Assembly: GCA_011620275.1 (NCBI GenBank)
Contig: WOZK01000004.1
Span: 21,931 to 85,930, forward strand
Direction of reading: 5' to 3'
DNA from: Candidatus Omnitrophota bacterium
GTDB taxonomy: Bacteria; Omnitrophota; Gorgyraeia; Gygaellales; Profunditerraquicolaceae
DNA length: 64,000 nucleotides
Part shown: one piece after another, positions 1 to 64,000 of the stretch
Position numbering within the stretch: position 1 is the first letter of the stretch
Layout: every line of letters starts with the position of its first letter
Program-made: the position numbers and the translations under genes
The notes under the pieces: generated by a model
What the model was told of the DNA's origin: nothing
Databases searched by the model: none
The model's input: the letters and a program-made list of their open reading frames with translations, nothing else

Positions 1-187
1 ACGTCTCTGTTATCCGCGTATAATATCCTTCCGACTGGCGGGAAACCCGTTCCAGCAGGCCTTCCGGCGCCTGCCGGTAATAAAGCAGAAAATGACGGCT
101 GCCGGTGGTCAGCCATTTTTCCTCGGCGGAACGCGCCGGGCAGGCGGAAAAAAGCAGGACCGATAAAATTAATATATACTCTTTCAT
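1..187 (-). CDS. 5'-partial (N-terminal part only) hypothetical secreted protein or lipoprotein (MKEYILILSVLLFSAC...). Its ATG overlaps the murG stop (TAATG). The rest of the gene lies beyond the window edge.
   Basis: Minus-strand translation from 187 gives a Met, a hydrophobic signal peptide and a lipobox-like LFSAC. It is translationally coupled to murG. The family is not recognised. Confidence 0.3.
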   Translation of the reverse strand, partial: MKEYILILSVLLFSACPARSAEEKWLTTGSRHFLLYYRQAPEGLLERVSRQSEGYYTRITET

Positions 188-1290
188 TAACGGCATGTCA
201 AACTAATTATTTCTTCCGCCAGCAGGCCGGCGGCGTCCCCGCCCGCCCCCGAAGCGGTTTTGCTCCGCCCGCGTCCGAAAAGCGCTTTTTCCAGAATCCT
301 GCGCAGGGCTTCCGGAGAGACCTCGGCGTCGGCAATCACCTCCGCCATGCCTGACCGCTTGAGGACCCCGGCATTGGCGTCCTGATGCTTGCCGGCGAAC
401 GGATAAGGAATAATGACCGCCGGTATTTCGTAATAAATTATCTCGCTGACCGTCATCGCCCCGGCGCGCGAGATTATCAGGTCGGCCGCGCTGTAGGCGT
501 ATTCCATCGAAGCCAGGAATTCGAACACCCTGGCATCCGCCCCGCATCCGGCATAAGCCTCCTTGACCGCGCGGTAATCTCTGCTCCCGGTCAAATGTAT
601 TATCTGTAATTTGTCGCGCTCTTCCAATAGGCTCACGGCGCGCACGAAAGAATCATTTATCCGGGAGCTTCCCTGGCTGCCGCCGGTGACCAGCACCGTG
701 AACTTCCTCGCGTCCATTCCCAAGAACGCCGCGGCTTCTGCCCGCTCCACCTTACGCAGACAGGAACGCAAAGGATTGCCTGTCAACACCGCCTTAGCGC
801 CGGCGCGCCCCAGGCGGCCGATAGTCCCGTCGAAGGAAACCGCGATTCTATCGCATAAATACGAAAGGAATAAGTTAGCTTTCCCCGGAATAACGTTCTG
901 CTCGTGTATAATGGTCCTGATCCCCAGCAGGCGCGCCAGTAATACCATCGGTACGGAACAAACGCTGCCGAATCCGGCGACGACGTCCGGACGGTAATAG
1001 ACCAGCAGAAAAAAGCTCTTTAGAAAGATCATAGGCAGATACAATAAAACGGCATATCCACCCAGGGCCCGGCGCAGCGCCGGCGGCGGATAAGGCAAAG
1101 CGGCGCTCCTCAGTCCGGCGCACTTTCTTTCCGCGGAAGGCAACGCGGCCTTTTCCGGCAAAACCAACACAGCCTCTGTCCCCCGCGCTCCGGCGCAAAG
1201 GCGTTCAATAACGCTTACAGCCGGGAAAATATGCCCTCCGCTCCTGCCGGTAACTATCAACACGCGCCGCGGGCGCCCGCGGTTCATCAC
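187..1290 (-). CDS. murG: UDP-N-acetylglucosamine--N-acetylmuramyl-(pentapeptide) pyrophosphoryl-undecaprenol GlcNAc transferase MurG
   Basis: The N-terminal motif LIVTGRSGGHIFPAVSV matches the GT28 MurG glycine-rich loop. Length is 367 aa. It sits at the end of the dcw cluster. Confidence 0.9.
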   Translation of the reverse strand: MMNRGRPRRVLIVTGRSGGHIFPAVSVIERLCAGARGTEAVLVLPEKAALPSAERKCAGLRSAALPYPPPALRRALGGYAVLLYLPMIFLKSFFLLVYYRPDVVAGFGSVCSVPMVLLARLLGIRTIIHEQNVIPGKANLFLSYLCDRIAVSFDGTIGRLGRAGAKAVLTGNPLRSCLRKVERAEAAAFLGMDARKFTVLVTGGSQGSSRINDSFVRAVSLLEERDKLQIIHLTGSRDYRAVKEAYAGCGADARVFEFLASMEYAYSAADLIISRAGAMTVSEIIYYEIPAVIIPYPFAGKHQDANAGVLKRSGMAEVIADAEVSPEALRRILEKALFGRGRSKTASGAGGDAAGLLAEEIISLTCR

Positions 1291-2381
1291 GGATATTCTC
1301 CGGTCCTGGCGATGTTCATCAGTATCCCCACGGCCACGATATCAAAGATCAAAGAAGACCCTCCGTAGCTTATGAACGGCAACGGCAGTCCTTTTGTCGG
1401 CAGTAGCCCGCAGGAAACCCCGATGTTAATCAACGTCCTGATGCAAAGCAGCGAAACCAGTCCGAGACTGAAGAAATAACTGAACTTATCGGGCGAATTC
1501 TTTATTATCTTGACGCCCTGCAGTATAAATCCCATGAACAAAAGCACCACCCCCACCGTTCCTATAAGGCCGAGTTCCTCTCCGATAATGGAAAAAATAA
1601 AATCCGTGTGAGCGGCCGGGAGATAAAAAAGCTTCTGTTTGGAATGTCCCAGCCCAACCCCGAAAAAACCGCCGGACCCCAGAGCGACCTGCGACTGTAT
1701 GATCTGGAAACCGGTGCCGCGCGGGTCGGCCCAGGGATTGAGGAACGCCAGTATGCGCATCTTACGGTAAGGCACCCGGAAGATCAACAGATAGAGAGCC
1801 GGTATGGACGCCAGAAACAACGATAATAAATAAGATACCCTTGTCCCGGCGACGAAAAGCATGATAAGCACGGTAACAGCCAGCGCCACCACCGTCCCCA
1901 GGTCCGGCTGGGCGAGTATCAACACCACCGTGCAGCCCATTGCCGCCATCGGAGGGAAGAAACCTTTCCAGAACGAACGCAGAAGATTATCCTTGCGAGC
2001 GATAAAATCGGCTATATACGCTATCAGCGCCAGATTGGCCAATTCGGAAGGCTGGAAACTTATAAACCTAAAACGGAACCACCTGCGCGCTCCGGAGACC
2101 TCGCGGCCGAACCCGGGGACCAGCACCAGCACCAGTAACAACAGGCAGACCAGAAGCAGAGGTTTGGAATAACGGGAGAATTTTCGGTAATCGGAGACCA
2201 TGGCCAGAAACGCCAGCAACATCCCGAACAGCAGAAAACAAATGTGCCTCTTCACGAAAAAAAGGCTGTCTTTATACCTGTCCAGCGCGTAGATACTGGA
2301 AGCGCTGTAGATCATGACAACGCCGATGCATATCAAGGCCACCGTCACGGCAAAAAGTGTTATCCTTATATTCCTTATCAT
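1287..2381 (-). CDS. ftsW: SEDS-family peptidoglycan glycosyltransferase FtsW
   Basis: Polytopic membrane protein with conserved FtsW/RodA segments (GSGGFFGVGLGHS..., PAAHTDFIFSIIGEELGLIG). It lies between murD and murG. Confidence 0.88.
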   Translation of the reverse strand: MIRNIRITLFAVTVALICIGVVMIYSASSIYALDRYKDSLFFVKRHICFLLFGMLLAFLAMVSDYRKFSRYSKPLLLVCLLLLVLVLVPGFGREVSGARRWFRFRFISFQPSELANLALIAYIADFIARKDNLLRSFWKGFFPPMAAMGCTVVLILAQPDLGTVVALAVTVLIMLFVAGTRVSYLLSLFLASIPALYLLIFRVPYRKMRILAFLNPWADPRGTGFQIIQSQVALGSGGFFGVGLGHSKQKLFYLPAAHTDFIFSIIGEELGLIGTVGVVLLFMGFILQGVKIIKNSPDKFSYFFSLGLVSLLCIRTLINIGVSCGLLPTKGLPLPFISYGGSSLIFDIVAVGILMNIARTGEYP

Positions 2382-3643
2382 GGCCGTTCCCCCAGCGCGG
2401 AGAACTCCGCCTTGAACGCTCTCCCCCGCTCTTCATAATTGGTAAACATGTCGAAACTGGAGCACATGGGAGACAACAGCACATAATCGCCCGTAGAAGC
2501 TTCCCGGAAGGCCCTTTGCACCGCGTCCGGCAACCCGGCGGCGTATTCCACCGGCACGCAGCCGCCCAGGCAATCCCTTATCTTGTCTTTCGCCTCGCCT
2601 ATCAGCAGCAGCTTTTTGACCTTCCTCTTCGCGGCTTTGGCTATCAACGAATAATCGCATCCCTTGTGCCTGCCTCCGGCGATCAGGAACACCTTCCCCT
2701 TTATGTTGTTCAGGGCCCACAGCGCAGATTCGGCGGTGGTCGCCTTGGAATCATTGATAAACTTTACCCCGCGCTTCTCCCCCACGAATTCGAAACGATG
2801 CTCTATGCCGCGGAAATCTTTAAAGACCTTCGCGCAGAGATCCGGAGTTATCCCGAGCAGTGAAACCGCGGTCTTTACCGCGCTTTGATTCGGATTCAAT
2901 CCTTCTTCCTCGCGGAAATAAACGGTCCTGGAACGCGCCTCTTTTCCCAATCCGCGCAAATACCGGTCCGAAGGATTGAGCAAAAGAAAATCCCCGTCTC
3001 CCTGGTTCAAATAAATGCGTTTCTTCGCCTCGAGGTATTCCCTCATCCCCGGGTACCTGTCGAGATGATTCCTGTTTAAGTTCAATATCACAGCTATCCA
3101 TGGCCTGAAATCGCGTATCGTCTCCAGTTGGAAAGAACTAACCTCCAGACAGACAAAATCTTCGGCGGCCATTTTTTCCACCTCTCCGCAGAAAGGAGTC
3201 CCGATGTTGCCGCAGACAAAAGCTCTTCTCCCGGAAGCCTTTATGACTTCCCCGATAAGAGTGGTAACAGTGGTCTTGCCGCTGGAGCCGGTGACCGCGA
3301 TCACCCGAGACGGGCAAAGCATATACGCGACTTCTATTTCTCCTATCACCGGTATGCCGGCCTGCGCGGCGAAACTGAAAACCTGGCTTTGCGGACCCAC
3401 TCCCGGAGAAACCACTACCATTTCGCTTCCGTCAAGAAATTCACGCGTGTGCCGCCCTAATTCGACCTCGATATCGGAAGAACAAAGTCCGCCCGCCGCC
3501 GTCCTGGTGAGCGTATTGTCGCAGGCGTCGGTCACTCCCACACGCGCGCCTATCCTGTAGAGGAGATTAGCGCAGGCGACGCCTGAACGCGCCAGTCCCG
3601 CGACCACGATCTTCTTCCCTTTGAAAAACTCCCGGTTTTTCAT
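2378..3643 (-). CDS. murD: UDP-N-acetylmuramoylalanine--D-glutamate ligase MurD
   Basis: N-terminal Rossmann motif KKIVVAGLARSG, Mur ligase P-loop GSSGKTT, 421 aa, dcw synteny. Confidence 0.9.
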   Translation of the reverse strand: MKNREFFKGKKIVVAGLARSGVACANLLYRIGARVGVTDACDNTLTRTAAGGLCSSDIEVELGRHTREFLDGSEMVVVSPGVGPQSQVFSFAAQAGIPVIGEIEVAYMLCPSRVIAVTGSSGKTTVTTLIGEVIKASGRRAFVCGNIGTPFCGEVEKMAAEDFVCLEVSSFQLETIRDFRPWIAVILNLNRNHLDRYPGMREYLEAKKRIYLNQGDGDFLLLNPSDRYLRGLGKEARSRTVYFREEEGLNPNQSAVKTAVSLLGITPDLCAKVFKDFRGIEHRFEFVGEKRGVKFINDSKATTAESALWALNNIKGKVFLIAGGRHKGCDYSLIAKAAKRKVKKLLLIGEAKDKIRDCLGGCVPVEYAAGLPDAVQRAFREASTGDYVLLSPMCSSFDMFTNYEERGRAFKAEFSALGERP

Positions 3644-3683
3644 CTCTCGTCTTTCATCCTTGTAAAACAGGTTCTTAATGCTT

Positions 3684-3770
3684 GGAAATCGAAAGTAGAA
3701 AATTGGCCGCCCGCACTGAAGCGTTAGCGGACTCTGTGCGCTGTTTAAGAAACTTATTTAACAGCGCACT
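3684..3770. repeat. ~90-bp intergenic repeat element (family 4) with an internal 11-bp perfect hairpin (GCGCTGTTTAA...TTAAACAGCGC). Copy 1 is in the murD-mraY gap.
   Basis: About 85% identical to the reverse complement of 55215..55302. Core shared string AAATTGRCCGCCCGCACTRAAG..TTAGCGGACTCTGTG. A 16-mer ATCGAAAGTAGAAAAT also recurs near 40170 on the other strand. Confidence 0.6.
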
Positions 3771-4860
3771 ACCTCAACTTCAGCGTTACCAGCGCTAGCA
3801 GCGCCAGAAGTCCGGCAACTATCCAGAAACGCACGATCACCTTGCTCTCCTGCCAGCCGAGAAACTGAAAATGGTGGTGCAGCGGGGCTATCTTGAATAT
3901 GCGTTTGCCGGTCAATTTGAAAGAAGCCACCTGCAGTATCACCGAAAGCGCCTCCATAACAAACACGCCCCCGATGACGATCAACAACAGCTCTTTCTTT
4001 ATCAACAGCGCGACCGTGCCGAGCGCTCCGCCCAGAGCAAGAGATCCCACGTCTCCCATGAATACGGACGCAGGATAACAATTGTACCATAAAAAACCCA
4101 GCCCGGCGCCGAGTATGGCGGAACAAAAGACCGACAGCTCCCCGGCGCCTCTTATGTAGGGAATAAAAAGATAACTGCTGAAACGAATATTGCCCGCGAG
4201 ATAACTCAATACCCCCAGCGCTAAGGCGGCCATGACCACGTTCCCGGAGGCAAGGCCATCCAGCCCGTCGGTCAAATTAACCGCGTTGGAGGAACCGGCG
4301 ATGACCAGCGCGGAGAATAATATATAAAACACGCCCAGGTCTATTGTGATCTCCTTCATAAAGGGAATGTCCAGGGCGGTCCCGTACTGGCCGTCTAAAA
4401 AAATAACGAACCCCGCTATCAACCCTACCGCCAGCTGGCTCGCGAGTTTCTGCGCCGCGCTCAGGCCTTTGGAACGCTTCCTGGCCTGCTTTAGATAATC
4501 GTCCGCGAAACCGGTAAGCCCGAGCCAAAGAGTGACCGTCAAAGCGATAATAATGTTCTTGTTAAGCGCTTCCGACCAGAGCAGCGTGGAAATGAAGACA
4601 GCCGCCAGTATAAATATCCCGCCCATAGTGGGCGTATCCTGTTTGTTTATCTGCAGTTTGTAAAGTTCGAGGCTCTCTTTATTATTGCGGATGTTCTCCC
4701 CTATCTTCTGCCGTCTGAGCATATTTATTATCCGCGGGCCGAGAATCAAACTGAGCAGGAACGCGGTCAAAGCCGCCATCGCCGCCCTGAAAGTGATGTA
4801 ACGGAATACGTTGAAGAACGCTATTTCTCCATGCAGGGGATAAAAAAGGTAGTATAGCAT
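3769..4860 (-). CDS. mraY: Phospho-N-acetylmuramoyl-pentapeptide transferase MraY
   Basis: NLTDGLDGLASG motif and polytopic membrane protein. The likely true start is MLYYLFYPLH at 4860, with a GGAGG SD 5 nt upstream. The ORF-track extension MCPRNKTQ... is read-through of the REP-like repeat cluster. Confidence 0.9.
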   Translation of the reverse strand: MLYYLFYPLHGEIAFFNVFRYITFRAAMAALTAFLLSLILGPRIINMLRRQKIGENIRNNKESLELYKLQINKQDTPTMGGIFILAAVFISTLLWSEALNKNIIIALTVTLWLGLTGFADDYLKQARKRSKGLSAAQKLASQLAVGLIAGFVIFLDGQYGTALDIPFMKEITIDLGVFYILFSALVIAGSSNAVNLTDGLDGLASGNVVMAALALGVLSYLAGNIRFSSYLFIPYIRGAGELSVFCSAILGAGLGFLWYNCYPASVFMGDVGSLALGGALGTVALLIKKELLLIVIGGVFVMEALSVILQVASFKLTGKRIFKIAPLHHHFQFLGWQESKVIVRFWIVAGLLALLALVTLKLR

Positions 4861-4890
4861 AAGCCTCCGTGTAAAAGCTCGTTGCGTCTT

Positions 4891-4980
4891 ATTCCGGGGA
4901 CACATTACTTAATTATACGGGGACACGATACTTTAAAAGTATCGTGTCCCCGGAATTCAAGTATCGTGTCCCCGGAATTC
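4891..4980. repeat. Cluster of four copies of the 23-bp REP-like element in the mraY-murF junction. Two are forward, and two are inverted and tandem. The inner forward and inverted pair form a perfect hairpin (CGGGGACACGATACTT-TAA-AAGTATCGTGTCCCCG).
   Basis: Direct reading gives attccggggacacattacttaat, cggggacacgatactt, aagtatcgtgtccccggaattc and aagtatcgtgtccccggaattc. The last copies encode the final 7 codons (EFRGHDT) and the stop of the murF ORF. Confidence 0.85.
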
Positions 4981-6330
4981 GAACACTTTCTCCATCCGCA
5001 TCCCGCGAGAACCTTTGACCAGCACGAGGTCTCTGCAGGTAACCTTAAGCGTATCGCGCAGGATACCGGCTGCCTGCGCGGAATCGGCGCAGCAGAATAT
5101 CTTCTCCGCCGCGAGTCCCGCATCCCGCGCAGCCCCGGCAGCGACGCTGGCGAGCCCGCCGACAGCCACGAGGACATCGCATACCCCGGCGGCCAGCGCT
5201 CCGGCCAGGCGATGGAACTCACCGGAGGTCGGCCCCAGTTCCAGCATATCCCCCATCACCAGTACTTTTCTGCCTACGGCGGTCATCGTCCCCAAAGCCT
5301 CTACGGCGCGCTCAAACGAAAGCGGATTGGAATTATACGTATCGTCTATGAATACCGTTACATCGCTTTTAAGCAGGCTCATCCTGCCGGCCGGAAAATC
5401 AAAACCGCCTAATTTAGCGCATATCCGATCGTAATCTATACCGAGTATCCTGCCGACTGCGGCCGCGGCCAGGGCGTTATAGACGTTATGCGCCCCTATG
5501 GTCTTCAACCGGCACGGAATTTTCCTCCCGCGCCCAATCAGGAACTCCGCTCCGCGCCGCGTGGTTTTTACTCCGGAAGCGATAAAATCGGCTCCCGGAG
5601 ACATCCCGTAACCGAATGCCCGGCGCCTCTTGATTAGCGGAACCAGCATTTTATCGTCGGCATTAAGTATCGCTACCGCCGGGCGGCGCAAGTATTTTAA
5701 CAGAGACGCCTTCTCTTTAAGGACCCCGCTCAAACTGCCGAAATGTTCCAGGTGAGAAGGCCCTATATTGGTAATAACGGCAATTGTCGGCCTGCAGACC
5801 GCGGCAAGATAAGCGATCTCGCCCGGGTGATTGCTCCCCAGTTCAAAGACGGCCGCCTGGTGCGAGGCCTTCAATTCCAGCAGCGCCAGCGGCATCCCGA
5901 TATGATTATTCCTGGTGCCCCGGTTTTTCAACACCCTGTAACCGGCGGAAAGCGCGCAGGCGATCATATCCTTGGTTGTGGTCTTGCCGTTAGAACCGGT
6001 CACGGCGACCACCGGTATATCAAAACGCATTCTGTGGAAATACGCGATAGCGGAAAGCGCCCTGACCGTGTCTTTTACCACGACCACGGCCGGACCTGAC
6101 GGTATCCCTGAAAGACCGCGCCTTGCCGTCACCAGACAGGCAGCGCCTTTGCGCGCCGCCTCCGCCAGAAAATCATGCCCGTCGAAATGCTCCCCTTTGA
6201 CCGCCACGAAAACCTGGCCCGGCACGACAGAACGGGAATCTATAGAGACACCGAGCATACTCCTCTCAACGCTGCCGGGACGAGCCAACCTTCCACAGGT
6301 AGCCTTTAGGATCTCTGAAAGCGTAAACAT
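4957..6330 (-). CDS. murF: UDP-N-acetylmuramoyl-tripeptide--D-alanyl-D-alanine ligase MurF
   Basis: N-terminus MFTLSEILKA...SIDSRSV.PGQVFVAVKGEHFDGHDF, P-loop VTGSNGKTT, 457 aa. The 3' end runs into the REP-like cluster. Confidence 0.88.
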   Translation of the reverse strand: MFTLSEILKATCGRLARPGSVERSMLGVSIDSRSVVPGQVFVAVKGEHFDGHDFLAEAARKGAACLVTARRGLSGIPSGPAVVVVKDTVRALSAIAYFHRMRFDIPVVAVTGSNGKTTTKDMIACALSAGYRVLKNRGTRNNHIGMPLALLELKASHQAAVFELGSNHPGEIAYLAAVCRPTIAVITNIGPSHLEHFGSLSGVLKEKASLLKYLRRPAVAILNADDKMLVPLIKRRRAFGYGMSPGADFIASGVKTTRRGAEFLIGRGRKIPCRLKTIGAHNVYNALAAAAVGRILGIDYDRICAKLGGFDFPAGRMSLLKSDVTVFIDDTYNSNPLSFERAVEALGTMTAVGRKVLVMGDMLELGPTSGEFHRLAGALAAGVCDVLVAVGGLASVAAGAARDAGLAAEKIFCCADSAQAAGILRDTLKVTCRDLVLVKGSRGMRMEKVFEFRGHDT

Positions 6331-7775
6331 TCCCTCACAACCTCTCTATCGTCGAAATGCAGTTTTTCCGCGCCGATTATCTGGTAATCCTCATGTCCTT
6401 TACCGGCGACCAGCACGATATCCCCGGCCGCTGCCATATCCAAAGCCGCGGCTATCGCTTCTTTCCGGTCGGGCACCACTCGGTAATTATCGCTTTTCAT
6501 ACCCTCTTCTATGGCTGAGATTATCGAAGCCGGACTCTCGGAACGCGGATTATCATTGGTAACCAGCGCGTAGTCGGAAAGCTCCGAGACTATCCCTCCC
6601 ATAAGAGGCCGCTTCTGCCTATCCCTCTCCCCTCCGCATCCGAACACGGTGATGATGCGCCCGGAAGATAATTGTCTGAGCGACGAAAGGACCTTTTCCA
6701 GCGCGTCCGGAGTATGCGCGTAATCCACGTAAACTGAGTAGCCGCGCGGGGAATCAATACGTTCCATTCTCCCGGGGACATAAGAGAAACTCTCCAGCGC
6801 GGTTTTGAGCGTTTTCCTGTCTATGCCGGAACACAAGGCCCAAACGGAAGCCGCCAGCGCGTTGTAAACGTTGTGCCGGCCTACGAGAGCCGTCCGGAAC
6901 GACTCTCCGCAGTCCGCGCCTTGCACCGTGATCCTGAAACTGCTCTCCTGCCCGGAAAGCCGGATGTCCACGGCCCGAAAATCTGAGCCTTCCAGCAGGC
7001 CGTAACCGTTCACCGCGGCCGCGGTCATCCCGCACAGCCTGCGTCCGCGTTCGTCGTCGGTATTTATGACGCAGAACGCCTTACCGGAAAGCCCGGAGAA
7101 CAACAGCGTCTTGGCCCGGAAATATTCTTCTTCCGTTTTATGGTAATCAAGATGATCCCGGGTCAGGTTCGTGAAGACGGCGGAGTGGAATTCCACGCCC
7201 TCCGTCCTGCGTTGATCGAGCGCGTGTGAAGAAACCTCCATAACCGCGTAAGACGCTCCGTTTTCATACATAGACGACAAAAGCCTCTGCAGTTCCACGG
7301 CGCCGGGGGTGGTGTTGGTAGAAGGCAGGACTTCTTCTCCCAGCCTGTAATTCACCGTGCCTATCACGCCGGCCTTTGCCCCGGAACAGGCAATGATATG
7401 CTCCAGCAGATATGTCAGGGTGGTCTTGCCGTTGGTGCCGGTTATACCCGCCACCTTGAGTTTCGAAGAAGGCTCACCATAAAAACGCGACGCCAGCCTG
7501 CCCGCGGCCGTTCTCGGATCTTCCGTTACCAGGCGGGCCACGCCCGCCGGCAGTTCCTCGAGCGCTTTGACATTCCCGGCTACGACGGCCGACGCGCCTT
7601 TAGAGACCGCCTCCGGGATGAACCTGTGCCCGTCCGTTCCGCAGCCGGGCACCGCGATGAAAAGCTCTCTCTTGATAGCGCGCCTGGAGTCCACGCATAT
7701 CCCGCGGATATCGCAGTCCGGACCTTCGTCAATCCTCGATACCGTCGTTCCCGAAATCAACCTGCTTAACTTCAT
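6306..7775 (-). CDS. murE: UDP-N-acetylmuramoyl-L-alanyl-D-glutamate--2,6-diaminopimelate ligase MurE
   Basis: P-loop GITGTNGKTT, 489 aa Mur ligase, dcw synteny between ftsI and murF. Confidence 0.9.
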   Translation of the reverse strand: MKLSRLISGTTVSRIDEGPDCDIRGICVDSRRAIKRELFIAVPGCGTDGHRFIPEAVSKGASAVVAGNVKALEELPAGVARLVTEDPRTAAGRLASRFYGEPSSKLKVAGITGTNGKTTLTYLLEHIIACSGAKAGVIGTVNYRLGEEVLPSTNTTPGAVELQRLLSSMYENGASYAVMEVSSHALDQRRTEGVEFHSAVFTNLTRDHLDYHKTEEEYFRAKTLLFSGLSGKAFCVINTDDERGRRLCGMTAAAVNGYGLLEGSDFRAVDIRLSGQESSFRITVQGADCGESFRTALVGRHNVYNALAASVWALCSGIDRKTLKTALESFSYVPGRMERIDSPRGYSVYVDYAHTPDALEKVLSSLRQLSSGRIITVFGCGGERDRQKRPLMGGIVSELSDYALVTNDNPRSESPASIISAIEEGMKSDNYRVVPDRKEAIAAALDMAAAGDIVLVAGKGHEDYQIIGAEKLHFDDREVVRECLRFQRS

Positions 7776-9477
7776 TTAACTTCCAGACCTCCTCGACCGA
7801 CTGTTTTGTCTTAAGATACCGCAAAGTGTCGGATACCACGTTCCTGAACACCGGGGAAGCGACCACTCCGCCGTAATAATAAGGCCGCGGTTCGTCGAGC
7901 ACTACCGCGACCACCAGCGCCGGTTCCTCGGCCGGCGCGAAGCCGACGAAAGAAGCGGTGAATTTACTGTGAGAATACCTGCCGTCCGGATCCAGCTTCT
8001 GGGCGGTCCCGGTCTTGCCCCCGGCGGTAAACCCCGGGACCTGGGCGAGCTTGCCCGTGCCGTGCTGCACCACTCCGGTGAGTATCTTGCGCATCCTGGC
8101 CGCCGTTTCCGCAGAGATCACCTGCCGGATCGCCTGCGGTTTGAACTCCTGGATTGCCTCACCGTATTTATCCCTCACCTCGCTTACCAGGTAAGGCTTC
8201 ATCAAAGTCCCGCCGTTGGCGATAACCGAAAAAGCGCAGGCCAGTTGCAAAACGGTCACACCGATCTCCTGTCCCATCGGCATCGTGGCTATCGATATCT
8301 TCGACCATTGTCTCGGGTTCTTTGTCACTCCGGAGATCTCTCCGGGGATATCCACTCCGGTCTTGGCGCCGAAACCGAACAGCTTGATATAACGGTAAAA
8401 CTCCGCCGGCCCGAGCTTCTGGGCGATCTTGGAGGTGCCGATGTTGCTCGACTGTTCAATCACCTCGCTGAAAGTCAGCCAACCGTGCGAACGGTGGTCG
8501 TGCAGGACGTGGCTGGCTATGCGGTAGGATCCGTTCTCACAAAAAAACTTCTCGTCCTCCCGGCTTTTCTTTTCCTCCAGCGCCCCGGCAGCCGCGACTA
8601 TCTTGAAGACCGATCCCGGCTCGAACATATCGCATACCGCGCGGTTGCGCCTGCTGTCCTGGGCGGAAGACGAATACTCGTTAAGGTCGAACGTCGGCCG
8701 GTTTGCCATAGCCAGGATCGCCCCGGTATGCGGATTCATCACCACGATACTCCCGCCTTTGGCATTGCTCGATTCGTAAGCCTTCTGGAGTTCTCGTTCG
8801 GCGATGTACTGGATCACGCCGTCGATGGTCATCACTACGTTGTCGCCGTCTTTAGGCAGAACCATGTTTTCCCATATCTCAAGCCGTTTCTGCCTGGCGT
8901 CGCGCAAGAAATAAGCCCAGCCCCCCTCGCCCTTGAGATATTTGTTATATAAAAGTTCGTTCCCCTCCAGCCCGTTATTGTCTATGCCGGCGAACCCTAT
9001 CAGGTGGCTGGACAGGTAACCGTTGGGATAACAGCGTTTACTTTCTTTAACGCAGCCGACACCCTTGATATTAAGCTTCCTCACCTCTTCGCTCTGCTGC
9101 GGCGTCATCTTTCGCTGCAGCCAGATGAAATATTTTTTTCTCCCCAGGCGCTCGCTTAAATAAGAACGTTCTACCCCGAGTATAGGCGCCAGCTGTTTTA
9201 TCGCGCGCTCCTTGTCCGCTGAAGACATCCCCGCAGGCGAGGCGAAGAGCGAATCCGCCGGTATGTTGATGGCCTGCGGCCGCATATTGATGTCGTATAT
9301 CGTCCCGCGGCGCGGTTCGAGCTCGACATAAAGGTTATGTTGTTTACGGGCTATCGAGGCGAGGTATTCCGAGCGGAAGAACTGGATGAACAACAACCGT
9401 GCTACGCAGAGAAAAAAAAATAAGAAAAACAGAAAAAAGACCGCATTAAAGCGGCGGCGGTAGGCGGCTATATACAC
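7729..9477 (-). CDS. ftsI: Peptidoglycan D,D-transpeptidase FtsI (class B PBP)
   Basis: N-terminal membrane anchor, PBP dimerisation region and transpeptidase domain. 582 aa. The apparent start codon is GTG at 9477. Confidence 0.85.
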   Translation of the reverse strand: MYIAAYRRRFNAVFFLFFLFFFLCVARLLFIQFFRSEYLASIARKQHNLYVELEPRRGTIYDINMRPQAINIPADSLFASPAGMSSADKERAIKQLAPILGVERSYLSERLGRKKYFIWLQRKMTPQQSEEVRKLNIKGVGCVKESKRCYPNGYLSSHLIGFAGIDNNGLEGNELLYNKYLKGEGGWAYFLRDARQKRLEIWENMVLPKDGDNVVMTIDGVIQYIAERELQKAYESSNAKGGSIVVMNPHTGAILAMANRPTFDLNEYSSSAQDSRRNRAVCDMFEPGSVFKIVAAAGALEEKKSREDEKFFCENGSYRIASHVLHDHRSHGWLTFSEVIEQSSNIGTSKIAQKLGPAEFYRYIKLFGFGAKTGVDIPGEISGVTKNPRQWSKISIATMPMGQEIGVTVLQLACAFSVIANGGTLMKPYLVSEVRDKYGEAIQEFKPQAIRQVISAETAARMRKILTGVVQHGTGKLAQVPGFTAGGKTGTAQKLDPDGRYSHSKFTASFVGFAPAEEPALVVAVVLDEPRPYYYGGVVASPVFRNVVSDTLRYLKTKQSVEEVWKLNEVKQVDFGNDGIED

Positions 9478-9696
9478 AACTATATAATAAAGATTATACC
9501 GGCGCCGGGTTCTGCACCGCGCCGGTTTACCGGGGAAGGTCCGTTTCCTCTCCTCCAGCCGGTAATCGTCTGATTATCGGAATATCCGCCCGCCAGGCCT
9601 CCCTGGGCCGCGCGGAGAGATATCTGTCCCGGATGTAACCGCGGGATCTTATACAATAATTGCTCCGGCTTGCACTGCCTGCCGCAAAGCGGAAAG

Positions 9697-10065
9697 TCAA
9701 TGCTGGATCGTGTGCGCTTCCGCCTGTCTCTTTATGCTGAATATCCTGGAAGCCAGCGTGAGAACACCGCCCTCTTCCCGTCCGGCCGGCGTTCCGCTCG
9801 CAACGAAGCCCACTTTAACCACCCGGCAGGTATCCGGCATCTGGAACTGATCATCCATAGAGACCTTATTCCCTATCCGTATCAGGGAAGCGCTCTTCTC
9901 TATATTGTAACGCAGGACGTTGTTCTTATCGAGAAGTTCCTGGAAGGCTGATTGTTTCCTCTCACCCTCGTAAGCCAGGCGAAAGATCTCCGCCTGCTGA
10001 TAAACGTAGAGAACGGAAAAGACCGTACCTAACAATATGACGACTATTAATCGCGATATTCTCAT
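9697..10065 (-). CDS. ftsL: Cell division protein FtsL-like (small bitopic membrane protein)
   Basis: 122 aa with an N-terminal TM helix (LIVVILLGTVFSVLYVY). It lies between rsmH and ftsI. The call rests on conserved position and topology. Confidence 0.6.
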   Translation of the reverse strand: MRISRLIVVILLGTVFSVLYVYQQAEIFRLAYEGERKQSAFQELLDKNNVLRYNIEKSASLIRIGNKVSMDDQFQMPDTCRVVKVGFVASGTPAGREEGGVLTLASRIFSIKRQAEAHTIQH

Positions 10066-10066
10066 T

Positions 10067-10990
10067 TTACCGCCTTTCCGCCACCCGCAGCTTGGCGCTG
10101 CGGCTGGGAGGATTATCCTTTATTTCGCAAGTGGTAGGAGTCAAAGGTTTGTGCGTTATTATATCAATTTTCCCCGTCGAAGCAAGCTCCCGGAAAGCCA
10201 GCTTTATCGTCCTGTCTTCCAGAGAATGAAAAGAGATCACGCAGAGCCTGCCGCCCCGCTCAAGCAGGTCCACGGCTTTGTTCACCGCGCTGCCCAGCAC
10301 CTCAAGTTCCCTGTTGACGGCGATTCTCACCGCCTGAAAAGTACGGGTGGCCGGATGCAGACGCTGATGACGGAACCTGCCGGGGATAGCCCGAAGCACG
10401 ATATCGCTTAGCTGGCGCGTCGTGGAGATCGGAGATTTCTGGCGTTCGCGCACCAGCAGACTGGCTATGCGGTTGTGCCACCTCTCCTGCCCGAAATTGC
10501 GCAACAGCGACGATATTTCTTCCTCGTTCAGATTGTTTACCAGGTCGTAAGCCGAAATATAACTATTCCTGTCCAGCCGCATATCTAACGGCCCGTCGTT
10601 CTGAAAGCTGAAACCGCGCTGAGGATTGGAAAGTTGATAGGAAGAAATGCCCAGGTCCATCAGTATCGCGCCTGCTCCGGTCACACCGAAAGAAGCCGCC
10701 ACCTTGTCGATATCGTAAAAATTGCTGTAAGCGAGATCGAAAGAACCGCTGTAAGCCTCCAGCCTTTGTCCGGCTATCCGCAGCGATTCCTCGTCCCTGT
10801 CTATGCCGATCAGCCTCCCTGCCGGCATGATGCGCTCCATCATGGCCAGGCTGTGCCCTGCCGTACCCACGGTGCAATCAATGACGGTCATCCCGGATGC
10901 CGGACGCAAATACTCCAGGACTTCGTTGAGCATAACCGGATGATGAATTACTGGCTCCATAACCTGTTCCTGCATTACGCCTGTGATCAA
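10067..10990 (-). CDS. rsmH: 16S rRNA (cytosine1402-N4)-methyltransferase RsmH (MraW)
   Basis: HHPVMLNEVLEYL...DCTVGTAGHS SAM-methyltransferase motifs, 307 aa, directly downstream of mraZ. Confidence 0.9.
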   Translation of the reverse strand: MITGVMQEQVMEPVIHHPVMLNEVLEYLRPASGMTVIDCTVGTAGHSLAMMERIMPAGRLIGIDRDEESLRIAGQRLEAYSGSFDLAYSNFYDIDKVAASFGVTGAGAILMDLGISSYQLSNPQRGFSFQNDGPLDMRLDRNSYISAYDLVNNLNEEEISSLLRNFGQERWHNRIASLLVRERQKSPISTTRQLSDIVLRAIPGRFRHQRLHPATRTFQAVRIAVNRELEVLGSAVNKAVDLLERGGRLCVISFHSLEDRTIKLAFRELASTGKIDIITHKPLTPTTCEIKDNPPSRSAKLRVAERR

Positions 10991-10991
10991 C

Positions 10992-11429
10992 TTAACTCCC
11001 TATCAATCTCTCGGCGATCTGTTCAAAAGCCGGCTGGGAATTCCGGCAGAATTCCTGCCATCTTTCCTTATCCCATATTTCTATGCGGGTAGAGACGCCG
11101 ACTAACACGACTTCGTTTTTTATTCCGGCAAAATCCTTGAGGGACGCCGGCAGGAGTATGCGCCCCTGTCCGTCCGGCACTGCCTCAAAAGCTCCGGAGA
11201 AATAAAGACGGTTGAAGGTCCTGGCTTCCTGTCTGGTAAAAGAGAGTTCTTTAAGGCGGGACTCGTTGATGCGCCATTCCTCCTCCGAGAACATAAAAAG
11301 ACATTTCTCGAAGCCGCGGTTCAAGAAAAACTTCTCTATAGAATTGGCTTTCGCCGTTTCACGAAATTTAGACGGCAGGATAATACGCCCTTTGCGGTCT
11401 ATGGAGTGTTGATATTCTCCGTAAAACAT
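10992..11429 (-). CDS. mraZ: Transcriptional regulator MraZ
   Basis: MFYGEYQHSIDRKGRIILPSKFR matches the MraZ N-terminus. The likely true start is at 11429, with an AAGGA SD 7 nt upstream. The ORF-track N-extension is upstream read-through. Confidence 0.85.
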   Translation of the reverse strand: MFYGEYQHSIDRKGRIILPSKFRETAKANSIEKFFLNRGFEKCLFMFSEEEWRINESRLKELSFTRQEARTFNRLYFSGAFEAVPDGQGRILLPASLKDFAGIKNEVVLVGVSTRIEIWDKERWQEFCRNSQPAFEQIAERLIGS

Positions 11430-11441
11430 AGACCATCCTTT

Positions 11442-11504
11442 CCACTTTAAGCCACTTTGTTCCACCAGTATCCACAAGTATAACAAATTGCCTTTTAATG
11501 TCAA
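11442..11504 (-). promoter_or_regulatory. mraZ promoter: -35 TTGACA (11499..11504), a 16-nt spacer, -10 TATACT (11477..11482), then four GTGG direct repeats at exact 10-bp spacing (11442..11475).
   Basis: Near-consensus sigma70 hexamers read on the minus strand. CCAC sits at 11442, 11452, 11462 and 11472 on the plus strand. MraZ is known to bind spaced GTGG(G) direct repeats in its own promoter. Confidence 0.55.
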
Positions 11505-11764
11505 GGCAAAAATACACAGAAAAGCCTTTTTTTATTCTTGTTAATCGAAGCAAAAGCTGGGTTTAGGAACAAGTTCTGTTTCCTATTATGTCCAGATTGA
11601 GTCTCTCAGAGTTGATCCTTCAACACACCTTGGTAATGGGCCTATCGGGTTACTTCGGTTTGATTAACTGCGGATAGGAGATCTTGTATTGCGGCTTCCG
11701 GCTCCTCGATTTTTCTTGCTTTCACCATAGCCGTTAACACGACACCCGAGACCGGTTTTTCTAT

Positions 11765-12682
11765 TTAATTTTCAAGAAAAGACTCTCTTGCTTTCTCCGC
11801 GTCCTTCGCTATCTGTTTTTTCAAAGCGGCAACGGAAGGGAATTTTCTGTCTCTGCGGATCATGCGGAGAAAATTTATCGAAAGATTATGCCCGTAGAGG
11901 TCGCGCGCGTAGTCTAAGATATACACCTCGATGCGTCTTTCACTCCCCTTCCCCAGAGTCGGCCGCCTGCCGATATAACAGAGTCCGTTGAGCGGACGTG
12001 ACCGGCCGGGGATGTCCGGCAGGACATTCACCGAGTATACGCCGGCAGGAGGGAGTATCTCGTGATGAGGATCTATGTTCGCCGTCGGAAAACCTATCCG
12101 TCTCCCGAATCCGTCCCCCCTTATCACCGTCCCGTAGACGCTCACCGGCCTCCCCAGCATACGCTCCGCCTCGGTCAGCTTCCCTGCCTGAATGAATTTT
12201 CTTATCAACGTGCTGCTGACCGGTCTGCCTCCGCAGTGCATCCTTGGGAACACGCGCACCCCGAAACCCAGTTTTCGTCCGAAGGCTCTCAATAAACCTA
12301 CTCTGCCGGCGGCGCCTCTGCCGAAACGAAAATTATCGCCCACGTAAACATGGCGAGCGTTCAATCTCTTGTATATGATATCCCTAAGGAACTCTTCCGC
12401 GGTAAGCGCGGAGAAGGCCGAAGAGAAATCCAGCACGACGCAGACGTCTATGCCGCATTCTGCGATGAGCTTTATCCTGTGCTCCAGCGAATAAAGACTT
12501 TTCTGACTCTGCGGATGGGGATAAAAAGTCAAAGCCACCGATGTCCCGCCGGATGCCCTGGCCTTTTTCGCCGCCGACTCCAGTATGCGGCGGTGGGCAA
12601 AGTGCACCCCGTCGAAAACCCCTATCGCCACAACCGGAGCGGGACGGCGGAAAGAACGCGGCAGACACGGAAAAATCTTCAT
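11765..12682 (-). CDS. ribF: Bifunctional riboflavin kinase / FMN adenylyltransferase RibF
   Basis: N-terminal VVAIGVFDGVHFAHRRIL nucleotidyltransferase motif, 305 aa. Confidence 0.88.
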   Translation of the reverse strand: MKIFPCLPRSFRRPAPVVAIGVFDGVHFAHRRILESAAKKARASGGTSVALTFYPHPQSQKSLYSLEHRIKLIAECGIDVCVVLDFSSAFSALTAEEFLRDIIYKRLNARHVYVGDNFRFGRGAAGRVGLLRAFGRKLGFGVRVFPRMHCGGRPVSSTLIRKFIQAGKLTEAERMLGRPVSVYGTVIRGDGFGRRIGFPTANIDPHHEILPPAGVYSVNVLPDIPGRSRPLNGLCYIGRRPTLGKGSERRIEVYILDYARDLYGHNLSINFLRMIRRDRKFPSVAALKKQIAKDAEKARESFLEN

Positions 12683-13644
12683 AAGATCTTCCCTTTTACC
12701 GCCGACAGAACTTTCTTCACCGCTGTTTTCATCTCCCCGGCAACGGTGCAGCCGCTGGCAGTGGAGTGTCCGCCGCCGCCGAACATTCCGGCGATATTAT
12801 TCACGTCTATTCTGCCGCGCGAACGGAAGTTCACGCGGATACTCCCTTTGGCGCCGAAGTTCTCCCTGAAAAGCACGACCACCTCCGCCTCTTTGACGGA
12901 ACGCGCGTAGCTCAAAATCTGCTCGGTCAAATCCATAGACATCCTGCGCCTGGGCATCATGCTCCTCTCCACCGCGAACCAGACGAGTTTACCCGATTGG
13001 TCTTTCTTCATCGTGCCCAGGATGCGCGCCAAAGCCTGCATATCGGAAAAAGAAGACGCCTCATAGATCCTCCTGTAAACGTCGGCGGGAACTGCCCCGC
13101 AACGCATCAGCTCCGCCGCAGCGAGGTGCGTCCTGTCGGAGGTGTTCGTGTAACGAAAAGAACCCGTGTCGGTCATTATCCCGGTGTACAAAAGCAGGGA
13201 GCTCTCTTTATCGAAAGGAACTTTCATTTTGCGGTAAAGATTGTAGATCATCTCGCTCGCCGACGAACTGGAAGGCTCCACCCAATTGACGCTGCCGAAG
13301 TTCACGTTGCTGACGTGGTGGTCTATGTTCAGGACGCACCGCGCACCGCGCGCCGCCTCCCCCGCCTTACCGCACCTCTTGAGGTCGGAACAATCCACGG
13401 CGACGAAACAATCGAAACCTGAAGGCGGACGTTCCGGTGTCCGCGTTATGCGCGAAGTCCCGGGCAGGAACGAATAAACCTGAGGAACGGGGTCGTCGTT
13501 AATCACCGCCGTCTTCTTCCCCAGTTTCTCCGCCAGCAGGCAGAACGCCAAGGCTGCCCCCACCGCATCCCCTTCCATGTTCACATGCATGGTAACCAGG
13601 AAACTCCTGTTATTCCGTATGCACTCAACAGCTTTTTTCATCAT
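12679..13644 (-). CDS. nrnA: DHH-family phosphoesterase, NrnA-like bifunctional oligoribonuclease / pAp phosphatase
   Basis: DHH motif (NIDHHVSN) and DHHA1 GGGGH motif, 321 aa. Confidence 0.8.
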   Translation of the reverse strand: MMKKAVECIRNNRSFLVTMHVNMEGDAVGAALAFCLLAEKLGKKTAVINDDPVPQVYSFLPGTSRITRTPERPPSGFDCFVAVDCSDLKRCGKAGEAARGARCVLNIDHHVSNVNFGSVNWVEPSSSSASEMIYNLYRKMKVPFDKESSLLLYTGIMTDTGSFRYTNTSDRTHLAAAELMRCGAVPADVYRRIYEASSFSDMQALARILGTMKKDQSGKLVWFAVERSMMPRRRMSMDLTEQILSYARSVKEAEVVVLFRENFGAKGSIRVNFRSRGRIDVNNIAGMFGGGGHSTASGCTVAGEMKTAVKKVLSAVKGKIL

Positions 13645-13984
13645 CTTTACGCCCTTTCAATTCATTCAGTATTTCCTCGATATGCGTGCTGTATTCGCTG
13701 GAACGGTCCGCCTTAAATACCATCTCCGGACTGAAACGCAATTTTATCCTTTCGGAGACCAGCTTGCGGATGAATCCCAACGCAGACTCAAGCGCCTCGC
13801 CGCTCTTTTTGCGCGTCGCCTCTTCTCCCAGCACGCTGTAAAAGATCTTGGCAAAACGCAGGTCGTCGGTAAGCTCCACCCTGGTGATAGTGACAAACCC
13901 CAGCCTGGGGTCTTTCATCTCGTTATGTATTATGTTGCTCACTTCTCTCTTTATCGCATTGGAGACTTTATCGCTCCTGCTCAT
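13625..13984 (-). CDS. rbfA: Ribosome-binding factor A
   Basis: MSRSDKVSNAIKREVSNIIHNEMKDPRLGFVTITRVELTDDLRFAKI is typical RbfA. 119 aa. Confidence 0.85.
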   Translation of the reverse strand: MSRSDKVSNAIKREVSNIIHNEMKDPRLGFVTITRVELTDDLRFAKIFYSVLGEEATRKKSGEALESALGFIRKLVSERIKLRFSPEMVFKADRSSEYSTHIEEILNELKGRKDDEKSC

Positions 13985-15296
13985 TTCGGCCCGCTCCTTT
14001 CACTTCACTGTCCGCGGCGGCGTACCTGCGTATCAAACGGCGCGCCAGGGCCAGTTCATCCTGCCTGCTTTGCACTTCTCCGTTAAGCCTGGCCTCGAGC
14101 ACGGCGGAAAATATCCGCTGGTAGAGCGGACCCGGCCCGCAGCCAAGCTGATGTATATCTCTGCCGTTTATACGAATGGGCATCCCGTTATAAAAACAGA
14201 GGAAATCTTCTATGTTCTTTCTGAACTGCCCGCCGCCGTGTTTTATGCTCAAGAAAAGTATGCTTTCGTAACTCAACGGCTCGAGTATCGAATATATTTC
14301 CGACGGCCTGGCGCGCGCGGAATGAAGCCGCTTCAGACGCGCCGCGCCGAGCTGTTTGACGGCCAAGACTCTTTTTTCGTCGCCGCGGCGCATACCGAAC
14401 CTGCGGCAGAATTCCACCGTCTGGGCGGCCGTTAAGGCGTCCAGAAGGATCATCAGGTTGACCGCCCAGATATCCGGACGCCTGCGGTGCGGCAGTCTTA
14501 GGCTAAACCAGGCGTCCCTGGCAGGAACCTGCCTGAATAAAAAGCATTCTTCCCTGCCGAGGGAAACCCGCGGATGCAGGAAATCCAGGCCCGCCGTGCG
14601 TTCAAGCCTGCGCAGCTGTCTGCAGGGAAACTTCTCTTTAAGCATCAACAGCAGTTCGTCGCGCAGCCTGTGCGGATGCACGGAATGGAGCATCCCGGAA
14701 CCGGCGGCTTTTTTCAACAGGGACAGTGTTTTCGGCTCTATCCTGAAACCATACCTCTGTTCGAACCGGACGGCGCGCAGGATGCGGGTCGGATCGTCAA
14801 TAAAACTCTCCTTATGCAATACCCGTATCTTCCCTGCCTTTAAGTCGCCCAGCCCGCCGAAGGTATCGATCAACCTGCCGAAATCACCATCGTTTATGCT
14901 GACCGCCATGGCGTTGATCGTGAAATCCCTGCGGTACAGATCGTCCTCTATCGTCCCCGGTTTGACCGAAGGCAGGGAAGCCGGCATCGGGTAAGTTTCG
15001 GTCCTGGCGGTGGCCACGTCAACCTTCAGGCCGTCGTGCGCGACGGTCGCGGTCCCAAACCTATGGTGGTGAACAACATTTCCCTTGAGCAATACCGCCA
15101 ATTTCCGCGCCGTTTTCATCCCGTCTCCCTCGACTACGAAATCGAGGTCGTAGCTGTCGGCACGCAATAAAAGGTCCCGCACACAACCGCCTACCAGGAA
15201 TATCCTGCCGCCGCTGTCTTTCGCCGCTGCGGCCGCGAGACTAATCAACCTCGACGCTTCCAGCGGCATACCGCGTAATAGACCGTCTATCTTCAT
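13968..15296 (-). CDS. cca: CCA-adding tRNA nucleotidyltransferase / poly(A) polymerase family
   Basis: GGCVRDLLL and DYDLDF motifs. The likely true start is MKIDGLLRG at 15296. The ORF-track N-extension to 15383 reads through a repeat element. Confidence 0.8.
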   Translation of the reverse strand: MKIDGLLRGMPLEASRLISLAAAAAKDSGGRIFLVGGCVRDLLLRADSYDLDFVVEGDGMKTARKLAVLLKGNVVHHHRFGTATVAHDGLKVDVATARTETYPMPASLPSVKPGTIEDDLYRRDFTINAMAVSINDGDFGRLIDTFGGLGDLKAGKIRVLHKESFIDDPTRILRAVRFEQRYGFRIEPKTLSLLKKAAGSGMLHSVHPHRLRDELLLMLKEKFPCRQLRRLERTAGLDFLHPRVSLGREECFLFRQVPARDAWFSLRLPHRRRPDIWAVNLMILLDALTAAQTVEFCRRFGMRRGDEKRVLAVKQLGAARLKRLHSARARPSEIYSILEPLSYESILFLSIKHGGGQFRKNIEDFLCFYNGMPIRINGRDIHQLGCGPGPLYQRIFSAVLEARLNGEVQSRQDELALARRLIRRYAAADSEVKGAGRNEQER

Positions 15297-15324
15297 AATC
15301 GCTCCCGATTCCATAATCGTCTCG

Positions 15325-15530
15325 ATTCCGGGGATACGATACTTAATCCCTCGGCAACGGCTACGGTAACCAGCAGAATTCAACCTGTCTTTCCTCCCAA
15401 ATGGATACCACTATTCTTTCCTCCCCAATGGATGCCACCAATCTTTCCTCCCCTCGATGGGGAGGATGAAGGAGGGGTGATAATCTTCCCTATCCTCCGA
15501 TGGGAAAAACGAAGGAGGGATAATATTGAA
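15325..15530. repeat. Composite repeat. One 23-bp REP-like copy (attccggggatacgatacttaat) is followed by a CGGCAACGG..GGTAACC segment and a degenerate tandem array built around the hairpin TCCTCCCC-TCGA-TGGGGAGGA (family 2).
   Basis: Near-identical ~75-bp core (CTTTCCTCCCCTCGATGGGGAGGATGAAGGAGGGGTGATAATCTTCCCT) recurs at 55085..55160, and in reverse orientation at 52080..52160. Confidence 0.7.
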
Positions 15531-15629
15531 GCATCGACGAGACTAAAACAACGGGATCAGAGCCGATAATTGATATTCCTAAACCACGGCTAAAGCATTC
15601 TGAACCCACGCGCGCTAATCATGTATCAA

Positions 15630-16517
15630 TTACGGCCTAGGATGGAACATCTTATGCACAGATTTCAGCCGGTCTTTATTGATATGTGTGTATATCTGCG
15701 TCGTGGAGATATTCGAGTGCCCCAGCATCTCCTGGACCGAACGCAGGTCCGCCCCGCGCTCAAGAAGGTGCGTGGCGAAAGAATGCCTCAACAGGTGCGG
15801 TTTGATCTCTTTCTTGATTCCTGCCTTCAAGGCGTAGCTCTTTATCATCTTCCAGACCGACTGCCTGGAGAGACGCCGCCCCAGCCTGCTGACGAAAATA
15901 TAATCGCTCTGTTTCTTCCCGAGCATTTTCCGGCGGCTCTTCTCGAGATAAAACCTGATGCTCTCGACAGCCTTGCCGCCGAGAGGCACAACCCTTTCCT
16001 TGTTCCCCTTGCCGATACAACGCAGAAACCCGACATCCATGTTCACCGAACCGGTCTTGAGATCGACCGCCTCGGAAACGCGCATGCCGGTGGCGTAAAG
16101 CGTCTCCAGTATCGCCCTGTCTCGTATGCCGCGTGCCCTGCGCAGGTCCGGCTGCGCCAGCAAGGCTTCCACCTCCCCTACGGAAAGAGTATCCGGTATC
16201 TTCTTCCAGAGTTTCGGGGTATCTATCAACCCCGAAGGGTCATCCTTGAGCACCCTCTCCCGCACCAGGAAACGGTAGAACATCCGTATCGCCGCCAGCC
16301 GTCTCGCAATGGAATTGGAAGATATGCCTCGCGCCTTCTGGTCGGACATAAACTCCACGATATCGTTACGCGTGACCCCGGATAACGCGCCGGCGGAACG
16401 CGCGGATAAAAACGCCTCATATTCCTTAAGATCTCCCCGGTAAGAAACGAGCGTATTGAAAGACAGCCCGCGTTCCACGGAGAGATAATTCAGAAAGGTT
16501 TCCACCAACTCTTTCAT
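15630..16517 (-). CDS. Tyrosine site-specific recombinase, XerC/XerD family
   Basis: N-terminal SAM-like domain and C-terminal catalytic region (...HSFATHLLERGADLRSVQEMLGHSNISTTQIYTH). 295 aa. Confidence 0.85.
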   Translation of the reverse strand: MKELVETFLNYLSVERGLSFNTLVSYRGDLKEYEAFLSARSAGALSGVTRNDIVEFMSDQKARGISSNSIARRLAAIRMFYRFLVRERVLKDDPSGLIDTPKLWKKIPDTLSVGEVEALLAQPDLRRARGIRDRAILETLYATGMRVSEAVDLKTGSVNMDVGFLRCIGKGNKERVVPLGGKAVESIRFYLEKSRRKMLGKKQSDYIFVSRLGRRLSRQSVWKMIKSYALKAGIKKEIKPHLLRHSFATHLLERGADLRSVQEMLGHSNISTTQIYTHINKDRLKSVHKMFHPRP

Positions 16518-16550
16518 ATCGTGATTTTAGCCCCGGGCAATATCACCTGA

Positions 16551-17171
16551 TCAGCGTAAAAAAGGATTCTTCCTTTTCTCCTCGCCTATGGTAGTGCTTT
16601 CCCCGTGACCGGGATAGACCGGCGTGTCTTCGGGAAGCGTCAAGATCCGCTCGCGCAAAGACTCCAGCAAGGCATCCCCGTCGCCGCAGGGCAGGTCGCT
16701 CCTGCCTATAGTTCCGCGGAACAGGCTGTCGCCGCTGAGAAGAACCTTCCGCCCTTCATCTTCGCAGAGAAGCGCTATACCTCCCGGCGTGTGACCGGGC
16801 AGATGGATCACGCGCATCTCGACTTCGCCGGCGGTAATTACCTGGTTATCCTCGAGTTCCCTTATCTCCGCGGTAACGCTGAAAGGACTTCCCAGCGCAG
16901 CGGACATATTCAGCTCCGGTTTAAGCAGAAAAGCCCTGTCGAGCATGTGCACGTATACCGGCAGACCGAACTCGTTGTCACATCCGATATGATCGATGTG
17001 GCCGTGCGTGTTGATCACACATTCCGCCGACAGCTTGTTCTTTTCCAGCTGGCGCTTGATAACCTGGATATCCGCCCCGGGGTCTATAACCGCGGCCTTA
17101 CCTCCGGAATGCGCGGCCACGACGTAACAATTGGAATCAAGTTCCCCCACCACTATGCGCTCAATCAACAT
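16551..17171 (-). CDS. MBL-fold metallo-hydrolase (glyoxalase II-like)
   Basis: HGHIDHIG metal-binding motif and a later PGHTPG motif. 206 aa. Confidence 0.75.
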   Translation of the reverse strand: MLIERIVVGELDSNCYVVAAHSGGKAAVIDPGADIQVIKRQLEKNKLSAECVINTHGHIDHIGCDNEFGLPVYVHMLDRAFLLKPELNMSAALGSPFSVTAEIRELEDNQVITAGEVEMRVIHLPGHTPGGIALLCEDEGRKVLLSGDSLFRGTIGRSDLPCGDGDALLESLRERILTLPEDTPVYPGHGESTTIGEEKRKNPFLR

Positions 17172-17664
17172 TCTTCCGCCCCTCTGCGGCAGGAACCATA
17201 CTGTAGAGATAAACCGATAGTTCTTTTTTCAATACTTCAGCCGGATTCCTGAAACTTTCCACCCTATTGCCGTAGATATCCGCCTCGACCCCGCTGCGCA
17301 ATTTCAAAATCCTGTTTACATACTCCCGTGCGGCAGGCTGTTCGGCGGCACCGGCGATGCCGACACAGGCGCGCAAATGCTTCAATGACTCATCGAGGCA
17401 ATACAACTGCCGCTTACGGTTCCCTCCGGGAGAAAGCGCGAAAAGGAATTCATCGTACCAACTCCCCCAATATAGGAGATTCTGTCTGTAGAGCCCCTGT
17501 GGATCCTGTCCCGGCACGGCGTATTCCTCCGGGGCAAGCACCATCTCCACATCGCGCTCCACGGTCTTCTTACGGGTAAACTTTCTGGAAAACGATTCGC
17601 AGCCGACAGCCGCCAGCAGCGCCGCTGCCAGGACGGATATCACCACGCAATTAATTGAACGCAT
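17161..17664 (-). CDS. Hypothetical lipoprotein
   Basis: Signal peptide ending in lipobox AAVGC. No recognisable domain. Overlaps the MBL hydrolase gene by 11 nt. Confidence 0.45.
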   Translation of the reverse strand: MRSINCVVISVLAAALLAAVGCESFSRKFTRKKTVERDVEMVLAPEEYAVPGQDPQGLYRQNLLYWGSWYDEFLFALSPGGNRKRQLYCLDESLKHLRACVGIAGAAEQPAAREYVNRILKLRSGVEADIYGNRVESFRNPAEVLKKELSVYLYSMVPAAEGRKNVD

Positions 17665-17782
17665 CGGTTTTACCTCCGGTAAATAATATTTATGCTTCCA
17701 AGGCGCTAAAACTTTACCTTAAAGAAAAAAGTGTTGCAGCCGCCGCTCAGCACAAAAACCATGAACGCATCGAGGAGCAAAA

Positions 17783-20118
<2,336 letters not shown>

Positions 20119-20203
20119 AGGAGCACCCCGAATTTTAATTATAACACGATAATTATGTGAAGAGAAATCAATTCACAAATTAAACATTAAGCATTCCGGA
20201 ACG

Positions 20204-20533
20204 ATGGTTAAACCCATTCAATTTACCCGCAGCAGGCCATACCACAAGGACGATAACGCCCATGTAGAACAGAAAAACTGGTCTCATGTCCGACAGTGGT
20301 CCGGCTATCACCGACTCGAGAATCAAAAGATCGTTGCCCTTATAAATAACCTTTTTCCCAATGAATGGAGACTATTTCACAAACGTGCTTTCAAAGAACA
20401 GTTCTTTTACTTAAACCCCTTTAAACTACGTAAAGCTATGGAGAGAAAACTACAGGAAATCTTCACTCTTCACTTCGGCCGCCGGGCTTCTTACCCAATC
20501 CTCCTTCGGATACATTTATTAATGAGTCAATAG
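20204..20533 (+). pseudogene. C-terminal fragment of a DDE transposase (integrase-core RSRPYHKDDNAHVEQKNW tail). The N-terminal two thirds are missing.
   Basis: Only the integrase-core C-terminal segment is present. The region is AT-rich compared with its flanks. It sits in the islet next to tRNA-Arg. Confidence 0.5.
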
Positions 20534-20610
20534 TTTCGGCGCTCCACGCCCTAAAGGCCGCGGTTCGCTTATGATTTTGATAGGAAATTCTTGAAGGAAA
20601 GCAAGATCGG

Positions 20611-20943
20611 TCAGAAAAGAAGGGCCAGCGCCTGTTTCACCGTCTGGCCTGCCGCTATCCCGAGCTCGGCGGCTGCCGGACTGCATTCGCTTACTTTGAC
20701 TTCCAGAGCCTCTTCTATGTAAGCCGCGCCGGAAAATTTTAAGACGGCGTCACCGAATTTAACGGAGGCGCCCATATCGAGATAACCGCACATCCCGTAG
20801 CCCTTATCCGCTTTGAGAACAATAAAATTCCTGCCTCCCAGCGGCAGTTGCAAGGCGGTTATTTTATACTTCGACGGCGCTAAAACCGCGCCCTTAAAGA
20901 CGCGGATAATCCGGGTGCCGCTCAGCATCAAAATCATGAGCAA
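20611..20943 (-). CDS. Small protein of the DUF1805 / YunC-like family (GYGMCGYLD motif)
   Basis: KADKGYGMCGYLDMGA resembles the YunC GYIMCG core. The N-terminus overlaps a 45-bp repeat, so the start is uncertain. Confidence 0.5.
   Translation of the reverse strand: MLMILMLSGTRIIRVFKGAVLAPSKYKITALQLPLGGRNFIVLKADKGYGMCGYLDMGASVKFGDAVLKFSGAAYIEEALEVKVSECSPAAAELGIAAGQTVKQALALLF
20865..20910. repeat. 45-bp repeat (family 3), TATACTTYGACGGCGCTAAAAYCGCGCC.TT.A.AACGCGGATAAT, copy 1
   Basis: Near-identical to 27725..27770. It contains a GGCGC-N7-GCGCC hairpin and a TATAAA box on the gene strand. Confidence 0.5.
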
Positions 20944-21045
20944 ACCCCGGCCTTTAGGCCCGTGGCGCGCCGAATTGATTCCAGTTAATGTATTATATCT
21001 CTTATCAGCATCCCGAGATATCTACGCGGATGTCATCATCCCCGC

Positions 21046-21762
21046 TTAGGACTGGTCCTCGCTGGACATACAGGATAAATTACGTTCGATGAAACTTATC
21101 AACTTTCCCTGCCCGGAGTAGGAAAGATTGCAGAACTCCACACCCATACCGGGGAATATGTTCTTCTGTATCTGCTTATCCGGCAGCCATACCACCTTGG
21201 CTTCCAATTCCAGGTCCTCCTGTTTCGGCGGCAGCTTGATCTTAAGGACTACAGCATCTCCCAGCTTTAATTTGTCCACGCCGTACACATAGGCGCCCAC
21301 CGCGCTGAGATTGAGTATATCCACGTGCGCTTTGCCTCCAGCGTATTCCAGTTCCGCCTTTATATCCAGCGGCAGGCGTTTGAACCTCCTGCGCAGCTGC
21401 ATCTTTTTTATCTTCTCTATTATACGGTCTTCGCGGAAGCTGTTCTCCGCCAGATCCAGGGAAGGGTACATCTCTATCGTCCTGTCCAGTCCGGAGACCG
21501 AGAAAACATTCCTCAAATGCGAAGGAATACAACAAAAACGCATCCTGCCGTTGTTGTTCACCACTTCCTTATAAGCGATGACGACTACGGAAATCCCCAT
21601 ATAATCCACCGATTCCACTTCCTCGAAATTACAGAGGATGTCGGTATACCCGTCTCTCAGGCACTGCCCGACGGTCTCAATGAAATTGGCGGAATCGACG
21701 TCTACCTTGCCGATCAACTCCATTATGATTATCCCGTTCTTAAGCCCGACGCGTATATCCAT
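21046..21762 (-). CDS. STAS-domain (anti-sigma-factor-antagonist-like) protein fused to a C-terminal PilZ domain
   Basis: N-terminal SpoIIAA-like STAS pattern. C-terminal RRRFKR (RxxxR) and DILNLSAVG (D/NxSxxG) PilZ c-di-GMP-binding signatures. 238 aa. Confidence 0.6.
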   Translation of the reverse strand: MDIRVGLKNGIIIMELIGKVDVDSANFIETVGQCLRDGYTDILCNFEEVESVDYMGISVVVIAYKEVVNNNGRMRFCCIPSHLRNVFSVSGLDRTIEMYPSLDLAENSFREDRIIEKIKKMQLRRRFKRLPLDIKAELEYAGGKAHVDILNLSAVGAYVYGVDKLKLGDAVVLKIKLPPKQEDLELEAKVVWLPDKQIQKNIFPGMGVEFCNLSYSGQGKLISFIERNLSCMSSEDQS

Positions 21763-21849
21763 GATTGTCTCTCCTGGGAGCTTTACGGCTGCCAGCGTAT
21801 GTTGAAAGGTTACCTCGTATATCTAAATTATAACACAAAAACTCCGCTT

Positions 21850-22231
21850 TCACCGTTTCTCCCGCACGAAGAATTCCACGGCGGCGGCAGCGATCCCGGA
21901 TTTCTCACGGTTGAACACCTCGACCTGCAAAGTTACGATATTTTTGCGCACGCGGGTTATCCTGGCCTCGGCAAAAATATCGCCCAGCGCCTGTTTCAGA
22001 AACCTGATGGTAAACTTCATCGTAAGAAAACTGCGCCCGGCATACCTGACCAGCAGAGCGTTGGCCGCGGCTGTGTCGGCAAGAGCGAAGATAGCCCCCC
22101 CCGTGCAGACTACCGTGCGGATTGATAAACCTCCGGGAGAAAGGGAGCTTCAACAGGGCCCGCCCATCCTCCGATTCCAGCACCTTTATGCCCAATAATC
22201 TCTCGAATTCAGCCTGGATTTTCTTTTTCAT
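21850..22231 (-). pseudogene. PaaI/4HBT hotdog-fold thioesterase, broken by a +1 frameshift in a G8 homopolymer (C8 on the plus strand at 22095..22102)
   Basis: Frame 1 gives MKKKIQAEFERLLGIKVLESEDGRALLKLPF...NPHGSLHGG. Removing one G restores ...GAIFALADTAAANALLV...KFTIRFLKQALGDIFAEARITRVRKNIVTLQVEVFNRE..., a full-length thioesterase. Confidence 0.65.
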
Positions 22232-22238
22232 ATTTTAA

Positions 22239-22370
22239 ATTCCGGGGACACGATACTTAATTCCAGAAAACGATAAAAAACCGTGTTAGATTCCGCCATT
22301 TTCTTGCGTCTATTATAACAAAATAGGATTATAACATAAGTTTCCTGATTCCGGGGACACAATACTTAAT
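22239..22370. repeat. Two direct copies of the 23-bp REP-like element (22239..22261 and 22348..22370) upstream of the RAYT gene
   Basis: attccggggacacgatacttaat and attccggggacacaatacttaat. Confidence 0.85.
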
Positions 22371-22471
22371 CCTTTGGGTTCTTAGAAAGATTTTCTTGAG
22401 GCAGCGGCCAAACCTCATTCGCTCCATAGATGACGCGCTTCTTGTATAAACCAACAAAAAGGAGGCTCTCA

Positions 22472-23083
22472 ATGGCAAGGATAGCGAGATTAGTTATACC
22501 CGGAATTCCTCACCATATTGTTGTACAAAGAGGCAATAGACGTCAAGATGTCTTCTTTAACGACGATGACAGGAGGACTTATCTTAATTATCTAAAAACA
22601 TACGCTATGCCTTCAGGGATAGAATTCCTGTCATATTGTTTAATGGAAAATCACGTGCATATTATTGGTGTCCCGAGTAACAAAGATAGTTTCGCCAACG
22701 GTTTCGGAGAAGCACACCGTAGATATACAAGAATGATTAATTTCAGAAAAGGATGGAGAGGATATTTATGGGAGGGCAGATTCAAATCGTACCCCTTAGA
22801 GGGCACTTATTTATATGCCGCGCTTCGTTATATAGAAATGAATCCTGTAAGGGCAAAAATGGTGAAGAACGCCTGGGACTATCCTTGGTCAAGCGCAAAA
22901 GCACATGTCCTAAACCACACTGACATTTTACTAACCAATAATTGTATCGCTCCGGTAGTGGAGGACTGGAGATCATTTCTTTCTGAAGATGACAAACAAG
23001 ATACCGTCAACTTATTAGAAACGCATTTGATGAGCGGACGGCCGTTGGGAGATAATAAATTTATTGAGAAGTTAAAAAACTAA
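22472..23083 (+). CDS. REP-associated tyrosine transposase (RAYT; IS200/IS605-like Y1 HUH transposase)
   Basis: HUH motif NHVHIIGVP. RAYT signature YIEMNPVRAKMV with catalytic Tyr. N-terminal IPHHIVQRGNRRQDVFF. AGGAGG SD 8 nt upstream. The gene is markedly AT-rich. It is flanked by inverted copies of the 23-bp repeat. Confidence 0.85.
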   Translation: MARIARLVIPGIPHHIVVQRGNRRQDVFFNDDDRRTYLNYLKTYAMPSGIEFLSYCLMENHVHIIGVPSNKDSFANGFGEAHRRYTRMINFRKGWRGYLWEGRFKSYPLEGTYLYAALRYIEMNPVRAKMVKNAWDYPWSSAKAHVLNHTDILLTNNCIAPVVEDWRSFLSEDDKQDTVNLLETHLMSGRPLGDNKFIEKLKN

Positions 23084-23161
23084 CCGGTAAAATACTGTAT
23101 AAACAGAAACCGGGGCCGAAGAAGGCTGAGAATGAAACTCCCCGGGCTGAGCTGCTTAATA

Positions 23162-23184
23162 ATTAAGTATCGTGTCCCCGGAAT
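23162..23184. repeat. 23-bp REP-like element, inverted copy downstream of the RAYT gene
   Basis: attaagtatcgtgtccccggaat. Confidence 0.85.
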
Positions 23185-23194
23185 TACGAGCAAG

Positions 23195-23268
23195 TGCGCC
23201 TGGCAGGACTCGAACCTGCAACGCCCAGCTCCGAAGGCTGGCGCTCTATCCAATTGAGCTACAGGCGC
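23195..23268 (-). tRNA. tRNA-Arg (anticodon TCG)
   Basis: Manual fold gives a 7-bp acceptor stem, a D-arm GTAGCTCAATTGGATAGAGC typical of Arg tRNAs, anticodon loop CTTCGGA and T-arm GGTTCGAGTCC. CCA is not encoded. Confidence 0.8.
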
Positions 23269-23282
23269 GCAAAGAGACTTTA

Positions 23283-24125
23283 TTATACCGCTTCCGCCGA
23301 CGGTCCGAGCACGCGCATAATTTCTTCTATCCTCCGCTTGTCCAAAGGAATAACGCCTTCTTCCGCCGGCTTGCGCACCGGGGAATTAACCTGGATTTTG
23401 TCCGGCTTTATGCGTTCCACGGCCTGCTTCAACCCGACGATATCCTCCGGTGAGTCGTTAAGGCCGCGCACAAGCATTATTTCCAGCCAGATCTTACCGG
23501 GATATTCCTTCCGGAATTCCTCCAGAGCGTTTATTATATCCGTTATCCTTGTCCCGGGGACCGGGCGGTCTATCTTCTCGAAGGTTTCCTGCCTTGCCGC
23601 ATCCAGGGAAGGCACCACCAGATCAGCTGACATTAGTTCTTTACGAATCGAAGGCGATACCAGCATGGAGGAATTAGTGATCACCGCCACCGGCAGATTT
23701 ACCATTTTCTTTATATCTAAAATAATCTCCCCCAGCTTACTGTTAAGGCAGGGTTCGCCTGTGCCGGCGATGGTCACGTAACTCAGTTGGGCAGCGGTAT
23801 CTTTATGCTCATCAAGCCACTCCCGCAGAGCAGAAAGCACCTGCCCGGCAGAAGAATATTCTTTTCGTTCTCCGGTCCGCATAGTCGTCCTGCCCGCCTG
23901 GCAATATACGCAGTCAAAACTGCAGATCTTGTAAGGAGTAAGATTGATCCCCAGAGAAAGACCGAGCCTGCGTGAGTTTATCGGACCGTAGATATACAAG
24001 TTTTTGCCGCGAATCATAATAAATCCGGGTTCCGGGTTATAGGCGCCGGGTTCTGAAATACCGAAGCACGAAAGAAGACGGACGAAGACCGCTTCTAAAT
24101 CAGAGGCATAGCGGGAAGCGGTCAT
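23283..24125 (-). CDS. Radical SAM protein (CxxxCxxC: CSFDCVYC), function unknown
   Basis: GPINSRRLGLSLGINLTPYKICSFDCVYCQ radical-SAM core, 280 aa. Subfamily not assigned. Confidence 0.7.
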   Translation of the reverse strand: MTASRYASDLEAVFVRLLSCFGISEPGAYNPEPGFIMIRGKNLYIYGPINSRRLGLSLGINLTPYKICSFDCVYCQAGRTTMRTGERKEYSSAGQVLSALREWLDEHKDTAAQLSYVTIAGTGEPCLNSKLGEIILDIKKMVNLPVAVITNSSMLVSPSIRKELMSADLVVPSLDAARQETFEKIDRPVPGTRITDIINALEEFRKEYPGKIWLEIMLVRGLNDSPEDIVGLKQAVERIKPDKIQVNSPVRKPAEEGVIPLDKRRIEEIMRVLGPSAEAV

Positions 24126-24182
24126 TCTTCATCTGTATCAGGCTTATTGTTTCCCGACTCCCCTGTCATTAATTAGCTCTAT

Positions 24183-24241
24183 ATAAAAAGAACCCCCGGC
24201 ATCCTTGAGAAGACTTGAGTTTCGCATAAGGAAACCGGGGG
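24183..24241 (-). terminator. Candidate terminator downstream of the CBM48 gene (CCCCCGG...CCGGGGG stem followed by TTCTTTTTAT on the minus strand)
   Basis: 7-bp GC stem with a long (~35 nt) loop, followed by a T-run. The geometry is imperfect. Confidence 0.35.
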
Positions 24242-24246
24242 ATGAA

Positions 24247-24522
24247 TTACTTTACTTCTATTACGGAATTCTGCGTGCCGAATGAATTTATTGCTACCGC
24301 GTTGTTATTGGGATCATTGATCCAGTTGCCATCCACAAAGAACTTGTATTCGTACCTGCCGGGTTTAAGCGATATTTTCGCAGACCAATTACCCTTGCTG
24401 TCTTTCTTAGCTACCGCTCCTTTCAGGTCCCAACTGTTGAAGTCCCCGGCCAAGTTGACCTTCTTCGCTTTCGGCGCGTAAATCTTGAATTGTGTCGGCT
24501 TCTCTGTAACTTTTCTGACCAT
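24247..24522 (-). CDS. Stand-alone CBM48 / glycogen-binding E-set domain protein
   Basis: FKIYAPKAKKVNLAGDFNSWD...YEYKFFVDGNWINDP is the CBM48 / isoamylase N-domain signature. 91 aa. Confidence 0.7.
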   Translation of the reverse strand: MVRKVTEKPTQFKIYAPKAKKVNLAGDFNSWDLKGAVAKKDSKGNWSAKISLKPGRYEYKFFVDGNWINDPNNNAVAINSFGTQNSVIEVK

Positions 24523-24633
24523 CTCTCCCTCCTTTTATAAATTTAATTTACACGAGTATGAGATGGATGTCAAGATTTTTTCACTCGTAGACGTAACGCA
24601 AGTCGGTGTCCCGTCGATAATAAAGAAAAAAAC

Positions 24634-25437
24634 TTATACGGCAGTTATAATGAGCCCCTTGCGCTCGGCAAGGGCAAGAGAAGCATCCTTGTCGATGAAA
24701 AGCGTCTTGCCGGCTTCTATCGCCAGGCACGCCGCGCCGCAACGCAGCAATGTTTTCACGGTGCACAAACCCACCACCGGGACGTCGAACCTGGGGTCCT
24801 GCTTGGGCTTGCTCACCTTAACCACGGTAAAACCGCGGCCGGCTATTTTCCCGGCGCGACGGATAAGATTATCCGTACCTTCAAAAGCTTCCACCCCCAC
24901 TATCGCCCCGGATTTTACGGCCACGCTCTGCCCTATATCGAGGCCGGCTACTTCTTTGGCCAGTTTAAAGCCGAATTCAATATCCTTGAACTGCTCGGGA
25001 GATGGCTCAGGTCCGCAAAGCAGGCCGTGCCCCGGCATCATCTCCCAGAGGAACGCGGTGGAATCGAGAAATTTCACGCCCGATTTCTCCAGATGCCGTA
25101 TAACCGTCGAGAAAATGGTATCCGCCCTTTTATCTTTCATGCCGGCAAGCACTTCTCGCAGCCCGGCGTCGCGCATCACCTCGGCGCTGAAAAGACGGCT
25201 GGGAGAGATCTGCCCGGCCATGACGGCTTCACTTATGCCCTCTCTTTTCATTATATCGCCGAGCCTGCCGAATTCCCGCAGACGCAACCACACCACTTTG
25301 TCCGCGCATTTGTTTATAGCGCGCCAGGCGTCACCTTTAACGGCAAAAGCGACAACTTTATACCCCCTGTCCCGCGCCGCCCGCGCGAATATAAGAGGCA
25401 ATTTCCTGTTTCCTGCTATTAAACCGAGTTCGGACAT
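24634..25437 (-). CDS. lpxI: UDP-2,3-diacylglucosamine pyrophosphatase LpxI (DUF1009 family)
   Basis: N-terminus MSELGLIAGNRKLPLIFARAARDRGYKVVAFAVKGD matches LpxI. 267 aa. It is adjacent to lpxA. Confidence 0.65.
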   Translation of the reverse strand: MSELGLIAGNRKLPLIFARAARDRGYKVVAFAVKGDAWRAINKCADKVVWLRLREFGRLGDIMKREGISEAVMAGQISPSRLFSAEVMRDAGLREVLAGMKDKRADTIFSTVIRHLEKSGVKFLDSTAFLWEMMPGHGLLCGPEPSPEQFKDIEFGFKLAKEVAGLDIGQSVAVKSGAIVGVEAFEGTDNLIRRAGKIAGRGFTVVKVSKPKQDPRFDVPVVGLCTVKTLLRCGAACLAIEAGKTLFIDKDASLALAERKGLIITAV

Positions 25438-25557
25438 GCTTTATATAAATAAGTGTATCTATGATTTATCATGCTTCGTGCTTCACGCTGCGCGCCGCAA
25501 GCTTTTTACCTTTTACACGCCAAAGATCGGTTTTCAATTGTTAGACTGCGAATTAAT

Positions 25558-26367
25558 TTACTCTGTCTCATCTGCGGCGGAATGCGCCGTGCGGCAGGAA
25601 CGGGCTACGCTTCTCTGCGAATTCTTTATGAAATCGACGAGGTAAGCCGTTTCTTTGGAGAGGGTGTTTTCCGCTTCGAACTTGATTGCTGCCTTGCGCA
25701 GCGGCATCCCGGAATAGAAAATTGCCCGGTAAGCCTTGTTAAGGCCGCCGACGGTCTCTCTGTCGAATCCGTTTCTGCGCAGGCCGATAAAGTTCAAGCC
25801 GTAAACGCGCGCCGGATGTCCGTCGCAGGTGGAATAAGGAGGTATGTCCTGGGTCACTTTGGAACATCCGCCGAGAATGGAAAACTTCCCCACGCGCACG
25901 AACTGGTGAATGGCGACCATGCCGCCGATTATGGCTTTATCTTCCACACACACATGTCCGGCAAGGGTTCCGTTATTGGCGATGACGCAGCCGCTGCCCA
26001 CACGGCAATCGTGCGCCACATGGCAATAGGCCATAAGCAAATTGCCGTCTTCGACGACGGTCTTGCCGCCTTCCCCGGTACCGGGATTTAAAGTGCAGTA
26101 TTCCCTGATGATATTCCTGTCGCCTATAATAAGATAGCTCTTCTCGCCCTTGAACTTAAGGTCCTGGGGCCTGCTGCCGACCACCGCACCGCTGAATATT
26201 TCGCAATCCCGGCCTATGGTCGTATTACCTTCAATAACGCAATGCGCCCCAATCTTGGTGCCCGGGTTGATAGTCACATTATCGCCGATAATGGAGAATG
26301 GCCCGACTTCCACGTCTTCAGCGAGCTTTGCCTTATCTGAAACTATGGCGGTGTTGTGTATTGACAT
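25558..26367 (-). CDS. lpxA: Acyl-ACP--UDP-N-acetylglucosamine O-acyltransferase LpxA
   Basis: MSIHNTAIVSDKAKLAEDVEVGPFSIIG hexapeptide-repeat N-terminus, 269 aa. Confidence 0.9.
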   Translation of the reverse strand: MSIHNTAIVSDKAKLAEDVEVGPFSIIGDNVTINPGTKIGAHCVIEGNTTIGRDCEIFSGAVVGSRPQDLKFKGEKSYLIIGDRNIIREYCTLNPGTGEGGKTVVEDGNLLMAYCHVAHDCRVGSGCVIANNGTLAGHVCVEDKAIIGGMVAIHQFVRVGKFSILGGCSKVTQDIPPYSTCDGHPARVYGLNFIGLRRNGFDRETVGGLNKAYRAIFYSGMPLRKAAIKFEAENTLSKETAYLVDFIKNSQRSVARSCRTAHSAADETE

Positions 26368-26406
26368 ATATGCACTTTCTATATCCGGTTGTTATGCCGG
26401 GAGCCC

Positions 26407-27708
26407 TTATCCAAAAGCGAACATCAGGGTGGCTTCAGCCACCACTTTTCCGTCCACGTAAGCCTTGCCGTAAACCTGCCCGGTCCTGGATTTCACCTTA
26501 CCTGCCGTGACCTCCATCACCAGCCTATCGCCGGGCACCACCACTTTGCGGAACTTTGCGTCGTCTATAGCCATGAAATAAGCGAGCTTGCCGCGGTTCT
26601 CCGCAAAAGAAAGCAGCATTACTCCGCCGACCTGAGCCATCGCCTCCAGGATAAGCACGCCCGGCATCACCGGCTTGCCGGGAAAATGCCCCTGAAAAAA
26701 TGCGTCGTTGATGGTAATGTTTTTTATTCCGACCACCCGTTTGCCTTGCTCCAGATACGTGATCCTGTCCACAAGAAGGAACGGGAAACGGTGCGGCAGC
26801 ACATCCATTATCGCCTGCACGTCCATCACGCAGCCTTCCCCGGAACAAACATTCGCGCCTGCCAAGTTTTTCTGCTTCTGCTGTAATATCGACTTGACCA
26901 TCCTGGCGTTAAGAGAATGGCCGCTCTTGACGGCGATTATGTGGGCCTTCAAAGGCTGCCCGAGCAGGCTGAAGTCCCCGATAAGGTCGAGAACTTTATG
27001 CCTGACGAACTCGTCTGGAAAACGCAGTACATTGCCGACGACGCCTTTTTCCCCGACGACAAGCGTGTTCTCGTAAGTCGCGCCCTTGCCCAGCCCCTGC
27101 TTCTTCAGCTCCTCAGCCTCCTCTTCCAGGCAAAACGTCCTTGCGCCCGCAATGCAGTCGCGAAAGGACTTCTCCGTGATCTCCATATCGAAAAACTGGG
27201 AAGCCAGCATGGGATGTTCGTAATTAAGGGTGTAGGAAACATGGAAATTCTCGCAGGGCACAGCTACCAGGGAAACTCCGGATTCGTTAATATAAATCGG
27301 CTCTGTCAGCGAGTAATAATCCCTTGGTTTATCCAGCGTCTGTATTTCGGCTCTGTCCAGCGCCTTCAGGTATTCCAGCGCGCTGCCGTCGAGGCCGGGC
27401 AATTCCTCGCCGTCGAGTTCTACCACAAGATTGTCTATGCCGCAGGCCGACAGAGCGGCCATCATATGCTCCACGGTATGTATGCTGGCGACGCCGCTGC
27501 CGATAGTGGTGCGGCGCTTGCTGCGCGGATAAGACGAAACGCAGTCAACACTGGCCTTCATCTCCGGCCTATCCGGCAGATCGATCCTCACTATGGTAAC
27601 GCCGCTGTCCGCAGGCGCCGGCTTAAGTGTAACGGCGGCCTTGTTTCCTGTATGCAGGCCTACGCCCGTAATAGTAATCTGTCCTTTTATAGTCTTCTGT
27701 AGATCCAT
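26407..27708 (-). CDS. lpxC: Bifunctional UDP-3-O-acyl-GlcNAc deacetylase LpxC / 3-hydroxyacyl-ACP dehydratase FabZ (fusion)
   Basis: N-terminal LpxC (ITGVGLHTGNKAAVTLKPA...). C-terminal FabZ (LPHRFPFLLVDRI...GHFPGKPVMPGVLILEAMAQ). 433 aa in one frame. Confidence 0.88.
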   Translation of the reverse strand: MDLQKTIKGQITITGVGLHTGNKAAVTLKPAPADSGVTIVRIDLPDRPEMKASVDCVSSYPRSKRRTTIGSGVASIHTVEHMMAALSACGIDNLVVELDGEELPGLDGSALEYLKALDRAEIQTLDKPRDYYSLTEPIYINESGVSLVAVPCENFHVSYTLNYEHPMLASQFFDMEITEKSFRDCIAGARTFCLEEEAEELKKQGLGKGATYENTLVVGEKGVVGNVLRFPDEFVRHKVLDLIGDFSLLGQPLKAHIIAVKSGHSLNARMVKSILQQKQKNLAGANVCSGEGCVMDVQAIMDVLPHRFPFLLVDRITYLEQGKRVVGIKNITINDAFFQGHFPGKPVMPGVLILEAMAQVGGVMLLSFAENRGKLAYFMAIDDAKFRKVVVPGDRLVMEVTAGKVKSRTGQVYGKAYVDGKVVAEATLMFAFG

Positions 27709-27724
27709 TATCTCCCCGCCGGTT

Positions 27725-27770
27725 TATACTTTGACGGCGCTAAAATCGCGCCTTTTAGAACGCGGATAAT
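27725..27770. repeat. 45-bp repeat (family 3), copy 2, in the lpxD to lpxC::fabZ intergenic region
   Basis: tatactttgacggcgctaaaatcgcgccttttagaacgcggataat, near-identical to 20865..20910. Confidence 0.5.
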
Positions 27771-27791
27771 ATATACCACAATAATAAGCAA

Positions 27792-27813
27792 GCCGCGGTC
27801 TTCAGACCGCGGC
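27792..27813 (-). other. Perfect 9-bp-stem hairpin (GCCGCGGTC-TTCA-GACCGCGGC) between lpxD and lpxC::fabZ. Possible intra-operon attenuator or RNA processing site.
   Basis: The palindrome lies directly downstream of the lpxD stop on the minus strand, and is followed by a T-rich segment. Confidence 0.35.
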
Positions 27814-27822
27814 GGGCCGAAT

Positions 27823-28857
27823 TTATTTCAGTCTCGACTCCAATTCTTCTATCTTTTTTTTCAACTCCGCTACGGTCTTGGTAAGCTTCGGAAGATTCTG
27901 CGCGCAGGCATTTATTCTCTGCGTGGACATAAATTCTCTTGCCGGATACCCCGAAACCATCATCCCCGGAGGCACCGACTTGGAGACCCCCGCCTGGGCC
28001 GTGACTATCGCTCCCTCTCCTATAATGATGTGTCCGGCCAACCCTGCCTGCCCGGCTATTATAGCGCCGTCGCCTATTTTGGTACTGCCTGAAATCCCGG
28101 CCTGCGCGATGAGCAACACGTTATTGCCGACGTTAACGTTATGCGCTACCTGCACCAGATTGTCAATCTTGGTCCCGCTGCCGATTACGGTCTTGCCGAA
28201 ACGCGCGCGGTCGATGGCGACATTGGCGCCTATCTCAACGTCGTCTCCGATCACCACCGTCCCGGTCTGCGGTATCTTGTGATGCGCTCCCTTCACGGTA
28301 ACATATCCGAACCCGTCAGAGCCGACCACTGTCCCGCTGTGGATGATCACCCTATCCCCGATGACGATATCTTCTCTGACCGTGACGTTGGGATACAGAA
28401 GACAGCAGGTCCCGATCTTGACCCCGTAACCGATATAACATCCGGAGTAAACAATAGTGTCGTCGCCTACGCTGGCGCCGTCTTCTATAACGGCGTAAGC
28501 GCCGACGGTAACATTCTTGCCCAGGGACGCTCCGGGAGAGACCGCCGCCGCCGGGTGTATTCCCCGGGGATGGCGCGCTTTATTCTCTCCGAACAGCTGG
28601 ACTACCTGCGTGAAAGCCAATGAAGGATTTTCCACCCTGATCAGAGCCGCGCGCTTCGGGGGGGAGACTTGGGGAGACGTTATTACCGCCGACGCACCGG
28701 TTTTCTCCAGAAACGGCGCGTATTTGGAATTGGATAAAAAAGCTATGTCCCCCGGGCGTGCCTCTTCTATGCCGGAAAACCCGGTTATCTCCAGGTCTGC
28801 CGGTCCGATTACTTCGCCGCCGATAATCTCGGCGATTTCTTTGAGGGTCTTACGCAT
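27823..28857 (-). CDS. lpxD: UDP-3-O-acylglucosamine N-acyltransferase LpxD
   Basis: Left-handed beta-helix hexapeptide repeats, 344 aa. The N-terminus MRKTLKEIAEIIGGEV is typical LpxD. Confidence 0.9.
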   Translation of the reverse strand: MRKTLKEIAEIIGGEVIGPADLEITGFSGIEEARPGDIAFLSNSKYAPFLEKTGASAVITSPQVSPPKRAALIRVENPSLAFTQVVQLFGENKARHPRGIHPAAAVSPGASLGKNVTVGAYAVIEDGASVGDDTIVYSGCYIGYGVKIGTCCLLYPNVTVREDIVIGDRVIIHSGTVVGSDGFGYVTVKGAHHKIPQTGTVVIGDDVEIGANVAIDRARFGKTVIGSGTKIDNLVQVAHNVNVGNNVLLIAQAGISGSTKIGDGAIIAGQAGLAGHIIIGEGAIVTAQAGVSKSVPPGMMVSGYPAREFMSTQRINACAQNLPKLTKTVAELKKKIEELESRLK

Positions 28858-28910
28858 AAGCCGGGAGAAAACCCTGCGGGAGAGGGCGCCGCCCTCTCCC
28901 GCGCGGGATC

Positions 28911-29420
28911 TTATTTCTTTGTGTTGCCTTTATTGAGGGCGTCTATTATCTTATCGCTGATCTCCAGACCCTTGGTCTGGTAAACAAGCACCCTGTCATT
29001 GAAAATGAAGGTGTATCCCTCTTTCTCCGCGTAGGTCTTCACCGCGTTCTCTATATCCTTGAGGATCTCCTTCATCTTTTCATCTTGCTCCTTGCGCAGA
29101 TCCGTCTGCTTCTGACGGTCGAATTCCTGCAGGGCCTTAACCTTGGTCTCGATGTCGCCCTTTTTGGATTCCTTCTCCTTGTCGTTGAGAAGGTTGATTT
29201 TTTCCTGGAGCTGTTTGATTTCGTTGACCTTTTTTGTCCTTTCGGCGTCGTAGGCGGACTGTTTGTCGCCGAGTACCTTATCGTAATCCTTGGTTTTGTA
29301 ATACTCGTTGAACGTGCGGCTCAAGTCAATATATCCCAGTTTATCGGCTGCCGAAGCGCTGCCGGCTAACATGGCCAACACGAAAAGTCCCCCAAAAACA
29401 ACCCCTATTCCCTTTTTCAT
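28911..29420 (-). CDS. skp: Periplasmic chaperone Skp (OmpH)
   Basis: Signal peptide then ADKLGYIDLSRTF and a lysine-rich coiled-coil body. 169 aa. Between bamA and lpxD. Confidence 0.8.
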   Translation of the reverse strand: MKKGIGVVFGGLFVLAMLAGSASAADKLGYIDLSRTFNEYYKTKDYDKVLGDKQSAYDAERTKKVNEIKQLQEKINLLNDKEKESKKGDIETKVKALQEFDRQKQTDLRKEQDEKMKEILKDIENAVKTYAEKEGYTFIFNDRVLVYQTKGLEISDKIIDALNKGNTKK

Positions 29421-29703
29421 TTCCTCTCCTCCTTTTTTATCCTTTGATTGATTGTTTGTTTGGCAAGGATAGCGCCGAATCGTTTGTTTACCAGTACTTT
29501 ATTAAAATTTATTTTCTTTGTGCTTACTTTCCAAAAGCCATCTTATTGTAACATATTGGCATTAGAAACGCTGCGCGTATTTTAATGCGTTGATTATCTT
29601 TGATTTCATGTCGGTTTAACGCTACTTCTCGGCGATAAAACCATTAAATTGAGCCGTTCTTTAACAAAGTACTGATACACTAAAAAACTTATGTAACAGA
29701 ACA

Positions 29704-32106
29704 CTAGAACCCGTGGCTCATATTGAAATGGAACCTGCCGTCGCCTTTGGAGTCCTCTCCCGAAGCCTTGTCGAGCGGGATACCGTAATCAAGCATGATT
29801 GGGCCGATCGGCGTCTTGATGCGGAAGCCTATACCGGTGCCGGCTTTCAACCCGCCGCTGCCCAATTTGTTGGCTTTTTCCCAAACATTACCGATATCAT
29901 AGAAAAACGCCACGCGCAGGAAATTCATCAGCGGATACGTGTATTCGGCGTTGGCGACCATTATCGCCTGACCGCCCTTGGGATCATCATTCCCGTAGTA
30001 TGGACCGATCCTGCGTTCCTTGTAACCGCGGATGGTATTGGCTCCTCCGGCGAAATATCGCTCATAAATAGGCACTGTGGAAGTATCTCCATAAGGTTCA
30101 GCCACGCCCGTGCGCAGCCTCAATTCCATCACCGACTTCATGAACAGCGGCTGGTAATGCGACATCCTCAGGAAAAGCTTGTAGAAGTCTTTGTCTCCTC
30201 CGAACGGACCGCCGGCGACGTCAACAGTGCCGCTGACAAGATCTCCCCTGCGCGGGTCGAACACATTATCCCTGCTGTCGTAGGTGAAGCCGTAATTCAT
30301 ACTGCTGATATTATATTTCCCAATTTCCTCTTCTATAAATTCGGTGTTTGTATTTAAGTCATCGCTGGGATTGCTGATCTCGATCTGCTCATACTTATAC
30401 ATCACGCTACCCTTGAGATACTCGCTCAGGTCCTTAGTCAGGCGCAGGTCGCCGCCGGTGACGTCTTCATCGTAGCCGTAACCGACGTCGGAATCGCGCT
30501 CGTGCGTACGCCTGTAAATATCGAAACCGAATGAAACCGGATAATCGAATATCCAGGGCTGGGTAAAGCTCAGTTCATACCCTTGGGTCAGGCTGCCGAT
30601 AGAAGCCCTGATCTTCAGGTCCTGCCCGCCGCCGGTGAAATAGGGAAAATTCTTCCAGTCGAAATTTCGCTGTTCTATCTCCACAAAACCGATGAACTCG
30701 TCCACGCTGCTGTAGCCGCCGCCGAAGCTAAACATACCGGTCTTCGACTCTTTCACGTCCACCACCAGGTCTTTGCGGTTGGGGACATCGGTATCCTCGG
30801 TATCGTAGCTGATCTCCTCGAAAAACCCGAGGTTCTGCAGCCTTTCCTTGCTCCTGCGCAGCTTGTCTCCGTCGAAACGGTCGCCGGGATGTATACGCAG
30901 TTCACGGCGGATGACTATATCCCTGGTCTTGACGTTGCCGCGTATCTTGATCTTGTTCACGTAGGCGATATCGTTCTCGACTATACGGTAAAGAATGTCC
31001 ACGTTGCCGTTGACCAGGCTTAAAGACGTGCTCTCCAGCACCCCGGCAAAGATGTAGCCTTTATCGAAATACAAACCCTGGATGGATGCGATATCTTCGT
31101 GCATCCCCTCCTGACTGAATACCTTGCCCGGCACGCAAACCTTGATCCTCTCCATTATGTCTTTCTGCGCGATATCTTTGTTCCCTTCTACCTTCACGGA
31201 GCCCACGAAATATTTCCTGCCCTCGTTTATGGTAACTATGACCGACAGGGTATTACGGTGTTTGTTCGGGACCACTTCGTAAGAAACCGTCATATCCGCG
31301 TAGCCGCTGCGCCTGTAGAAATCGCGCAGCCGATCCATATCCTCCTTTATTACTTCTTCCTTAAGTATCCCGGAATTGAAAAGCCAGGCGCGCCTGGTCT
31401 TCATTATCTTTAATATCTTGCCTTTTTTGTATGCCTTGGCGCCGCGGACGAAAATGTCCCGTATCTTGGCCCTGAAGCCTTCTTCTACCTTGAAAATGAC
31501 CAGCGCCTTGCCGTTCTCCTTGTTGAAATCAACGGAATATTCGACTTTCGCGTTGCTGTAGCCGCGCTTCTCGTAAAGCGCCCTCAGCGTCGCGCTGTCA
31601 TCGGTCAATGTCGGATGGTCGAGATACTGCGATTCTTTTGACTTAATCATCCCTTTAAGCTTATCTTCTTTCATACGAAGGGTTTTCACCCCTGAAAAGG
31701 AAATTTTTTCTATAAGCGGACGCTCGTTGACCGTTATCACGAGCTTGAGCCCGCCGTTATAAGGCTTGACGTCTGTATTTATATCGCTAAAAAAACCGAG
31801 CAGATACAGCCTCTTGATGTCGTCGCTTACAACGTTCTCCTGGTAAAGGCCGCCGACTTTCGTCTTTATTTTGGCTATTATGGTATTGGTGCTGATGGTT
31901 TTGTTACCGGCGACTTCTATCGCGGTAACCTTGGAATCCGGAGATATTGTCGGAGAATTCTCTACCCGGGGAAGCGTTGCGGCTGAAGAAGGAGCAGCCT
32001 GCGAAACGCCGCTGCCGGCAGGCTGGGAATCCTGCGCGAATGCGGCGGCCGCCATGAAAAAGGCGAGAACAAAAGGTATTGCCCGGAACATATTCTTATG
32101 CGTCAT
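29704..32106 (-). CDS. bamA: Outer membrane protein assembly factor BamA
   Basis: 800 aa with signal peptide, POTRA repeats and C-terminal Omp85 barrel (ends ...RFHFNMSHGF). Confidence 0.9.
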   Translation of the reverse strand: MTHKNMFRAIPFVLAFFMAAAAFAQDSQPAGSGVSQAAPSSAATLPRVENSPTISPDSKVTAIEVAGNKTISTNTIIAKIKTKVGGLYQENVVSDDIKRLYLLGFFSDINTDVKPYNGGLKLVITVNERPLIEKISFSGVKTLRMKEDKLKGMIKSKESQYLDHPTLTDDSATLRALYEKRGYSNAKVEYSVDFNKENGKALVIFKVEEGFRAKIRDIFVRGAKAYKKGKILKIMKTRRAWLFNSGILKEEVIKEDMDRLRDFYRRSGYADMTVSYEVVPNKHRNTLSVIVTINEGRKYFVGSVKVEGNKDIAQKDIMERIKVCVPGKVFSQEGMHEDIASIQGLYFDKGYIFAGVLESTSLSLVNGNVDILYRIVENDIAYVNKIKIRGNVKTRDIVIRRELRIHPGDRFDGDKLRRSKERLQNLGFFEEISYDTEDTDVPNRKDLVVDVKESKTGMFSFGGGYSSVDEFIGFVEIEQRNFDWKNFPYFTGGGQDLKIRASIGSLTQGYELSFTQPWIFDYPVSFGFDIYRRTHERDSDVGYGYDEDVTGGDLRLTKDLSEYLKGSVMYKYEQIEISNPSDDLNTNTEFIEEEIGKYNISSMNYGFTYDSRDNVFDPRRGDLVSGTVDVAGGPFGGDKDFYKLFLRMSHYQPLFMKSVMELRLRTGVAEPYGDTSTVPIYERYFAGGANTIRGYKERRIGPYYGNDDPKGGQAIMVANAEYTYPLMNFLRVAFFYDIGNVWEKANKLGSGGLKAGTGIGFRIKTPIGPIMLDYGIPLDKASGEDSKGDGRFHFNMSHGF

Positions 32107-32301
32107 ATCCGAAGTGAAATTTTATACCTCATACACGTTAACCCCGGCCGCGTCACCGTCGAAAAATACACGGTCGCAACAATTTTTCTCAGTATAACAC
32201 ACCGCATTCAAAAAGCAATAGAAAAATCTCTCCCCGAATTAACTCATATGAAATCTAACCGAAAGTTTTCTATACAGGCAGGTATCGTTGACTCATCAGA
32301 T

Positions 32302-33242
32302 CCCGGGGACACAATACTTAATTATAAGTTTCCTGTAAGTTTTAAATGGGTACGTAGTGTTTATTAAGTCTGGTAAAATCCAAACGGCCGGTTACCAGGA
32401 AAGCGCCGATCCTGAAGTACCGGAAGGTGCTGAAACCTATGGCGTTAGCCTTAGCCGCCTGAATTAAGAAATTAAGTCCTTCAAGGAAACCGTTATCAAT
32501 GTGCGATTTCTTCCACTGCACAACACCTTCCCAGTGAGCTTTAATCGTGCGGGCGGCTTTGTGTCTGTACTTCTTGTTTGCGAACCGTATCAACTGCCGT
32601 GTTGATGATTTTGATGATATGGAACCGGCCAAAGGTAATCTCGGCGTTAGGGAAATTATCCTTAATGCCCTTTATAAAAGCCGGCCACATATCACAACTG
32701 ACATCCGTGACTGCCTGCGGGTTGCCGTTGTGTTCTTTGATATCCTCGGCAAAAGCTTCAACGGTCTTTTGGTCATTGCCTTCGGCGATGAAAACGGTTC
32801 GCTTCTTGAGAAGGTCAACGAACAAGGTAATGTAATCGTGGCCCTTACGCCTTGAAGTCTCATCTATGCCGACGCCTTTAAGATCCCTGTAATCGTTGCC
32901 GGCCAAGGCCAGAGTCACATAACGTTCCAGTATCGCCCAAATCTTGTAATCTGATTCGCCAGTAATCCGGCTGACAGTATGAACCGGCATATGGCCGGCT
33001 AACTGGATAAGCAAAATGAAAAATCGCGCCTTTGTGAAAATCAATGTGAATATCCAGCCGCTTGCTTTCGGCGCTAAACTGGATATCTTTGATATACCAC
33101 GGTTCTTGAATATTTAGAGCAAGCTCAAACAGCTGTTGGGTAAACATTGGCATCCTCCTGGTTTATTGTTCCTACAGGATTATACCAAATTACCCATTCG
33201 AATTTCAGTAGACTGTTAAATTAAGTATTGTGTCCCCGGAAT
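32302..33242. mobile_element. Degenerate ISL3-family element, bounded at both ends by inverted copies of the 23-bp repeat (32302..32322 and 33220..33242)
   Basis: The left end is cccggggacacaatacttaat. The right end is attaagtattgtgtccccggaat. The internal transposase reading frame is frameshifted. The element is AT-rich. Confidence 0.6.
32342..33153 (-). pseudogene. ISL3-family transposase split over three frames (at least two frameshifts)
   Basis: The frames contain ISL3-like segments (HTH-like VSRITGESDYKIWAILERY; DDE core GVGIDETSRRKGHDYITLFVDL, CDMWPAFIKGIKDNFPNAEITFGRFHIIK; and a C-terminal NGFLEGLNFLIQAAKANAIGFSTF). Confidence 0.7.
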
Positions 33243-33249
33243 TACGGAA

Positions 33250-34596
33250 TCAGAACTCTACCCTGGCGTAATTCTCAAAACGGGTATATTCTTTTATGAA
33301 GGAGAGTTTAACCGACCCGACCGGGCCGTTACGTTGTTTGGCGACTATGATTTCGGCGATACCTTGATTTTCCGGGGTGGGATTATAATATTCTTCCCTG
33401 AGAATAAGCACCACCACGTCGGCGTCCTGTTCAATGGCTCCCGATTCCCTCAAATCCGATAACTGCGGACGGTGATCGTCGCGACGCTCCACGGCGCGCG
33501 AAAGCTGGCTGATGGCGATAACCGGCACGTTAAGCTCCCTGGCCAGCGCCTTCAAGGAACGCGATATTTCGGATATCTCCTGCTGTCGGCTTTCGTCCGA
33601 ACCGCTGCCGCTGCCGCGCATCAACTGCAGGTAATCCAAAATTATAAACTGGATATCGTGGTGAGATTTGAGCCTGCGCGCCTTGGCGCGCAGTTCCATT
33701 ACCGATATGCCCGGGGTATCATCGATATAGATGGGTGCCTCGGAAAGCCGTCCGGCGGCCGCAGTGAGTTTGGGCCAGTCGGACGCGGAAAGATAACCGG
33801 TCCTGACCTTGTGGGCATCGACCCTGGCGTGAGAACAAAGCATCCTTTGCACCAACTGTTCTTTGGACATTTCCAGGCTGAATATGGCGGTGGGCACCTT
33901 GGCGGATACCCCGGCGTATTCGGCCATGGACAAAGCCAAGGCGCTCTTACCCATGGAAGGACGCGCCGCCACAATCACCAGGTCGGACGCCTGCATACCG
34001 GAAGTTATCGTGTCGAAATCCAGGAAACCGGTGGGGATACCGGTGACATGCGCCTTCTTCTGGTAGAGACGATCGATATTCTCTATACTGTCCTTGATAA
34101 TCTCTTTCAGGTGGACGGCGCTTCCCCGGTGGCGGCGGTCGCTCACTTCGAAGATGAGTTTCTCGGCGTTATCGACCACCTCGCGGACGTTCCCCTCGTT
34201 CTCGTAACAGGAAGAGATGATGCGAGTGGCGCTGCTGATTAGCCCGCGCAGAACGCTTTTATCGCGGACTATCCCGCTGTAATGACGGATGTTGGCCGCG
34301 CTCGGCACCGCGTTGACCATAGACGCCAGATAACTGGCTCCGCCGGTCTCCTCGAGTATCCCCTTGCGGCGCAGTTCGTCTGTCAGCGTGATAAGATCAA
34401 CCGCCTTGTTGACGTTGAAAAGATCCAGTATGGTCTCGAATATCTTGCGGTGGGAATCTTTATAGAAACATTCTTTGCCGAGGTGCTCCGCGGCGACCGC
34501 TATCGCCTCTTCATCCATAAGCATGGAGCCGATTACCGCCATTTCGGCGTCCAGGTTCTGCGGCGGGAGCTTCTCGATGGAACTTTCCGTAGGCAT
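33250..34596 (-). CDS. dnaB: Replicative DNA helicase DnaB
   Basis: Walker A GARPSMGKSALAL, 448 aa, directly downstream of rplI. Confidence 0.92.
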   Translation of the reverse strand: MPTESSIEKLPPQNLDAEMAVIGSMLMDEEAIAVAAEHLGKECFYKDSHRKIFETILDLFNVNKAVDLITLTDELRRKGILEETGGASYLASMVNAVPSAANIRHYSGIVRDKSVLRGLISSATRIISSCYENEGNVREVVDNAEKLIFEVSDRRHRGSAVHLKEIIKDSIENIDRLYQKKAHVTGIPTGFLDFDTITSGMQASDLVIVAARPSMGKSALALSMAEYAGVSAKVPTAIFSLEMSKEQLVQRMLCSHARVDAHKVRTGYLSASDWPKLTAAAGRLSEAPIYIDDTPGISVMELRAKARRLKSHHDIQFIILDYLQLMRGSGSGSDESRQQEISEISRSLKALARELNVPVIAISQLSRAVERRDDHRPQLSDLRESGAIEQDADVVVLILREEYYNPTPENQGIAEIIVAKQRNGPVGSVKLSFIKEYTRFENYARVEF

Positions 34597-34722
34597 AATT
34601 CTACAAAATGGGATGAAGACCGAAGAATGAAGTACGAAACTTGCTAACTAAAGATAAATACGAAGGTATTTCTTGCGTCCTTCGTGCCTCGTCCCCCGTC
34701 CTTCAAATTATGGATTCTTTTC

Positions 34723-35166
34723 TTATTTCTTCACCACCCATACCTTGACCTTACCTTCGACTTCAGGGTGGAGTCTAACCGGAACTTCGTAAATCCCGAG
34801 GGCCCTGATAGGCTCCTCGAGCAGTATATCTCTCTTCTGCAGAATAATGCCTTCGTCTTTCAAGGCCTGCAGGATATCCACGGAGGAGATACCGGCGTAC
34901 AGTTTATCGTCCTCCTGAGTGAGCACCGGCATGGTCAAAGAGAGAGCCTCAAGGCGCGCGCGCGTCTTCTCGGCTTCATTCTTCAAGGCCTCCAGTTCTT
35001 TGGCCTTTTTTTTCATTTTCGCTTCCAGCGCCTTCAGGTTCCCCGGAGTGGAAGGAAGCGCCAGCTTCCTGGGGAACAGAAAATTACGGGCGAACCCGTC
35101 TTTCACATTAATCACGGTCCCCAGTTTGCCGATTTTATCGATATTATCGGTAAGTATCACTTTCAT
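34723..35166 (-). CDS. rplI: 50S ribosomal protein L9
   Basis: MKVILTDNIDKIGKLGTVINVKDGFARNFLFP. Confidence 0.9.
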   Translation of the reverse strand: MKVILTDNIDKIGKLGTVINVKDGFARNFLFPRKLALPSTPGNLKALEAKMKKKAKELEALKNEAEKTRARLEALSLTMPVLTQEDDKLYAGISSVDILQALKDEGIILQKRDILLEEPIRALGIYEVPVRLHPEVEGKVKVWVVKK

Positions 35167-35167
35167 T

Positions 35168-35437
35168 TTAAGCCCTCGAATAAGGTAACAGGGCCAGGAA
35201 CCTCGCCCTTTTGATTGCAGTCACAAGTCTCCTTTGATGCTTGGCGCAATTCCCCGAGAGACGGCTGGAAACAATCTTACCCCTGTCCCTCATGAAGAAT
35301 TCGAGCCTCTTGATGTCTTTATAATCTATGTTTTCCATCTTGTCGGCGCAGAAACGGCATATCCTCTTGCGGCCGGAAGAACCGGAATCCTTTCTTCTCT
35401 TGTTTCTGTTAGGCGTTTTCCTGATTTTCTCTTTCAT
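35168..35437 (-). CDS. rpsR: 30S ribosomal protein S18
   Basis: [45 protein letters not shown]. Confidence 0.9.
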
Positions 35438-35858
35438 TGAACTTCTCCTCGCTTTCTCCCATCCATTCAGCTTCAGTGGAATGTTCCATATTCGTCTCTG
35501 CCGGCGCCGCCGCTCCGTCCCTGGCGCCGCCTCCGCCGAGGAATTGCACCCGCTCGGCCCTCACTTCTATCGTACTGCGTTTTTGCCCGCTGGCATCTTC
35601 CCAGGAACGCGACTGCAGGCGCCCCTCGATGAAAACCGGACTGCCTTTGCGCAGATACTGATTGCAGGTCTCGGCCTGTTTATCCCAGACTACCGCCGTC
35701 ACGAAACAGGTCTCTTCTTTTAATTCCTGGTTCCTGTCCTTGAACCTGCGGTTGACCGCCAGACGAAGATTAACCACACCGGTCCCCTGCGGGGTATAAC
35801 GCAACTCCGGATCCTTGGTCAGGTTGCCGATAAGAAACACCCGGTTAAAATTAGCCAT
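35409..35858 (-). CDS. ssb: Single-stranded DNA-binding protein
   Basis: [27 protein letters not shown] fold with an acidic C-terminal tail. 149 aa. Confidence 0.88.
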
Positions 35859-35891
35859 ATCGCATCCTCCCCCGTCCGGCTAAGAAAGCAA

Positions 35892-36185
35892 TTACTTGCT
35901 CTCATGCACGGTTATAAGCGTCCTTAACACGTTATCATTCAGTTTATACACCCCGAGTATCTTTTCTATAGCCCCGGGTTCGGCCGAGAAATCGATCAGA
36001 TAATAAACTCCCTCCGCGTGCTTCTTGATGGGGAACTGCAGTTTCCTGCGCTCTGCCCAGACTCCCGCCTGCGCCACGGTACCCGTGTTTGCGGTTATCG
36101 TATCCGTAAGCTGCGCCAGAACGGCCTTTCTTTCGTCTTCGGAAAGTTCCGGCTTAATAATCACCATAGCTTCATACTTATTCAT
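35892..36185 (-). CDS. rpsF: 30S ribosomal protein S6
   Basis: MNKYEAMVIIKPELSE... It is first in the rpsF-ssb-rpsR-rplI block. Confidence 0.88.
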   Translation of the reverse strand: MNKYEAMVIIKPELSEDERKAVLAQLTDTITANTGTVAQAGVWAERRKLQFPIKKHAEGVYYLIDFSAEPGAIEKILGVYKLNDNVLRTLITVHESK

Positions 36186-36248
36186 CCTGTCTTGCTCCTT
36201 TTCTATTCCTATTGTTATCCCGCTCCGCTTGGCTAAGGTAAAACCGGC

Positions 36249-36836
36249 TTAAGACCCCGGGATTTCCGGGCGGAGGAAATTGAAACGATTCATCGCCTTC
36301 TCCGTTCCTTCCGCAAGCCAAGTCTTGCAGCACTCTATAGCCGTCTCCAGTACTCCCGGCAGGGAGCCTTTTTCAAACGGACCGAATTTCTCAAGAACGT
36401 ATACGGCAGCATCGATCCCGGCAGACGGCCTGCCTATCCCCATCCGCAGACGGCAGAAGTCTACATTTCCCAGGGATTCGATTATCGAAGCTATCCCTTT
36501 GTGCCCTCCGGAGGACCCGCCGCGCTTAATCCGGAGCGTCCCGAAATCGAAATCCATATCGTCGCAGACGACCAGAAGTTCGTAACCGCCCTTGCCGTAT
36601 TTGGCGGTCATGGCCTTCACTGCGCGTCCCGATAAATTCATATACGTGTACGGCAAGGCCAGGACGACTTCCTCTCCGCAGAAAGTTCCGCGGGCGATAA
36701 ATGAATACACGCCGCTGTCCCGCCTGAAAGACAGCCCGGCCTCGCATCCCAACGCCTGCACCAAAATATTACCCAGGTTATGCCTGGTATTCACGTATTC
36801 TTTCCCGGGATTCCCCAGGCCGACGATGAATTTCAT
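36249..36836 (-). CDS. pth: Peptidyl-tRNA hydrolase
   Basis: MKFIVGLGNPGKEYVNTRHNLG. Confidence 0.9.
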   Translation of the reverse strand: MKFIVGLGNPGKEYVNTRHNLGNILVQALGCEAGLSFRRDSGVYSFIARGTFCGEEVVLALPYTYMNLSGRAVKAMTAKYGKGGYELLVVCDDMDFDFGTLRIKRGGSSGGHKGIASIIESLGNVDFCRLRMGIGRPSAGIDAAVYVLEKFGPFEKGSLPGVLETAIECCKTWLAEGTEKAMNRFNFLRPEIPGS

Positions 36837-36840
36837 CGGT

Positions 36841-37515
36841 TTACTTCTTCTCTTTGTCCTTGGATTCTTCCGCGGGCGCTTCTTTTTTCTCTTTTATGAC
36901 TTCCGGCTCGGCCTTCGCTTCACCCTCCGCCGCCGCCTCTTCCTCCACCGCCTGCACCGTCGGAGCCGCGACCGTGAAGAGCACGCTTTCCGGTTCGGTC
37001 AGGGCCTTTACCCCGGACGGAAGATTCAAATCCTTGACGTGCATGGATTCGCCGAGTTTCAGCCCGCTGATGTCCACTTCTATCTTTTCAGGGATGTCGG
37101 TAGGAAGACACTCCACCTCTATTTCCCAGAGGATATGCTCCAGTGACCCGCCTTCCTGCTTTACACCTGCAGGTTCGCCGCTGCCGATGATCGGCACGTT
37201 CAAACGCAGTTTTTTGTCCATCGAAATAGAGTTAAAATCGACGTGGATGATATCCCCGTGCAGCGGATCCAGCTGTATGTCCTTTATAAGACAAGGTTTC
37301 TCCGTTTCGCCTTCCATCCTCAAGGTAACGAGCGCATTCTCCAGCCTGTGTTTATGCACCAGGTCGAAAAGCTGGCGCATGGAGACCTGCACGGGACGCC
37401 CTTCCTTGCCTTCTCCGTAAATTACCGCCGGGATAAAACCTTTATCGCGGAGAGCCTTGACCTTGCTCCTGCCGGTCTCGGCCCTTGTCTCGACGTTAAG
37501 AAACATTTTTTCCAT
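36841..37515 (-). CDS. rplY: 50S ribosomal protein L25 / general stress protein Ctc
   Basis: L25 N-domain with an acidic or lysine-rich C-terminal tail. 224 aa. Between prs and pth. Confidence 0.85.
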   Translation of the reverse strand: MEKMFLNVETRAETGRSKVKALRDKGFIPAVIYGEGKEGRPVQVSMRQLFDLVHKHRLENALVTLRMEGETEKPCLIKDIQLDPLHGDIIHVDFNSISMDKKLRLNVPIIGSGEPAGVKQEGGSLEHILWEIEVECLPTDIPEKIEVDISGLKLGESMHVKDLNLPSGVKALTEPESVLFTVAAPTVQAVEEEAAAEGEAKAEPEVIKEKKEAPAEESKDKEKK

Positions 37516-37645
37516 TACCGCTACCTCTCTTCCTTATGCAGTACTGCCTTGTGCTTGAATACCGGAGTAAAGCCCGCCGCGACTACCGCCCGGCGGACAT
37601 TAGCCTGCGTCCGCTAATCGGCGGCCTGGGCGCTCGGAGAAAACT

Positions 37646-38584
37646 CTAATCGAACAGAGAGCTTACCGACTCCTCGTTATGTATCCTTCTTATCGCCTCT
37701 CCCAACAGAGGCGCGACCGACAACGTTCTTAACCGCGGATGCACCCTGCTGCCTTCGGAAGGGATACTGTCTGTGATAACCAGTTCCTCGAGCCAGCGGC
37801 AGGCGTCCAGGCGCTCCATAGCCGGGCCGGAAAGCACCCCGTGGGTGATGCCCGCCCTGATCGATCTGGCTTTATACTTATGCAATATCTCCACCGCTTC
37901 GAAAAGCGAACTGCCGGTGGCTACCAAATCGTCGACGATAAGGACATCTTTTCCTTCCACCTCGCCTAATATATGCATAACCTCGGCCTTGTCCGGCGAT
38001 ATCCGCCTTTTGTCTATAATTGCCAGCGACGCCATCAGCCTCTTGGCATACGACCTGGCCATTTTTATGCTGCCGACGTCTGGGGATACCACCACGATAT
38101 TCTTTAATCCCAGGTTCTTGATATAATCTATGAAAACCCCCACGGCGAACAGGTGGTCCACCGGGATATCGAAAAATCCCTGTATCTGCCCGGCGTGCAG
38201 GTCCATTGTCAGCACCCTGTTTGCACCGGCGGTTGTCAAAAGATTAGCCACGAGCTTGGCGCTGATGGGAACGCGCGGCTGGTCTTTCCTATCCTGCCTG
38301 GCGTAACCGAAATAAGGCATCACCGCAGTTATGCGCTGGCTGGATGCTCTTTTGAGGGCATCAATCATCACCAGCAGCTCCACCAGATTCTCATTCACCG
38401 GAGGGCACGTCGGCTGGACGATAAAAACGTCCTTGCCCCGTATGTTATCGTTTATCTTTACCCTTACCTCGCCCTCGCTGAATCTGCCTACCATCGCATC
38501 CGAGACATCTATCTTGAGGTAATTGCAAATGCTCTTAGCCAGTTCAGGATGGGCGTTACCGGTGAATACCGCGAGTTTATTCAT
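37646..38584 (-). CDS. prs: Ribose-phosphate pyrophosphokinase
   Basis: MNKLAVFTGNAHPELAKSIC..., PRPP-binding VLIVDDLVATGSS, 312 aa. Confidence 0.92.
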   Translation of the reverse strand: MNKLAVFTGNAHPELAKSICNYLKIDVSDAMVGRFSEGEVRVKINDNIRGKDVFIVQPTCPPVNENLVELLVMIDALKRASSQRITAVMPYFGYARQDRKDQPRVPISAKLVANLLTTAGANRVLTMDLHAGQIQGFFDIPVDHLFAVGVFIDYIKNLGLKNIVVVSPDVGSIKMARSYAKRLMASLAIIDKRRISPDKAEVMHILGEVEGKDVLIVDDLVATGSSLFEAVEILHKYKARSIRAGITHGVLSGPAMERLDACRWLEELVITDSIPSEGSRVHPRLRTLSVAPLLGEAIRRIHNEESVSSLFD

Positions 38585-38673
38585 CTCTCTCCGATTCCTC
38601 CGTATGGCAAAAAAAACTTGGTCTTGGAATGAAGTTTCCCGGACTCGAAAGCCGGGGATCTCTGCGTCCTGAT

Positions 38674-39942
38674 TTACCGCCGCTTACTCCTGTTCAAAAC
38701 CCTTGCCGGCACTCCCGCCACCACTCCTCCGTCGGGAACGCTGCGTCCCCTGGTGACTACGGAACCGGCGCCGGTTTTCGCGCCCCTGCCTACGCGGACC
38801 GGAGCGATCAACACCGTATCCGAACCGATAAAGGCGTTATCCGCTATCACCGTATTGTGCTTATTGGCGCCGTCAAAATTGGCGGTTACCGTTCCGGCGC
38901 CGATATTGGCGCCGCGCCCGACGCGCGTATCGCCGAGATAGGAAAAATGCTTCACAAAGACGTTCTTTCCCACGTTGGCGCGCACCATTTCTATAAAATT
39001 CCCGGCGCAGACATTGTCCGCAAGGCGGGTCCCTTCACGCAAATGCGCAAACGGCCCTATCGAACAGTTTTTCCCGATTTTAACATCCCTTTCTATGACT
39101 GTAAAGGGATAAATAACGGTATCTTCGCCTATTTTGGTGCCGTGATTGATGAAAACCGTCTCCGGAGCCGTAAGGCTAACGCCCTGTTTCATATAGCTCT
39201 CGTTCAGGCGCGCCTGCATTATAACATTCGCGGCCGCCAGCTCGACGCGGGAATTGACTCCCATTCCCTCGCGATTATCCTTGACACGCATCCCGCCGAT
39301 CGCCTTACCCATCGAATACAGTATCCCTATGCAATCGGTGAGATAATATTCTTTCTTGCGGTTACGCGGCTTTACCTTCTTCAGGCTCGCGGCCAGGCAG
39401 TCCTTGTTGAAACAGACTACCCCGGTATTGATCTCCTTGATCTCTTTCTGGTAACCGTCGGCCTCCGCCGCTTCCACGATGCCGCTTATGGCGGAATACT
39501 CATCCCTGACGATCCTACCGTATTCGGCCGCGTCCTCCACCACCGCGGTCAGTACCGTGGCCGCTGCCCCGCTCCTGCGGTGTTCCGCGACCAGTTTCTT
39601 CAATGTGTCCGCTTTAAGCAGAGGCATATCACCGTAAAGCACGACGACGTCGCCGCTAAAGTCCTTAAGCAAACCAAGCGCCTGAGACACCGCGGAGGCC
39701 GTACCGTTTATCTTTTTTTGCACGGCGATACGGACATTGCCGGACAGACAAGCGGCGACCTGCTCGTGTTTATATCCCAAGACGGCCACGCACGGCCCGG
39801 TCTTGAATTCATTGGCCTGATCCAAAACATATCTCAGCATCGGCCTGCCGCACAAAGGATGCAGCACTTTCGGCAGGCTCGAACGCATGCGCGTACTCTT
39901 ACCGGCGGCAAGAATTATACAAGCTGTTTTCTGTGAGCTCAT
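38674..39942 (-). CDS. glmU: Bifunctional GlcNAc-1-phosphate uridyltransferase / glucosamine-1-phosphate acetyltransferase GlmU
   Basis: ACIILAAGKSTRMRSSLPKVLHPLCGRPML nucleotidyltransferase N-domain plus C-terminal hexapeptide repeats. 422 aa. Confidence 0.9.
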   Translation of the reverse strand: MSSQKTACIILAAGKSTRMRSSLPKVLHPLCGRPMLRYVLDQANEFKTGPCVAVLGYKHEQVAACLSGNVRIAVQKKINGTASAVSQALGLLKDFSGDVVVLYGDMPLLKADTLKKLVAEHRRSGAAATVLTAVVEDAAEYGRIVRDEYSAISGIVEAAEADGYQKEIKEINTGVVCFNKDCLAASLKKVKPRNRKKEYYLTDCIGILYSMGKAIGGMRVKDNREGMGVNSRVELAAANVIMQARLNESYMKQGVSLTAPETVFINHGTKIGEDTVIYPFTVIERDVKIGKNCSIGPFAHLREGTRLADNVCAGNFIEMVRANVGKNVFVKHFSYLGDTRVGRGANIGAGTVTANFDGANKHNTVIADNAFIGSDTVLIAPVRVGRGAKTGAGSVVTRGRSVPDGGVVAGVPARVLNRSKRR

Positions 39943-40230
39943 GCTTTATTTCGGATCCAAGTTAAAAACTTTTTACCGCTATCACGGGTTAAAGACGAAA
40001 AACCCAACTTCCGCCGGGATTCTTCATCGTCCGCCACTGAAACACTGGCGAGACTCCGTAAAATGACGGCGCGGGAAACTTTGTCGACAGACTGTTATTT
40101 CAAAATCCCTAAAGCTAAGCACCTTGAGATTCGGGAGTAAAGGTTTGACCGAATCGAAAGTTTTCTGTCTTCCCAACTCTCTATTTTCTACTTTCGATTG
40201 CTCTATACTTCCCGCCATAGGCGGGAAGTA

Positions 40231-40301
40231 TTGCCCGGTGAGGACTCGAACCTCAACGCTCAGACCCAAATTCTGATGTGCTACCATTACACTACCGGGC
40301 A
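40231..40301 (-). tRNA. tRNA-Gln (anticodon TTG)
   Basis: Manual fold gives acceptor TGCCCGG/CCGGGCA (U1:A72 as in Gln tRNAs), anticodon stem TCAGA/TCTGA with loop ATTTGGG, and T-arm GGTTCGAGTCC. A 9-bp hairpin (CTTCCCGCC-ATAG-GCGGGAAG) follows the 3' end. Confidence 0.75.
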
Positions 40302-40378
40302 GTAGGTTCGTTCCTCCGCAGTGATGCGTAAAAACGCGATTTCCCCGGGATAGGTATATTTAAAGGCGGCTTCGGGGT

Positions 40379-40801
40379 TTATTCGACGCTGAATTCCTGA
40401 TCCGCGCGCACTCCTGTGCCGTCCCGTCTCCTCTCCTGCTCATAGATATCCAATATCTTCTTCTGGAGATATTCCCTGAAGGATTGGGTAATGGGATGGG
40501 CTATATCTTTATGTTCCGACTGAGCCCCGCCGACCGCGTCGGTTTCCGCCGGAGCGGAGGTAAAAGGCAGCTGCGCTCCGCACTGGTTGCAATATTTACT
40601 GCGAATTTCATTCTTGAAGCCGCATTTCGGGCAGGCGAATTTAAGCTTACGCGACGGCATGGCGATAAAAACACCGTTATTGCCCTCTATAACCTTGATA
40701 TTCCTGACAACGAACGCGTTATCAAAAGTTACCGTGGCATAAGCCTTGAGCTTCTTGTCGGGCGAGTCTTTCAGGAACACTCTTACTTCGGTGATCTCCA
40801 T
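40379..40801 (-). CDS. spoVG: SpoVG-family protein with a C-terminal zinc-ribbon extension
   Basis: [53 protein letters not shown] SpoVG core. Then CPKCG...CNQCG and a ~45-aa tail. GGAGG SD 9 nt upstream of the ATG at 40801. Confidence 0.7.
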
Positions 40802-41775
40802 CGGCCTACCTCCTTGTGCTGTTGCTTCCTGGGTAACGCAGTCCCTGCGGTCCAAACACGCCACCGGCGGTTCATTCCGCTAATCAGACGCGCCAAATTA
40901 GAAGCCTCACGATATGAAGATACCACGGCGAACACGCAAGAACCGCTGCCCGACATGGCATTAGCTTCTATCCCAAGGCGCGCAAAAGATTCTTTTACGC
41001 GCCTGACTTCCGGATATAAGTCAACAGCAACACTTTCCAGACCGTTGAATAACTCGCCATTATAGCCGGGAAAAACATACCGGCTATAACCTGAATTTAT
41101 TATTTTAACATTATTTGAAGATTTTGTCAATACGTCTTTCTTATTACGGAGAGAGCGCTTTCTGTCCCACTCCCGGTAAATCAAAGGAGTGGGCGCGCTT
41201 ACGGAAGGAAAGACCAGAACGTGATAAAAAAACAGTCTGTCCAGCCTGTGCAAGGGTTTGATCTTTTCTCCTCTGCCTGTCCCAAGTCCGAAAGAACATT
41301 CGTGAAGAAAAAAGGCCGTGTCCGAGCCGATGGAGGCCGCGAGCCCGTATAACTTGCTGAACGGTAACTTCAAACCGGCCAGACGGTTCAGTCCCAGTAT
41401 CACAGCCGCCGCGTTTCCCGAACCGCCGCCCAAACCCGCGCCGGGTGGAATGTTCTTGCGTATGCTGATATCCGCCCCGGCCTTATCCCGGACGCCGCAA
41501 AGCTTGAATAACTCATCAGCGGCCCGATAGGCCAGATTGCCTTCATCCTGCGGGACACCCGGATAACCGCAAGAAACCTTGATAACGCCGTCATCCCGAA
41601 GCTGGACGCTAATCTCGTCGCACAAATCTATGCGCTCGAAAAGAGTGCGGAGATCGTGATACCCATCCCTGCGCCTGCGCAGGATTTCCAGATAAAGATT
41701 TATCTTGGAGTATGAGGGAAAAACCGCCCGGATTCCCGAGGGTATCTTCCGTAAAAGCATGGGTTTGCGCCTCAA
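40783..41775 (-). CDS. ispE: 4-diphosphocytidyl-2-C-methyl-D-erythritol kinase IspE
   Basis: GHMP kinase motif [16 protein letters not shown] and N-terminal KINLYLEI. 330 aa including short terminal extensions. The 3' end overlaps the spoVG start. Confidence 0.85.
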
Positions 41776-42707
41776 CCGCGGATGCTTTCCAAAGCCGCTC
41801 TTTCCACGTCTTCTGCGGTAAGTTTGTAGCTTTTGATCAGTTCATCCGGATCGCCGGACTGCCCGAACTTTTCCTTGATAGCGACAGTGGTCACCCTGCC
41901 GCAATAACCTTCTTCCTGCAAAGTCTCCGCGACCGCCGCGCATAACCCGCCGACTACCGAGTGTTCTTCACAGACCACCATGCCACGAACCGTCCCCGCC
42001 GCCTCTTTCACCGTTTCCGCGTCGAAAGGCCTCAAGGTATGCATATTGATCACGCGCGCCCGAACGCCTTTACCGGCCAGCTTTTCCGCGGCCTTCAAGG
42101 CGTTACCTACCATCATACCGCAGGCGATAATGGCGACATCGCCGCCTTCCCTAAGCACCTGCGCCTTGCCCAGACGAAAATCCCCCGTCCCCTCTATCGT
42201 CGGGACCTTAGCGCGCCCCAGGCGTATGTAAAAAGGCCCCGGGGTCTCCGCTGCCGCCAGCACCGCCGCTTTTGTCTGCGGACCGTCGCAAGGAACAACC
42301 ACATTTATTCCCGGTATCACGCGCACCAAAGCCAGGTCTTCCAGCGCCTGATGGCTCGCCCCGTCAGGCCCGACCGTCAATCCGGCGTGGGTGGCAACTA
42401 TCTTAACATTCAAATGATTGTAGCATATCCCGTTGCGCACCTGATCCCAGGCGCGGCCGGTGGCGAAGATGGCGAAAGTGGAAGCGAATACCGTTTTGCC
42501 GGACACCGCCAGCCCGGCGGCGACGCCCATCAGGTTCTGCTCCGCCACCCCCATATTGAAGAACCTCTCGGGGAACGCCTTGGCGAACAGCCCGGTCCTG
42601 GTGGAACTGGAAAGATCCGCGTCCAGCACTACTATGTCCGTGTTCTTACCGCCCAGTTCCACGAGAGTCTTGCCGTAAACATCCCTTTGATAGAATAATT
42701 CAACCAT
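41772..42707 (-). CDS. Transketolase, C-terminal subunit (split tkt)
   Basis: Pyrimidine-binding and C-terminal transketolase domains. 311 aa. Confidence 0.88.
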   Translation of the reverse strand: MVELFYQRDVYGKTLVELGGKNTDIVVLDADLSSSTRTGLFAKAFPERFFNMGVAEQNLMGVAAGLAVSGKTVFASTFAIFATGRAWDQVRNGICYNHLNVKIVATHAGLTVGPDGASHQALEDLALVRVIPGINVVVPCDGPQTKAAVLAAAETPGPFYIRLGRAKVPTIEGTGDFRLGKAQVLREGGDVAIIACGMMVGNALKAAEKLAGKGVRARVINMHTLRPFDAETVKEAAGTVRGMVVCEEHSVVGGLCAAVAETLQEEGYCGRVTTVAIKEKFGQSGDPDELIKSYKLTAEDVERAALESIRG

Positions 42708-42727
42708 AAAATTTTTCTCCGCGACGG

Positions 42728-43549
42728 CTACTCCAGTTCCTGCAACGCCTGTTCCGTCTCTTCTTTAGTGGGCGCGCGCCCGTGAAACTCCACATTATTT
42801 TCCATGAAAGAAACACCTTTCCCTTTTATGGTGTGGGCGATAATCACGCTCGGCCTTCCTTTTACTCCGGCGGCTTCTTTATAGGCGCCGAGAATCTCCG
42901 CCATGTCGTGCCCGTCTATTTCGATCGTGTGCCAGCCGAAAGCCTCCCATTTGGCCTTTATCGGCTCAAGGCCCATTATATCGGACGTCCTGCCGTCTAT
43001 CTGCAGCCCGTTATAATCGACTATACCGCAAAGATTATCGCACTTGTAATGAGCGGCGGACATCGCGGCTTCCCAAATATTGCCTTCCTGTATCTCGCCG
43101 TCTCCCATCAACACGTAAACCCTGCTTTGTCTACCGTCCAGCCGCGCCGCCAGAGACATCCCCACGCCCACGGAAAGCCCCTGCCCGAGAGACCCGGAGG
43201 ACATTTCTACTCCCGGAGCGCGCCTGTCCGGATGCCCCTGCAGTATGGAGCCAAATTTACGCAAAGTGAATAGTTCGCACTGCGGCATGTAACCGTCCGC
43301 CGCCAGCACCGAGAACCAGAGAGGACAGCAATGCCCTTTTGACATATGGAACTTGTCTCTATCAGGCCACGCGGGATCAGACGGGTTATGCCTCAGCACG
43401 GAAAAATAAAGAGCGGTAACCAGGTCCGCGGAAGAAAGACTTCCCCCGGGGTGGCCCGAGCCGGCGACGGAGATCATCTGGATTATACTTCTTCTGATCT
43501 GCCTTGCTTTTTCTTGAAGTTGCCGTATATCTAAAGTTTCATTTTCCAT
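42728..43549 (-). CDS. Transketolase, N-terminal TPP-binding subunit (split tkt)
   Basis: GSGHPGGSLS and the TPP-binding motif. 273 aa. Confidence 0.88.
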   Translation of the reverse strand: MENETLDIRQLQEKARQIRRSIIQMISVAGSGHPGGSLSSADLVTALYFSVLRHNPSDPAWPDRDKFHMSKGHCCPLWFSVLAADGYMPQCELFTLRKFGSILQGHPDRRAPGVEMSSGSLGQGLSVGVGMSLAARLDGRQSRVYVLMGDGEIQEGNIWEAAMSAAHYKCDNLCGIVDYNGLQIDGRTSDIMGLEPIKAKWEAFGWHTIEIDGHDMAEILGAYKEAAGVKGRPSVIIAHTIKGKGVSFMENNVEFHGRAPTKEETEQALQELE

Positions 43550-44567
43550 TTTTGACCGGTTCTCCGTTCTTCTCCGTCTGCCCGGACAGTTTTTTTAGTT
43601 TCGCTCTCACCTCTTCCTGTTCAGGGTCGAGCCGCAGAGATTCCCGCCATTCCTGCGCGGCTTTATCTTTATCTCCAGTCTTAAGATAGAAATCACCAAG
43701 ATGGTCAAGTATCACCGGATCATTCAACAGCGAAGCGGCTTTTCTCAATTCCCTACCCGCCTCCTTTATCATTCCCTTCTTGAAATAAAGCCAGCCCAGG
43801 CTGTCGGCATAAGCGCCGTTGTCCGGCGCCAAGGAAACGGCCTTTTTTATCATCGTCTCCGCTTCCCTGAGGTTGCGATCTTCCTCAAGATACATGTACC
43901 CGAGATAATTAAGGGCCTGGTGGCAATCCCCGTTTAAAGCTATCGTCTTGACCAGTTCGGCCTCGGCGCCTTTCTTATCTCCCAGGCGGTAACGTATATC
44001 CCCGAGATAAAAATGCGCCTCCCAGGAAGAAGGAGACAGATTTACTATCCGGCGGAACACCTGCTCGGCCTGTTCCAGCTTACCGCGGTAAAGATATAGC
44101 CGCCCCAGGCTGCCGGATATTCTGGCGTCGTCCGGTTTGGTCTCCGCCGCCGCACGCAGGGCACTTTCGTATTCCTGTATGGCTTTATCGGGCTCTTCCA
44201 GTAGATAATAAACCAGCGACAACAAAGCGTGGGGTTCCGCCATCTCCGGGCGCAACTTTGCCGCCGACTGCAGTTCCACGACGGCGCCGGGATAATCCTC
44301 CTCGCCCATGTAACAAACGGCGAGTTTCATGCGGATGTAAACGTTTTGCGGGTCGGCCTTGAGCGCCTTTTTGAATTCCCGTATGGAATCTTTCTGTTCG
44401 CCGCGGCGGTTGTAAATCAATCCGGTTATATAATGGCTCAACGCGGAGGCTTTCGCGCTTTCCGCCGCCCGGCAGGCACCGGCACAGATAAGGACAAAGA
44501 ACAACAATGCGGGTATTGAACCCCGGGAGATAAAACTCTTTATGCTGAAAGGTTTCGGAAGGGCCAT
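43539..44567 (-). CDS. TPR-repeat lipoprotein
   Basis: Multiple TPR units (AxxYxxLGxxYxxxGxxxxA pattern). The probable start is MALPKPF... with the lipobox ICAGAC. The ORF-track start at 44642 runs into a REP doublet. Confidence 0.6.
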   Translation of the reverse strand: MALPKPFSIKSFISRGSIPALLFFVLICAGACRAAESAKASALSHYITGLIYNRRGEQKDSIREFKKALKADPQNVYIRMKLAVCYMGEEDYPGAVVELQSAAKLRPEMAEPHALLSLVYYLLEEPDKAIQEYESALRAAAETKPDDARISGSLGRLYLYRGKLEQAEQVFRRIVNLSPSSWEAHFYLGDIRYRLGDKKGAEAELVKTIALNGDCHQALNYLGYMYLEEDRNLREAETMIKKAVSLAPDNGAYADSLGWLYFKKGMIKEAGRELRKAASLLNDPVILDHLGDFYLKTGDKDKAAQEWRESLRLDPEQEEVRAKLKKLSGQTEKNGEPVKNGK

Positions 44568-44598
44568 TTTTATCCCGGAACTCACGCGTGACGGCGTA

Positions 44599-44664
44599 AA
44601 TCCGGGGACACTATACTTAATTATTCCCAAAACCACAGACATTTAAGTATTGTGTCCCCGGAAT
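44599..44664. repeat. REPIN-like inverted doublet of the 23-bp element (forward 44599..44621, 19-bp spacer, inverted 44641..44664)
   Basis: aatccggggacactatacttaat...atttaagtattgtgtccccggaat, which can form a ~23-bp stem hairpin. Confidence 0.85.
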
Positions 44665-44679
44665 CCTATTAACAACCTA

Positions 44680-44781
44680 CTAATTCCAGTCTCTCTTCTT
44701 CACGTGACGCAGACGGCGACGCATTTTCTTGCGCTTATGCGTCCGTATCTTAATTCTCTTTCTTTTCTTACCGCAAGGCAT
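44680..44781 (-). CDS. Unannotated 33-aa highly basic peptide, MPCGKKRKRIKIRTHKRKKMRRRLRHVKKRDWN. Candidate bS22-like small ribosomal protein.
   Basis: ATG at 44781 with a GGAGGAG SD 5 nt upstream. The composition and pattern resemble the bS22 family (KKRRKRMSKKKHRKLL...). It is absent from the ORF track because it is under 60 aa. Confidence 0.4.
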   Translation of the reverse strand: MPCGKKRKRIKIRTHKRKKMRRRLRHVKKRDWN

Positions 44782-44794
44782 TTGACTCCTCCGC

Positions 44795-45694
44795 TTAATA
44801 TATTACTTTATTCAAAGGATACTCGATTATCCCTTCAGCGCCGGCTTTTTTCAAACCGGGTATCAACATACGCACAACCTTCTCGTCGATAATAGTCTCC
44901 ACGGCGCACCACTCTTCCTGCGCCAGACCGGAGATGGTCGGCCTCTTGAGAGCCGGAAGGAGCGAGATGACTTTATTCAAGTCCTTCCTGCGGACGTTCA
45001 TCTTCAAACCTACCTTCTCCTCCGCGTTTATCGCGCCCTTCAAAAGCATCGCTATCTGCTGCATTTTATCGTTCTTCCAGGAATCCTTGAAGGCTTTCTT
45101 ATTGGCTATGAACTGGGTGGTCGACTCGCAGATAGTAGCGATTATCTTCAGCTTATTGGCCTTAAGGCTTCTGCCGGTCTCGGTCAAATCCACGATCGCA
45201 TCCACCAACCCGGAATTCACCTTCACCTCGGTGGCGCCCCAGCTGAATTCCACCTCGGCGTTCACTTTTTGCTTCTTGAGATATTTTCTGGTGGCGTTGG
45301 CCAACTCGGTGGCGATACGTTTATTGTTCAACTGCTTTACAGAATCGATCCCCGAGCATTCCGGTACCGCCAGCACCCAACGCACTTTGCTCATGCTCTG
45401 TTTGGCGTAAGCCAGGTCAGTGATCCTGACGACATCGGACCCGTTCTCGATTATCCAATCCTCGCCGGTTATGCCGCAGTCAAGCACGCCTTCCTGGACG
45501 TAACGCGACATCTCCTGGGCCCTGAGCAGTATTGCTTCTATCTCCGGATCGCCTGTAGAGGGAAAATAAGAACGCTCTGAAGGCAGCGAGACATTGAAGC
45601 CTGCTTTCCGGAACATTTTGAAAGTCGCTTCCTGAAGGCTACCTTTTGGTAAACCGAGCTTTAAAACCTTCTTCTGTTTTTTATTCACAACCAT
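44795..45694 (-). CDS. hisG: ATP phosphoribosyltransferase HisG (long form)
   Basis: [14 protein letters not shown]-terminus. The probable start is MVVNKKQ at 45694, with a GGAGG SD 5 nt upstream. 299 aa. Confidence 0.85.
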
Positions 45695-46253
45695 ACTACC
45701 TCCGATAAATGCGGTCATTCTTTCCGGATTCCCCTGAAGCCCCCAGGCAAACGCCGGACAGCCGGAAACAACGAAAAGAAACACCTTTATTGTAGAAAGA
45801 AATGAAGCTCCCCAGGCTTCAGACTGTGGTAATCCTTAGACAAACTAAAAATAAGTTTGCGTTACATACCGGCCACAACAATAACCACGGGAAAAACGCA
45901 AAAAAAATACCCCCTTATGCTCCCTTTTGGGGAGCACTTCAGGAATGGTTTCTTAATTATACAGATGGAAAAACCTTTTGTAAAGCAACTAATTGATTAA
46001 AAACAAAAACGGCCCCGTGCCTCAGGTCGTCCTTGTGAGGAGCAAAATGGCAAAGCAACCCTTCCCAGCCGGATTGCTCCGCAAAAAACGCCTGTAATGA
46101 CCATATATCCTATAAAGTATTGCTCGGGAGGACAATATCCCGAAGCATTCTCTTGCTCCCGCCTTTGCTTTTATTTTTACTTCCCGACATTTCAAATATT
46201 AATTATTGTCTCTCCGGTTTGAAAATAGTATAATTGGATAAAAGGATAGCAAT

Positions 46254-46493
46254 ATGGCGATAATTATACGCAATATCTTCACGCTCACGTTCATAGTCTG
46301 TTGTTTCTATTATCTTTATATCTTCCTTTTTCGCAAAATAAACGACTTCTCCGCCTTCTCCAGCGGAGAGGACATCTGGAACCACCCCGAAGCCTATTTC
46401 GATCCTGAAGTTTGCAAATACATACATGTCCCGGCCTATATAGCGGTATTCAGTTGGTGCGCGGCTGCGCTCATCCATCTCATCACCGCTTAA
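46254..46493 (+). CDS. Possible small hydrophobic membrane protein (79 aa). Alternative: the antisense 100-aa ORF at 46203..46505.
   Basis: C/T-rich third codon positions like neighbouring genes. AAGGA 8 nt upstream of the ATG. Same strand as, and just upstream of, the ppiD-like gene. No homology is recognised for either reading. Confidence 0.25.
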   Translation: MAIIIRNIFTLTFIVCCFYYLYIFLFRKINDFSAFSSGEDIWNHPEAYFDPEVCKYIHVPAYIAVFSWCAAALIHLITA

Positions 46494-46529
46494 GTAACCC
46501 GGCACAATCCCCCGGCGGAGGTTAATATC

Positions 46530-47948
46530 ATGTGGAGCAAAAGAACAAAAAAGACCATCTGGATCATACTTTTGATAGCCATTTTACCGGGTTTCGTTCT
46601 CTGGGGATTTTTCGATTCCATAAAAAAATCCCCCGGCCAAAGCCACTACGCCGGCAGGATATACGGCAGGAAGATTACCAGCCGGGAATACCAGTCCGCT
46701 CTCCAGGCGGTTAATACGGCTGCCGCTATGCGTCTCGGAGATAAACTCCAGCAAATGCAACAGTATCTCAACCTCGAAGGGCAAGCATGGCAACGGCTGC
46801 TTATGCTCGAAGAAGCCTCCCGCCGCAGGATAAGAATCCCGGACAAGGAAGTGGTGAGAACGATTCGAAGTTATTCTTTTCTGCAGAATAAAAAAGGCGA
46901 ATTCGACGAAAAGCAATACCGGCAGGTTCTGCGCTACGTATTCCACGTCCCCGCCAGAGCTTTCGAAGAGCAGGTGCGCGGAGACATAGCCATAGAGAAG
47001 CTATTCCAAGAGGTGACCGCCGGAATCAAAGTCGACGACACCGAAATAAAAGAAGCCTACAACAAGGCCAACGAAGAAATAAGCGTCAAATACATAGCTG
47101 CTCTGCCCGCGGACATAGCCGCCGATTTTTCCGTGCCGGATGAAGAAATAAAAGCCTATTTCACCGCCAACAACCTGCTTTTCAAGAAACCGCTCAGCTA
47201 CAACCTGGAATATGTTATGCTCGGGACGGACGTGCCGGAGAATAAAATACAAGACACCCTGCAGCGTTTCATCAAAGCCGCCGATTTCAGGGATGAGGCC
47301 AAGAATATGGAACTGGAGGCCAAAGAAACCGGACTCTTCGCAGAGAACGGTCCTATCCCGGGCATAGGCTGGTCGCAGGAATTGATGGAACGCCTCGCCA
47401 ACTCCTCCGCCGGTAAATTCCTGCCGCCGGTCAAAACCTCTACCGGGGTCTTCTTGCTCAAAATCAAAGAAAAAAAAGAACCGTATATCCCTCTGCTTGA
47501 GGAGATCAAAGACGAAGTGAAGAAAAAAATGGTGTCGCAGAAGTCCGCCCAGGAAGCGAAAAAAAGGATAGAGGAATGCCTCTCAAAGATCAAAGCCGCG
47601 ACGACAGCCAAAGAATCCGTGTCGCTTGAACAGTTGGCTAAATCCCTGTCGCTTAAATCAGGCAAAACCGGGGATTTTAGATTCGGCAGTTATATCGAAG
47701 GTATCGGGGCTTCCGACGCCTTTTACACGGAAGCGAAAAAACTCTCCCCCGGACAATACAGCGGCGTGATAAAAGCCGCCTCCGGTTTTTATATCATCAC
47801 CCCGGATTCTTTCAAGCCGGTGGACGAGAATAAATTCGCCCAGGAGAAAAAAGACTTCGCCCGCAGCCTGCTTTTCAAGAAGCAGAACGAAGCCTTCGAC
47901 CAATTCATGCGGGAAGTAGAGAAGAAATCCGCGGCGAAAAAGTTCTAG
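46530..47948 (+). CDS. Membrane-anchored peptidyl-prolyl cis-trans isomerase and chaperone, PpiD/SurA family
   Basis: N-terminal TM anchor (IWIILLIAILPGFVLWGF), a SurA-N-like chaperone region and a C-terminal parvulin-type region (GVIKAASGFYIITPDSF). 472 aa. Confidence 0.75.
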   Translation: MWSKRTKKTIWIILLIAILPGFVLWGFFDSIKKSPGQSHYAGRIYGRKITSREYQSALQAVNTAAAMRLGDKLQQMQQYLNLEGQAWQRLLMLEEASRRRIRIPDKEVVRTIRSYSFLQNKKGEFDEKQYRQVLRYVFHVPARAFEEQVRGDIAIEKLFQEVTAGIKVDDTEIKEAYNKANEEISVKYIAALPADIAADFSVPDEEIKAYFTANNLLFKKPLSYNLEYVMLGTDVPENKIQDTLQRFIKAADFRDEAKNMELEAKETGLFAENGPIPGIGWSQELMERLANSSAGKFLPPVKTSTGVFLLKIKEKKEPYIPLLEEIKDEVKKKMVSQKSAQEAKKRIEECLSKIKAATTAKESVSLEQLAKSLSLKSGKTGDFRFGSYIEGIGASDAFYTEAKKLSPGQYSGVIKAASGFYIITPDSFKPVDENKFAQEKKDFARSLLFKKQNEAFDQFMREVEKKSAAKKF

Positions 47949-47962
47949 AAACCGCCCGCATT

Positions 47963-47994
47963 AAAAAAGCCCCGCGTTCACACGCGGGGCTTTT
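47963..47994. terminator. Bidirectional rho-independent terminator (AAAAAA-GCCCCGCGT-TCAC-ACGCGGGGC-TTTT)
   Basis: Perfect 9-bp GC stem with a U-run on both strands. It sits between the convergent ppiD-like (+) and ferredoxin (-) genes. Confidence 0.8.
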
Positions 47995-48015
47995 CATTGT
48001 TTCTCGGCGCTCGTA

Positions 48016-48198
48016 TTACTCCACTTTAATAGCGCTGACCGGGCACTGCTCGGCAATCTCGCTTATATTATGCGTATTGCAAACGTCCGCCTTGCTATGC
48101 GCGACACCGTCAGCCTGAACCTCGAATACCTCCGGGCACAACTGCTCGCACAATCCGCAGCCCACGCATACGGAAGCGTCAATAGTCACCTTCGCCAT
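48016..48198 (-). CDS. 4Fe-4S ferredoxin (single-cluster type)
   Basis: CVGCGLCEQLCP...CP motif, 60 aa. GGAGGA SD upstream of the ATG. Confidence 0.8.
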   Translation of the reverse strand: MAKVTIDASVCVGCGLCEQLCPEVFEVQADGVAHSKADVCNTHNISEIAEQCPVSAIKVE

Positions 48199-48349
48199 TT
48201 TTCATTCCTCCTGAATGGAACCTTGGAACTAAAGCCCAAAGCCCCTGTTTTTCCCGGCGAAGCTCCGGCTTCGCCGATACACAGCCCATATTAAGCTGTA
48301 TGCTCCTACAGTAACCTCCCCGAAGCGGGGCCATTCCGCGGAACTTTTT

Positions 48350-48829
48350 TTAACGCTCCATAAGATTCTCAAACATCTCTTCGTGTTCGATTTCCTCGGC
48401 GAGTATATGCATAACCAACTGATAGGTCACGTGGTCCTTACCGAACGTCTTCTTGGCGATCTTGTTGTAAACATCTATCGCGGAAGCCTCTGCCTCGGTA
48501 ACGATGCGGATTATGCGGTTGATATCCGCTCCGTTCTTAGGAGGCATTATGTAAGGCGTGTTGGCATTTTTCTCAAGTTCCATCGGGTTGGCTATCGGGA
48601 CACCGCCCAGTTTCGTGATCAGGTCGGCCAGTTCTTCAGTGTGTTCCTTCTCATCCGCGGCGATTTTCTTCAACAACTCTTTCATATCCTCGTAGGCCTT
48701 GCCGCAGACTATCTGGGCCATATACCAATAAAGATAATGCGCCAGCCATTCGTCGGCGTAAGCTTTTGTCAGGTCTTTGACGATATCCTTTAGTGGAATT
48801 TCCGCTATCGCCCTTGCCTGCTTTCCCAT
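48350..48829 (-). CDS. Ferritin-like diiron protein (rubrerythrin/Dps/bacterioferritin superfamily)
   Basis: ExxH-type ligand motifs (ADEKEHTEEL, LAEEIEHEEM). 159 aa. Subfamily not assigned. Confidence 0.55.
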   Translation of the reverse strand: MGKQARAIAEIPLKDIVKDLTKAYADEWLAHYLYWYMAQIVCGKAYEDMKELLKKIAADEKEHTEELADLITKLGGVPIANPMELEKNANTPYIMPPKNGADINRIIRIVTEAEASAIDVYNKIAKKTFGKDHVTYQLVMHILAEEIEHEEMFENLMER

Positions 48830-48845
48830 AACCTACCCCCTTCCG

Positions 48846-49733
48846 CTAATTCCCGGAGACCTGATCCCTGAGCCCGTATTTCCTGACATTATTGTCAGCA
48901 ATCTCCTGGATCTTCTTTATTTCCTCGGCGGCACCCGTAAGGTGCTTAAACCTTCCCTGCATTTTCAGGTACTCTTCCACAGGTTTGGCCTGCGCCAGTT
49001 TACGCACGGCGGAGAGCTGTCCGTTCTCATACTCAAACAGCGGATAAAGGCCGGTTTCTACGGCTGATTTCGCCACGGTAAGGGTGAGGCCCGAATCGTG
49101 CCTCCACCCAAGCGGGCATGGGACGTGTATCTGCATATATTTGGGGCCTTTTATTGAAAAAGCTTTCTTGACCTTTCTCTGGATGTCCTGCGGGAACGCT
49201 ACCGAGGCTGTCGCGACATACGGGATGCCGTGCGCCACGGCTATCTCCGGCAGGGCTTTCTTGGGCCGCAAATTGCCGAAGGACTGCTTGCCGGACGGGC
49301 TGGTGGTAGTGTTGGAATCGAAAGGCGTAAGGCCGCTGCGCTGGACACCGGTGTTCATATAAGCTTCATTGTCGTAGCAAACGTAGAGAATATCGTGGCC
49401 GCGCTCCAGCATCCCCGAGAGAGCCTGCAGGCCGATATCCGCGGTCCCGCCGTCTCCGGCCTGGGCAATAATGTTGATACCGTCTTTCTTGCCCATGAAT
49501 TTGAGTGCGGATTCGACTCCGGAAGCCACTGCCGCGCAGTTTTCGAATAGAGAATGGATAAAGGGGACCTCCCAGGCTGACTCCGGGTATTTCGTGGAAA
49601 ACACCTCCAGACAGCCCGTGTTATTGACTACTATAGTGTTCGGCCCGCTGGCGTCTATGACAAGTCTCGCCGCCAAAGACTGGCCGCATCCCGCGCAGGC
49701 GGTATGACCCGAGACAAAAAGGTTCTTATTCAT
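48846..49733 (-). CDS. porB: 2-oxoacid:ferredoxin oxidoreductase, beta (TPP-binding) subunit
   Basis: GHTACAGCG and the TPP-binding GDGG motif. 295 aa. Confidence 0.85.
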   Translation of the reverse strand: MNKNLFVSGHTACAGCGQSLAARLVIDASGPNTIVVNNTGCLEVFSTKYPESAWEVPFIHSLFENCAAVASGVESALKFMGKKDGINIIAQAGDGGTADIGLQALSGMLERGHDILYVCYDNEAYMNTGVQRSGLTPFDSNTTTSPSGKQSFGNLRPKKALPEIAVAHGIPYVATASVAFPQDIQRKVKKAFSIKGPKYMQIHVPCPLGWRHDSGLTLTVAKSAVETGLYPLFEYENGQLSAVRKLAQAKPVEEYLKMQGRFKHLTGAAEEIKKIQEIADNNVRKYGLRDQVSGN

Positions 49734-50907
49734 AACTCTCCTTTAGAAGTTCCGGCTTCAGGTCTATGAATTCGCCGTTTCTTTCCCTGCCGTTTAGTAA
49801 TTTTATCACTTCTCTGATCGAGTCTTTGGTAATATCCCTGCCGCCGAGCCCGACCACGAAACTGCTGATCACAGAAGGGGCCTTCTTCTTGCCGAAGAAA
49901 GCCGCTTTTACTTCCGAGGCCAGCGGGGCGGTCGACCCCAGAGACAACGCCCTGTCTATCACGGCGACCTTGGATGCGCCTTTAAGCGCGTCGTATATTT
50001 GCTGCGCCGGGAACGGACGCAGGCAGGAAACTTTCAACAATCCTATCTTCTTACCCTTCGCCCTGGCTTCGTCTATGACTTCTTTGATGGTGCCGCAGAC
50101 GGAGCCGATAGCGACGATCACTTTTTCGGCGCCCTCAAGATGATATCCCTCCACCAATCCGTTATACTTTCGGCCGAAGGTCTTGGCGAACTCCGCGGTT
50201 ATCTGAGGAAGCATATCCAAAACCTTCTTCTGCGTCTCCTGAAGGGCATAACGCGTCTCCATGTAATATTCCGGATCCACCAGCGGCCCCATGGTCACCG
50301 GTGCTGCCGGGTCGAGCTTATACGGAGCGATATATGGAGGCAGGAAATTGTCCACCATCGTCTGCTCAGGGATATCGACCGTCTCTATCCCGTGAGTAAG
50401 AATAAATCCGTCCATGCAGACCATAACCGGAAGCATGATCGATTTATTCTCGGCGAGTTTGTAAGCTATAAGATGCAAGTCTACCGCTTCCTGAATATCT
50501 TCGGCGTGCAGTTGTATCCAACCGCTGTCGCGCAGGGATACCGCGTCCTGCTGGTCGTTCCAGATATTAATGGGAGCCGAAATAGCCCTGGCCGCACAGG
50601 TCATCACCACCGGCAATCTCATCCCGGCGATGTTAAAAAGCACTTCGAACATATAAAACAATCCCTGGGAACTGGTCGCGGTGTAAGAGCGCACGCCGGT
50701 GGCCGACGCCCCCAGCACCACGGAAGCCGCGGAATGTTCCGATTCCACGTTCACGGTCTGCGCCGCGAGCTTGCCGTCGGAAACAAACTGCGCCAGATCC
50801 TCTACGATGTGCGTCTGCGGGGTTATGGGATAGGCGGATATCACGCCGGGTTTGCATAGGCGGACGACCTCCGCTACTGCGTGTGAACCTTCAACGAACT
50901 CTTTCAT
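49726..50907 (-). CDS. porA: 2-oxoacid:ferredoxin oxidoreductase, alpha subunit
   Basis: MKEFVEGSHAVAEVVRLCKPGVISAYPITPQT. 393 aa. Confidence 0.85.
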   Translation of the reverse strand: MKEFVEGSHAVAEVVRLCKPGVISAYPITPQTHIVEDLAQFVSDGKLAAQTVNVESEHSAASVVLGASATGVRSYTATSSQGLFYMFEVLFNIAGMRLPVVMTCAARAISAPINIWNDQQDAVSLRDSGWIQLHAEDIQEAVDLHLIAYKLAENKSIMLPVMVCMDGFILTHGIETVDIPEQTMVDNFLPPYIAPYKLDPAAPVTMGPLVDPEYYMETRYALQETQKKVLDMLPQITAEFAKTFGRKYNGLVEGYHLEGAEKVIVAIGSVCGTIKEVIDEARAKGKKIGLLKVSCLRPFPAQQIYDALKGASKVAVIDRALSLGSTAPLASEVKAAFFGKKKAPSVISSFVVGLGGRDITKDSIREVIKLLNGRERNGEFIDLKPELLKESYE

Positions 50908-50939
50908 AGCTATTCCTTTTCAGTATAGGGATGACGCGG

Positions 50940-51197
50940 TTAGTTTTCCTCTTTAACCATTTCGATGTCCTGTTTAGGGCAAACGGAGGCGCAAAGACCG
51001 CACCCCTTGCAGAAATTCGGGTCGAATCTGTAGGTATTCTTCCCTTCGCCTTCTATGCAGGCTTCGGGGCAAACCAAAAGGCACATACGGCAGGCGATGC
51101 AGTTCTTCTGCAGGTATTTCGGCCTTTTCTCGATCCGCCATGAACCTGTTTTATTATTCTTGCTGGAACCGGGCTTGGAAATAAGTGGTCCGAACAT
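50940..51197 (-). CDS. porD: 2-oxoacid:ferredoxin oxidoreductase, delta subunit (2x[4Fe-4S])
   Basis: CIACRMCLLVCP and CKGCGLCASVCP. 85 aa. Confidence 0.8.
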   Translation of the reverse strand: MFGPLISKPGSSKNNKTGSWRIEKRPKYLQKNCIACRMCLLVCPEACIEGEGKNTYRFDPNFCKGCGLCASVCPKQDIEMVKEEN

Positions 51198-51757
51198 TAT
51201 TTTACCTCGTTATATTTATGTTTCACGTACTCAAAACCCTCTTTTACCGACGCTATATTCCCATCCAACGCTTTACCGCTGAATCTCTTCTTAACCGCCT
51301 CCAGCAGTGCCTCCTGGCTGAACTCTCCGGTGGCTGCGGCAAACGCGCCAAGCAGAGCCGTGTTAGCCAGCGGCCTGCCGATGGTCTTCATGGCTATGTC
51401 CGTCGCCGGAACCACCAAGGACTTCTGGCGCGCCGACAGTTTCGGGATTTCCACTTCGCCGTCCTTACCGTTTATCACGGCAATGCCGGCGTCTTGCAGA
51501 CCGGAAAAACAGTTAAACCCGCGCATCAGAGTCGGATCGATCACCAACAGATAATCCGGTTCGTAAATTTGACTGCGCAGGCGCACGGGCTTGGAATCCA
51601 CCCGCACATACGCGTTCATCGGCGCTCCCATACGCGCGGCCCCGAAATTCGGGAAGGCATAAGGATACATCCCCTGCAGGAAATAAACATACCCCAACAA
51701 CGAAGCCGTAGTAATGGCGCCCTGCCCCGCCCTTGCGTGAATACGTATTTCTTTCAT
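51197..51757 (-). CDS. porG: 2-oxoacid:ferredoxin oxidoreductase, gamma subunit
   Basis: MKEIRIHARAGQGAITTASLLG. 186 aa. First gene of the operon. Confidence 0.8.
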   Translation of the reverse strand: MKEIRIHARAGQGAITTASLLGYVYFLQGMYPYAFPNFGAARMGAPMNAYVRVDSKPVRLRSQIYEPDYLLVIDPTLMRGFNCFSGLQDAGIAVINGKDGEVEIPKLSARQKSLVVPATDIAMKTIGRPLANTALLGAFAAATGEFSQEALLEAVKKRFSGKALDGNIASVKEGFEYVKHKYNEVK

Positions 51758-51875
51758 TATGGTTACTCCTTGAGGAATAATTAAGCTACCCAGACTTGTC
51801 CCTCGACTTTACTCAGGACAGGCACCCGGGGTACATTCGGGACACAGTCACGTTGGATTTTGTTGGTTACCGTAA

Positions 51876-52253
51876 CCAAGAACCGAAACGGGCTTAGTTA
51901 CCGTTGCCGATATTAAAACTCGTTTATCGTTTATGATGCCCTTGTCTTAGTCTTTATTTCCCTTCCCCTGGTGGGGGAGCAATAAGGACGATGATACTCT
52001 TCCTGCATCTTCCCCATCGAGGGGAAGAAAGATATGAATAATCTATTGGTTCGGGAGGGGATTGATTATCACCCCTCTAAAGCCTCCTTAGTTGTCACCC
52101 CTCCTCTATCCTCCTTAGTTACCACCCCTCCTTCATCCTCCCCATCGAGGGGAGGAAATACAGATTGAACCCTATTGGGTACCGTAGCCGAGAACCAAAA
52201 CGGACTTTGTTACCGTAACCGTTACCGAATTAAGTATCGTGTTCCCGGAATTC
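51876..52253. repeat. Composite repeat region upstream of the por operon. It has two ~45-bp GGTTACCGTAACC-type direct repeats, a G4/C4 hairpin tandem array (family 2, reverse orientation), and a terminal 23-bp REP-like copy at 52228..52253.
   Basis: The hairpins are TCCCC-TGGT-GGGGGA, CTTCCCC-ATCGA-GGGGAAG, GAGGGG-N11-CCCCTC and CCTCCCC-ATCGA-GGGGAGG. It has the same module order as 15325..15530, but inverted. Confidence 0.7.
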
Positions 52254-52665
52254 AAAATGTTTTGTAGTATTTTACTGCCGCCCCCTATGGCTGTCAAACA
52301 TTATTTTTAAAACATAGATGTAACTTACTGCGGCAAATAATGTTAGAGCGTACAGTTATCAAAAGAGCCTGGCAGGCGATTTCTACAGTAAAGGAAAAGG
52401 GGCTGAACCGCTCAACAGGCTCACTAAAAATGGTTATCGAAGGATCAAACCGCGGCGCGCCGGGTAGATTGCTTCAAGGAGGGCGACCGGCTCTCATCTG
52501 GCTTACCCGACTCTACTGACCGGGTCTCTCATAATGCGTTATATTTAAAACAGTTACAACGCCGGTTTCTTGAGTTTCTCGATGCCCAAGCCCGAGAAAC
52601 GGATTCTCAGCGGGCTGTTGATTCGTTACGGTTTGACTAATTTATAATGTGCGCTCGGCTCTGTT

Positions 52666-53958
52666 TTAGCGCCCTATTCCTTTATATAGGAATCCGAATC
52701 GCTCTATTGTCTCCGGATTAAAAATGTTCCTGCCGTCTATGATAAACCGGCTGCGCATCACTTTTTTAAGTTTGGCCGGGTCAAGACGCCGGAATTCCTC
52801 CCACTCAGTAACTACCAGCAGACAATCCGCTCCTGTGGCGGCATCGTAGGCGTCACGGCAGAACTTCACCCCCCTTAATTCCCGCGCGGCTTTAGGCATC
52901 GCGTGCGGATCATAAGCCCGGATCCTGGCGCCTGAGCGCTGCAGCGTAACTATGAGCTCGAGGGCGATGGAATTACGGATGTCATCGGTGTTCGGTTTGA
53001 AACTTAAACCCAGCACGGCGACGGTCTTGTTTTTTATTTTACCGAGCACAGCTTTTACTTTTTTGAAGACGACTTTCTTCTGCTCCTTGTTTATACTGCG
53101 CACTGCTTTCAGCAGTTCAAAGTCATAGCCTTTTTTCTGGGCGATATGGATAAAGGCGTCCAGGTCTTTGGGAAAACAATACCCCCCGAACCCGACCCCG
53201 GCGTCGAGAAAAGAGGCGCCGATGCGCTTGTCGAGCCCCATGGCGTGCGCCACCTGCTTGACATCAGCCCCGACAAGCTCGCAAAGATTGGCCACGGCGT
53301 TTATAAAGGATATCTTGGTGGAAAGAAAACCGTTGCAGGCGTGCTTGATGATCTCCGCCGTGGGGATATTGGTCACTACAACCGGGGCATTGATCGGGGC
53401 GTAGAGCCTGCGCATTATCTTCCCGGCCTTCTCGCTTTCCACCCCTATCACAATGCGGTCGGGATGCATGGTATCGGAAATGGCCTGCCCCTCACGCAGG
53501 AATTCCGGGTTGGAGACCACGTCGAATTCGTATTTGCCGCGCGTTATCCTCTTCACGGTCCGCCGGATACGTTCCCCGGTCTGCACCGGAACCGTGGATT
53601 TGCCGACGATCACTTTGTAGCCGTTCATAGACCCGGCGATCCTCTGCGCCACATATTCCACCGCCGAAAGGTCAGCGCCGCCGTCAGCGTTGGCCGGCGT
53701 GCCCACGCAAATAAAAATAATATCCGACTTACGCGTGGCTTCTTTAATGCTGTGGATAAACCTTATCCTGCCGGACTTCCTGTTCTTTCTTATCAATTCA
53801 TTCAGCCCGGGTTCATAAATGGGAACACCGCCTTTTTTCAGTCTCTCCAGCTTCCCGCGATCGTTGTCCACGCAGAGCACTCTATTGCCGATCTCCGCCA
53901 GGCACGCCGCCGTCACCAACCCCACGTATCCGGCACCTATCACGCAGATGTTATACAT
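52666..53958 (-). CDS. ugd: UDP-glucose 6-dehydrogenase family (nucleotide-sugar dehydrogenase)
   Basis: MYNICVIGAGYVGLVTAACLAEIGNRV Rossmann N-terminus. 430 aa. The exact sugar specificity is not determinable. Confidence 0.8.
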   Translation of the reverse strand: MYNICVIGAGYVGLVTAACLAEIGNRVLCVDNDRGKLERLKKGGVPIYEPGLNELIRKNRKSGRIRFIHSIKEATRKSDIIFICVGTPANADGGADLSAVEYVAQRIAGSMNGYKVIVGKSTVPVQTGERIRRTVKRITRGKYEFDVVSNPEFLREGQAISDTMHPDRIVIGVESEKAGKIMRRLYAPINAPVVVTNIPTAEIIKHACNGFLSTKISFINAVANLCELVGADVKQVAHAMGLDKRIGASFLDAGVGFGGYCFPKDLDAFIHIAQKKGYDFELLKAVRSINKEQKKVVFKKVKAVLGKIKNKTVAVLGLSFKPNTDDIRNSIALELIVTLQRSGARIRAYDPHAMPKAARELRGVKFCRDAYDAATGADCLLVVTEWEEFRRLDPAKLKKVMRSRFIIDGRNIFNPETIERFGFLYKGIGR

Positions 53959-53974
53959 TTAGATTACTCCTTCA

Positions 53975-55030
53975 TTAACCGGATGATTTTCTTTTTTTCA
54001 CTATCACCTCGTCCTTCTTGCGTTTAGTGCCCCTCGAGTTCTTCTGCTGCCATTCCCACGCCGAGGAGATTATTTGTTCCAAGCCGAGCTTGGGCCTCCA
54101 GCCAAGGAGTGCTTCAGCTTTGGCGTAGGAGGCCACTAGTTCCGCGGCGTCCCCTGGCCTGCGCGCGGCTATTTTCACCGGGATGGGACTGCCGGTGACT
54201 CTCTCGACGAATGAGATCATTTCTTTGACGCTGTATCCCCTGCCGCTGCCCAGATTCAAGGCGGCGTTTTTCACGCCCTTGCCCAGCGCGTCCAGGGCCA
54301 GCAAATGCGCCCGGACCAAATCCATCACGTGTATGTAATCCCTGATGCAGGTACCGTCGCGCGTGGGATAGTCATCCCCGAAGATGTTCAACGCCGGGAT
54401 ATCGCCCGCCGCCGCCTTCAGCGCGTTGGGAAGCAGATGCGTCGCCTCTTCAAGCGGCTGTCCTATCCTGCCGCTCGGGTGCGCTCCGGAAACGTTGAAG
54501 TAACGCAAAGACAGATAATCCATCTTTCCGGAGGCGGCGCAATCACGCAACATCTGCTCCACCATCATCTTGGAAGTTCCGTAAGGGTTCTCCGGCCGCA
54601 AGGGGACTTCCTCGTTCACCGGCATCAGTTCCGGCTGGCCGTAAACCGCGGCCGAGGAAGAGAAAATGAATTTGCGCGCGCCGTGCTTCAGGCAATGTCG
54701 AAGCAAGTTGACAGATCCCCAGACGTTGTTTTCGTAGTACTTCAACGGCTCGCTCACCGACTCCGGGACCACGATCGAAGCCGCGAAATGCAAGACGGCA
54801 TCGAAGCGGAAGCGCGAAAAAAGCTTCTCCAGATCCTGTGCGGACCGCAGATCACCCCGCACGAATTCCACGCCCTCCGGGACGCGCTCCCGCCTGCCGG
54901 TAGATAGATCGTCGAACACCACCGCTTCTCGACCCTGCTCAAGCAAGAGGCTCAACATATGCGAACCGATATACCCGGCACCACCGGTGATCAAAATGAG
55001 ATTATTTTTCAACGTAAGCTCCGAAGACAC
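53975..55030 (-). CDS. galE: UDP-glucose 4-epimerase GalE (SDR family)
   Basis: LITGGAGYIGSH and the YxxxK catalytic region. 351 aa. Confidence 0.85.
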   Translation of the reverse strand: MSSELTLKNNLILITGGAGYIGSHMLSLLLEQGREAVVFDDLSTGRRERVPEGVEFVRGDLRSAQDLEKLFSRFRFDAVLHFAASIVVPESVSEPLKYYENNVWGSVNLLRHCLKHGARKFIFSSSAAVYGQPELMPVNEEVPLRPENPYGTSKMMVEQMLRDCAASGKMDYLSLRYFNVSGAHPSGRIGQPLEEATHLLPNALKAAAGDIPALNIFGDDYPTRDGTCIRDYIHVMDLVRAHLLALDALGKGVKNAALNLGSGRGYSVKEMISFVERVTGSPIPVKIAARRPGDAAELVASYAKAEALLGWRPKLGLEQIISSAWEWQQKNSRGTKRKKDEVIVKKRKSSG

Positions 55031-55302
55031 AATTATTCGGCAACGGTCACGGTTACCAACAGACCCCTACCTGTCTTTCCTCCCGAATGGGCACCTCCAA
55101 TCTTTCCTCCCCTCGATGGGGAGGATGAAGGAGGGGTGATAATCTTCCCTGTCATCCGATGGAGAGGATGAAGAAGGGGTGGTAATCAAGGATGATTTAG
55201 GAGGGGTGACAATCAGTGCGCTGTTCAGTAAGTTTTTTAGACAGCTCACAGAGTCCGCTAAAACTTTAGTGCGGGCGGTCAAATTTCGACTTTCGATTTT
55301 TA
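55031..55302. repeat. Adjacent copies of repeat family 2 (55031..55215) and of the ~90-bp family 4 element (55215..55302, inverted relative to 3684..3770)
   Basis: The family-2 part has a CGGCAACGGTCACGGTTACC leader, then CTTTCCTCCCCTCGATGGGGAGGATGAAGGAGGGGTGATAATC, then degenerate GGAGGGGTGRYAATC units. The family-4 part is ~85% identical to copy 1. Confidence 0.7.
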
Positions 55303-55448
55303 AATACCTATACACGACAGCCGAGATTTAATCAAACCGCAAGGATCTCCGCTTTTCAAGCCGATTCCAAGAGACAATCTTAAAGATTTGATCCGGTTTT
55401 TTCAATACTTATTTTGAATAAAAAGGATATTCGCTGCTTCATACTCCT

Positions 55449-56579
55449 TTATCTTACCGCTTTTTTAAGCAGGAGCAAGGCGAGACGGATGCGGTTTTTC
55501 AATCCGCGGTTCCGCCAGACGCAAAGCAAATAATGCGTAAACACGGGCAATATGCCCCGCACCGGACGGCCTAATATTATTCCGCAGGCCCGGTCGTCTG
55601 CCATTGGGATAATATAGCCCGGGTCAAAAGGCCGGTATTTTATCGACGGGAGCGAATTTATATCGTTGAGGATATTTCTTGCGCAGGATTCGCCCTGGGT
55701 GATGGCGAATTGCACCGACATGCGCAAACAGCCTTGCCCTGCGGAGAAACAAATGTTGTCCCCGGCGGCAAAACACCTCCCGGATATCCGCAGGCACTCG
55801 TCTACCTTCAGCCTGCCTTGCGGCGTGCGCCGAACAGGAATACGGTCTATAAAATCCGGCGTCTTGACCCCGGCCGCCCAGACCACGATGCTATTGCCGA
55901 AAACACTTCCATCGGAAAGCACGCTCCTGCCGGCGCGCGTCTCCATAATAAAAAGCCCCGTCTTCACTTCTATCCCGCAGGCGGCGAGATCGTCCGTAAC
56001 GTAAGCCTTCATCCATTCCGGCAGCGGACCTAGAATCGAAGGCGATTTTTCTACGATAATTATTCGGCTCCTGCGCCGTTTTTTATGTAGAAAAAGCGAT
56101 AGATTAGAAGCGATCTCGATGCCGGTATAACCTCCCCCGGCAACCAGGTAATTATCGTAGCAACCGATTTCGATGGCCTGACGAAGTTTTAGGGCGTCGG
56201 AGACGCTGTCGAGTTTATAAGTTGACTCGGACAGGGAAATATTCCCGTAGAAATCGGTTTCCGTGCCGCAGGATAGCAGGAGATAATCGCAATCAATATT
56301 CAACCCGCTTCCCAGACGCAGACTTTTGCCGTCGGGTGAGACCGCATGGGCGATATCTTGAATGAAACGCGCCTTTAATCCCGAACAGATATCCTTAAAA
56401 GGATATGCCATCAATTCTGCCGGGATGCCTCTGCCCAGAACGTCCGGCAGCAGAGGCAAGAAATTAAAACAATGCCTCCTGTCCACCAGTACCGTTTCCA
56501 GCTTCTTGCCGCGGCGGGACAATATCCCGGCAGCAGCCAGCCCGGCAAATCCTCCCCCGACTATAACTACGCGTTTCAT
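55449..56579 (-). CDS. NAD(P)H:quinone oxidoreductase-like flavoprotein (NDH-2 / pyridine-nucleotide disulfide oxidoreductase family)
   Basis: The probable start MKRVVIVGGGFAGLAAAG at 56579 is the dinucleotide-binding motif. The ORF-track N-extension is unlikely to be real. Confidence 0.7.
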   Translation of the reverse strand: MKRVVIVGGGFAGLAAAGILSRRGKKLETVLVDRRHCFNFLPLLPDVLGRGIPAELMAYPFKDICSGLKARFIQDIAHAVSPDGKSLRLGSGLNIDCDYLLLSCGTETDFYGNISLSESTYKLDSVSDALKLRQAIEIGCYDNYLVAGGGYTGIEIASNLSLFLHKKRRRSRIIIVEKSPSILGPLPEWMKAYVTDDLAACGIEVKTGLFIMETRAGRSVLSDGSVFGNSIVVWAAGVKTPDFIDRIPVRRTPQGRLKVDECLRISGRCFAAGDNICFSAGQGCLRMSVQFAITQGESCARNILNDINSLPSIKYRPFDPGYIIPMADDRACGIILGRPVRGILPVFTHYLLCVWRNRGLKNRIRLALLLLKKAVR

Positions 56580-56788
56580 AATATTGATTTTACCATAAAC
56601 TTCCTTTAAGCTTAAGGCATATTTATTCCCGGCCCGATAGCCGGAAGCATTTTTTCTATTCGCTCCCCCGAAAAAGTTGACACAAACAATAGTTTCCAGA
56701 CCGCGGCGGCGATAAACCTTATACAGCAGCAAACATACATCCTTTTAAAAAAATCCGGTATTCAGCATGGCAAATAAAGCGAACACCT

Positions 56789-57480
56789 TTAAAGTTGAGC
56801 CATACTTCTATATGTTCCCGAGAGGATTCTTCTGCAAGCGAAGTCGGCGCTGATCAGGCACATCGGCACGCCGATGCCGGGGAGGGTGTTGCCTCCGGCA
56901 TAAAACAGGTTGCGTATTTTCCTGCTCCTGTTAGCCGGCCTGAACATCGCGGTCTGCCCGAGAGTATACGCCAGCCCGAGCGCGGAACCGCGGAAGCTGT
57001 GGTAACGCGAGACGAAGTCCTTCACGCAGAAATGATGTTTGACCTGCAGTCTTGACCGCAAGGACGGGATATTCCTTTTTCCATTATGTGCAGTATTTTG
57101 TCCGTATAGGCGGATAGTTCTCCGGTCCCGTATTCCAGCCCGGCAGGGATCGGCACGAAAACGAACAGGTGTGGCGCGACGGCGAGGTCGGAGTAAAAAT
57201 CCGCCTGCCTTCCCCCTTTAAAAAGGACCCGTAGGAAGGGCTCAATTTCACCAGCTCCAGATAGTCAACCACACGCTCATTGAGTAGCGCGAAGAATTTC
57301 TCGAAGATGTCAGGATTAAGGCACCAAGGACGGCCCCATATCGTAAACGAAACCCTGTGCCTCCATAATATTACAACGCCCGCCGGATTTACGGTTATTG
57401 TCGAACACTTTCACCTCCCACCTTCTTCTTGGACAAGGATGCAGGCTGAAGCCAGGCCGCCGATACCGGCCCCGATGACC
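56789..57480 (-). pseudogene. Remnant of a phytoene-desaturase-family (CrtI/HpnE-like amine oxidase) gene. About half is deleted and it has multiple frameshifts.
   Basis: N-terminal MKKKAAVIGAGIGGLASA FAD motif, then a stop. Internal fragments lie in other frames. The C-terminal LFYAGGNTLPGIGVPMCLISA signature is in the 56789..57061 ORF. Total span is ~0.7 kb, against ~1.5 kb expected. Confidence 0.55.
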
Positions 57481-57493
57481 GCGGCTTTCTTCT

Positions 57494-58378
57494 TCATATA
57501 TTCCCTCCGGGCAGATTTAAAAGCGTTCTTAAAGCCAGAACCGCTTTCTCGGCCGTCCCGCTGCGGGCGCGGCCGAGGAAGCGGTTATAGTCCATCTGTT
57601 TTATCTTCACCAGGATGCGGCTGTAGAAAGCCGAGGCCACGCGCACCGCCAGCCTGCCGCGCTTGTCCAGCATGGCGATGCCGGGCTGAGCGCGGCGGTA
57701 AATCCCGGCAGAGCGCTCTACCTGTAATTTCATAAAATCCCGAAATGCCGGCGAGAAACGCCTGTGCGAGATGTCCTCACGCGAGAGCCCATAGGCAGCC
57801 AGCTCGTCGAGCGGCATGTATATCCTTCCCCTCTGCCGGTAATCCTCGTCTATATCGCGCAGAAAATTGGTAAGCTGCATCGCTTCTCCCAGGCAGGAGG
57901 CGTATTCCAGCGCGCGCGAATCGTTGAAACCGATGATGTAACAAAGCATCAATCCCACCACGCAGGCAGAGCCGTACATATATTCGCGCAATTCTCCGTA
58001 ATCCGCGTATTCCCGCTTCTCGATATCCATGAACATCGAGCGAAAAAAATCCTCGCTGTAACCGTAGGGGATATTGTATCTGCGGAACACTCTCAGCGCC
58101 GAACGCAAAACAGGCTCATCGGAAACATCTCCGCGGCAGGCGGCACGCCACTTGCCCAGCCAGGCGGAAAGCTCTGCCTTTATGCGCTCTTCGCCGCCGG
58201 AACGGTTATTGTCCACGATCTCATCGGGGATGCGCAGGAAGGCGTAAAGCGAATATACGGAACAGCGTAATTCCGCCGGGAAAAAAGCGGCGGCGTAATA
58301 ATAATTCAAGCCGTGCTTTTTGTTGAGCGAACGGCAGATCCGCAGATCCTCTTTTCCCGTTCCGGAAACTACAGGCAT
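57494..58378 (-). CDS. Squalene/phytoene synthase family protein (CrtB/HpnD-like)
   Basis: YYYAAAFFP...LYAFLRIPDEIVD (first Asp-rich motif), a second motif region FLRDIDEDY, and a YM(I)G..VGLML-type core. Probable start at 58378. 294 aa. Confidence 0.75.
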   Translation of the reverse strand: MPVVSGTGKEDLRICRSLNKKHGLNYYYAAAFFPAELRCSVYSLYAFLRIPDEIVDNNRSGGEERIKAELSAWLGKWRAACRGDVSDEPVLRSALRVFRRYNIPYGYSEDFFRSMFMDIEKREYADYGELREYMYGSACVVGLMLCYIIGFNDSRALEYASCLGEAMQLTNFLRDIDEDYRQRGRIYMPLDELAAYGLSREDISHRRFSPAFRDFMKLQVERSAGIYRRAQPGIAMLDKRGRLAVRVASAFYSRILVKIKQMDYNRFLGRARSGTAEKAVLALRTLLNLPGGNI

Positions 58379-58510
58379 ATTCACCGGTTTTGCGCTTTTT
58401 CCCAGACGATCAGGCAGAAGCCGGCCATGCTGAAATCGAAGAGAAAATCCTCCAGCAGAATACTCGCCCAGCCTTATGCCGGAGAACATCGTTGGGTTAT
58501 AGATAACTAT

Positions 58511-58973
58511 CTACCGCGAAGTAAGATAACCGTTCACCAGCAGTTTAAAGAAAAAATCACCGCTAGAAAAACGTAGAAGAGGCGGCGCTTCATCAGCCCG
58601 GGCCGGAAGATTCTGTCCATTACCGGTATCGCCGCGGCAAAAATGATTGCGAACAGGGTATATTCCCGCATCACGCCTTCCTGAATCTCGTTCCAGATAC
58701 TTGAGAGTTCCCCAAGTAAAAAGACAACAGAACGGTATGACCACAAAGAAAAGTATTTCCTCCAGCGGGAGGCCGAGGAAACGAAACGGCCGCACGGCCA
58801 GGCCAATGGCCGCGAGCGGCAGCCAGGACGTCCCAGCCGCCGAAAACCAACAAAGTAGCGCCTATCGCGATGGTAAACGCTGATAAACGGCGGTACAATT
58901 TTAAAATGGGCCAGAAACTAAGGAACAGAGGCAGGAAAAGAGAAATCAAAAGTACCGCCATGTATTCCGACAT
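58511..58973 (-). pseudogene. Lycopene cyclase domain (CrtYcd-type) gene, disrupted by at least two frameshifts and truncated
   Basis: Frame A has MSEYMAVLLISLFLPL...GGWDVLAAARGHW. Frame C has FLGLPLEEILFFVVIPFCCLF. Frame B has REYTLFAIIFAAAIPV. These are the characteristic WDxxAxxxGxW and PLEExLFF motifs, in different frames. Confidence 0.5.
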
Positions 58974-59262
58974 AACCTTATTTTATCTTAACCGTCGAAT
59001 ACGTCAACAATATTTAAGGGTCTTAACGCCATGGCATGGATTCCATGAAATTGACTTTTGATACCTTATTTTCATCTTTCTTGTCTCGTACTCATTCATC
59101 ACCGCACAATCGAACACTTGACAATCCGACAAGCTAAGGTTTAGACCCGATACCTCCAAAGGGCAGGGCGTTCCAGACTATTTAAGGGACACACTTATGC
59201 CGCAGCTCTCTACGGCAGCGAAAGAGAAAGACACCCGGGGCCGCGACGAGGCAATACAATAA

Positions 59263-60300
59263 TCAACAGGCAAGCAGACGTTCGGCGTAATCGGCAAGGG
59301 CTGTTCGGTAGCTTTGACGCATGCGCAGTGAATTGCCTATCTTCAAGGCCTTTTCGCGCAAGTCATAAACTTCTTGTTTGACGTGTTCCAGGGCGCCGCA
59401 GCCGGCGATAATCCCGCGCATCCGCGCCAGGTCTGAGAAGGTAACCCGTTTTTTTGCCAACATGGTCTTGATCTCGGCGCGCTGGCCGAAATTCCCCATG
59501 CGATAGGCGTAATACATCAACACCGTCTTTTTGGCTTCCTGAAGGTCGCTCAAGGAAGGTTTGCCGCTTTCATCGGAGTTCGAGAACATACCGATGATAT
59601 CATCCTTAATCTGAAAGGCCCTGCCGAGGCAGATGCTGTATTCGTCAAGTTTTCTTATTTCGGACGCGGGAGCGTTAGCCAGGATGGCGCCCACGGATAA
59701 CGGACAGGAAAATGTATAGTAGGCGGTCTTATAATCGTAGATCTTGTATATGTCCGCGAGTTTGACACGGCTGATATCTTCTCCTCCCAAAAGCAGTTCA
59801 ATGAATTCCCCGGCGCCGGTATAAAGCGCGGCGTCCACGAATTTGCGCAGGCCCTGTTCTTTGTATTTCATATCCACCTGGACCTCCAGGAAGGCGTGAA
59901 TGGCCATGGCATAAACCACGTCTCCGGCAACGATCGCCAGATCCTGCCCGCTGAATTTGACCTTCGAGGCGCCTCTGATACCTTTACTCAGGAGAACGTG
60001 CATAGCCGGTTTACCACGCCGCAAGTCTGATTTATCGATGATATCGTCGTGGATGAGCATAAAATCGTGCAACAGCTCGATGGATAGAGCCGAGGTATAC
60101 AACCCCGGCGCCGGTTTGCCGGCATAGCCGAGATAACCTACCGCGAGCATTATCGGACGGATGCGCTTGCCGTCCCTGCCGATAAACTCACAAATGGCCC
60201 GTTCAAGGGAAGGAGATACGGCTTTTAGGCTGCGGAAACGCCCGTTTTTCAGGAGTTTCACGAGTTCTCCGTCGATTTCTTTCTTTAGAATTTCAAACAT
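59263..60300 (-). CDS. Polyprenyl diphosphate synthase (GGPP/FPP synthase family, CrtE/IspA-like)
   Basis: First aspartate-rich motif LIHDDIID and a second one in FQIKDDIIG. 345 aa. Confidence 0.85.
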   Translation of the reverse strand: MFEILKKEIDGELVKLLKNGRFRSLKAVSPSLERAICEFIGRDGKRIRPIMLAVGYLGYAGKPAPGLYTSALSIELLHDFMLIHDDIIDKSDLRRGKPAMHVLLSKGIRGASKVKFSGQDLAIVAGDVVYAMAIHAFLEVQVDMKYKEQGLRKFVDAALYTGAGEFIELLLGGEDISRVKLADIYKIYDYKTAYYTFSCPLSVGAILANAPASEIRKLDEYSICLGRAFQIKDDIIGMFSNSDESGKPSLSDLQEAKKTVLMYYAYRMGNFGQRAEIKTMLAKKRVTFSDLARMRGIIAGCGALEHVKQEVYDLREKALKIGNSLRMRQSYRTALADYAERLLAC

Positions 60301-60321
60301 GGCTTCCTCTTTCCGCGCTAC

Positions 60322-61236
60322 TCAGTATCCCAAGTCCTTCAATATATACGGATCATCCTGCCATCCCTCGCGGACCTTAACGTGCATCTGCAGGAAGACC
60401 TTCTTGTCCAGCAGCATCTCCAGTTCGGAACGGGCCGTTTCCCCGGCTTTTTTCAAAACACTACCGCCCTTGCCGATGACTATTGACTTCTGCGAATCCC
60501 TCTCCACCAGCACGACCGCGGATATAAACATCACTTTACCCCGCCTCTGCGTCGTTTCCTCCACATACACTGCCAGGGAATGCGGTATCTCATCTTTCAG
60601 GAAAAGAAAGAATTTCTCTCTAATGATATCAGCGATCGCCAGCTTCTGGGGAAAATCCGTAAGAACTTCCGGCGGATAAAGCAATGGCCCTTCCGGCAGC
60701 AGTCCGAAGAGAACGTCCACCAGCTTGTCGGTATTGATACCGGTCATCCCGGAGACCGGCATCAGAACGAACCTATCCGCCGTCTCTGTCACCGGCTTGC
60801 CGAGCGCCTTTTCCCATTCTTTGATGTAGCCGTCCATATAGGCAGCCTTGCGATCGACCTTGTTCATCGCCAGGATTACCGGGATTTTCCTGCCGCTGAG
60901 TTTCTCTATGATCATGCCTTCTTCGCGGCCGAGCCGTTCGCAGGCGTCCACCAGATGGATTATAACGTCTGCTCCTTCAATGGCGCTGTCTATGTCGCTA
61001 AGCATGTGCCGGCCGAGTTTGTTGCGAGAGAGGTAAATCCCCGGGGTATCGAGAAAAACGATCTGCCCGCGTTTTTCGGTGAGCACGCCGCGCACCTGGT
61101 AACGAGTCGTTTGCGGAACCGGAGAGACTATCGCCACCTTCTCCCCCAGAAGAGTATTCATCAGTGTGGATTTCCCGGTGCTTGGTCTGCCGACTATACA
61201 AACTACGCCGCAGCGTTGACCTTTTTGATCATTCAT
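60322..61236 (-). CDS. era: GTPase Era
   Basis: G1 motif GRPSTGKST, G3 DTPG, G4 NKVD, and a C-terminal KH domain. The probable start MNDQKGQRCGVV is at 61236. The ORF-track N-extension MCPRSVPG... is read-through of a REP doublet. Confidence 0.88.
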   Translation of the reverse strand: MNDQKGQRCGVVCIVGRPSTGKSTLMNTLLGEKVAIVSPVPQTTRYQVRGVLTEKRGQIVFLDTPGIYLSRNKLGRHMLSDIDSAIEGADVIIHLVDACERLGREEGMIIEKLSGRKIPVILAMNKVDRKAAYMDGYIKEWEKALGKPVTETADRFVLMPVSGMTGINTDKLVDVLFGLLPEGPLLYPPEVLTDFPQKLAIADIIREKFFLFLKDEIPHSLAVYVEETTQRRGKVMFISAVVLVERDSQKSIVIGKGGSVLKKAGETARSELEMLLDKKVFLQMHVKVREGWQDDPYILKDLGY

Positions 61237-61337
61237 AACCTGTTGAAAGATATAAGAAACGGGTTGAACAATAATGTTTGCATCCCTACCAGCGCCGTTA
61301 TAATAACACAGCGGAAAAAACAAGGCAAACCTTTTAA

Positions 61338-61413
61338 TACCGGGGACACTCCGGGGACACAATACCTAATTGCGAGTATAGCGATAAATAATTAAGTATT
61401 GTGTCCCCGGAAT
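61338..61413. repeat. REPIN-like inverted doublet of the 23-bp element in the divergent era/mutS intergenic region. An extra partial copy sits at 61338..61350.
   Basis: taccggggacact, then ccggggacacaatacctaat, a 20-bp spacer, then attaagtattgtgtccccggaat. Confidence 0.85.
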
Positions 61414-61425
61414 TACAGGTATAAA

Positions 61426-64000
61426 ATGTGGATTATGGAAAATTTGACTCCTATGCTTAAACAATACCGGGAAATCAAGGCCAAATATCCCGATTGCATT
61501 CTTTTTTTCCGCCTTGGCGATTTCTATGAGATGTTCATGGAAGACGCCAAAACCGCCAGTCCTATACTGGAAGTGGTTCTAACTTCCCGCGATGCCGGCA
61601 AGGCGGGCAGGATACCGATGTGCGGGGTCCCTTATCATGCCGGAGACAATTACGTGGCAAAATTGGTTAAAGCAGGTTTCAAAGTCGCTATATGCGAACA
61701 GGTTGAAGACCCGGCACTCGCCAAGGGACTGGTGAAACGCGAGGTGATCCGGGTAATTACAGCGGGTACTTTCATAGATGAGACCAGCAACGATCAGCGT
61801 TTCACCTGTTGTATATATCCGGGCAGAGACGGTATAGGCCTGGCTTTCTCTGAAGCGTCTTCGGGGGTGATCCGGCTGGCGCGTTTTACCGATAAAGAAG
61901 CCGCGGTAATGATAATGGCGAAGCTGCCTCTCTTCGAATGCCTTTTCCCCCAGCAGGACGAACAGCAGGTAAAAGAATTATTAGAGCACCCGCTATTGAA
62001 AAATAAAGGGCTCTCTCTCAGCCCTTATGAAGACTGGAATTTCAATCCGGAGATCGCGGAAAAGAATTTAACCGAGCATTTCGGGACAAACAACCTGAAA
62101 GGTTTCGGCATAGAGGATATCTCCGCGGCGGTATCCGCGGCAGGAGCGCTTCTCGAGTATCTTAAAAGCGTGCACCGTTCTTCTTTGAAGCACATCGACC
62201 GCCTGACGCTGTATTCCGAAACCGGAAGCGTAGTCATCTCCCCCGCCGCCTGTTACGGGCTGGAGCTGGAAGAGCTTTTCCAGACGCTCGACCGCACCGT
62301 CACTCCTCTCGGCAGACGCATGCTTAAAGAATGGCTCTACCGGCCGTTGAACGATCCGGAAGAAATCAGAAAACGCCAGCAGGCGGTGAGCATCCTGAAG
62401 AACGATCCTATGCTGAGAGATAACCTGGGCAAGACGCTCAAGAACACTCCCGATATAGAAAAAAACCTTTCACGGCTTAGCTGCGGTTCCGGAGGAGCTA
62501 AAGACCTGCTGGCCCTGCGCAACGCGCTTAACCGCGTGCCGGGACTGCAATCGTTACTCTCCGAAGCAGGAAAAGACACCGAATTACTCCGGCTAAAGGA
62601 CGCCGCGCGCATAAGAGAATTGCTTGAACAAACCATCAACCCGGAGATGCCTCTTTCGCTCTCCGAGGGAAAGGTTATACGCCCGGGATACCACAGAGAG
62701 CTGGACGAATTGCGCGATCTGCAGGAAAACGGCAGACAATGGCTGCAGTCCTACCAGGCGCAGCAGGCCAAAGAAACCGGGATAAATTCCCTGAAGATAG
62801 GATTCAACAACGTATTCGGTTATTATATCGAGGTCACTCGCGCTAATCTGAAAAATACCCCGCCCCATTTCACGCGAAAACAAACCCTTGCCAATGCCGA
62901 ACGTTTTGTCACCGGGGAATTGAAGGCATTCGAGGAAAAAATCCTGACGGCCCAAGGAAAGATCGCGGCGATAGAACGCGAAATAATCAACAAGCTCTGC
63001 GCCCAGGTATTGAAAGACGCCACTGCCCTGCATGAAACGGCCTCCGGCATAGCCTCGCTCGACGCCTTGTATTCGATGTCCGCTACCGCATCCCTACCCG
63101 GTTACATCATCCCGGAGGTAAACTCCGGAGAGGAAATTCACGTTAAAGACGGACGCCACCCGGTGGTGGAAAAACTCACCGGCAACGCCTTTATTCCCAA
63201 CGACACACTGCTCGACCGCAACGAGAACCAGCTTATAATACTCACCGGTCCGAACATGGCCGGGAAATCCACTTATATAAGACAGACCGCCTTGCTGGTT
63301 ATTATGGCGCAGATGGGAGGAGCGGTGCCGGCGGCAGAGGCGCGCATCGGCATAGTAGACAAGATATTCACCCGTATCGGAGCGCACGATGAGATCAGCA
63401 AAGGACAGAGCACATTCATGGTGGAAATGACCGAGGCCGCCGGGATATTGAATAATCTTTCCGAGCGCAGTCTGGTAGTCCTCGACGAGATCGGACGCGG
63501 CACAAGCACCTACGACGGGCTCAGCCTCGCCTGGGCGGTGGCGGAATTCTTGCAGCAGCGAAAAGTCAGGACACTTTTCGCCACGCATTTCCACGAGCTG
63601 ACCGCGCTGGCCGAGGAATACCCGGGAGTGAAAAATTATAACGTCTCGGTAAAAGAATGGGACGACCGCATCATATTCTTGCATAAAATAATACCCGGGG
63701 GCAGCGACCAGAGTTACGGCATATACGTGGCAAAGCTCGCCGGCATCCCGAGAGAAGCAGTCTCCCGCGCCGGGGCGATACTGGCAAAGCTCGAGCTGCA
63801 CGGCAGCCTGCAGGAGACCATCCGCCACGGCCGTAAGTCAAACGAACGACAGATGGCGATATTCGAAGAGGAAAACAAAAACGCGCGGCGTTACGAGGAA
63901 ATAGGCAGGGCGCTTGAAGAAACCGACATAGACTCCATAACGCCCTTGGAAGCGCTGAACAAACTTCAACAGCTAAAAAGAATAGCGGAGAAAAATGACA
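61426..64000 (+). CDS. mutS: DNA mismatch repair protein MutS (3'-partial; runs off the window end)
   Basis: N-terminal mismatch-binding domain (TPMLKQYREIKAKYPDCILFFRLGDFYEMF). Walker A GPNMAGKST. DExx motif LVVLDEIGRGTSTYDG. The reading frame is open to position 64000. Confidence 0.9.
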   Translation, partial: MWIMENLTPMLKQYREIKAKYPDCILFFRLGDFYEMFMEDAKTASPILEVVLTSRDAGKAGRIPMCGVPYHAGDNYVAKLVKAGFKVAICEQVEDPALAKGLVKREVIRVITAGTFIDETSNDQRFTCCIYPGRDGIGLAFSEASSGVIRLARFTDKEAAVMIMAKLPLFECLFPQQDEQQVKELLEHPLLKNKGLSLSPYEDWNFNPEIAEKNLTEHFGTNNLKGFGIEDISAAVSAAGALLEYLKSVHRSSLKHIDRLTLYSETGSVVISPAACYGLELEELFQTLDRTVTPLGRRMLKEWLYRPLNDPEEIRKRQQAVSILKNDPMLRDNLGKTLKNTPDIEKNLSRLSCGSGGAKDLLALRNALNRVPGLQSLLSEAGKDTELLRLKDAARIRELLEQTINPEMPLSLSEGKVIRPGYHRELDELRDLQENGRQWLQSYQAQQAKETGINSLKIGFNNVFGYYIEVTRANLKNTPPHFTRKQTLANAERFVTGELKAFEEKILTAQGKIAAIEREIINKLCAQVLKDATALHETASGIASLDALYSMSATASLPGYIIPEVNSGEEIHVKDGRHPVVEKLTGNAFIPNDTLLDRNENQLIILTGPNMAGKSTYIRQTALLVIMAQMGGAVPAAEARIGIVDKIFTRIGAHDEISKGQSTFMVEMTEAAGILNNLSERSLVVLDEIGRGTSTYDGLSLAWAVAEFLQQRKVRTLFATHFHELTALAEEYPGVKNYNVSVKEWDDRIIFLHKIIPGGSDQSYGIYVAKLAGIPREAVSRAGAILAKLELHGSLQETIRHGRKSNERQMAIFEEENKNARRYEEIGRALEETDIDSITPLEALNKLQQLKRIAEKND

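Follow-up and report, generated by a model that had tools for sequence, protein, structure and literature searches.

RAYT-like proteins of the Y1 HUH type include a group that has been described under three names: as TIRYTs, whose genes form units termed TIRtrons (Di Nocera, De Gregorio & Rocco 2013; PMC3733652), as TnpA_Y1 subclass 2.1 (Quentin et al. 2018; PMC6006769) and as RAYT Group 1 (Bertels et al. 2017; PMC5581495). Among RAYT-like proteins, no group is larger or more widespread than the TIRYTs. Group 1 RAYTs are reported in 21 bacterial classes (PMC5581495), subclass 2.1 occurs in 14.9% of strains (PMC6006769), and TIRtrons have been described in Acidobacteria, Planctomycetes and others (PMC3733652); a sequence-only reading of the DNA discussed here, which held that such systems are hardly described outside the proteobacteria, is overtaken by these surveys. 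The Y---NP tyrosine motif is common to all class 2 TnpA_Y1 proteins, TnpA_REP included, while subclass 2.1 is marked by a C-terminal extension with an HTH-like domain (Bac_DnaA_C, HTH_23 or HTH_28) and a median length of 238 aa (PMC6006769). In the analysis of Quentin et al., subclass 2.1 came without REPs and was equated with TIRYTs (PMC6006769), and published surveys give TIRYTs 'no REP' or merely a short shared motif. The term TIRYT itself is used in only two papers of the literature searched.

Here, we focus on a locus in a 64-kb stretch of Omnitrophota DNA, referred to throughout as the window. The element at this locus is probably a TIRtron, in which the gene for a RAYT-like Y1 HUH nuclease/ligase (a TIRYT) has a copy of its cognate 25-bp site on either side, the two in inverted orientation. 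Its parts are as follows.

22238..22262, forward strand: left terminal inverted repeat, outer copy (AATTCCGGGGACACGATACTTAATT), a 25/25 inverted match to 23161-23185
22347..22371, forward strand: second forward repeat copy ahead of the gene, presumably within its 5' leader (repeat scan)
22460..22465, forward strand: Shine-Dalgarno sequence AGGAGG, 6 nt 5' of the ATG (read from the sequence)
22472..23083, forward strand: Y1 HUH tyrosine transposase-like gene (TIRYT), 203 aa as read
23080..23166, forward strand: conserved C-terminal tail, left as a remnant out of frame (LTGKILYKQKPGPKKAENETPRAELLNN, then a stop), from translation and ortholog alignment
23161..23185, reverse strand: right terminal inverted repeat, which pairs with 22238-22262 and overlaps the ancestral stop codon
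23194-23268, reverse strand: tRNA-Arg(TCG), 8 bp from the element

Much of this layout had been recognized in the sequence-only reading and is borne out: the strong Shine-Dalgarno sequence, the inverted repeat bracket (perfect over all 25 positions) with its second forward copy, the tRNA-Arg neighbour, and an open reading frame with HUH and tyrosine motifs. The HUH motif is N60-H61-V62-H63, with H61 and H63 as the metal-binding residues, and the tyrosine motif is R119-Y120-IEMNP, with Y120 as the catalytic tyrosine; both are invariant in 46 of 46 homologs. The gene is also AT-rich as claimed, with a GC content of 0.397 against 0.526 for the whole window. An AT-rich gene beside a tRNA also fits a horizontally acquired mobile unit, an observation that was counted against the TIRtron reading. 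No sigma-70 consensus or terminator rises above shuffled sequence between 22150 and 23300, and nothing of the kind was found upstream of the gene.

The protein matches Pfam Y1_Tnp (PF01797) over residues 15-123 with 36.9 bits against a cutoff of 23. The best PDB sequence match is E. coli TnpA_REP (4ER8, E 4e-5), and there is no IS200 or IS608 among the PDB sequence matches. Structural comparison of the AF2 model (pLDDT 88.3, pTM 0.86) by Foldseek again places 4ER8 first (E 2.7e-8), with IS200, IS608 and ISDra2 at E about 1e-4. These results support a Y1 HUH enzyme nearer to RAYT than to IS200. The original assignment as a RAYT stands as far as the Y1 HUH fold and this affinity are concerned, but not as a RAYT in the strict sense: the NCBIfam RAYT equivalog REP_Tyr_transpos (NF047646) scores 53.5 bits, below its 80-bit cutoff. 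GSU2396, listed as a TIRYT by Di Nocera et al. (Additional file 5), is 50% identical over its full length (E 1e-78), compared with 26% identity over 94 aa only for E. coli TnpA_REP. The motifs NHVH, WE, YIEMNP and WSS fit the subclass 2.1 signature of NHVH, W[EQ], YIELNP and SS (Quentin et al., Table 1). By its sequence, the protein belongs to the TIRYT group, equivalent to TnpA_Y1 subclass 2.1 and Bertels RAYT Group 1.

The gene had been called intact, but alignment with the intact syntenic ortholog of Ca. Undivivens industriae, and with all other homologs, shows 1 nt missing from the A-run TTAAAAAACT (about 23072-23079). The deletion creates the stop at 23081-23083 and removes the conserved C-terminal tail, such that the window protein of 203 aa compares with 222 aa in Ca. 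Undivivens industriae and about 216-227 aa in other homologs. The tail (LTGKILYKQKPGPKK...) is legible out of frame at 23080-23166, and its TAA stop sits within the right repeat, as it does in intact homologs. The C-terminal region of the homologs is helical and ends in a conserved GRPLG...KQKPGPK tail, in which a Pfam search of intact homologs and of GSU2396, taken as far as E 10, detects neither an HTH nor a DnaA_C domain. A neighbouring 108-aa ORF (21905-22231) is also frameshifted against its Undivivens counterpart, at a homopolymer (C8), and either sequencing error or real decay is possible. Because the frameshift costs the protein its conserved basic C-terminal tail, the enzyme as read may be weakened or inactive, unless the frameshift is itself a sequencing error.

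The cognate site is best explained as the 25-mer AATTCCGGGGACAC(A/G)ATACTTAATT, within which GGGGACAC fits the published TIRYT motif GGGGWSAS. The right repeat also lies over the stop codon at loci L112 and L116, and two forward copies upstream of the gene are likewise seen in the Ca. Undivivens ortholog L025 (3666+, 3774+) and in L005, L059 and L114. The description of the repeat as a 23-mer hairpin does not hold: computed for one unit alone as single-stranded DNA (ssDNA), the minimum free energy is 0 kcal/mol, and most units carry mismatches at the pairs 5-21 and 6-20. There is no GT[AG]G foot or other conserved tetranucleotide outside the 25-mer, flank positions -3 and -4 being only about 33% G across loci, and the outer flank is GTAA in four of 13 window copies. 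Neither the gene-bracketing pair nor the short pairs show a target-site duplication, and no tnpB-like ORF adjoins the Y1 gene.

The same evidence bears on the reading first proposed, a canonical REP-RAYT-REP arrangement, with the 23-mer as a REP hairpin and with the gene, an equivalog of the E. coli and Pseudomonas RAYTs, spreading REPINs. REPtron-like geometry, the Y---NP motif common to class 2 TnpA_REP, a closest solved structure that is TnpA_REP itself, short-spacer inverted pairs that resemble REPINs and the GTAA found at some outer flanks all lend it something. Set against this are a unit that does not fold and is therefore no stand-alone REP palindrome, the missing GT[AG]G, the missed RAYT equivalog cutoff, the far closer match to a TIRYT than to E. 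coli TnpA_REP, and the published absence of REPs from subclass 2.1 together with its equation with TIRYTs (PMC6006769). The placement in Group 1 (subclass 2.1) indicated by the motifs and by similarity to GSU2396 refutes a classical RAYT, and with the TIRYT signature matched in its place we regard the REP-RAYT reading as improbable.

The link between the TIRYT gene and its repeat draws on loci beyond the window. Repeat-gene-repeat geometry recurs around homologs that are only 38-68% identical (L104, L005, L025, L059, L112, L114 and L116). In addition, 80 metagenome loci were chosen by protein similarity alone, of which 73 were analysed. At most of these 73 loci the left and right repeats match each other and share a GGGGACA core, and sites within six mismatches of the window-type 25-mer are found upstream at 29 of 67 and downstream at 33 of 71. 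The layout is conserved as a forward repeat, a leader, the gene and a reverse repeat lying over the stop codon, and repeat subtypes cluster on a neighbour-joining (NJ) tree of the proteins, the repeat and the protein having diversified together. TTGAC stands directly 3' of the upstream repeat in 17 of 44 loci, or about 40% of relatives with a recognizable upstream repeat; in the window this promoter layout is rearranged. Since protein-selected relatives mostly share the layout and the repeat variants follow the protein tree, gene and repeat are likely, on sequence evidence, to be a cognate pair, and the proposal that this protein is the cognate enzyme of the repeat family gains in strength.

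The locus is syntenic with Ca. Undivivens industriae, the flanks being 93% identical and the element 88.6%, which speaks for vertical persistence. A 28-bp insertion that makes an extra partial unit beside the gene is present in Undivivens and absent from the window, a sign that units turn over. Such comparisons weigh on a second alternative, namely that the whole 948-bp repeat-gene-repeat unit is an autonomous insertion sequence (IS) that arrived recently by horizontal transfer next to the tRNA, the short copies being its MITE derivatives. The contrast in GC between gene (0.40) and host (0.53), the adjoining tRNA-Arg, terminal inverted repeats that are perfect over 25 bp, the identical 22-mer in many phyla and the often short contigs of the homologs fit such an arrival, as does the fact that, of the true RAYT groups, Group 1 most resembles an IS (6.3% duplicates, 1.2% on plasmids). 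However, the Y1 gene is present once in 64 kb and, among 11 blocks of Ca. Undivivens found by way of the repeat, only one carries it; it occupies an orthologous position in two species, where the element has diverged more than its flanks; and there is no visible target-site duplication. In GC-rich hosts the Y1 genes are at host GC (0.70-0.73), which implies long residence. A scan of viral contigs with the 22-mer gave no matches and no sign of a phage vehicle. An IS of this kind therefore has a small probability beside the TIRtron, whose gene would stay in place as its short units disperse.

The 23-mer at up to three mismatches occurs 13 times in the window, compared with none in 100 shuffles, and all 13 copies are located at ORF boundaries. 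Against 13-15 repeat units there is one gene in the 64 kb, with no second copy or fragment, so that within the window the gene is single-copy, a state that had been named as a check. Units occur dispersed, some alone, some in tandem and some as inverted pairs with a single polarity, including the following.

4892..4979, no strand assigned: nested cluster of four repeat units, ssDNA fold -36.9 kcal/mol, z = -10.3
4892-4914 (forward) and 4955-4979 (reverse): outer pair of the nested cluster (repeat scan)
4918-4936 (forward) and 4937-4957 (reverse): inner tight pair of the nested cluster (repeat scan)
15324..15348, forward strand: single unit abutting a second, unrelated repeat family (repeat scan)
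32299-32323 (forward) and 33219-33243 (reverse): inverted pair split by a decayed ISL3 transposase insertion (fragments matched by Pfam DDE_Tnp_ISL3)
44598..44665, no strand assigned: inverted pair (REPIN/MITE-like) with an 18-nt spacer, ssDNA hairpin -17.9 kcal/mol, z = -5.8
52228..52252, reverse strand: single unit abutting the second repeat family (repeat scan)
61347..61414, no strand assigned: inverted pair with an 18-nt spacer and a partial 'stutter' copy (CCGGGGACA) before the outer end, ssDNA hairpin -19.4 kcal/mol, z = -6.1

Rfam, run in local E-value mode and in whole-window gathering mode, reports only two tRNAs; the repeats match no RNA family. That the repeats are instead the ends of a DDE-type element or MITE, lying around the Y1 gene by coincidence, is suggested by ISL3 transposase fragments (relic 32342-33153) enclosed in the pair 32299-33243 and by units that act like 25-bp terminal inverted repeats of fixed outward polarity, but is effectively refuted by the sister genome, where the same pair is unbroken with a 5-nt spacer and no ISL3, such that the IS inserted into a pre-existing pair, and by the recurrence of the Y1 gene-repeat geometry across phyla in most protein-selected loci.

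The polarity of inverted pairs is strict: 33 have their outer end at AATTCCGGGG and none is of the opposite polarity. Copies of the outer 8-mer, mostly partial, lie just outside 35 of 212 units; on the inner side the count is 14. As ssDNA, inverted pairs form strong folds (z -5.8 to -10.3), and the ends of the unit vary together as AATT/AATT, AAAT/ATTT and AGTT/AACT. This terminal covariation amounts to 54 double changes against 33 +/- 4.6 in shuffles, a control that related sequences can exceed without any structure, and to 66% paired compared with 12-50% when the ends are slid. The idea that the AATT ends reflect insertion 3' of an AATT target, a direct-repeat relation like that of IS608 with TTAC, was rejected in favour of end-to-end pairing because AAAT...ATTT and AGTT...AACT are reverse complements rather than direct repeats. 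The exact 22-mer is found in at least 12 phylum-level groups, among them GC-rich hosts (even 65% GC).

How a TIRtron of this form might work can be sketched from its relatives. If it acts as E. coli TnpA_REP and IS608 TnpA do, the enzyme would recognize the repeat unit on ssDNA; an inverted pair could present the unit within its long hairpin, or the unit could form a weak hairpin that its AATT/AATT ends and a G7:C19 pair close. The DNA would be cut and rejoined via Y120, with metal bound by H61 and H63, and cleavage would most likely fall at or near the outer (AATTCCGGGG) boundary. On the same analogy, short units would be copied or moved in trans, while the gene itself would stay put and be inherited vertically. 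Binding of the protein probably also autoregulates the gene, the upstream repeat abutting a TTGAC -35 box in many relatives.

A bolder proposal, which we consider doubtful, is that the 25-mer and the TIRYT constitute an ancient pan-bacterial protein-DNA recognition module, with the site AATTCCGGGGACACAATACTTAATT almost invariant, the protein at 40-50% identity and the GC content of the gene following the host. Y1 enzymes read hairpins plus a guide tetranucleotide; a module of this type would imply base-by-base reading of a largely unstructured 25-nt site, a mode undescribed for Y1 enzymes. It may further point to a role at the level of the host that keeps the site constrained, for example in autoregulated control of the promoter or in a function tied to replication, instead of a repeat that is purely selfish in the manner of REPs.

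The repeat sequence was not found in the full-text literature in either orientation, and the literature searched contains no report of the polarity rule, of the stutter at outer ends, of the repeat-abutting -35 box or of the exact recurrence of the whole 25-mer in at least 12 phylum-level groups. The locus and its relatives supply a defined substrate for work in vitro, a 25-nt unit of fixed polarity in which the stutter marks a candidate cleavage end, and the promoter abutting the repeat provides a further handle on TIRYT function. In annotation, the locus should not be labelled a classical REP/RAYT pair, and RAYT-like systems beyond the Proteobacteria are no news by themselves.

The locus compares with known systems as follows. 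The IS200/IS605 enzymes (TnpA of IS608 and ISDra2) belong to the same catalytic superfamily, and the chemistry is likely, by analogy, to be the same structure-guided cleavage and ligation of single strands. They differ in a Y---Q tyrosine motif where the window protein has Y---NP, in often carrying tnpB, for which the window has no partner, in subterminal hairpins that are unlike at left and right where the window has identical inverted repeats as ends, and in several near-identical copies per genome where the window has one gene and no near-identical duplicates. E. coli TnpA_REP, with its REPtron and REP/BIME sequences, shares the HUH/Y1 fold (4ER8 being the best structural match), a gene (single-copy in the window) between inverted copies of the presumed substrate repeat, and dispersed extragenic copies that are often inverted pairs. 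However, its 26% identity is confined to the core, the window protein falls below the NCBIfam equivalog cutoff, and REPs are species-specific stand-alone hairpins with a 5' GTAG foot, whereas the window has a 25-mer that does not fold and whose GGGGACAC core is shared across phyla. From the TIRYTs and TIRtrons the locus differs in its host, Omnitrophota not being among the published host phyla, in the C-terminal tail lost to the frameshift, and in the tail of its clade, where Pfam detects no HTH (Bac_DnaA_C, HTH_23 or HTH_28). Shared features are a RAYT-like Y1 protein with NHVH, WE, YIE(L/M)NP and WSS motifs and, in intact homologs, a C-terminal extension, a gene between inverted repeats that carry GGGGWSAS at a conserved distance, and moderately abundant dispersed repeats (singles, dimers and clusters) alongside, within the window, a low gene copy number. 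The locus is probably a further TIRtron, of a class already known from many phyla.

The element at 22238-23185 consists of a Y1 HUH gene enclosed by two copies of a 25-bp repeat, the second of them inverted. Its features, together with the adjacent tRNA gene, are as follows.

22238-22262, plus strand: left terminal repeat, AATTCCGGGGACACGATACTTAATT, a perfect 25-bp inverted repeat with the right copy
22347-22371, plus strand: second forward repeat copy, upstream of the Y1 gene
22460-22465, plus strand: AGGAGG (SD), with the ATG 6 nt downstream
22472-23083, plus strand: Y1 HUH ORF, 203 aa as read
23080-23166, plus strand: tail remnant LTGKILYKQKPGPKKAENETPRAELLNN in another reading frame, with its TAA inside the right repeat
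23161-23185, minus strand: right terminal repeat, the complement of AATTCCGGGGACACGATACTTAATT, a perfect 25-bp inverted repeat with the left copy
23194-23268, minus strand: tRNA-Arg(TCG), 8 bp past the right repeat

The ORF has a GC content of 39.7%, compared with 52.6% for the window, and the gene has no other copy or fragment within the 64 kb. Its protein exceeds the cutoff of the Pfam Y1_Tnp model (36.9 versus 23 bits), and neither the HUH motif (N60-H61-V62-H63) nor the tyrosine motif (R119-Y120-I-E-M-N-P) varies among 46 aligned homologs. The sole match in a PDB sequence search is E. coli TnpA_REP (4ER8; E 4e-5), in the core region only; a structure search with the AlphaFold model (pLDDT 88.3, pTM 0.86) also places 4ER8 first (E 2.7e-8), with the transposases of IS200, IS608 and ISDra2 next (E about 1e-4). 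Judged from its sequence, the Y1 HUH core is catalytically complete. The label of a canonical REP-RAYT, given in the sequence-only reading, does not fit: the protein misses the NCBIfam classical-RAYT equivalog NF047646 (53.5 bits, cutoff 80), and shows full-length identity of 50% (E 1e-78) to GSU2396 of Geobacter sulfurreducens (sequences from Additional file 5 of Di Nocera et al.), as against 26% over 94 aa to E. coli TnpA_REP. GSU2396 is a TIRYT, a RAYT-like Y1 gene lying between terminal inverted repeats (TIRs), and these identities place the window protein among the TIRYTs and its locus among the TIRtrons, which comprise a TIRYT and its TIRs.

The gene had also been taken to be intact. DNA alignment with the sister species Candidatus Undivivens industriae, whose ortholog is intact at 222 aa, reveals a 1-nt deletion in the window (GAAGTTA-AAAAACT versus GAAGGTAGAAAGATT) that removes the conserved C-terminal tail, together with a 3-nt insertion yielding HHIVVQ. 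Close homologs are all about 216-227 aa long and end in ...FIExLExLTGRxLxKQKPGPK, while the window protein stops 19 residues before the end of its closest ortholog; the intact homologs L112 and L116, like the tail remnant, terminate inside the right repeat. The frameshift is either a sequencing error or real decay. The adjoining 108-aa ORF (21905-22231, in the region 21850-22231, minus strand), which has no Pfam match at E up to 0.01, is split relative to Undivivens at a C8 run (about 22094-22101), and the A-run and C8 frameshifts together hint that the assembly contains homopolymer errors. There is just one independent record, Logan contig SRR10568503_14702; it matches the window at 100% identity over 14 kb and is therefore probably the same data. 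Whether error or decay, the frameshift leaves the catalytic core untouched.

The nomination of enzyme and repeat as a cognate pair is borne out by two samplings, one by DNA and one by protein. When species-representative genomes were scanned with the 22-mer TTCCGGGGACACRATACTTAAT, at least 110 8-kb blocks were obtained; among the matches listed, 13 of these also encode a Y1 homolog, and the gene-repeat geometry is identical wherever it can be read. Two loci serve as examples.

L104 (Sphingomonadales; 22-mer scan): repeat at 5675 (plus), gene at 5734-6318, repeat at 6399 (minus)
L005 (Pseudomonadota): the window's arrangement, with a pair of forward copies before the gene and a single inverted copy after it

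A similar layout is seen in loci L025, L059, L043, L053, L031 and L023. In the sampling by protein, all three Omnitrophota homologs recovered by exact-protein lookup (56-68% identity) are flanked by the repeat on both sides, with one to three genome-specific changes common to the left and right copies. For this sampling, too, 80 metagenome loci were chosen by protein patterns alone (38-68% identity) and 73 were analysed, most of which carry left and right inverted repeats that match each other and have a GGGGACA core. On a neighbour-joining tree of the proteins from these loci the repeat subtypes, including GGGGACACAATAC, GGTGACACACAAC, GGGGACACATCAC and the distant hairpin type AAATAGGGACAGCG, group by protein clade, so that protein and site diversify together. 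The TIRtron architecture is conserved. Both independent samplings argue that the repeat is the enzyme's cognate site.

Conservation across all the loci is confined to a sharply delimited unit of 25 nt. On its own, a unit of the window type does not fold stably as ssDNA (minimum free energy 0), whereas inverted pairs fold at -18 to -37 kcal/mol (z -5.8 to -10.3), and the units of distant relatives are obvious hairpins: AAAATAGGG-ACAGCG-CCCTATTTT, AATTCGGTG-ACACA-CACCGAATT and AATTAAG-GTGACACACAA-CTTAATT. When positions 1-7 were compared with 25-19 in 136 distinct 25-nt units, 66% of cells were paired, versus 12-50% with the partner slid, and clear compensatory types (AATT/AATT, AAAT/ATTT, AGTT/AACT) were present; in most units, the window type among them, positions 5-21 and 6-20 do not pair. 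Double changes number 54 against 33 +/- 4.6 in shuffles, a control that relatedness of sequences alone can exceed, and a weak end-to-end stem is therefore suggestive rather than proven. Polarity is fixed: neighbouring copies no more than 300 bp apart form 33 inverted pairs with AATTCCGGGG outward, none of the opposite kind, and 22 tandem pairs. A copy (mostly partial) of the outer 8-mer lies immediately outside in 35/212 units (e.g. GAGAATTCCGGAGAATTCCGGGGAATTCCGGGGACAC; in the window at 61340-61349), compared with 14/212 on the inner side, and the outer end appears to mark a point of repeated DNA processing. Of the 44 loci with a recognisable upstream repeat, 17 have TTGAC no more than a few bases downstream of it, and L112 and L116 have a full TTGAC-N17-TATAAT-like promoter there. 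Neither the window nor Undivivens has this layout; in both, the leader contains an additional repeat unit. A consensus scan found no convincing promoter upstream of the window gene.

The 23-mer core occurs 13 times in the window at up to 3 mismatches (none in 100 shuffles), with two additional partial units in the cluster 4892-4979. Every copy lies at the boundary of an ORF, and no long ORF contains one. The density of dispersed copies, 1.4 per 10 kb, is unremarkable among homolog loci, which range from 0 to about 17. The highest value comes from L168 (Ga0206908_1125), a 7.3-kb locus with 10 copies of its own variant, AAAAACCGGGACACATTACCTTTTT, beyond the gene's pair; the repeat families are evidently strongly amplified in some TIRYT lineages.

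By record title, the exact 22-mer was found, among the matches listed, in Omnitrophota, Elusimicrobia, Planctomycetota, Desulfobacterota, Deltaproteobacteria, Gamma-, Alpha- and Zetaproteobacteria, Bdellovibrionales, Clostridia, Desulfotomaculum, Desantisbacteria, Saccharibacteria, Nitrospirae, Spirochaetota and WOR-3, in records that include complete chromosomes and megabase contigs. Ascertainment accounts for part of this cross-phylum conservation: when loci are selected by protein, only about 13% of their sites differ from the 25-mer by 3 mismatches or fewer, and about 45% by 6 or fewer. The exact unit nevertheless occurs beside genes just 38-50% identical to that of the window, and in L104 and L005 (hosts 64-66% GC) it is unchanged at 36% GC beside a gene of 70-73% GC, which favours purifying selection on the site over an explanation by recent transfer alone.

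Undivivens contig JAAYZR010000015.1 (Omnitrophota) is syntenic with the window; identity is about 93% in the flanks and 88.6% in the element region. As both species carry the element at an orthologous position, it has been inherited vertically since their split; that it is poorer in GC than either host suggests an older acquisition, from a donor of lower GC. Where the two genomes differ, repeat units are involved: Undivivens has, beside the gene, a 28-bp insertion that gives rise to one more partial unit, which the window does not have, and an inverted 25-mer pair at 32299-33243, uninterrupted with a 5-nt spacer in Undivivens, holds an IS relic in its spacer in the window.

32342-33153, minus strand: decayed ISL3 transposase, matching positions 1-105 and 186-238 of 240 of the Pfam model DDE_Tnp_ISL3 in separate frames, accompanied by an HTH_Tnp_ISL3 fragment

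The position of this relic recalls IS elements that target REPs. Elsewhere, in the complete 1.55-Mb Omnitrophota chromosome CP070837.1 (L112; locus 1-8524), a phage-type integrase lies just upstream of the TIRYT gene and giant SpvB/TcdB/RHS-type toxin genes lie close by; the context may therefore be a genomic island.

A second, complex repeat family is also present in the window.

15351-15534: copy
51846-52190, minus strand: copy
55037-55214: copy
3686-3770: related arm

It opens CGGCAACGG(C/T)(T/C)ACGGT(A/T)ACC, continues with modules such as TTTCCTCCCCTCGATGGGGAGGATGAAGGAGGGGTGATAATC containing short hairpins, and has no match in Rfam. Single 25-mer units lie directly 5' of it at 15324 and 52228, and a degraded unit occupies the equivalent place (about 55020) before another copy; the 'singleton' 25-mers may thus form the heads of a composite element. 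Between 20175 and 20550 lies an insertion of about 377 bp, absent from Undivivens; it carries a 109-aa ORF (20204-20533; ...RPYHKDDNAHVEQKNWSHVRQ...) that resembles the C-terminal fragment of a DDE transposase; a Pfam search of this ORF gave no match at E up to 0.01. A 32-bp inverted repeat (20550-20581/20927-20958, 91% complementary) encloses about 345 bp, and positions 20863 and 27723 (27723-27770) share a direct repeat of 48 nt (TTTATACTT.GACGGCGCTAAAA...), of which a shorter copy lies at 17689-17712; these look like another small MITE-like family.

The dispersed units have fixed polarity and a processed outer end. By analogy with E. coli TnpA_REP and IS608, as described in PMC3479197, PMC8266576 and PMC6006769, the enzyme would recognise the unit on single-stranded DNA, with Tyr-mediated cutting and rejoining close to the outer boundary; short units would be acted on in trans, and the upstream repeat probably mediates autoregulation.

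'TIRYTs' in 'TIRtrons' were described as RAYT-like genes with long inverted repeats instead of REPs, sharing the TIR motif GGGGWSAS (Di Nocera et al. 2013, PMC3733652), and GGGGACAC in the window repeat fits that motif. In the literature searched, the repeat sequence occurs in no paper and TIRYTs are mentioned in only two; some of the family-level regularities seen here were not found reported there. The phylogenetic novelty first claimed for the system is contradicted by Bertels et al. (2017, PMC5581495), whose Group 1, the largest RAYT group and the most IS-like of the true ones, spans 21 bacterial classes, its flanking 16-mers occurring about 12 times per replicon; the window locus adds a new member, in a new host phylum (Omnitrophota), to a class that dates from 2013. 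Quentin et al. (2018, PMC6006769) mapped TIRYTs to Group 1 and equated them with TnpA_Y1 subclass 2.1, which has a median length of 238 aa and 'no REP', occurs in 14.9% of strains and is characterised by HuH NHVH, W[EQ], YIELNP, an SS motif and a C-terminal extension. The window protein shares NHVH with this subclass, and has WE for W[EQ], WSS for SS and YIEMNP in place of YIELNP.

Follow-up and report, generated by a model that had tools for sequence, protein, structure and literature searches.

A decayed ISL3-family insertion sequence that probably lies in the loop of a pre-existing TIRYT repeat hairpin

Insertion sequences (ISs) described from within REP sequences are IS1397, ISKpn1, ISPsy8, ISRm22, ISPpu9/10 and IS621 (Tobes & Pareja 2006, PMC1525189). 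The families represented among REP-resident elements are IS3, IS110, IS4, IS256 and IS5, and the ISL3 family is absent from this list (PMC1525189). In REPIN/RAYT systems, paired inverted units form hairpins, the repeats are dispersed between genes and a single-copy Y1 gene is flanked by the repeat (Bertels & Rainey 2011, PMC3116915). TIRYT genes, in turn, code for RAYT-like Y1 proteins and lie between long inverted repeats which share the sequence GGGGWSAS and which also occur as single copies and dimers (PMC3733652, Di Nocera et al. 2013). Their products have been assigned to subclass 2.1 of the TnpA_Y1 proteins, which is characterised by the motifs NHVH, W[EQ] and YIELNP (PMC6006769, Quentin et al. 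2018).

In the window, by which we mean the whole 64-kb stretch of DNA analysed here, the remnant of an ISL3-family IS interrupts an intergenic palindrome on or close to its axis and leaves a half-repeat on each side, as the REP-resident ISs do. Unlike those elements, of which all or most copies are found at a fixed cut point together with a duplication, it is represented by one decayed copy without a duplication, and its relatives are located elsewhere. A single dead copy of this kind does not establish targeting by ISL3 elements.

The remnant is enclosed by an inverted repeat with arms at 32300-32323 and 33219-33242 (24 nt each, 96% complementary with one mismatch). The perfect core of this repeat is the 21-bp sequence CCGGGGACACAATACTTAATT at 32303-32323 (+) and 33219-33239 (-), and both 21-mer arms start with CCGGGGACAC. 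The left hairpin arm, a TIRYT-type inverted repeat (GATCCCGGGGACACAATACTTAATT), extends over 32299-32323 on the plus strand with a PWM score of 39, and the right hairpin arm (AATTCCGGGGACACAATACTTAATT) over 33219-33243 on the minus strand with a score of 46.6. An independent Logan assembly from another data set (L004) is identical to window positions 29645-33448 (100% identity), so the structure of the locus is not an artefact of one assembler. These data confirm the preliminary description of the locus insofar as an ISL3 transposase lies between inverted copies of one motif, with the perfect 21-bp pair bracketing a three-frame pseudogene. The further statement that the element is bounded precisely by these copies was accurate only in the sense of bracketing, as the ends of the IS itself, placed by homology, are at 32328 and ~33215, so that 4 nt separate the IS from the left arm and 3 nt from the right one. 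The intervening nucleotides are ATAA (32324-32327), a loop remnant on the left side that was delimited by end alignment, and TTA (33216-33218), a loop remnant between the other IS end and the right arm that was delimited by end alignment and in-silico removal of the IS.

The remnant measures 888 bp (32328-33215, minus strand), compared to ~1.35 kb for an intact element as in L001 and L125, and was assigned to the ISL3 family by Pfam and NCBIfam matches. Its DNA is 73-79% identical to the relatives L002, L126, L127 and L128, with ~77% for L126 and L128. An open reading frame at 32541-33044 (-) matches positions 1-105 of the Pfam profile DDE_Tnp_ISL3 (PF01610; E 2.2e-31) and another one at 32342-32632 (-) matches positions 186-238 of the same profile (E 1.5e-11). 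Both matches exceed the 23-bit cut-off, which identifies the product as an ISL3-type DDE transposase. Furthermore, an ISL3 transposase from Omnitrophota shares 87% identity with the first 47 codons, counted from the ATG at 33153, of the open reading frame 33153-32878 (-). The NCBIfam model NF033550 scored 129 bits on the fragment, relative to a 180-bit cut-off that is meant for the full-length protein.

That the ISL3-like reading frame is split over three frames, as had been noted before, was borne out by a tblastn search with a 416-aa reference built from the ISL3 relative in L001, which mapped three pieces to frames -1, -2 and -3. Fragment 1 (33020-33153, minus strand, frame -1) comprises approximately codons 1-44 and stops at the first deletion. 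Fragment 2 (32559-33015, minus strand, frame -2) covers reference residues ~113-264, which correspond to the end of the HTH and, with the GIDETS motif, to the first half of the DDE domain. Fragment 3 (32342-32560, minus strand, frame -3) follows the second deletion and covers reference residues 344-413 and the stop codon. Residues ~45-112 and ~265-343 of the reference are missing, and ~270 of ~415 codons are left. DNA alignments to L002 and L127 place the first deletion, of ~203 nt, at a junction near 33006-33016, where the Zn-ribbon region is gone, and the second, of ~257 nt in these alignments and ~240-257 nt overall, at a junction near 32557-32572, where positions 105-186 of the DDE profile are gone. 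No further stop codons were found in the transposase pieces. Judged from these alignments, the three-frame split is caused by two internal deletions and not by point frameshifts. The C-terminal ...HYVPI followed by a stop codon agrees with the natural C-termini of the relatives. A complete transposase of ~400-440 aa with an N-terminal Zn-ribbon and HTH is not encoded by the remnant, which thus carries a pseudogene, and no second ISL3 fragment was detected in the 64-kb window. A promoter-like site in the IRL (33179-33208, minus strand; CTGAAA-18-TGnTATAAT), recognised by its match to the consensus, is probably the IS's own, and its GGTATAAT box is kept in L002 and L125. The remnant is non-autonomous and probably immobile.

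IS ends were recovered from six relatives (L001, L002, L125, L126, L128 and L129) and consist of GGCTCTTT or GGTTCCTG repeats. The IRL reads GGCTCTTTGGCAATTTGAATGGGTAAT in L002 (72% amino acid identity), GGCTCTTTAGGGTTTCGAGTGGGTAAG in L125 and GGCTCTTTCTAAAAAGATGTGGGTAAAT in L001. The IRR reads GGTTCCTGTAAGTTTCAAATGGGTAAG in L126 and GGTTCCTGTAAATTTTAAATGGGTAAG in L128, with the common form GGTTCCTGTAA.TTT.AAATGGGTAAG, and was also recovered from L129, L125 and L001. In L125, a perfect 8-bp target duplication (CCCAAATC) is located immediately outside both tips, which fixes the position of the tip for the clade. In the window, the IRR (GTTTCCTGTAAGTTTTAAATGGGTAC; 32328-32353, plus strand) matches that of L126 and that of L128 at ~23 of 26 bases and overlaps the transposase stop codon at 32342-32344. 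The IRL (CAGTCTACTGAAATTCGAATGGGTAAT; 33189-33215, minus strand) was aligned to the one of L002; its inner 11 nt are identical, whereas the outer, degenerate 16 nt agree at 8 positions only. The window IS thereby has terminal inverted repeats of the family type, with a GGCTCTT-like tip and a TGGGTAA box. No clear copy of the arm motif was found beside the IS end of any of the six relatives, and only the flank in L126 is weakly alike. Overall, the window element resembles the ISL3 family in its DDE_Tnp_ISL3 domain, HTH and C-terminal ...NG.LEGLN..., in subterminal repeats homologous to those of its relatives, in its AT-rich insertion site and in a transposase that spans from ~65 nt inside the IRL to within the IRR. 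It differs from the family by its two internal deletions, the degenerate IRL tip and the lack of a recognisable 8-bp duplication.

The arms are members of a repeat family that consists of dispersed singles and hairpin dimers. With up to three mismatches, the motif occurs in 13 copies in the 64-kb window and in none of 100 shuffles. The cognate TIRtron, which represents the source family of the arms, extends over 22347-23185 (plus strand), and its inverted repeats at 22347-22371 (+) and 23161-23185 (-) surround an intact Y1 (HUH) transposase gene (22472-23083, 203 aa). The encoded protein matches the Pfam profile Y1_Tnp (E 5.5e-9, 36.6 bits, cut-off 23), and its translation contains ...CLMENHVHII..., ...YLWEGRF... 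and ...LRYIEMNPVRA..., and with them the motifs NHVH, WE and YIEMNP. Both TIRtron repeats contain GGGGACAC, which conforms to the GGGGWSAS of TIRYT inverted repeats. In the NHVH, WE and Y---NP motifs of its Y1 protein, the system is similar to TIRYT/TIRtron elements, TnpA_Y1 subclass 2.1 and the group 1 RAYTs of Bertels (PMC5581495). The long GGGGWSAS repeats and the dispersed singles and dimers are likewise TIRYT-like, and this likeness is a feature of the arms, not of the IS. The window protein is shorter than the members of subclass 2.1 (203 aa versus a median of 238).

The comparison with REPIN/RAYT systems is mixed. Paired inverted units that form a hairpin, intergenic dispersal and a repeat-flanked single-copy Y1 gene are shared features. 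In contrast to REPINs, the consensus of the repeat across genomes, AATTCCGGGGACACNATACTTAATT, has no GT[AG]G head, the single unit is not self-palindromic and does not fold, and the loop sequences are unrelated between dimers. The Y1 protein reached 53.5 bits with the NCBIfam model REP_Tyr_transpos, which is below the cut-off of 80, and was therefore filed under TIRYT / subclass 2.1. The initial view of the repeat as a REPIN consequently holds for a hairpin repeat accompanied by a Y1 transposase, but the repeat belongs to the TIRYT/TIRtron class and not to the canonical GTAG-type REP/RAYT systems.

A scan with CCGGGGACACNATACTTAAT, which covered one genome per species, returned at least 112 stretches. 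The phyla and classes among the matches listed were Planctomycetota, Desulfobacterota, Gammaproteobacteria, Alphaproteobacteria, Nitrospirota, Omnitrophota, Clostridia, Elusimicrobia, Saccharibacteria, Bacteroidota and others. At least eight of the listed loci, as well as one metagenome locus, contain a Y1 homologue (38-52% identity) no more than ~100 nt away from the motif. Motif-adjoining homologues occur in Geobacter, Nitrospirota, Thermodesulfovibrionales, Pseudomonadota, Sphingomonadales and others, and the one in the Omnitrophota genome 'Ca. Undivivens industriae' is 91% identical. Several of the homologues lie inside an inverted motif pair with a distance of ~700-790 nt, and the arrangement of a gene between inverted repeats is also present in L047, L084, L014 and L120. 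Over 219 copies (112 listed loci, the window and L117, a contig described below), the consensus is (A)ATTCCGGGGACAC-N-ATACTTAATT, and the outer AATT is conserved even though it was not part of the scan query. Dimer loops range from 4 to 40 nt across genomes, and loops of 4-7 nt are the commonest dimer form. None of the 112 listed loci has an ISL3 element adjoining the motif, and among the 219 copies only the two arms described above adjoin ISL3. On this sequence context, the 21-25-bp motif is best described as the terminal inverted repeat of a Y1 TIRYT/TIRtron element, a relative of the RAYTs.

We also observed that the 25-nt TIRYT repeat is near-invariant in more than 10 phyla, even though identity among the neighbouring transposases is no higher than 38-52%. 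REP-RAYT pairs of the canonical type, in contrast, differ between species. A statement of this near-invariance across phyla was not found in the TIRYT/RAYT literature cited here, and the motif string itself was not found in the literature searched.

A search with DnaB led to the contig L117, the sole empty-site relative. Its DnaB is 98% identical to that of the window and its DNA 94% identical across ssb-rpsR-rplI-dnaB and bamA (the genomes are ~6% apart). The dnaB-bamA spacer of L117 reads TAA-TTCCGGGGACACAATACTTAATT-ATCAT-AATTAAGTATTGTGTCCCCGGAA, continues into the upstream region of bamA and contains no IS. Both arms are joined by a 5-nt loop (ATGAT, or ATCAT on the other strand), and as single-stranded DNA this hairpin has a predicted folding energy of -26.4 kcal/mol (z -12.5). 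The left arm in the window is orthologous to one arm of the L117 hairpin, and the right arm to the one located immediately 3' of the dnaB stop codon in L117. In-silico removal of 32328-33215 from the window yields ...ACTTAATT-ATAATTA-AATTAAGT..., that is the same hairpin with a 7-nt loop. As loops of 4-7 nt are the commonest across genomes, the L117 hairpin shows the native state of the site. The direction of the change, insertion in the lineage of the window and not loss in L117, follows from parsimony and from the inability of inverted arms to mediate a deletion. The empty site in this 94%-identical relative directly supports the earlier suggestion that an IS landed inside a REPIN-like repeat and then decayed.

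The two sites differ outside of the arms as well. On the right side, the window has an 8-bp tandem duplication (CGGAATTA|CGGAATCA) at 33237-33252 that overlaps the dnaB stop codon. On the left side it has 71 extra bp at 32232-32302, a segment of which no second copy was found in the window or in any locus examined. An inverted similarity outside of the arms (32272-32302 versus 33240-33272) was taken as an artefact of gapped local alignment. A partial duplication of the repeat's outer end is also present at 61338-61350, and such duplications may be typical of the repeat family.

The 8-bp direct repeats that could have been expected outside the two motif copies flank neither the 21-mers nor the short doublets. 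At the IS tips, the flanks AATTATAA (32320-32327) and TTAAATTA (33216-33223) are not direct repeats, and a search at every plausible boundary in the window (outside the arms, at the IS tips and with shifts of 1-3 nt) did not reveal a target duplication. After removal of the IS in silico, 7 nt remain between the arms compared to ~13 nt expected from loop plus duplication. The L117 loop and a palindrome without a loop (TTAATTAA) were also modelled as insertion targets, neither of which fits without several extra indels. With only 8 of 16 positions of the IRL tip matching, the exact insertion chemistry is not reconstructable. The degenerate tip suggests that the junction was remodelled after insertion, and the missing 8-bp duplication may well have been lost in the course of this remodelling.

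Our preferred reading, to which we assign a probability of about 90%, is that the locus represents a decayed ISL3 element in the loop of a pre-existing TIRYT hairpin, the arms of which stem from a separate Y1 system. The data show the identity and the end positions of the IS, the association of the motif with the Y1 gene and the empty site. According to this scenario, a TIRYT repeat dimer, its 21-bp arms separated by a few loop nucleotides, would have been resident just 3' of the dnaB stop codon, upstream of bamA, and an ISL3-family IS of ~1.35 kb would have transposed into the AT-rich hairpin apex. Internal losses of ~203 nt and ~250 nt would then have eliminated the Zn-ribbon and the central part of the DDE domain, with two changes of the reading frame, and decay of the IRL tip would have left the immobile remnant of 888 bp. 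The apex (ACTTAATT-loop-AATTAAGT) is an intergenic, AT-rich island of ~20 nt in a genome with 52.6% GC. The IS flanks of most relatives are AT-rich too (ttattaaaataa, ttactaaattta, catatattca, agatatttcc). Ordinary ISL3 transposition into an AT-rich intergenic spot that is selectively tolerated would thus explain the location of the element. The arms have remained perfect while the IS decays, which suggests that they are maintained. The dead IS is without evident effect on dnaB or bamA.

Two alternatives treat the arms and the IS as one unit. The preliminary description had proposed that the 23-mer could be the terminal repeat of the ISL3 element, so that the dispersed singles and doublets would be solo repeats or MITEs derived from this IS as their parent. 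The perfect arms are indeed only 18 nt away from the transposase stop codon and 65 nt away from its start, and a weak inverted-repeat similarity runs on from the arms into the element; this inward similarity, however, is that of the ISL3 IRL and IRR themselves. The proposal is refuted by the ends of the relatives, which differ from the motif, have no clear copy of it beside them and are confirmed in one case by a proven 8-bp duplication, by the homologous ends that the window IS keeps inside the arms, and by the motif flanking a Y1 transposase gene in the window and in other phyla. The listed motif loci without any adjoining ISL3, the lack of 8-bp duplications at the arms or at the doublets 44602-44661 and 61351-61410, and an empty site that holds both arms are further evidence against it, and we accord it next to no credence. 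It could also be imagined that arm, IS and arm form a mobile composite, in which a repeat dimer with its passenger was moved by the Y1 transposase. The same inverted pair frames the Y1 gene at a similar arm-to-arm spacing (789 nt, versus 895 nt around the ISL3 remnant), and the perfect conservation of the arms despite the decay of the IS would be in line with such a unit. Yet a second copy of the composite was found neither in the window nor in the protein database, where the sole near-identical match is the same locus, and its arms are orthologous to the hairpin that resides at the same site in L117. Moreover, other long plus/minus motif pairs (L066, L108 and L062) enclose ordinary host genes. 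We therefore regard a mobile composite as very improbable.

Other alternatives leave the arms to the Y1 system and concern the way in which the IS came to lie, or no longer lies, between them. The ISL3 lineage might specifically recognise the TIRYT hairpin and insert at its apex, in a manner comparable to the use of REPs by IS1397, ISPsy8 and ISRm22. Targeting of REPs is known in five other IS families (PMC1525189) and the insertion lies at the palindrome axis; in addition, the flank in L126 is weakly arm-like at a distance of 2 nt from the IRR tip, with a PWM score that falls in the top 0.016% of window positions. By gapped score, however, the L126 similarity is not significant (p ~0.03 before correction for six ends), and the ends of the five other relatives (L128, L129, L125, L001 and L002) lie in unrelated AT-rich sequence. 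A scan of JGI metagenomes for an arm followed by 0-14 nt and GGCTCTT, a query that covers this tip type and not GGTTCC-type tips, gave 6 chance matches and no ISL3 element. The idea that the IS targets REP sequences, which had been part of the first interpretation, is hence unsupported by the relatives and by metagenome junctions, and specific recognition of the hairpin appears quite unlikely to us. A further variant assumes that the common ancestor already carried the IS and that the lineage of L117 lost it by precise excision, so that the 'empty' site would be secondary. The heavy decay of the IS in genomes that differ by only ~6% could be taken in its favour. Dimers with tight loops of 4-7 nt are, on the other hand, a common native form in many genomes, and inverted arms do not promote deletion, which leaves a small chance for this variant. 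Even with excision in L117, the arms would remain separate from the IS.

For annotation, insertion into a resident hairpin means that the 21-mer is to be recorded as an inverted repeat that belongs to a Y1 (TIRYT) element and that its dispersed copies are not ISL3-derived MITEs. With its empty site in a relative, the locus provides a clean case of an IS that landed at the apex of a repeat hairpin, an event of a kind that is already known. The ISL3 lineage might prefer the AT-rich apices of such TIRYT dimers, with L126 as a weak second candidate, but we give this idea a low probability. If true, ISL3 would be a further IS family attracted to REP-like palindromes, and its insertion into hairpins or cruciforms would seem to proceed without the customary 8-bp duplication.

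In genomes from more than ten phyla among the matches listed, the 25-nt inverted repeat (A)ATTCCGGGGACAC-N-ATACTTAATT that bounds the Y1 element is near-invariant, and the adjoining Y1 (TIRYT) proteins are only 38-52% identical to the protein of the window. The Y1 protein of 'Ca. Undivivens' (L055) shows 91% identity to the window protein. Repeat and Y1 protein occur together in the window at 22347-23185 and at loci L047, L078, L084, L014, L026, L050, L055 and L120. The string of the 25-nt motif had no match in the literature searched. In the surroundings of the window element, an additional solo repeat (22242-22262) precedes the left repeat by 109 nt, and a tRNA-Arg(TCG) gene on the minus strand (23194-23268) starts 9 nt past the right one.

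A complete Y1 element is also found in Geobacter hydrogenophilus DSM 13691 (L047, NODE_24, 60-900), where the left repeat is tandemly duplicated with a unit of 43 nt. As this contig is short and its name gives a coverage of 248, the data suggest that the element is present in multiple copies in this isolate.

REPINs are copied as whole units, whereas the repeat dimers described here differ in having loops of mostly unrelated sequence, which range from 4 to 40 nt across genomes. Within the window, the dimers at 44602-44661 and 61351-61410 both have a loop of exactly 18 nt, and the two loop sequences are unrelated. A nested arrangement is present at 4890-4979, in which a tight inner palindrome (GGGGACACGATACTT-TAA-AAGTATCGTGTCCCC) lies within an outer pair of arms; the folding energy of this structure is -36.9 kcal/mol.

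At two positions of the window, a repeat arm carries a short tandem duplication at its outer end. The duplication at 33237-33252, CGGAATTA followed by CGGAATCA, overlaps the dnaB stop codon and is represented by one copy in L117, the 94%-identical relative with an IS-free hairpin at this site. At 61338-61350, a partial head, CCGGGGACACT, immediately precedes the arm starting at 61351. On the other side of the ISL3 remnant, a 71-bp segment (32232-32302) separates the bamA upstream region from the left arm. This segment is missing in L117 and has no second copy within the window or any locus.

Among the relatives of the ISL3 remnant, the one in L125 (2150-4890) carries a perfect 8-bp duplication, CCCAAATC, and a second ISL3 element, 31% identical, interrupts it at about 3038-4433. 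The relative in L001 has a single defect: the codon of a conserved Trp (2998-3000) is replaced by TGA in frame, so that it is either a one-step pseudogene or belongs to a host in which TGA is decoded as an amino acid.
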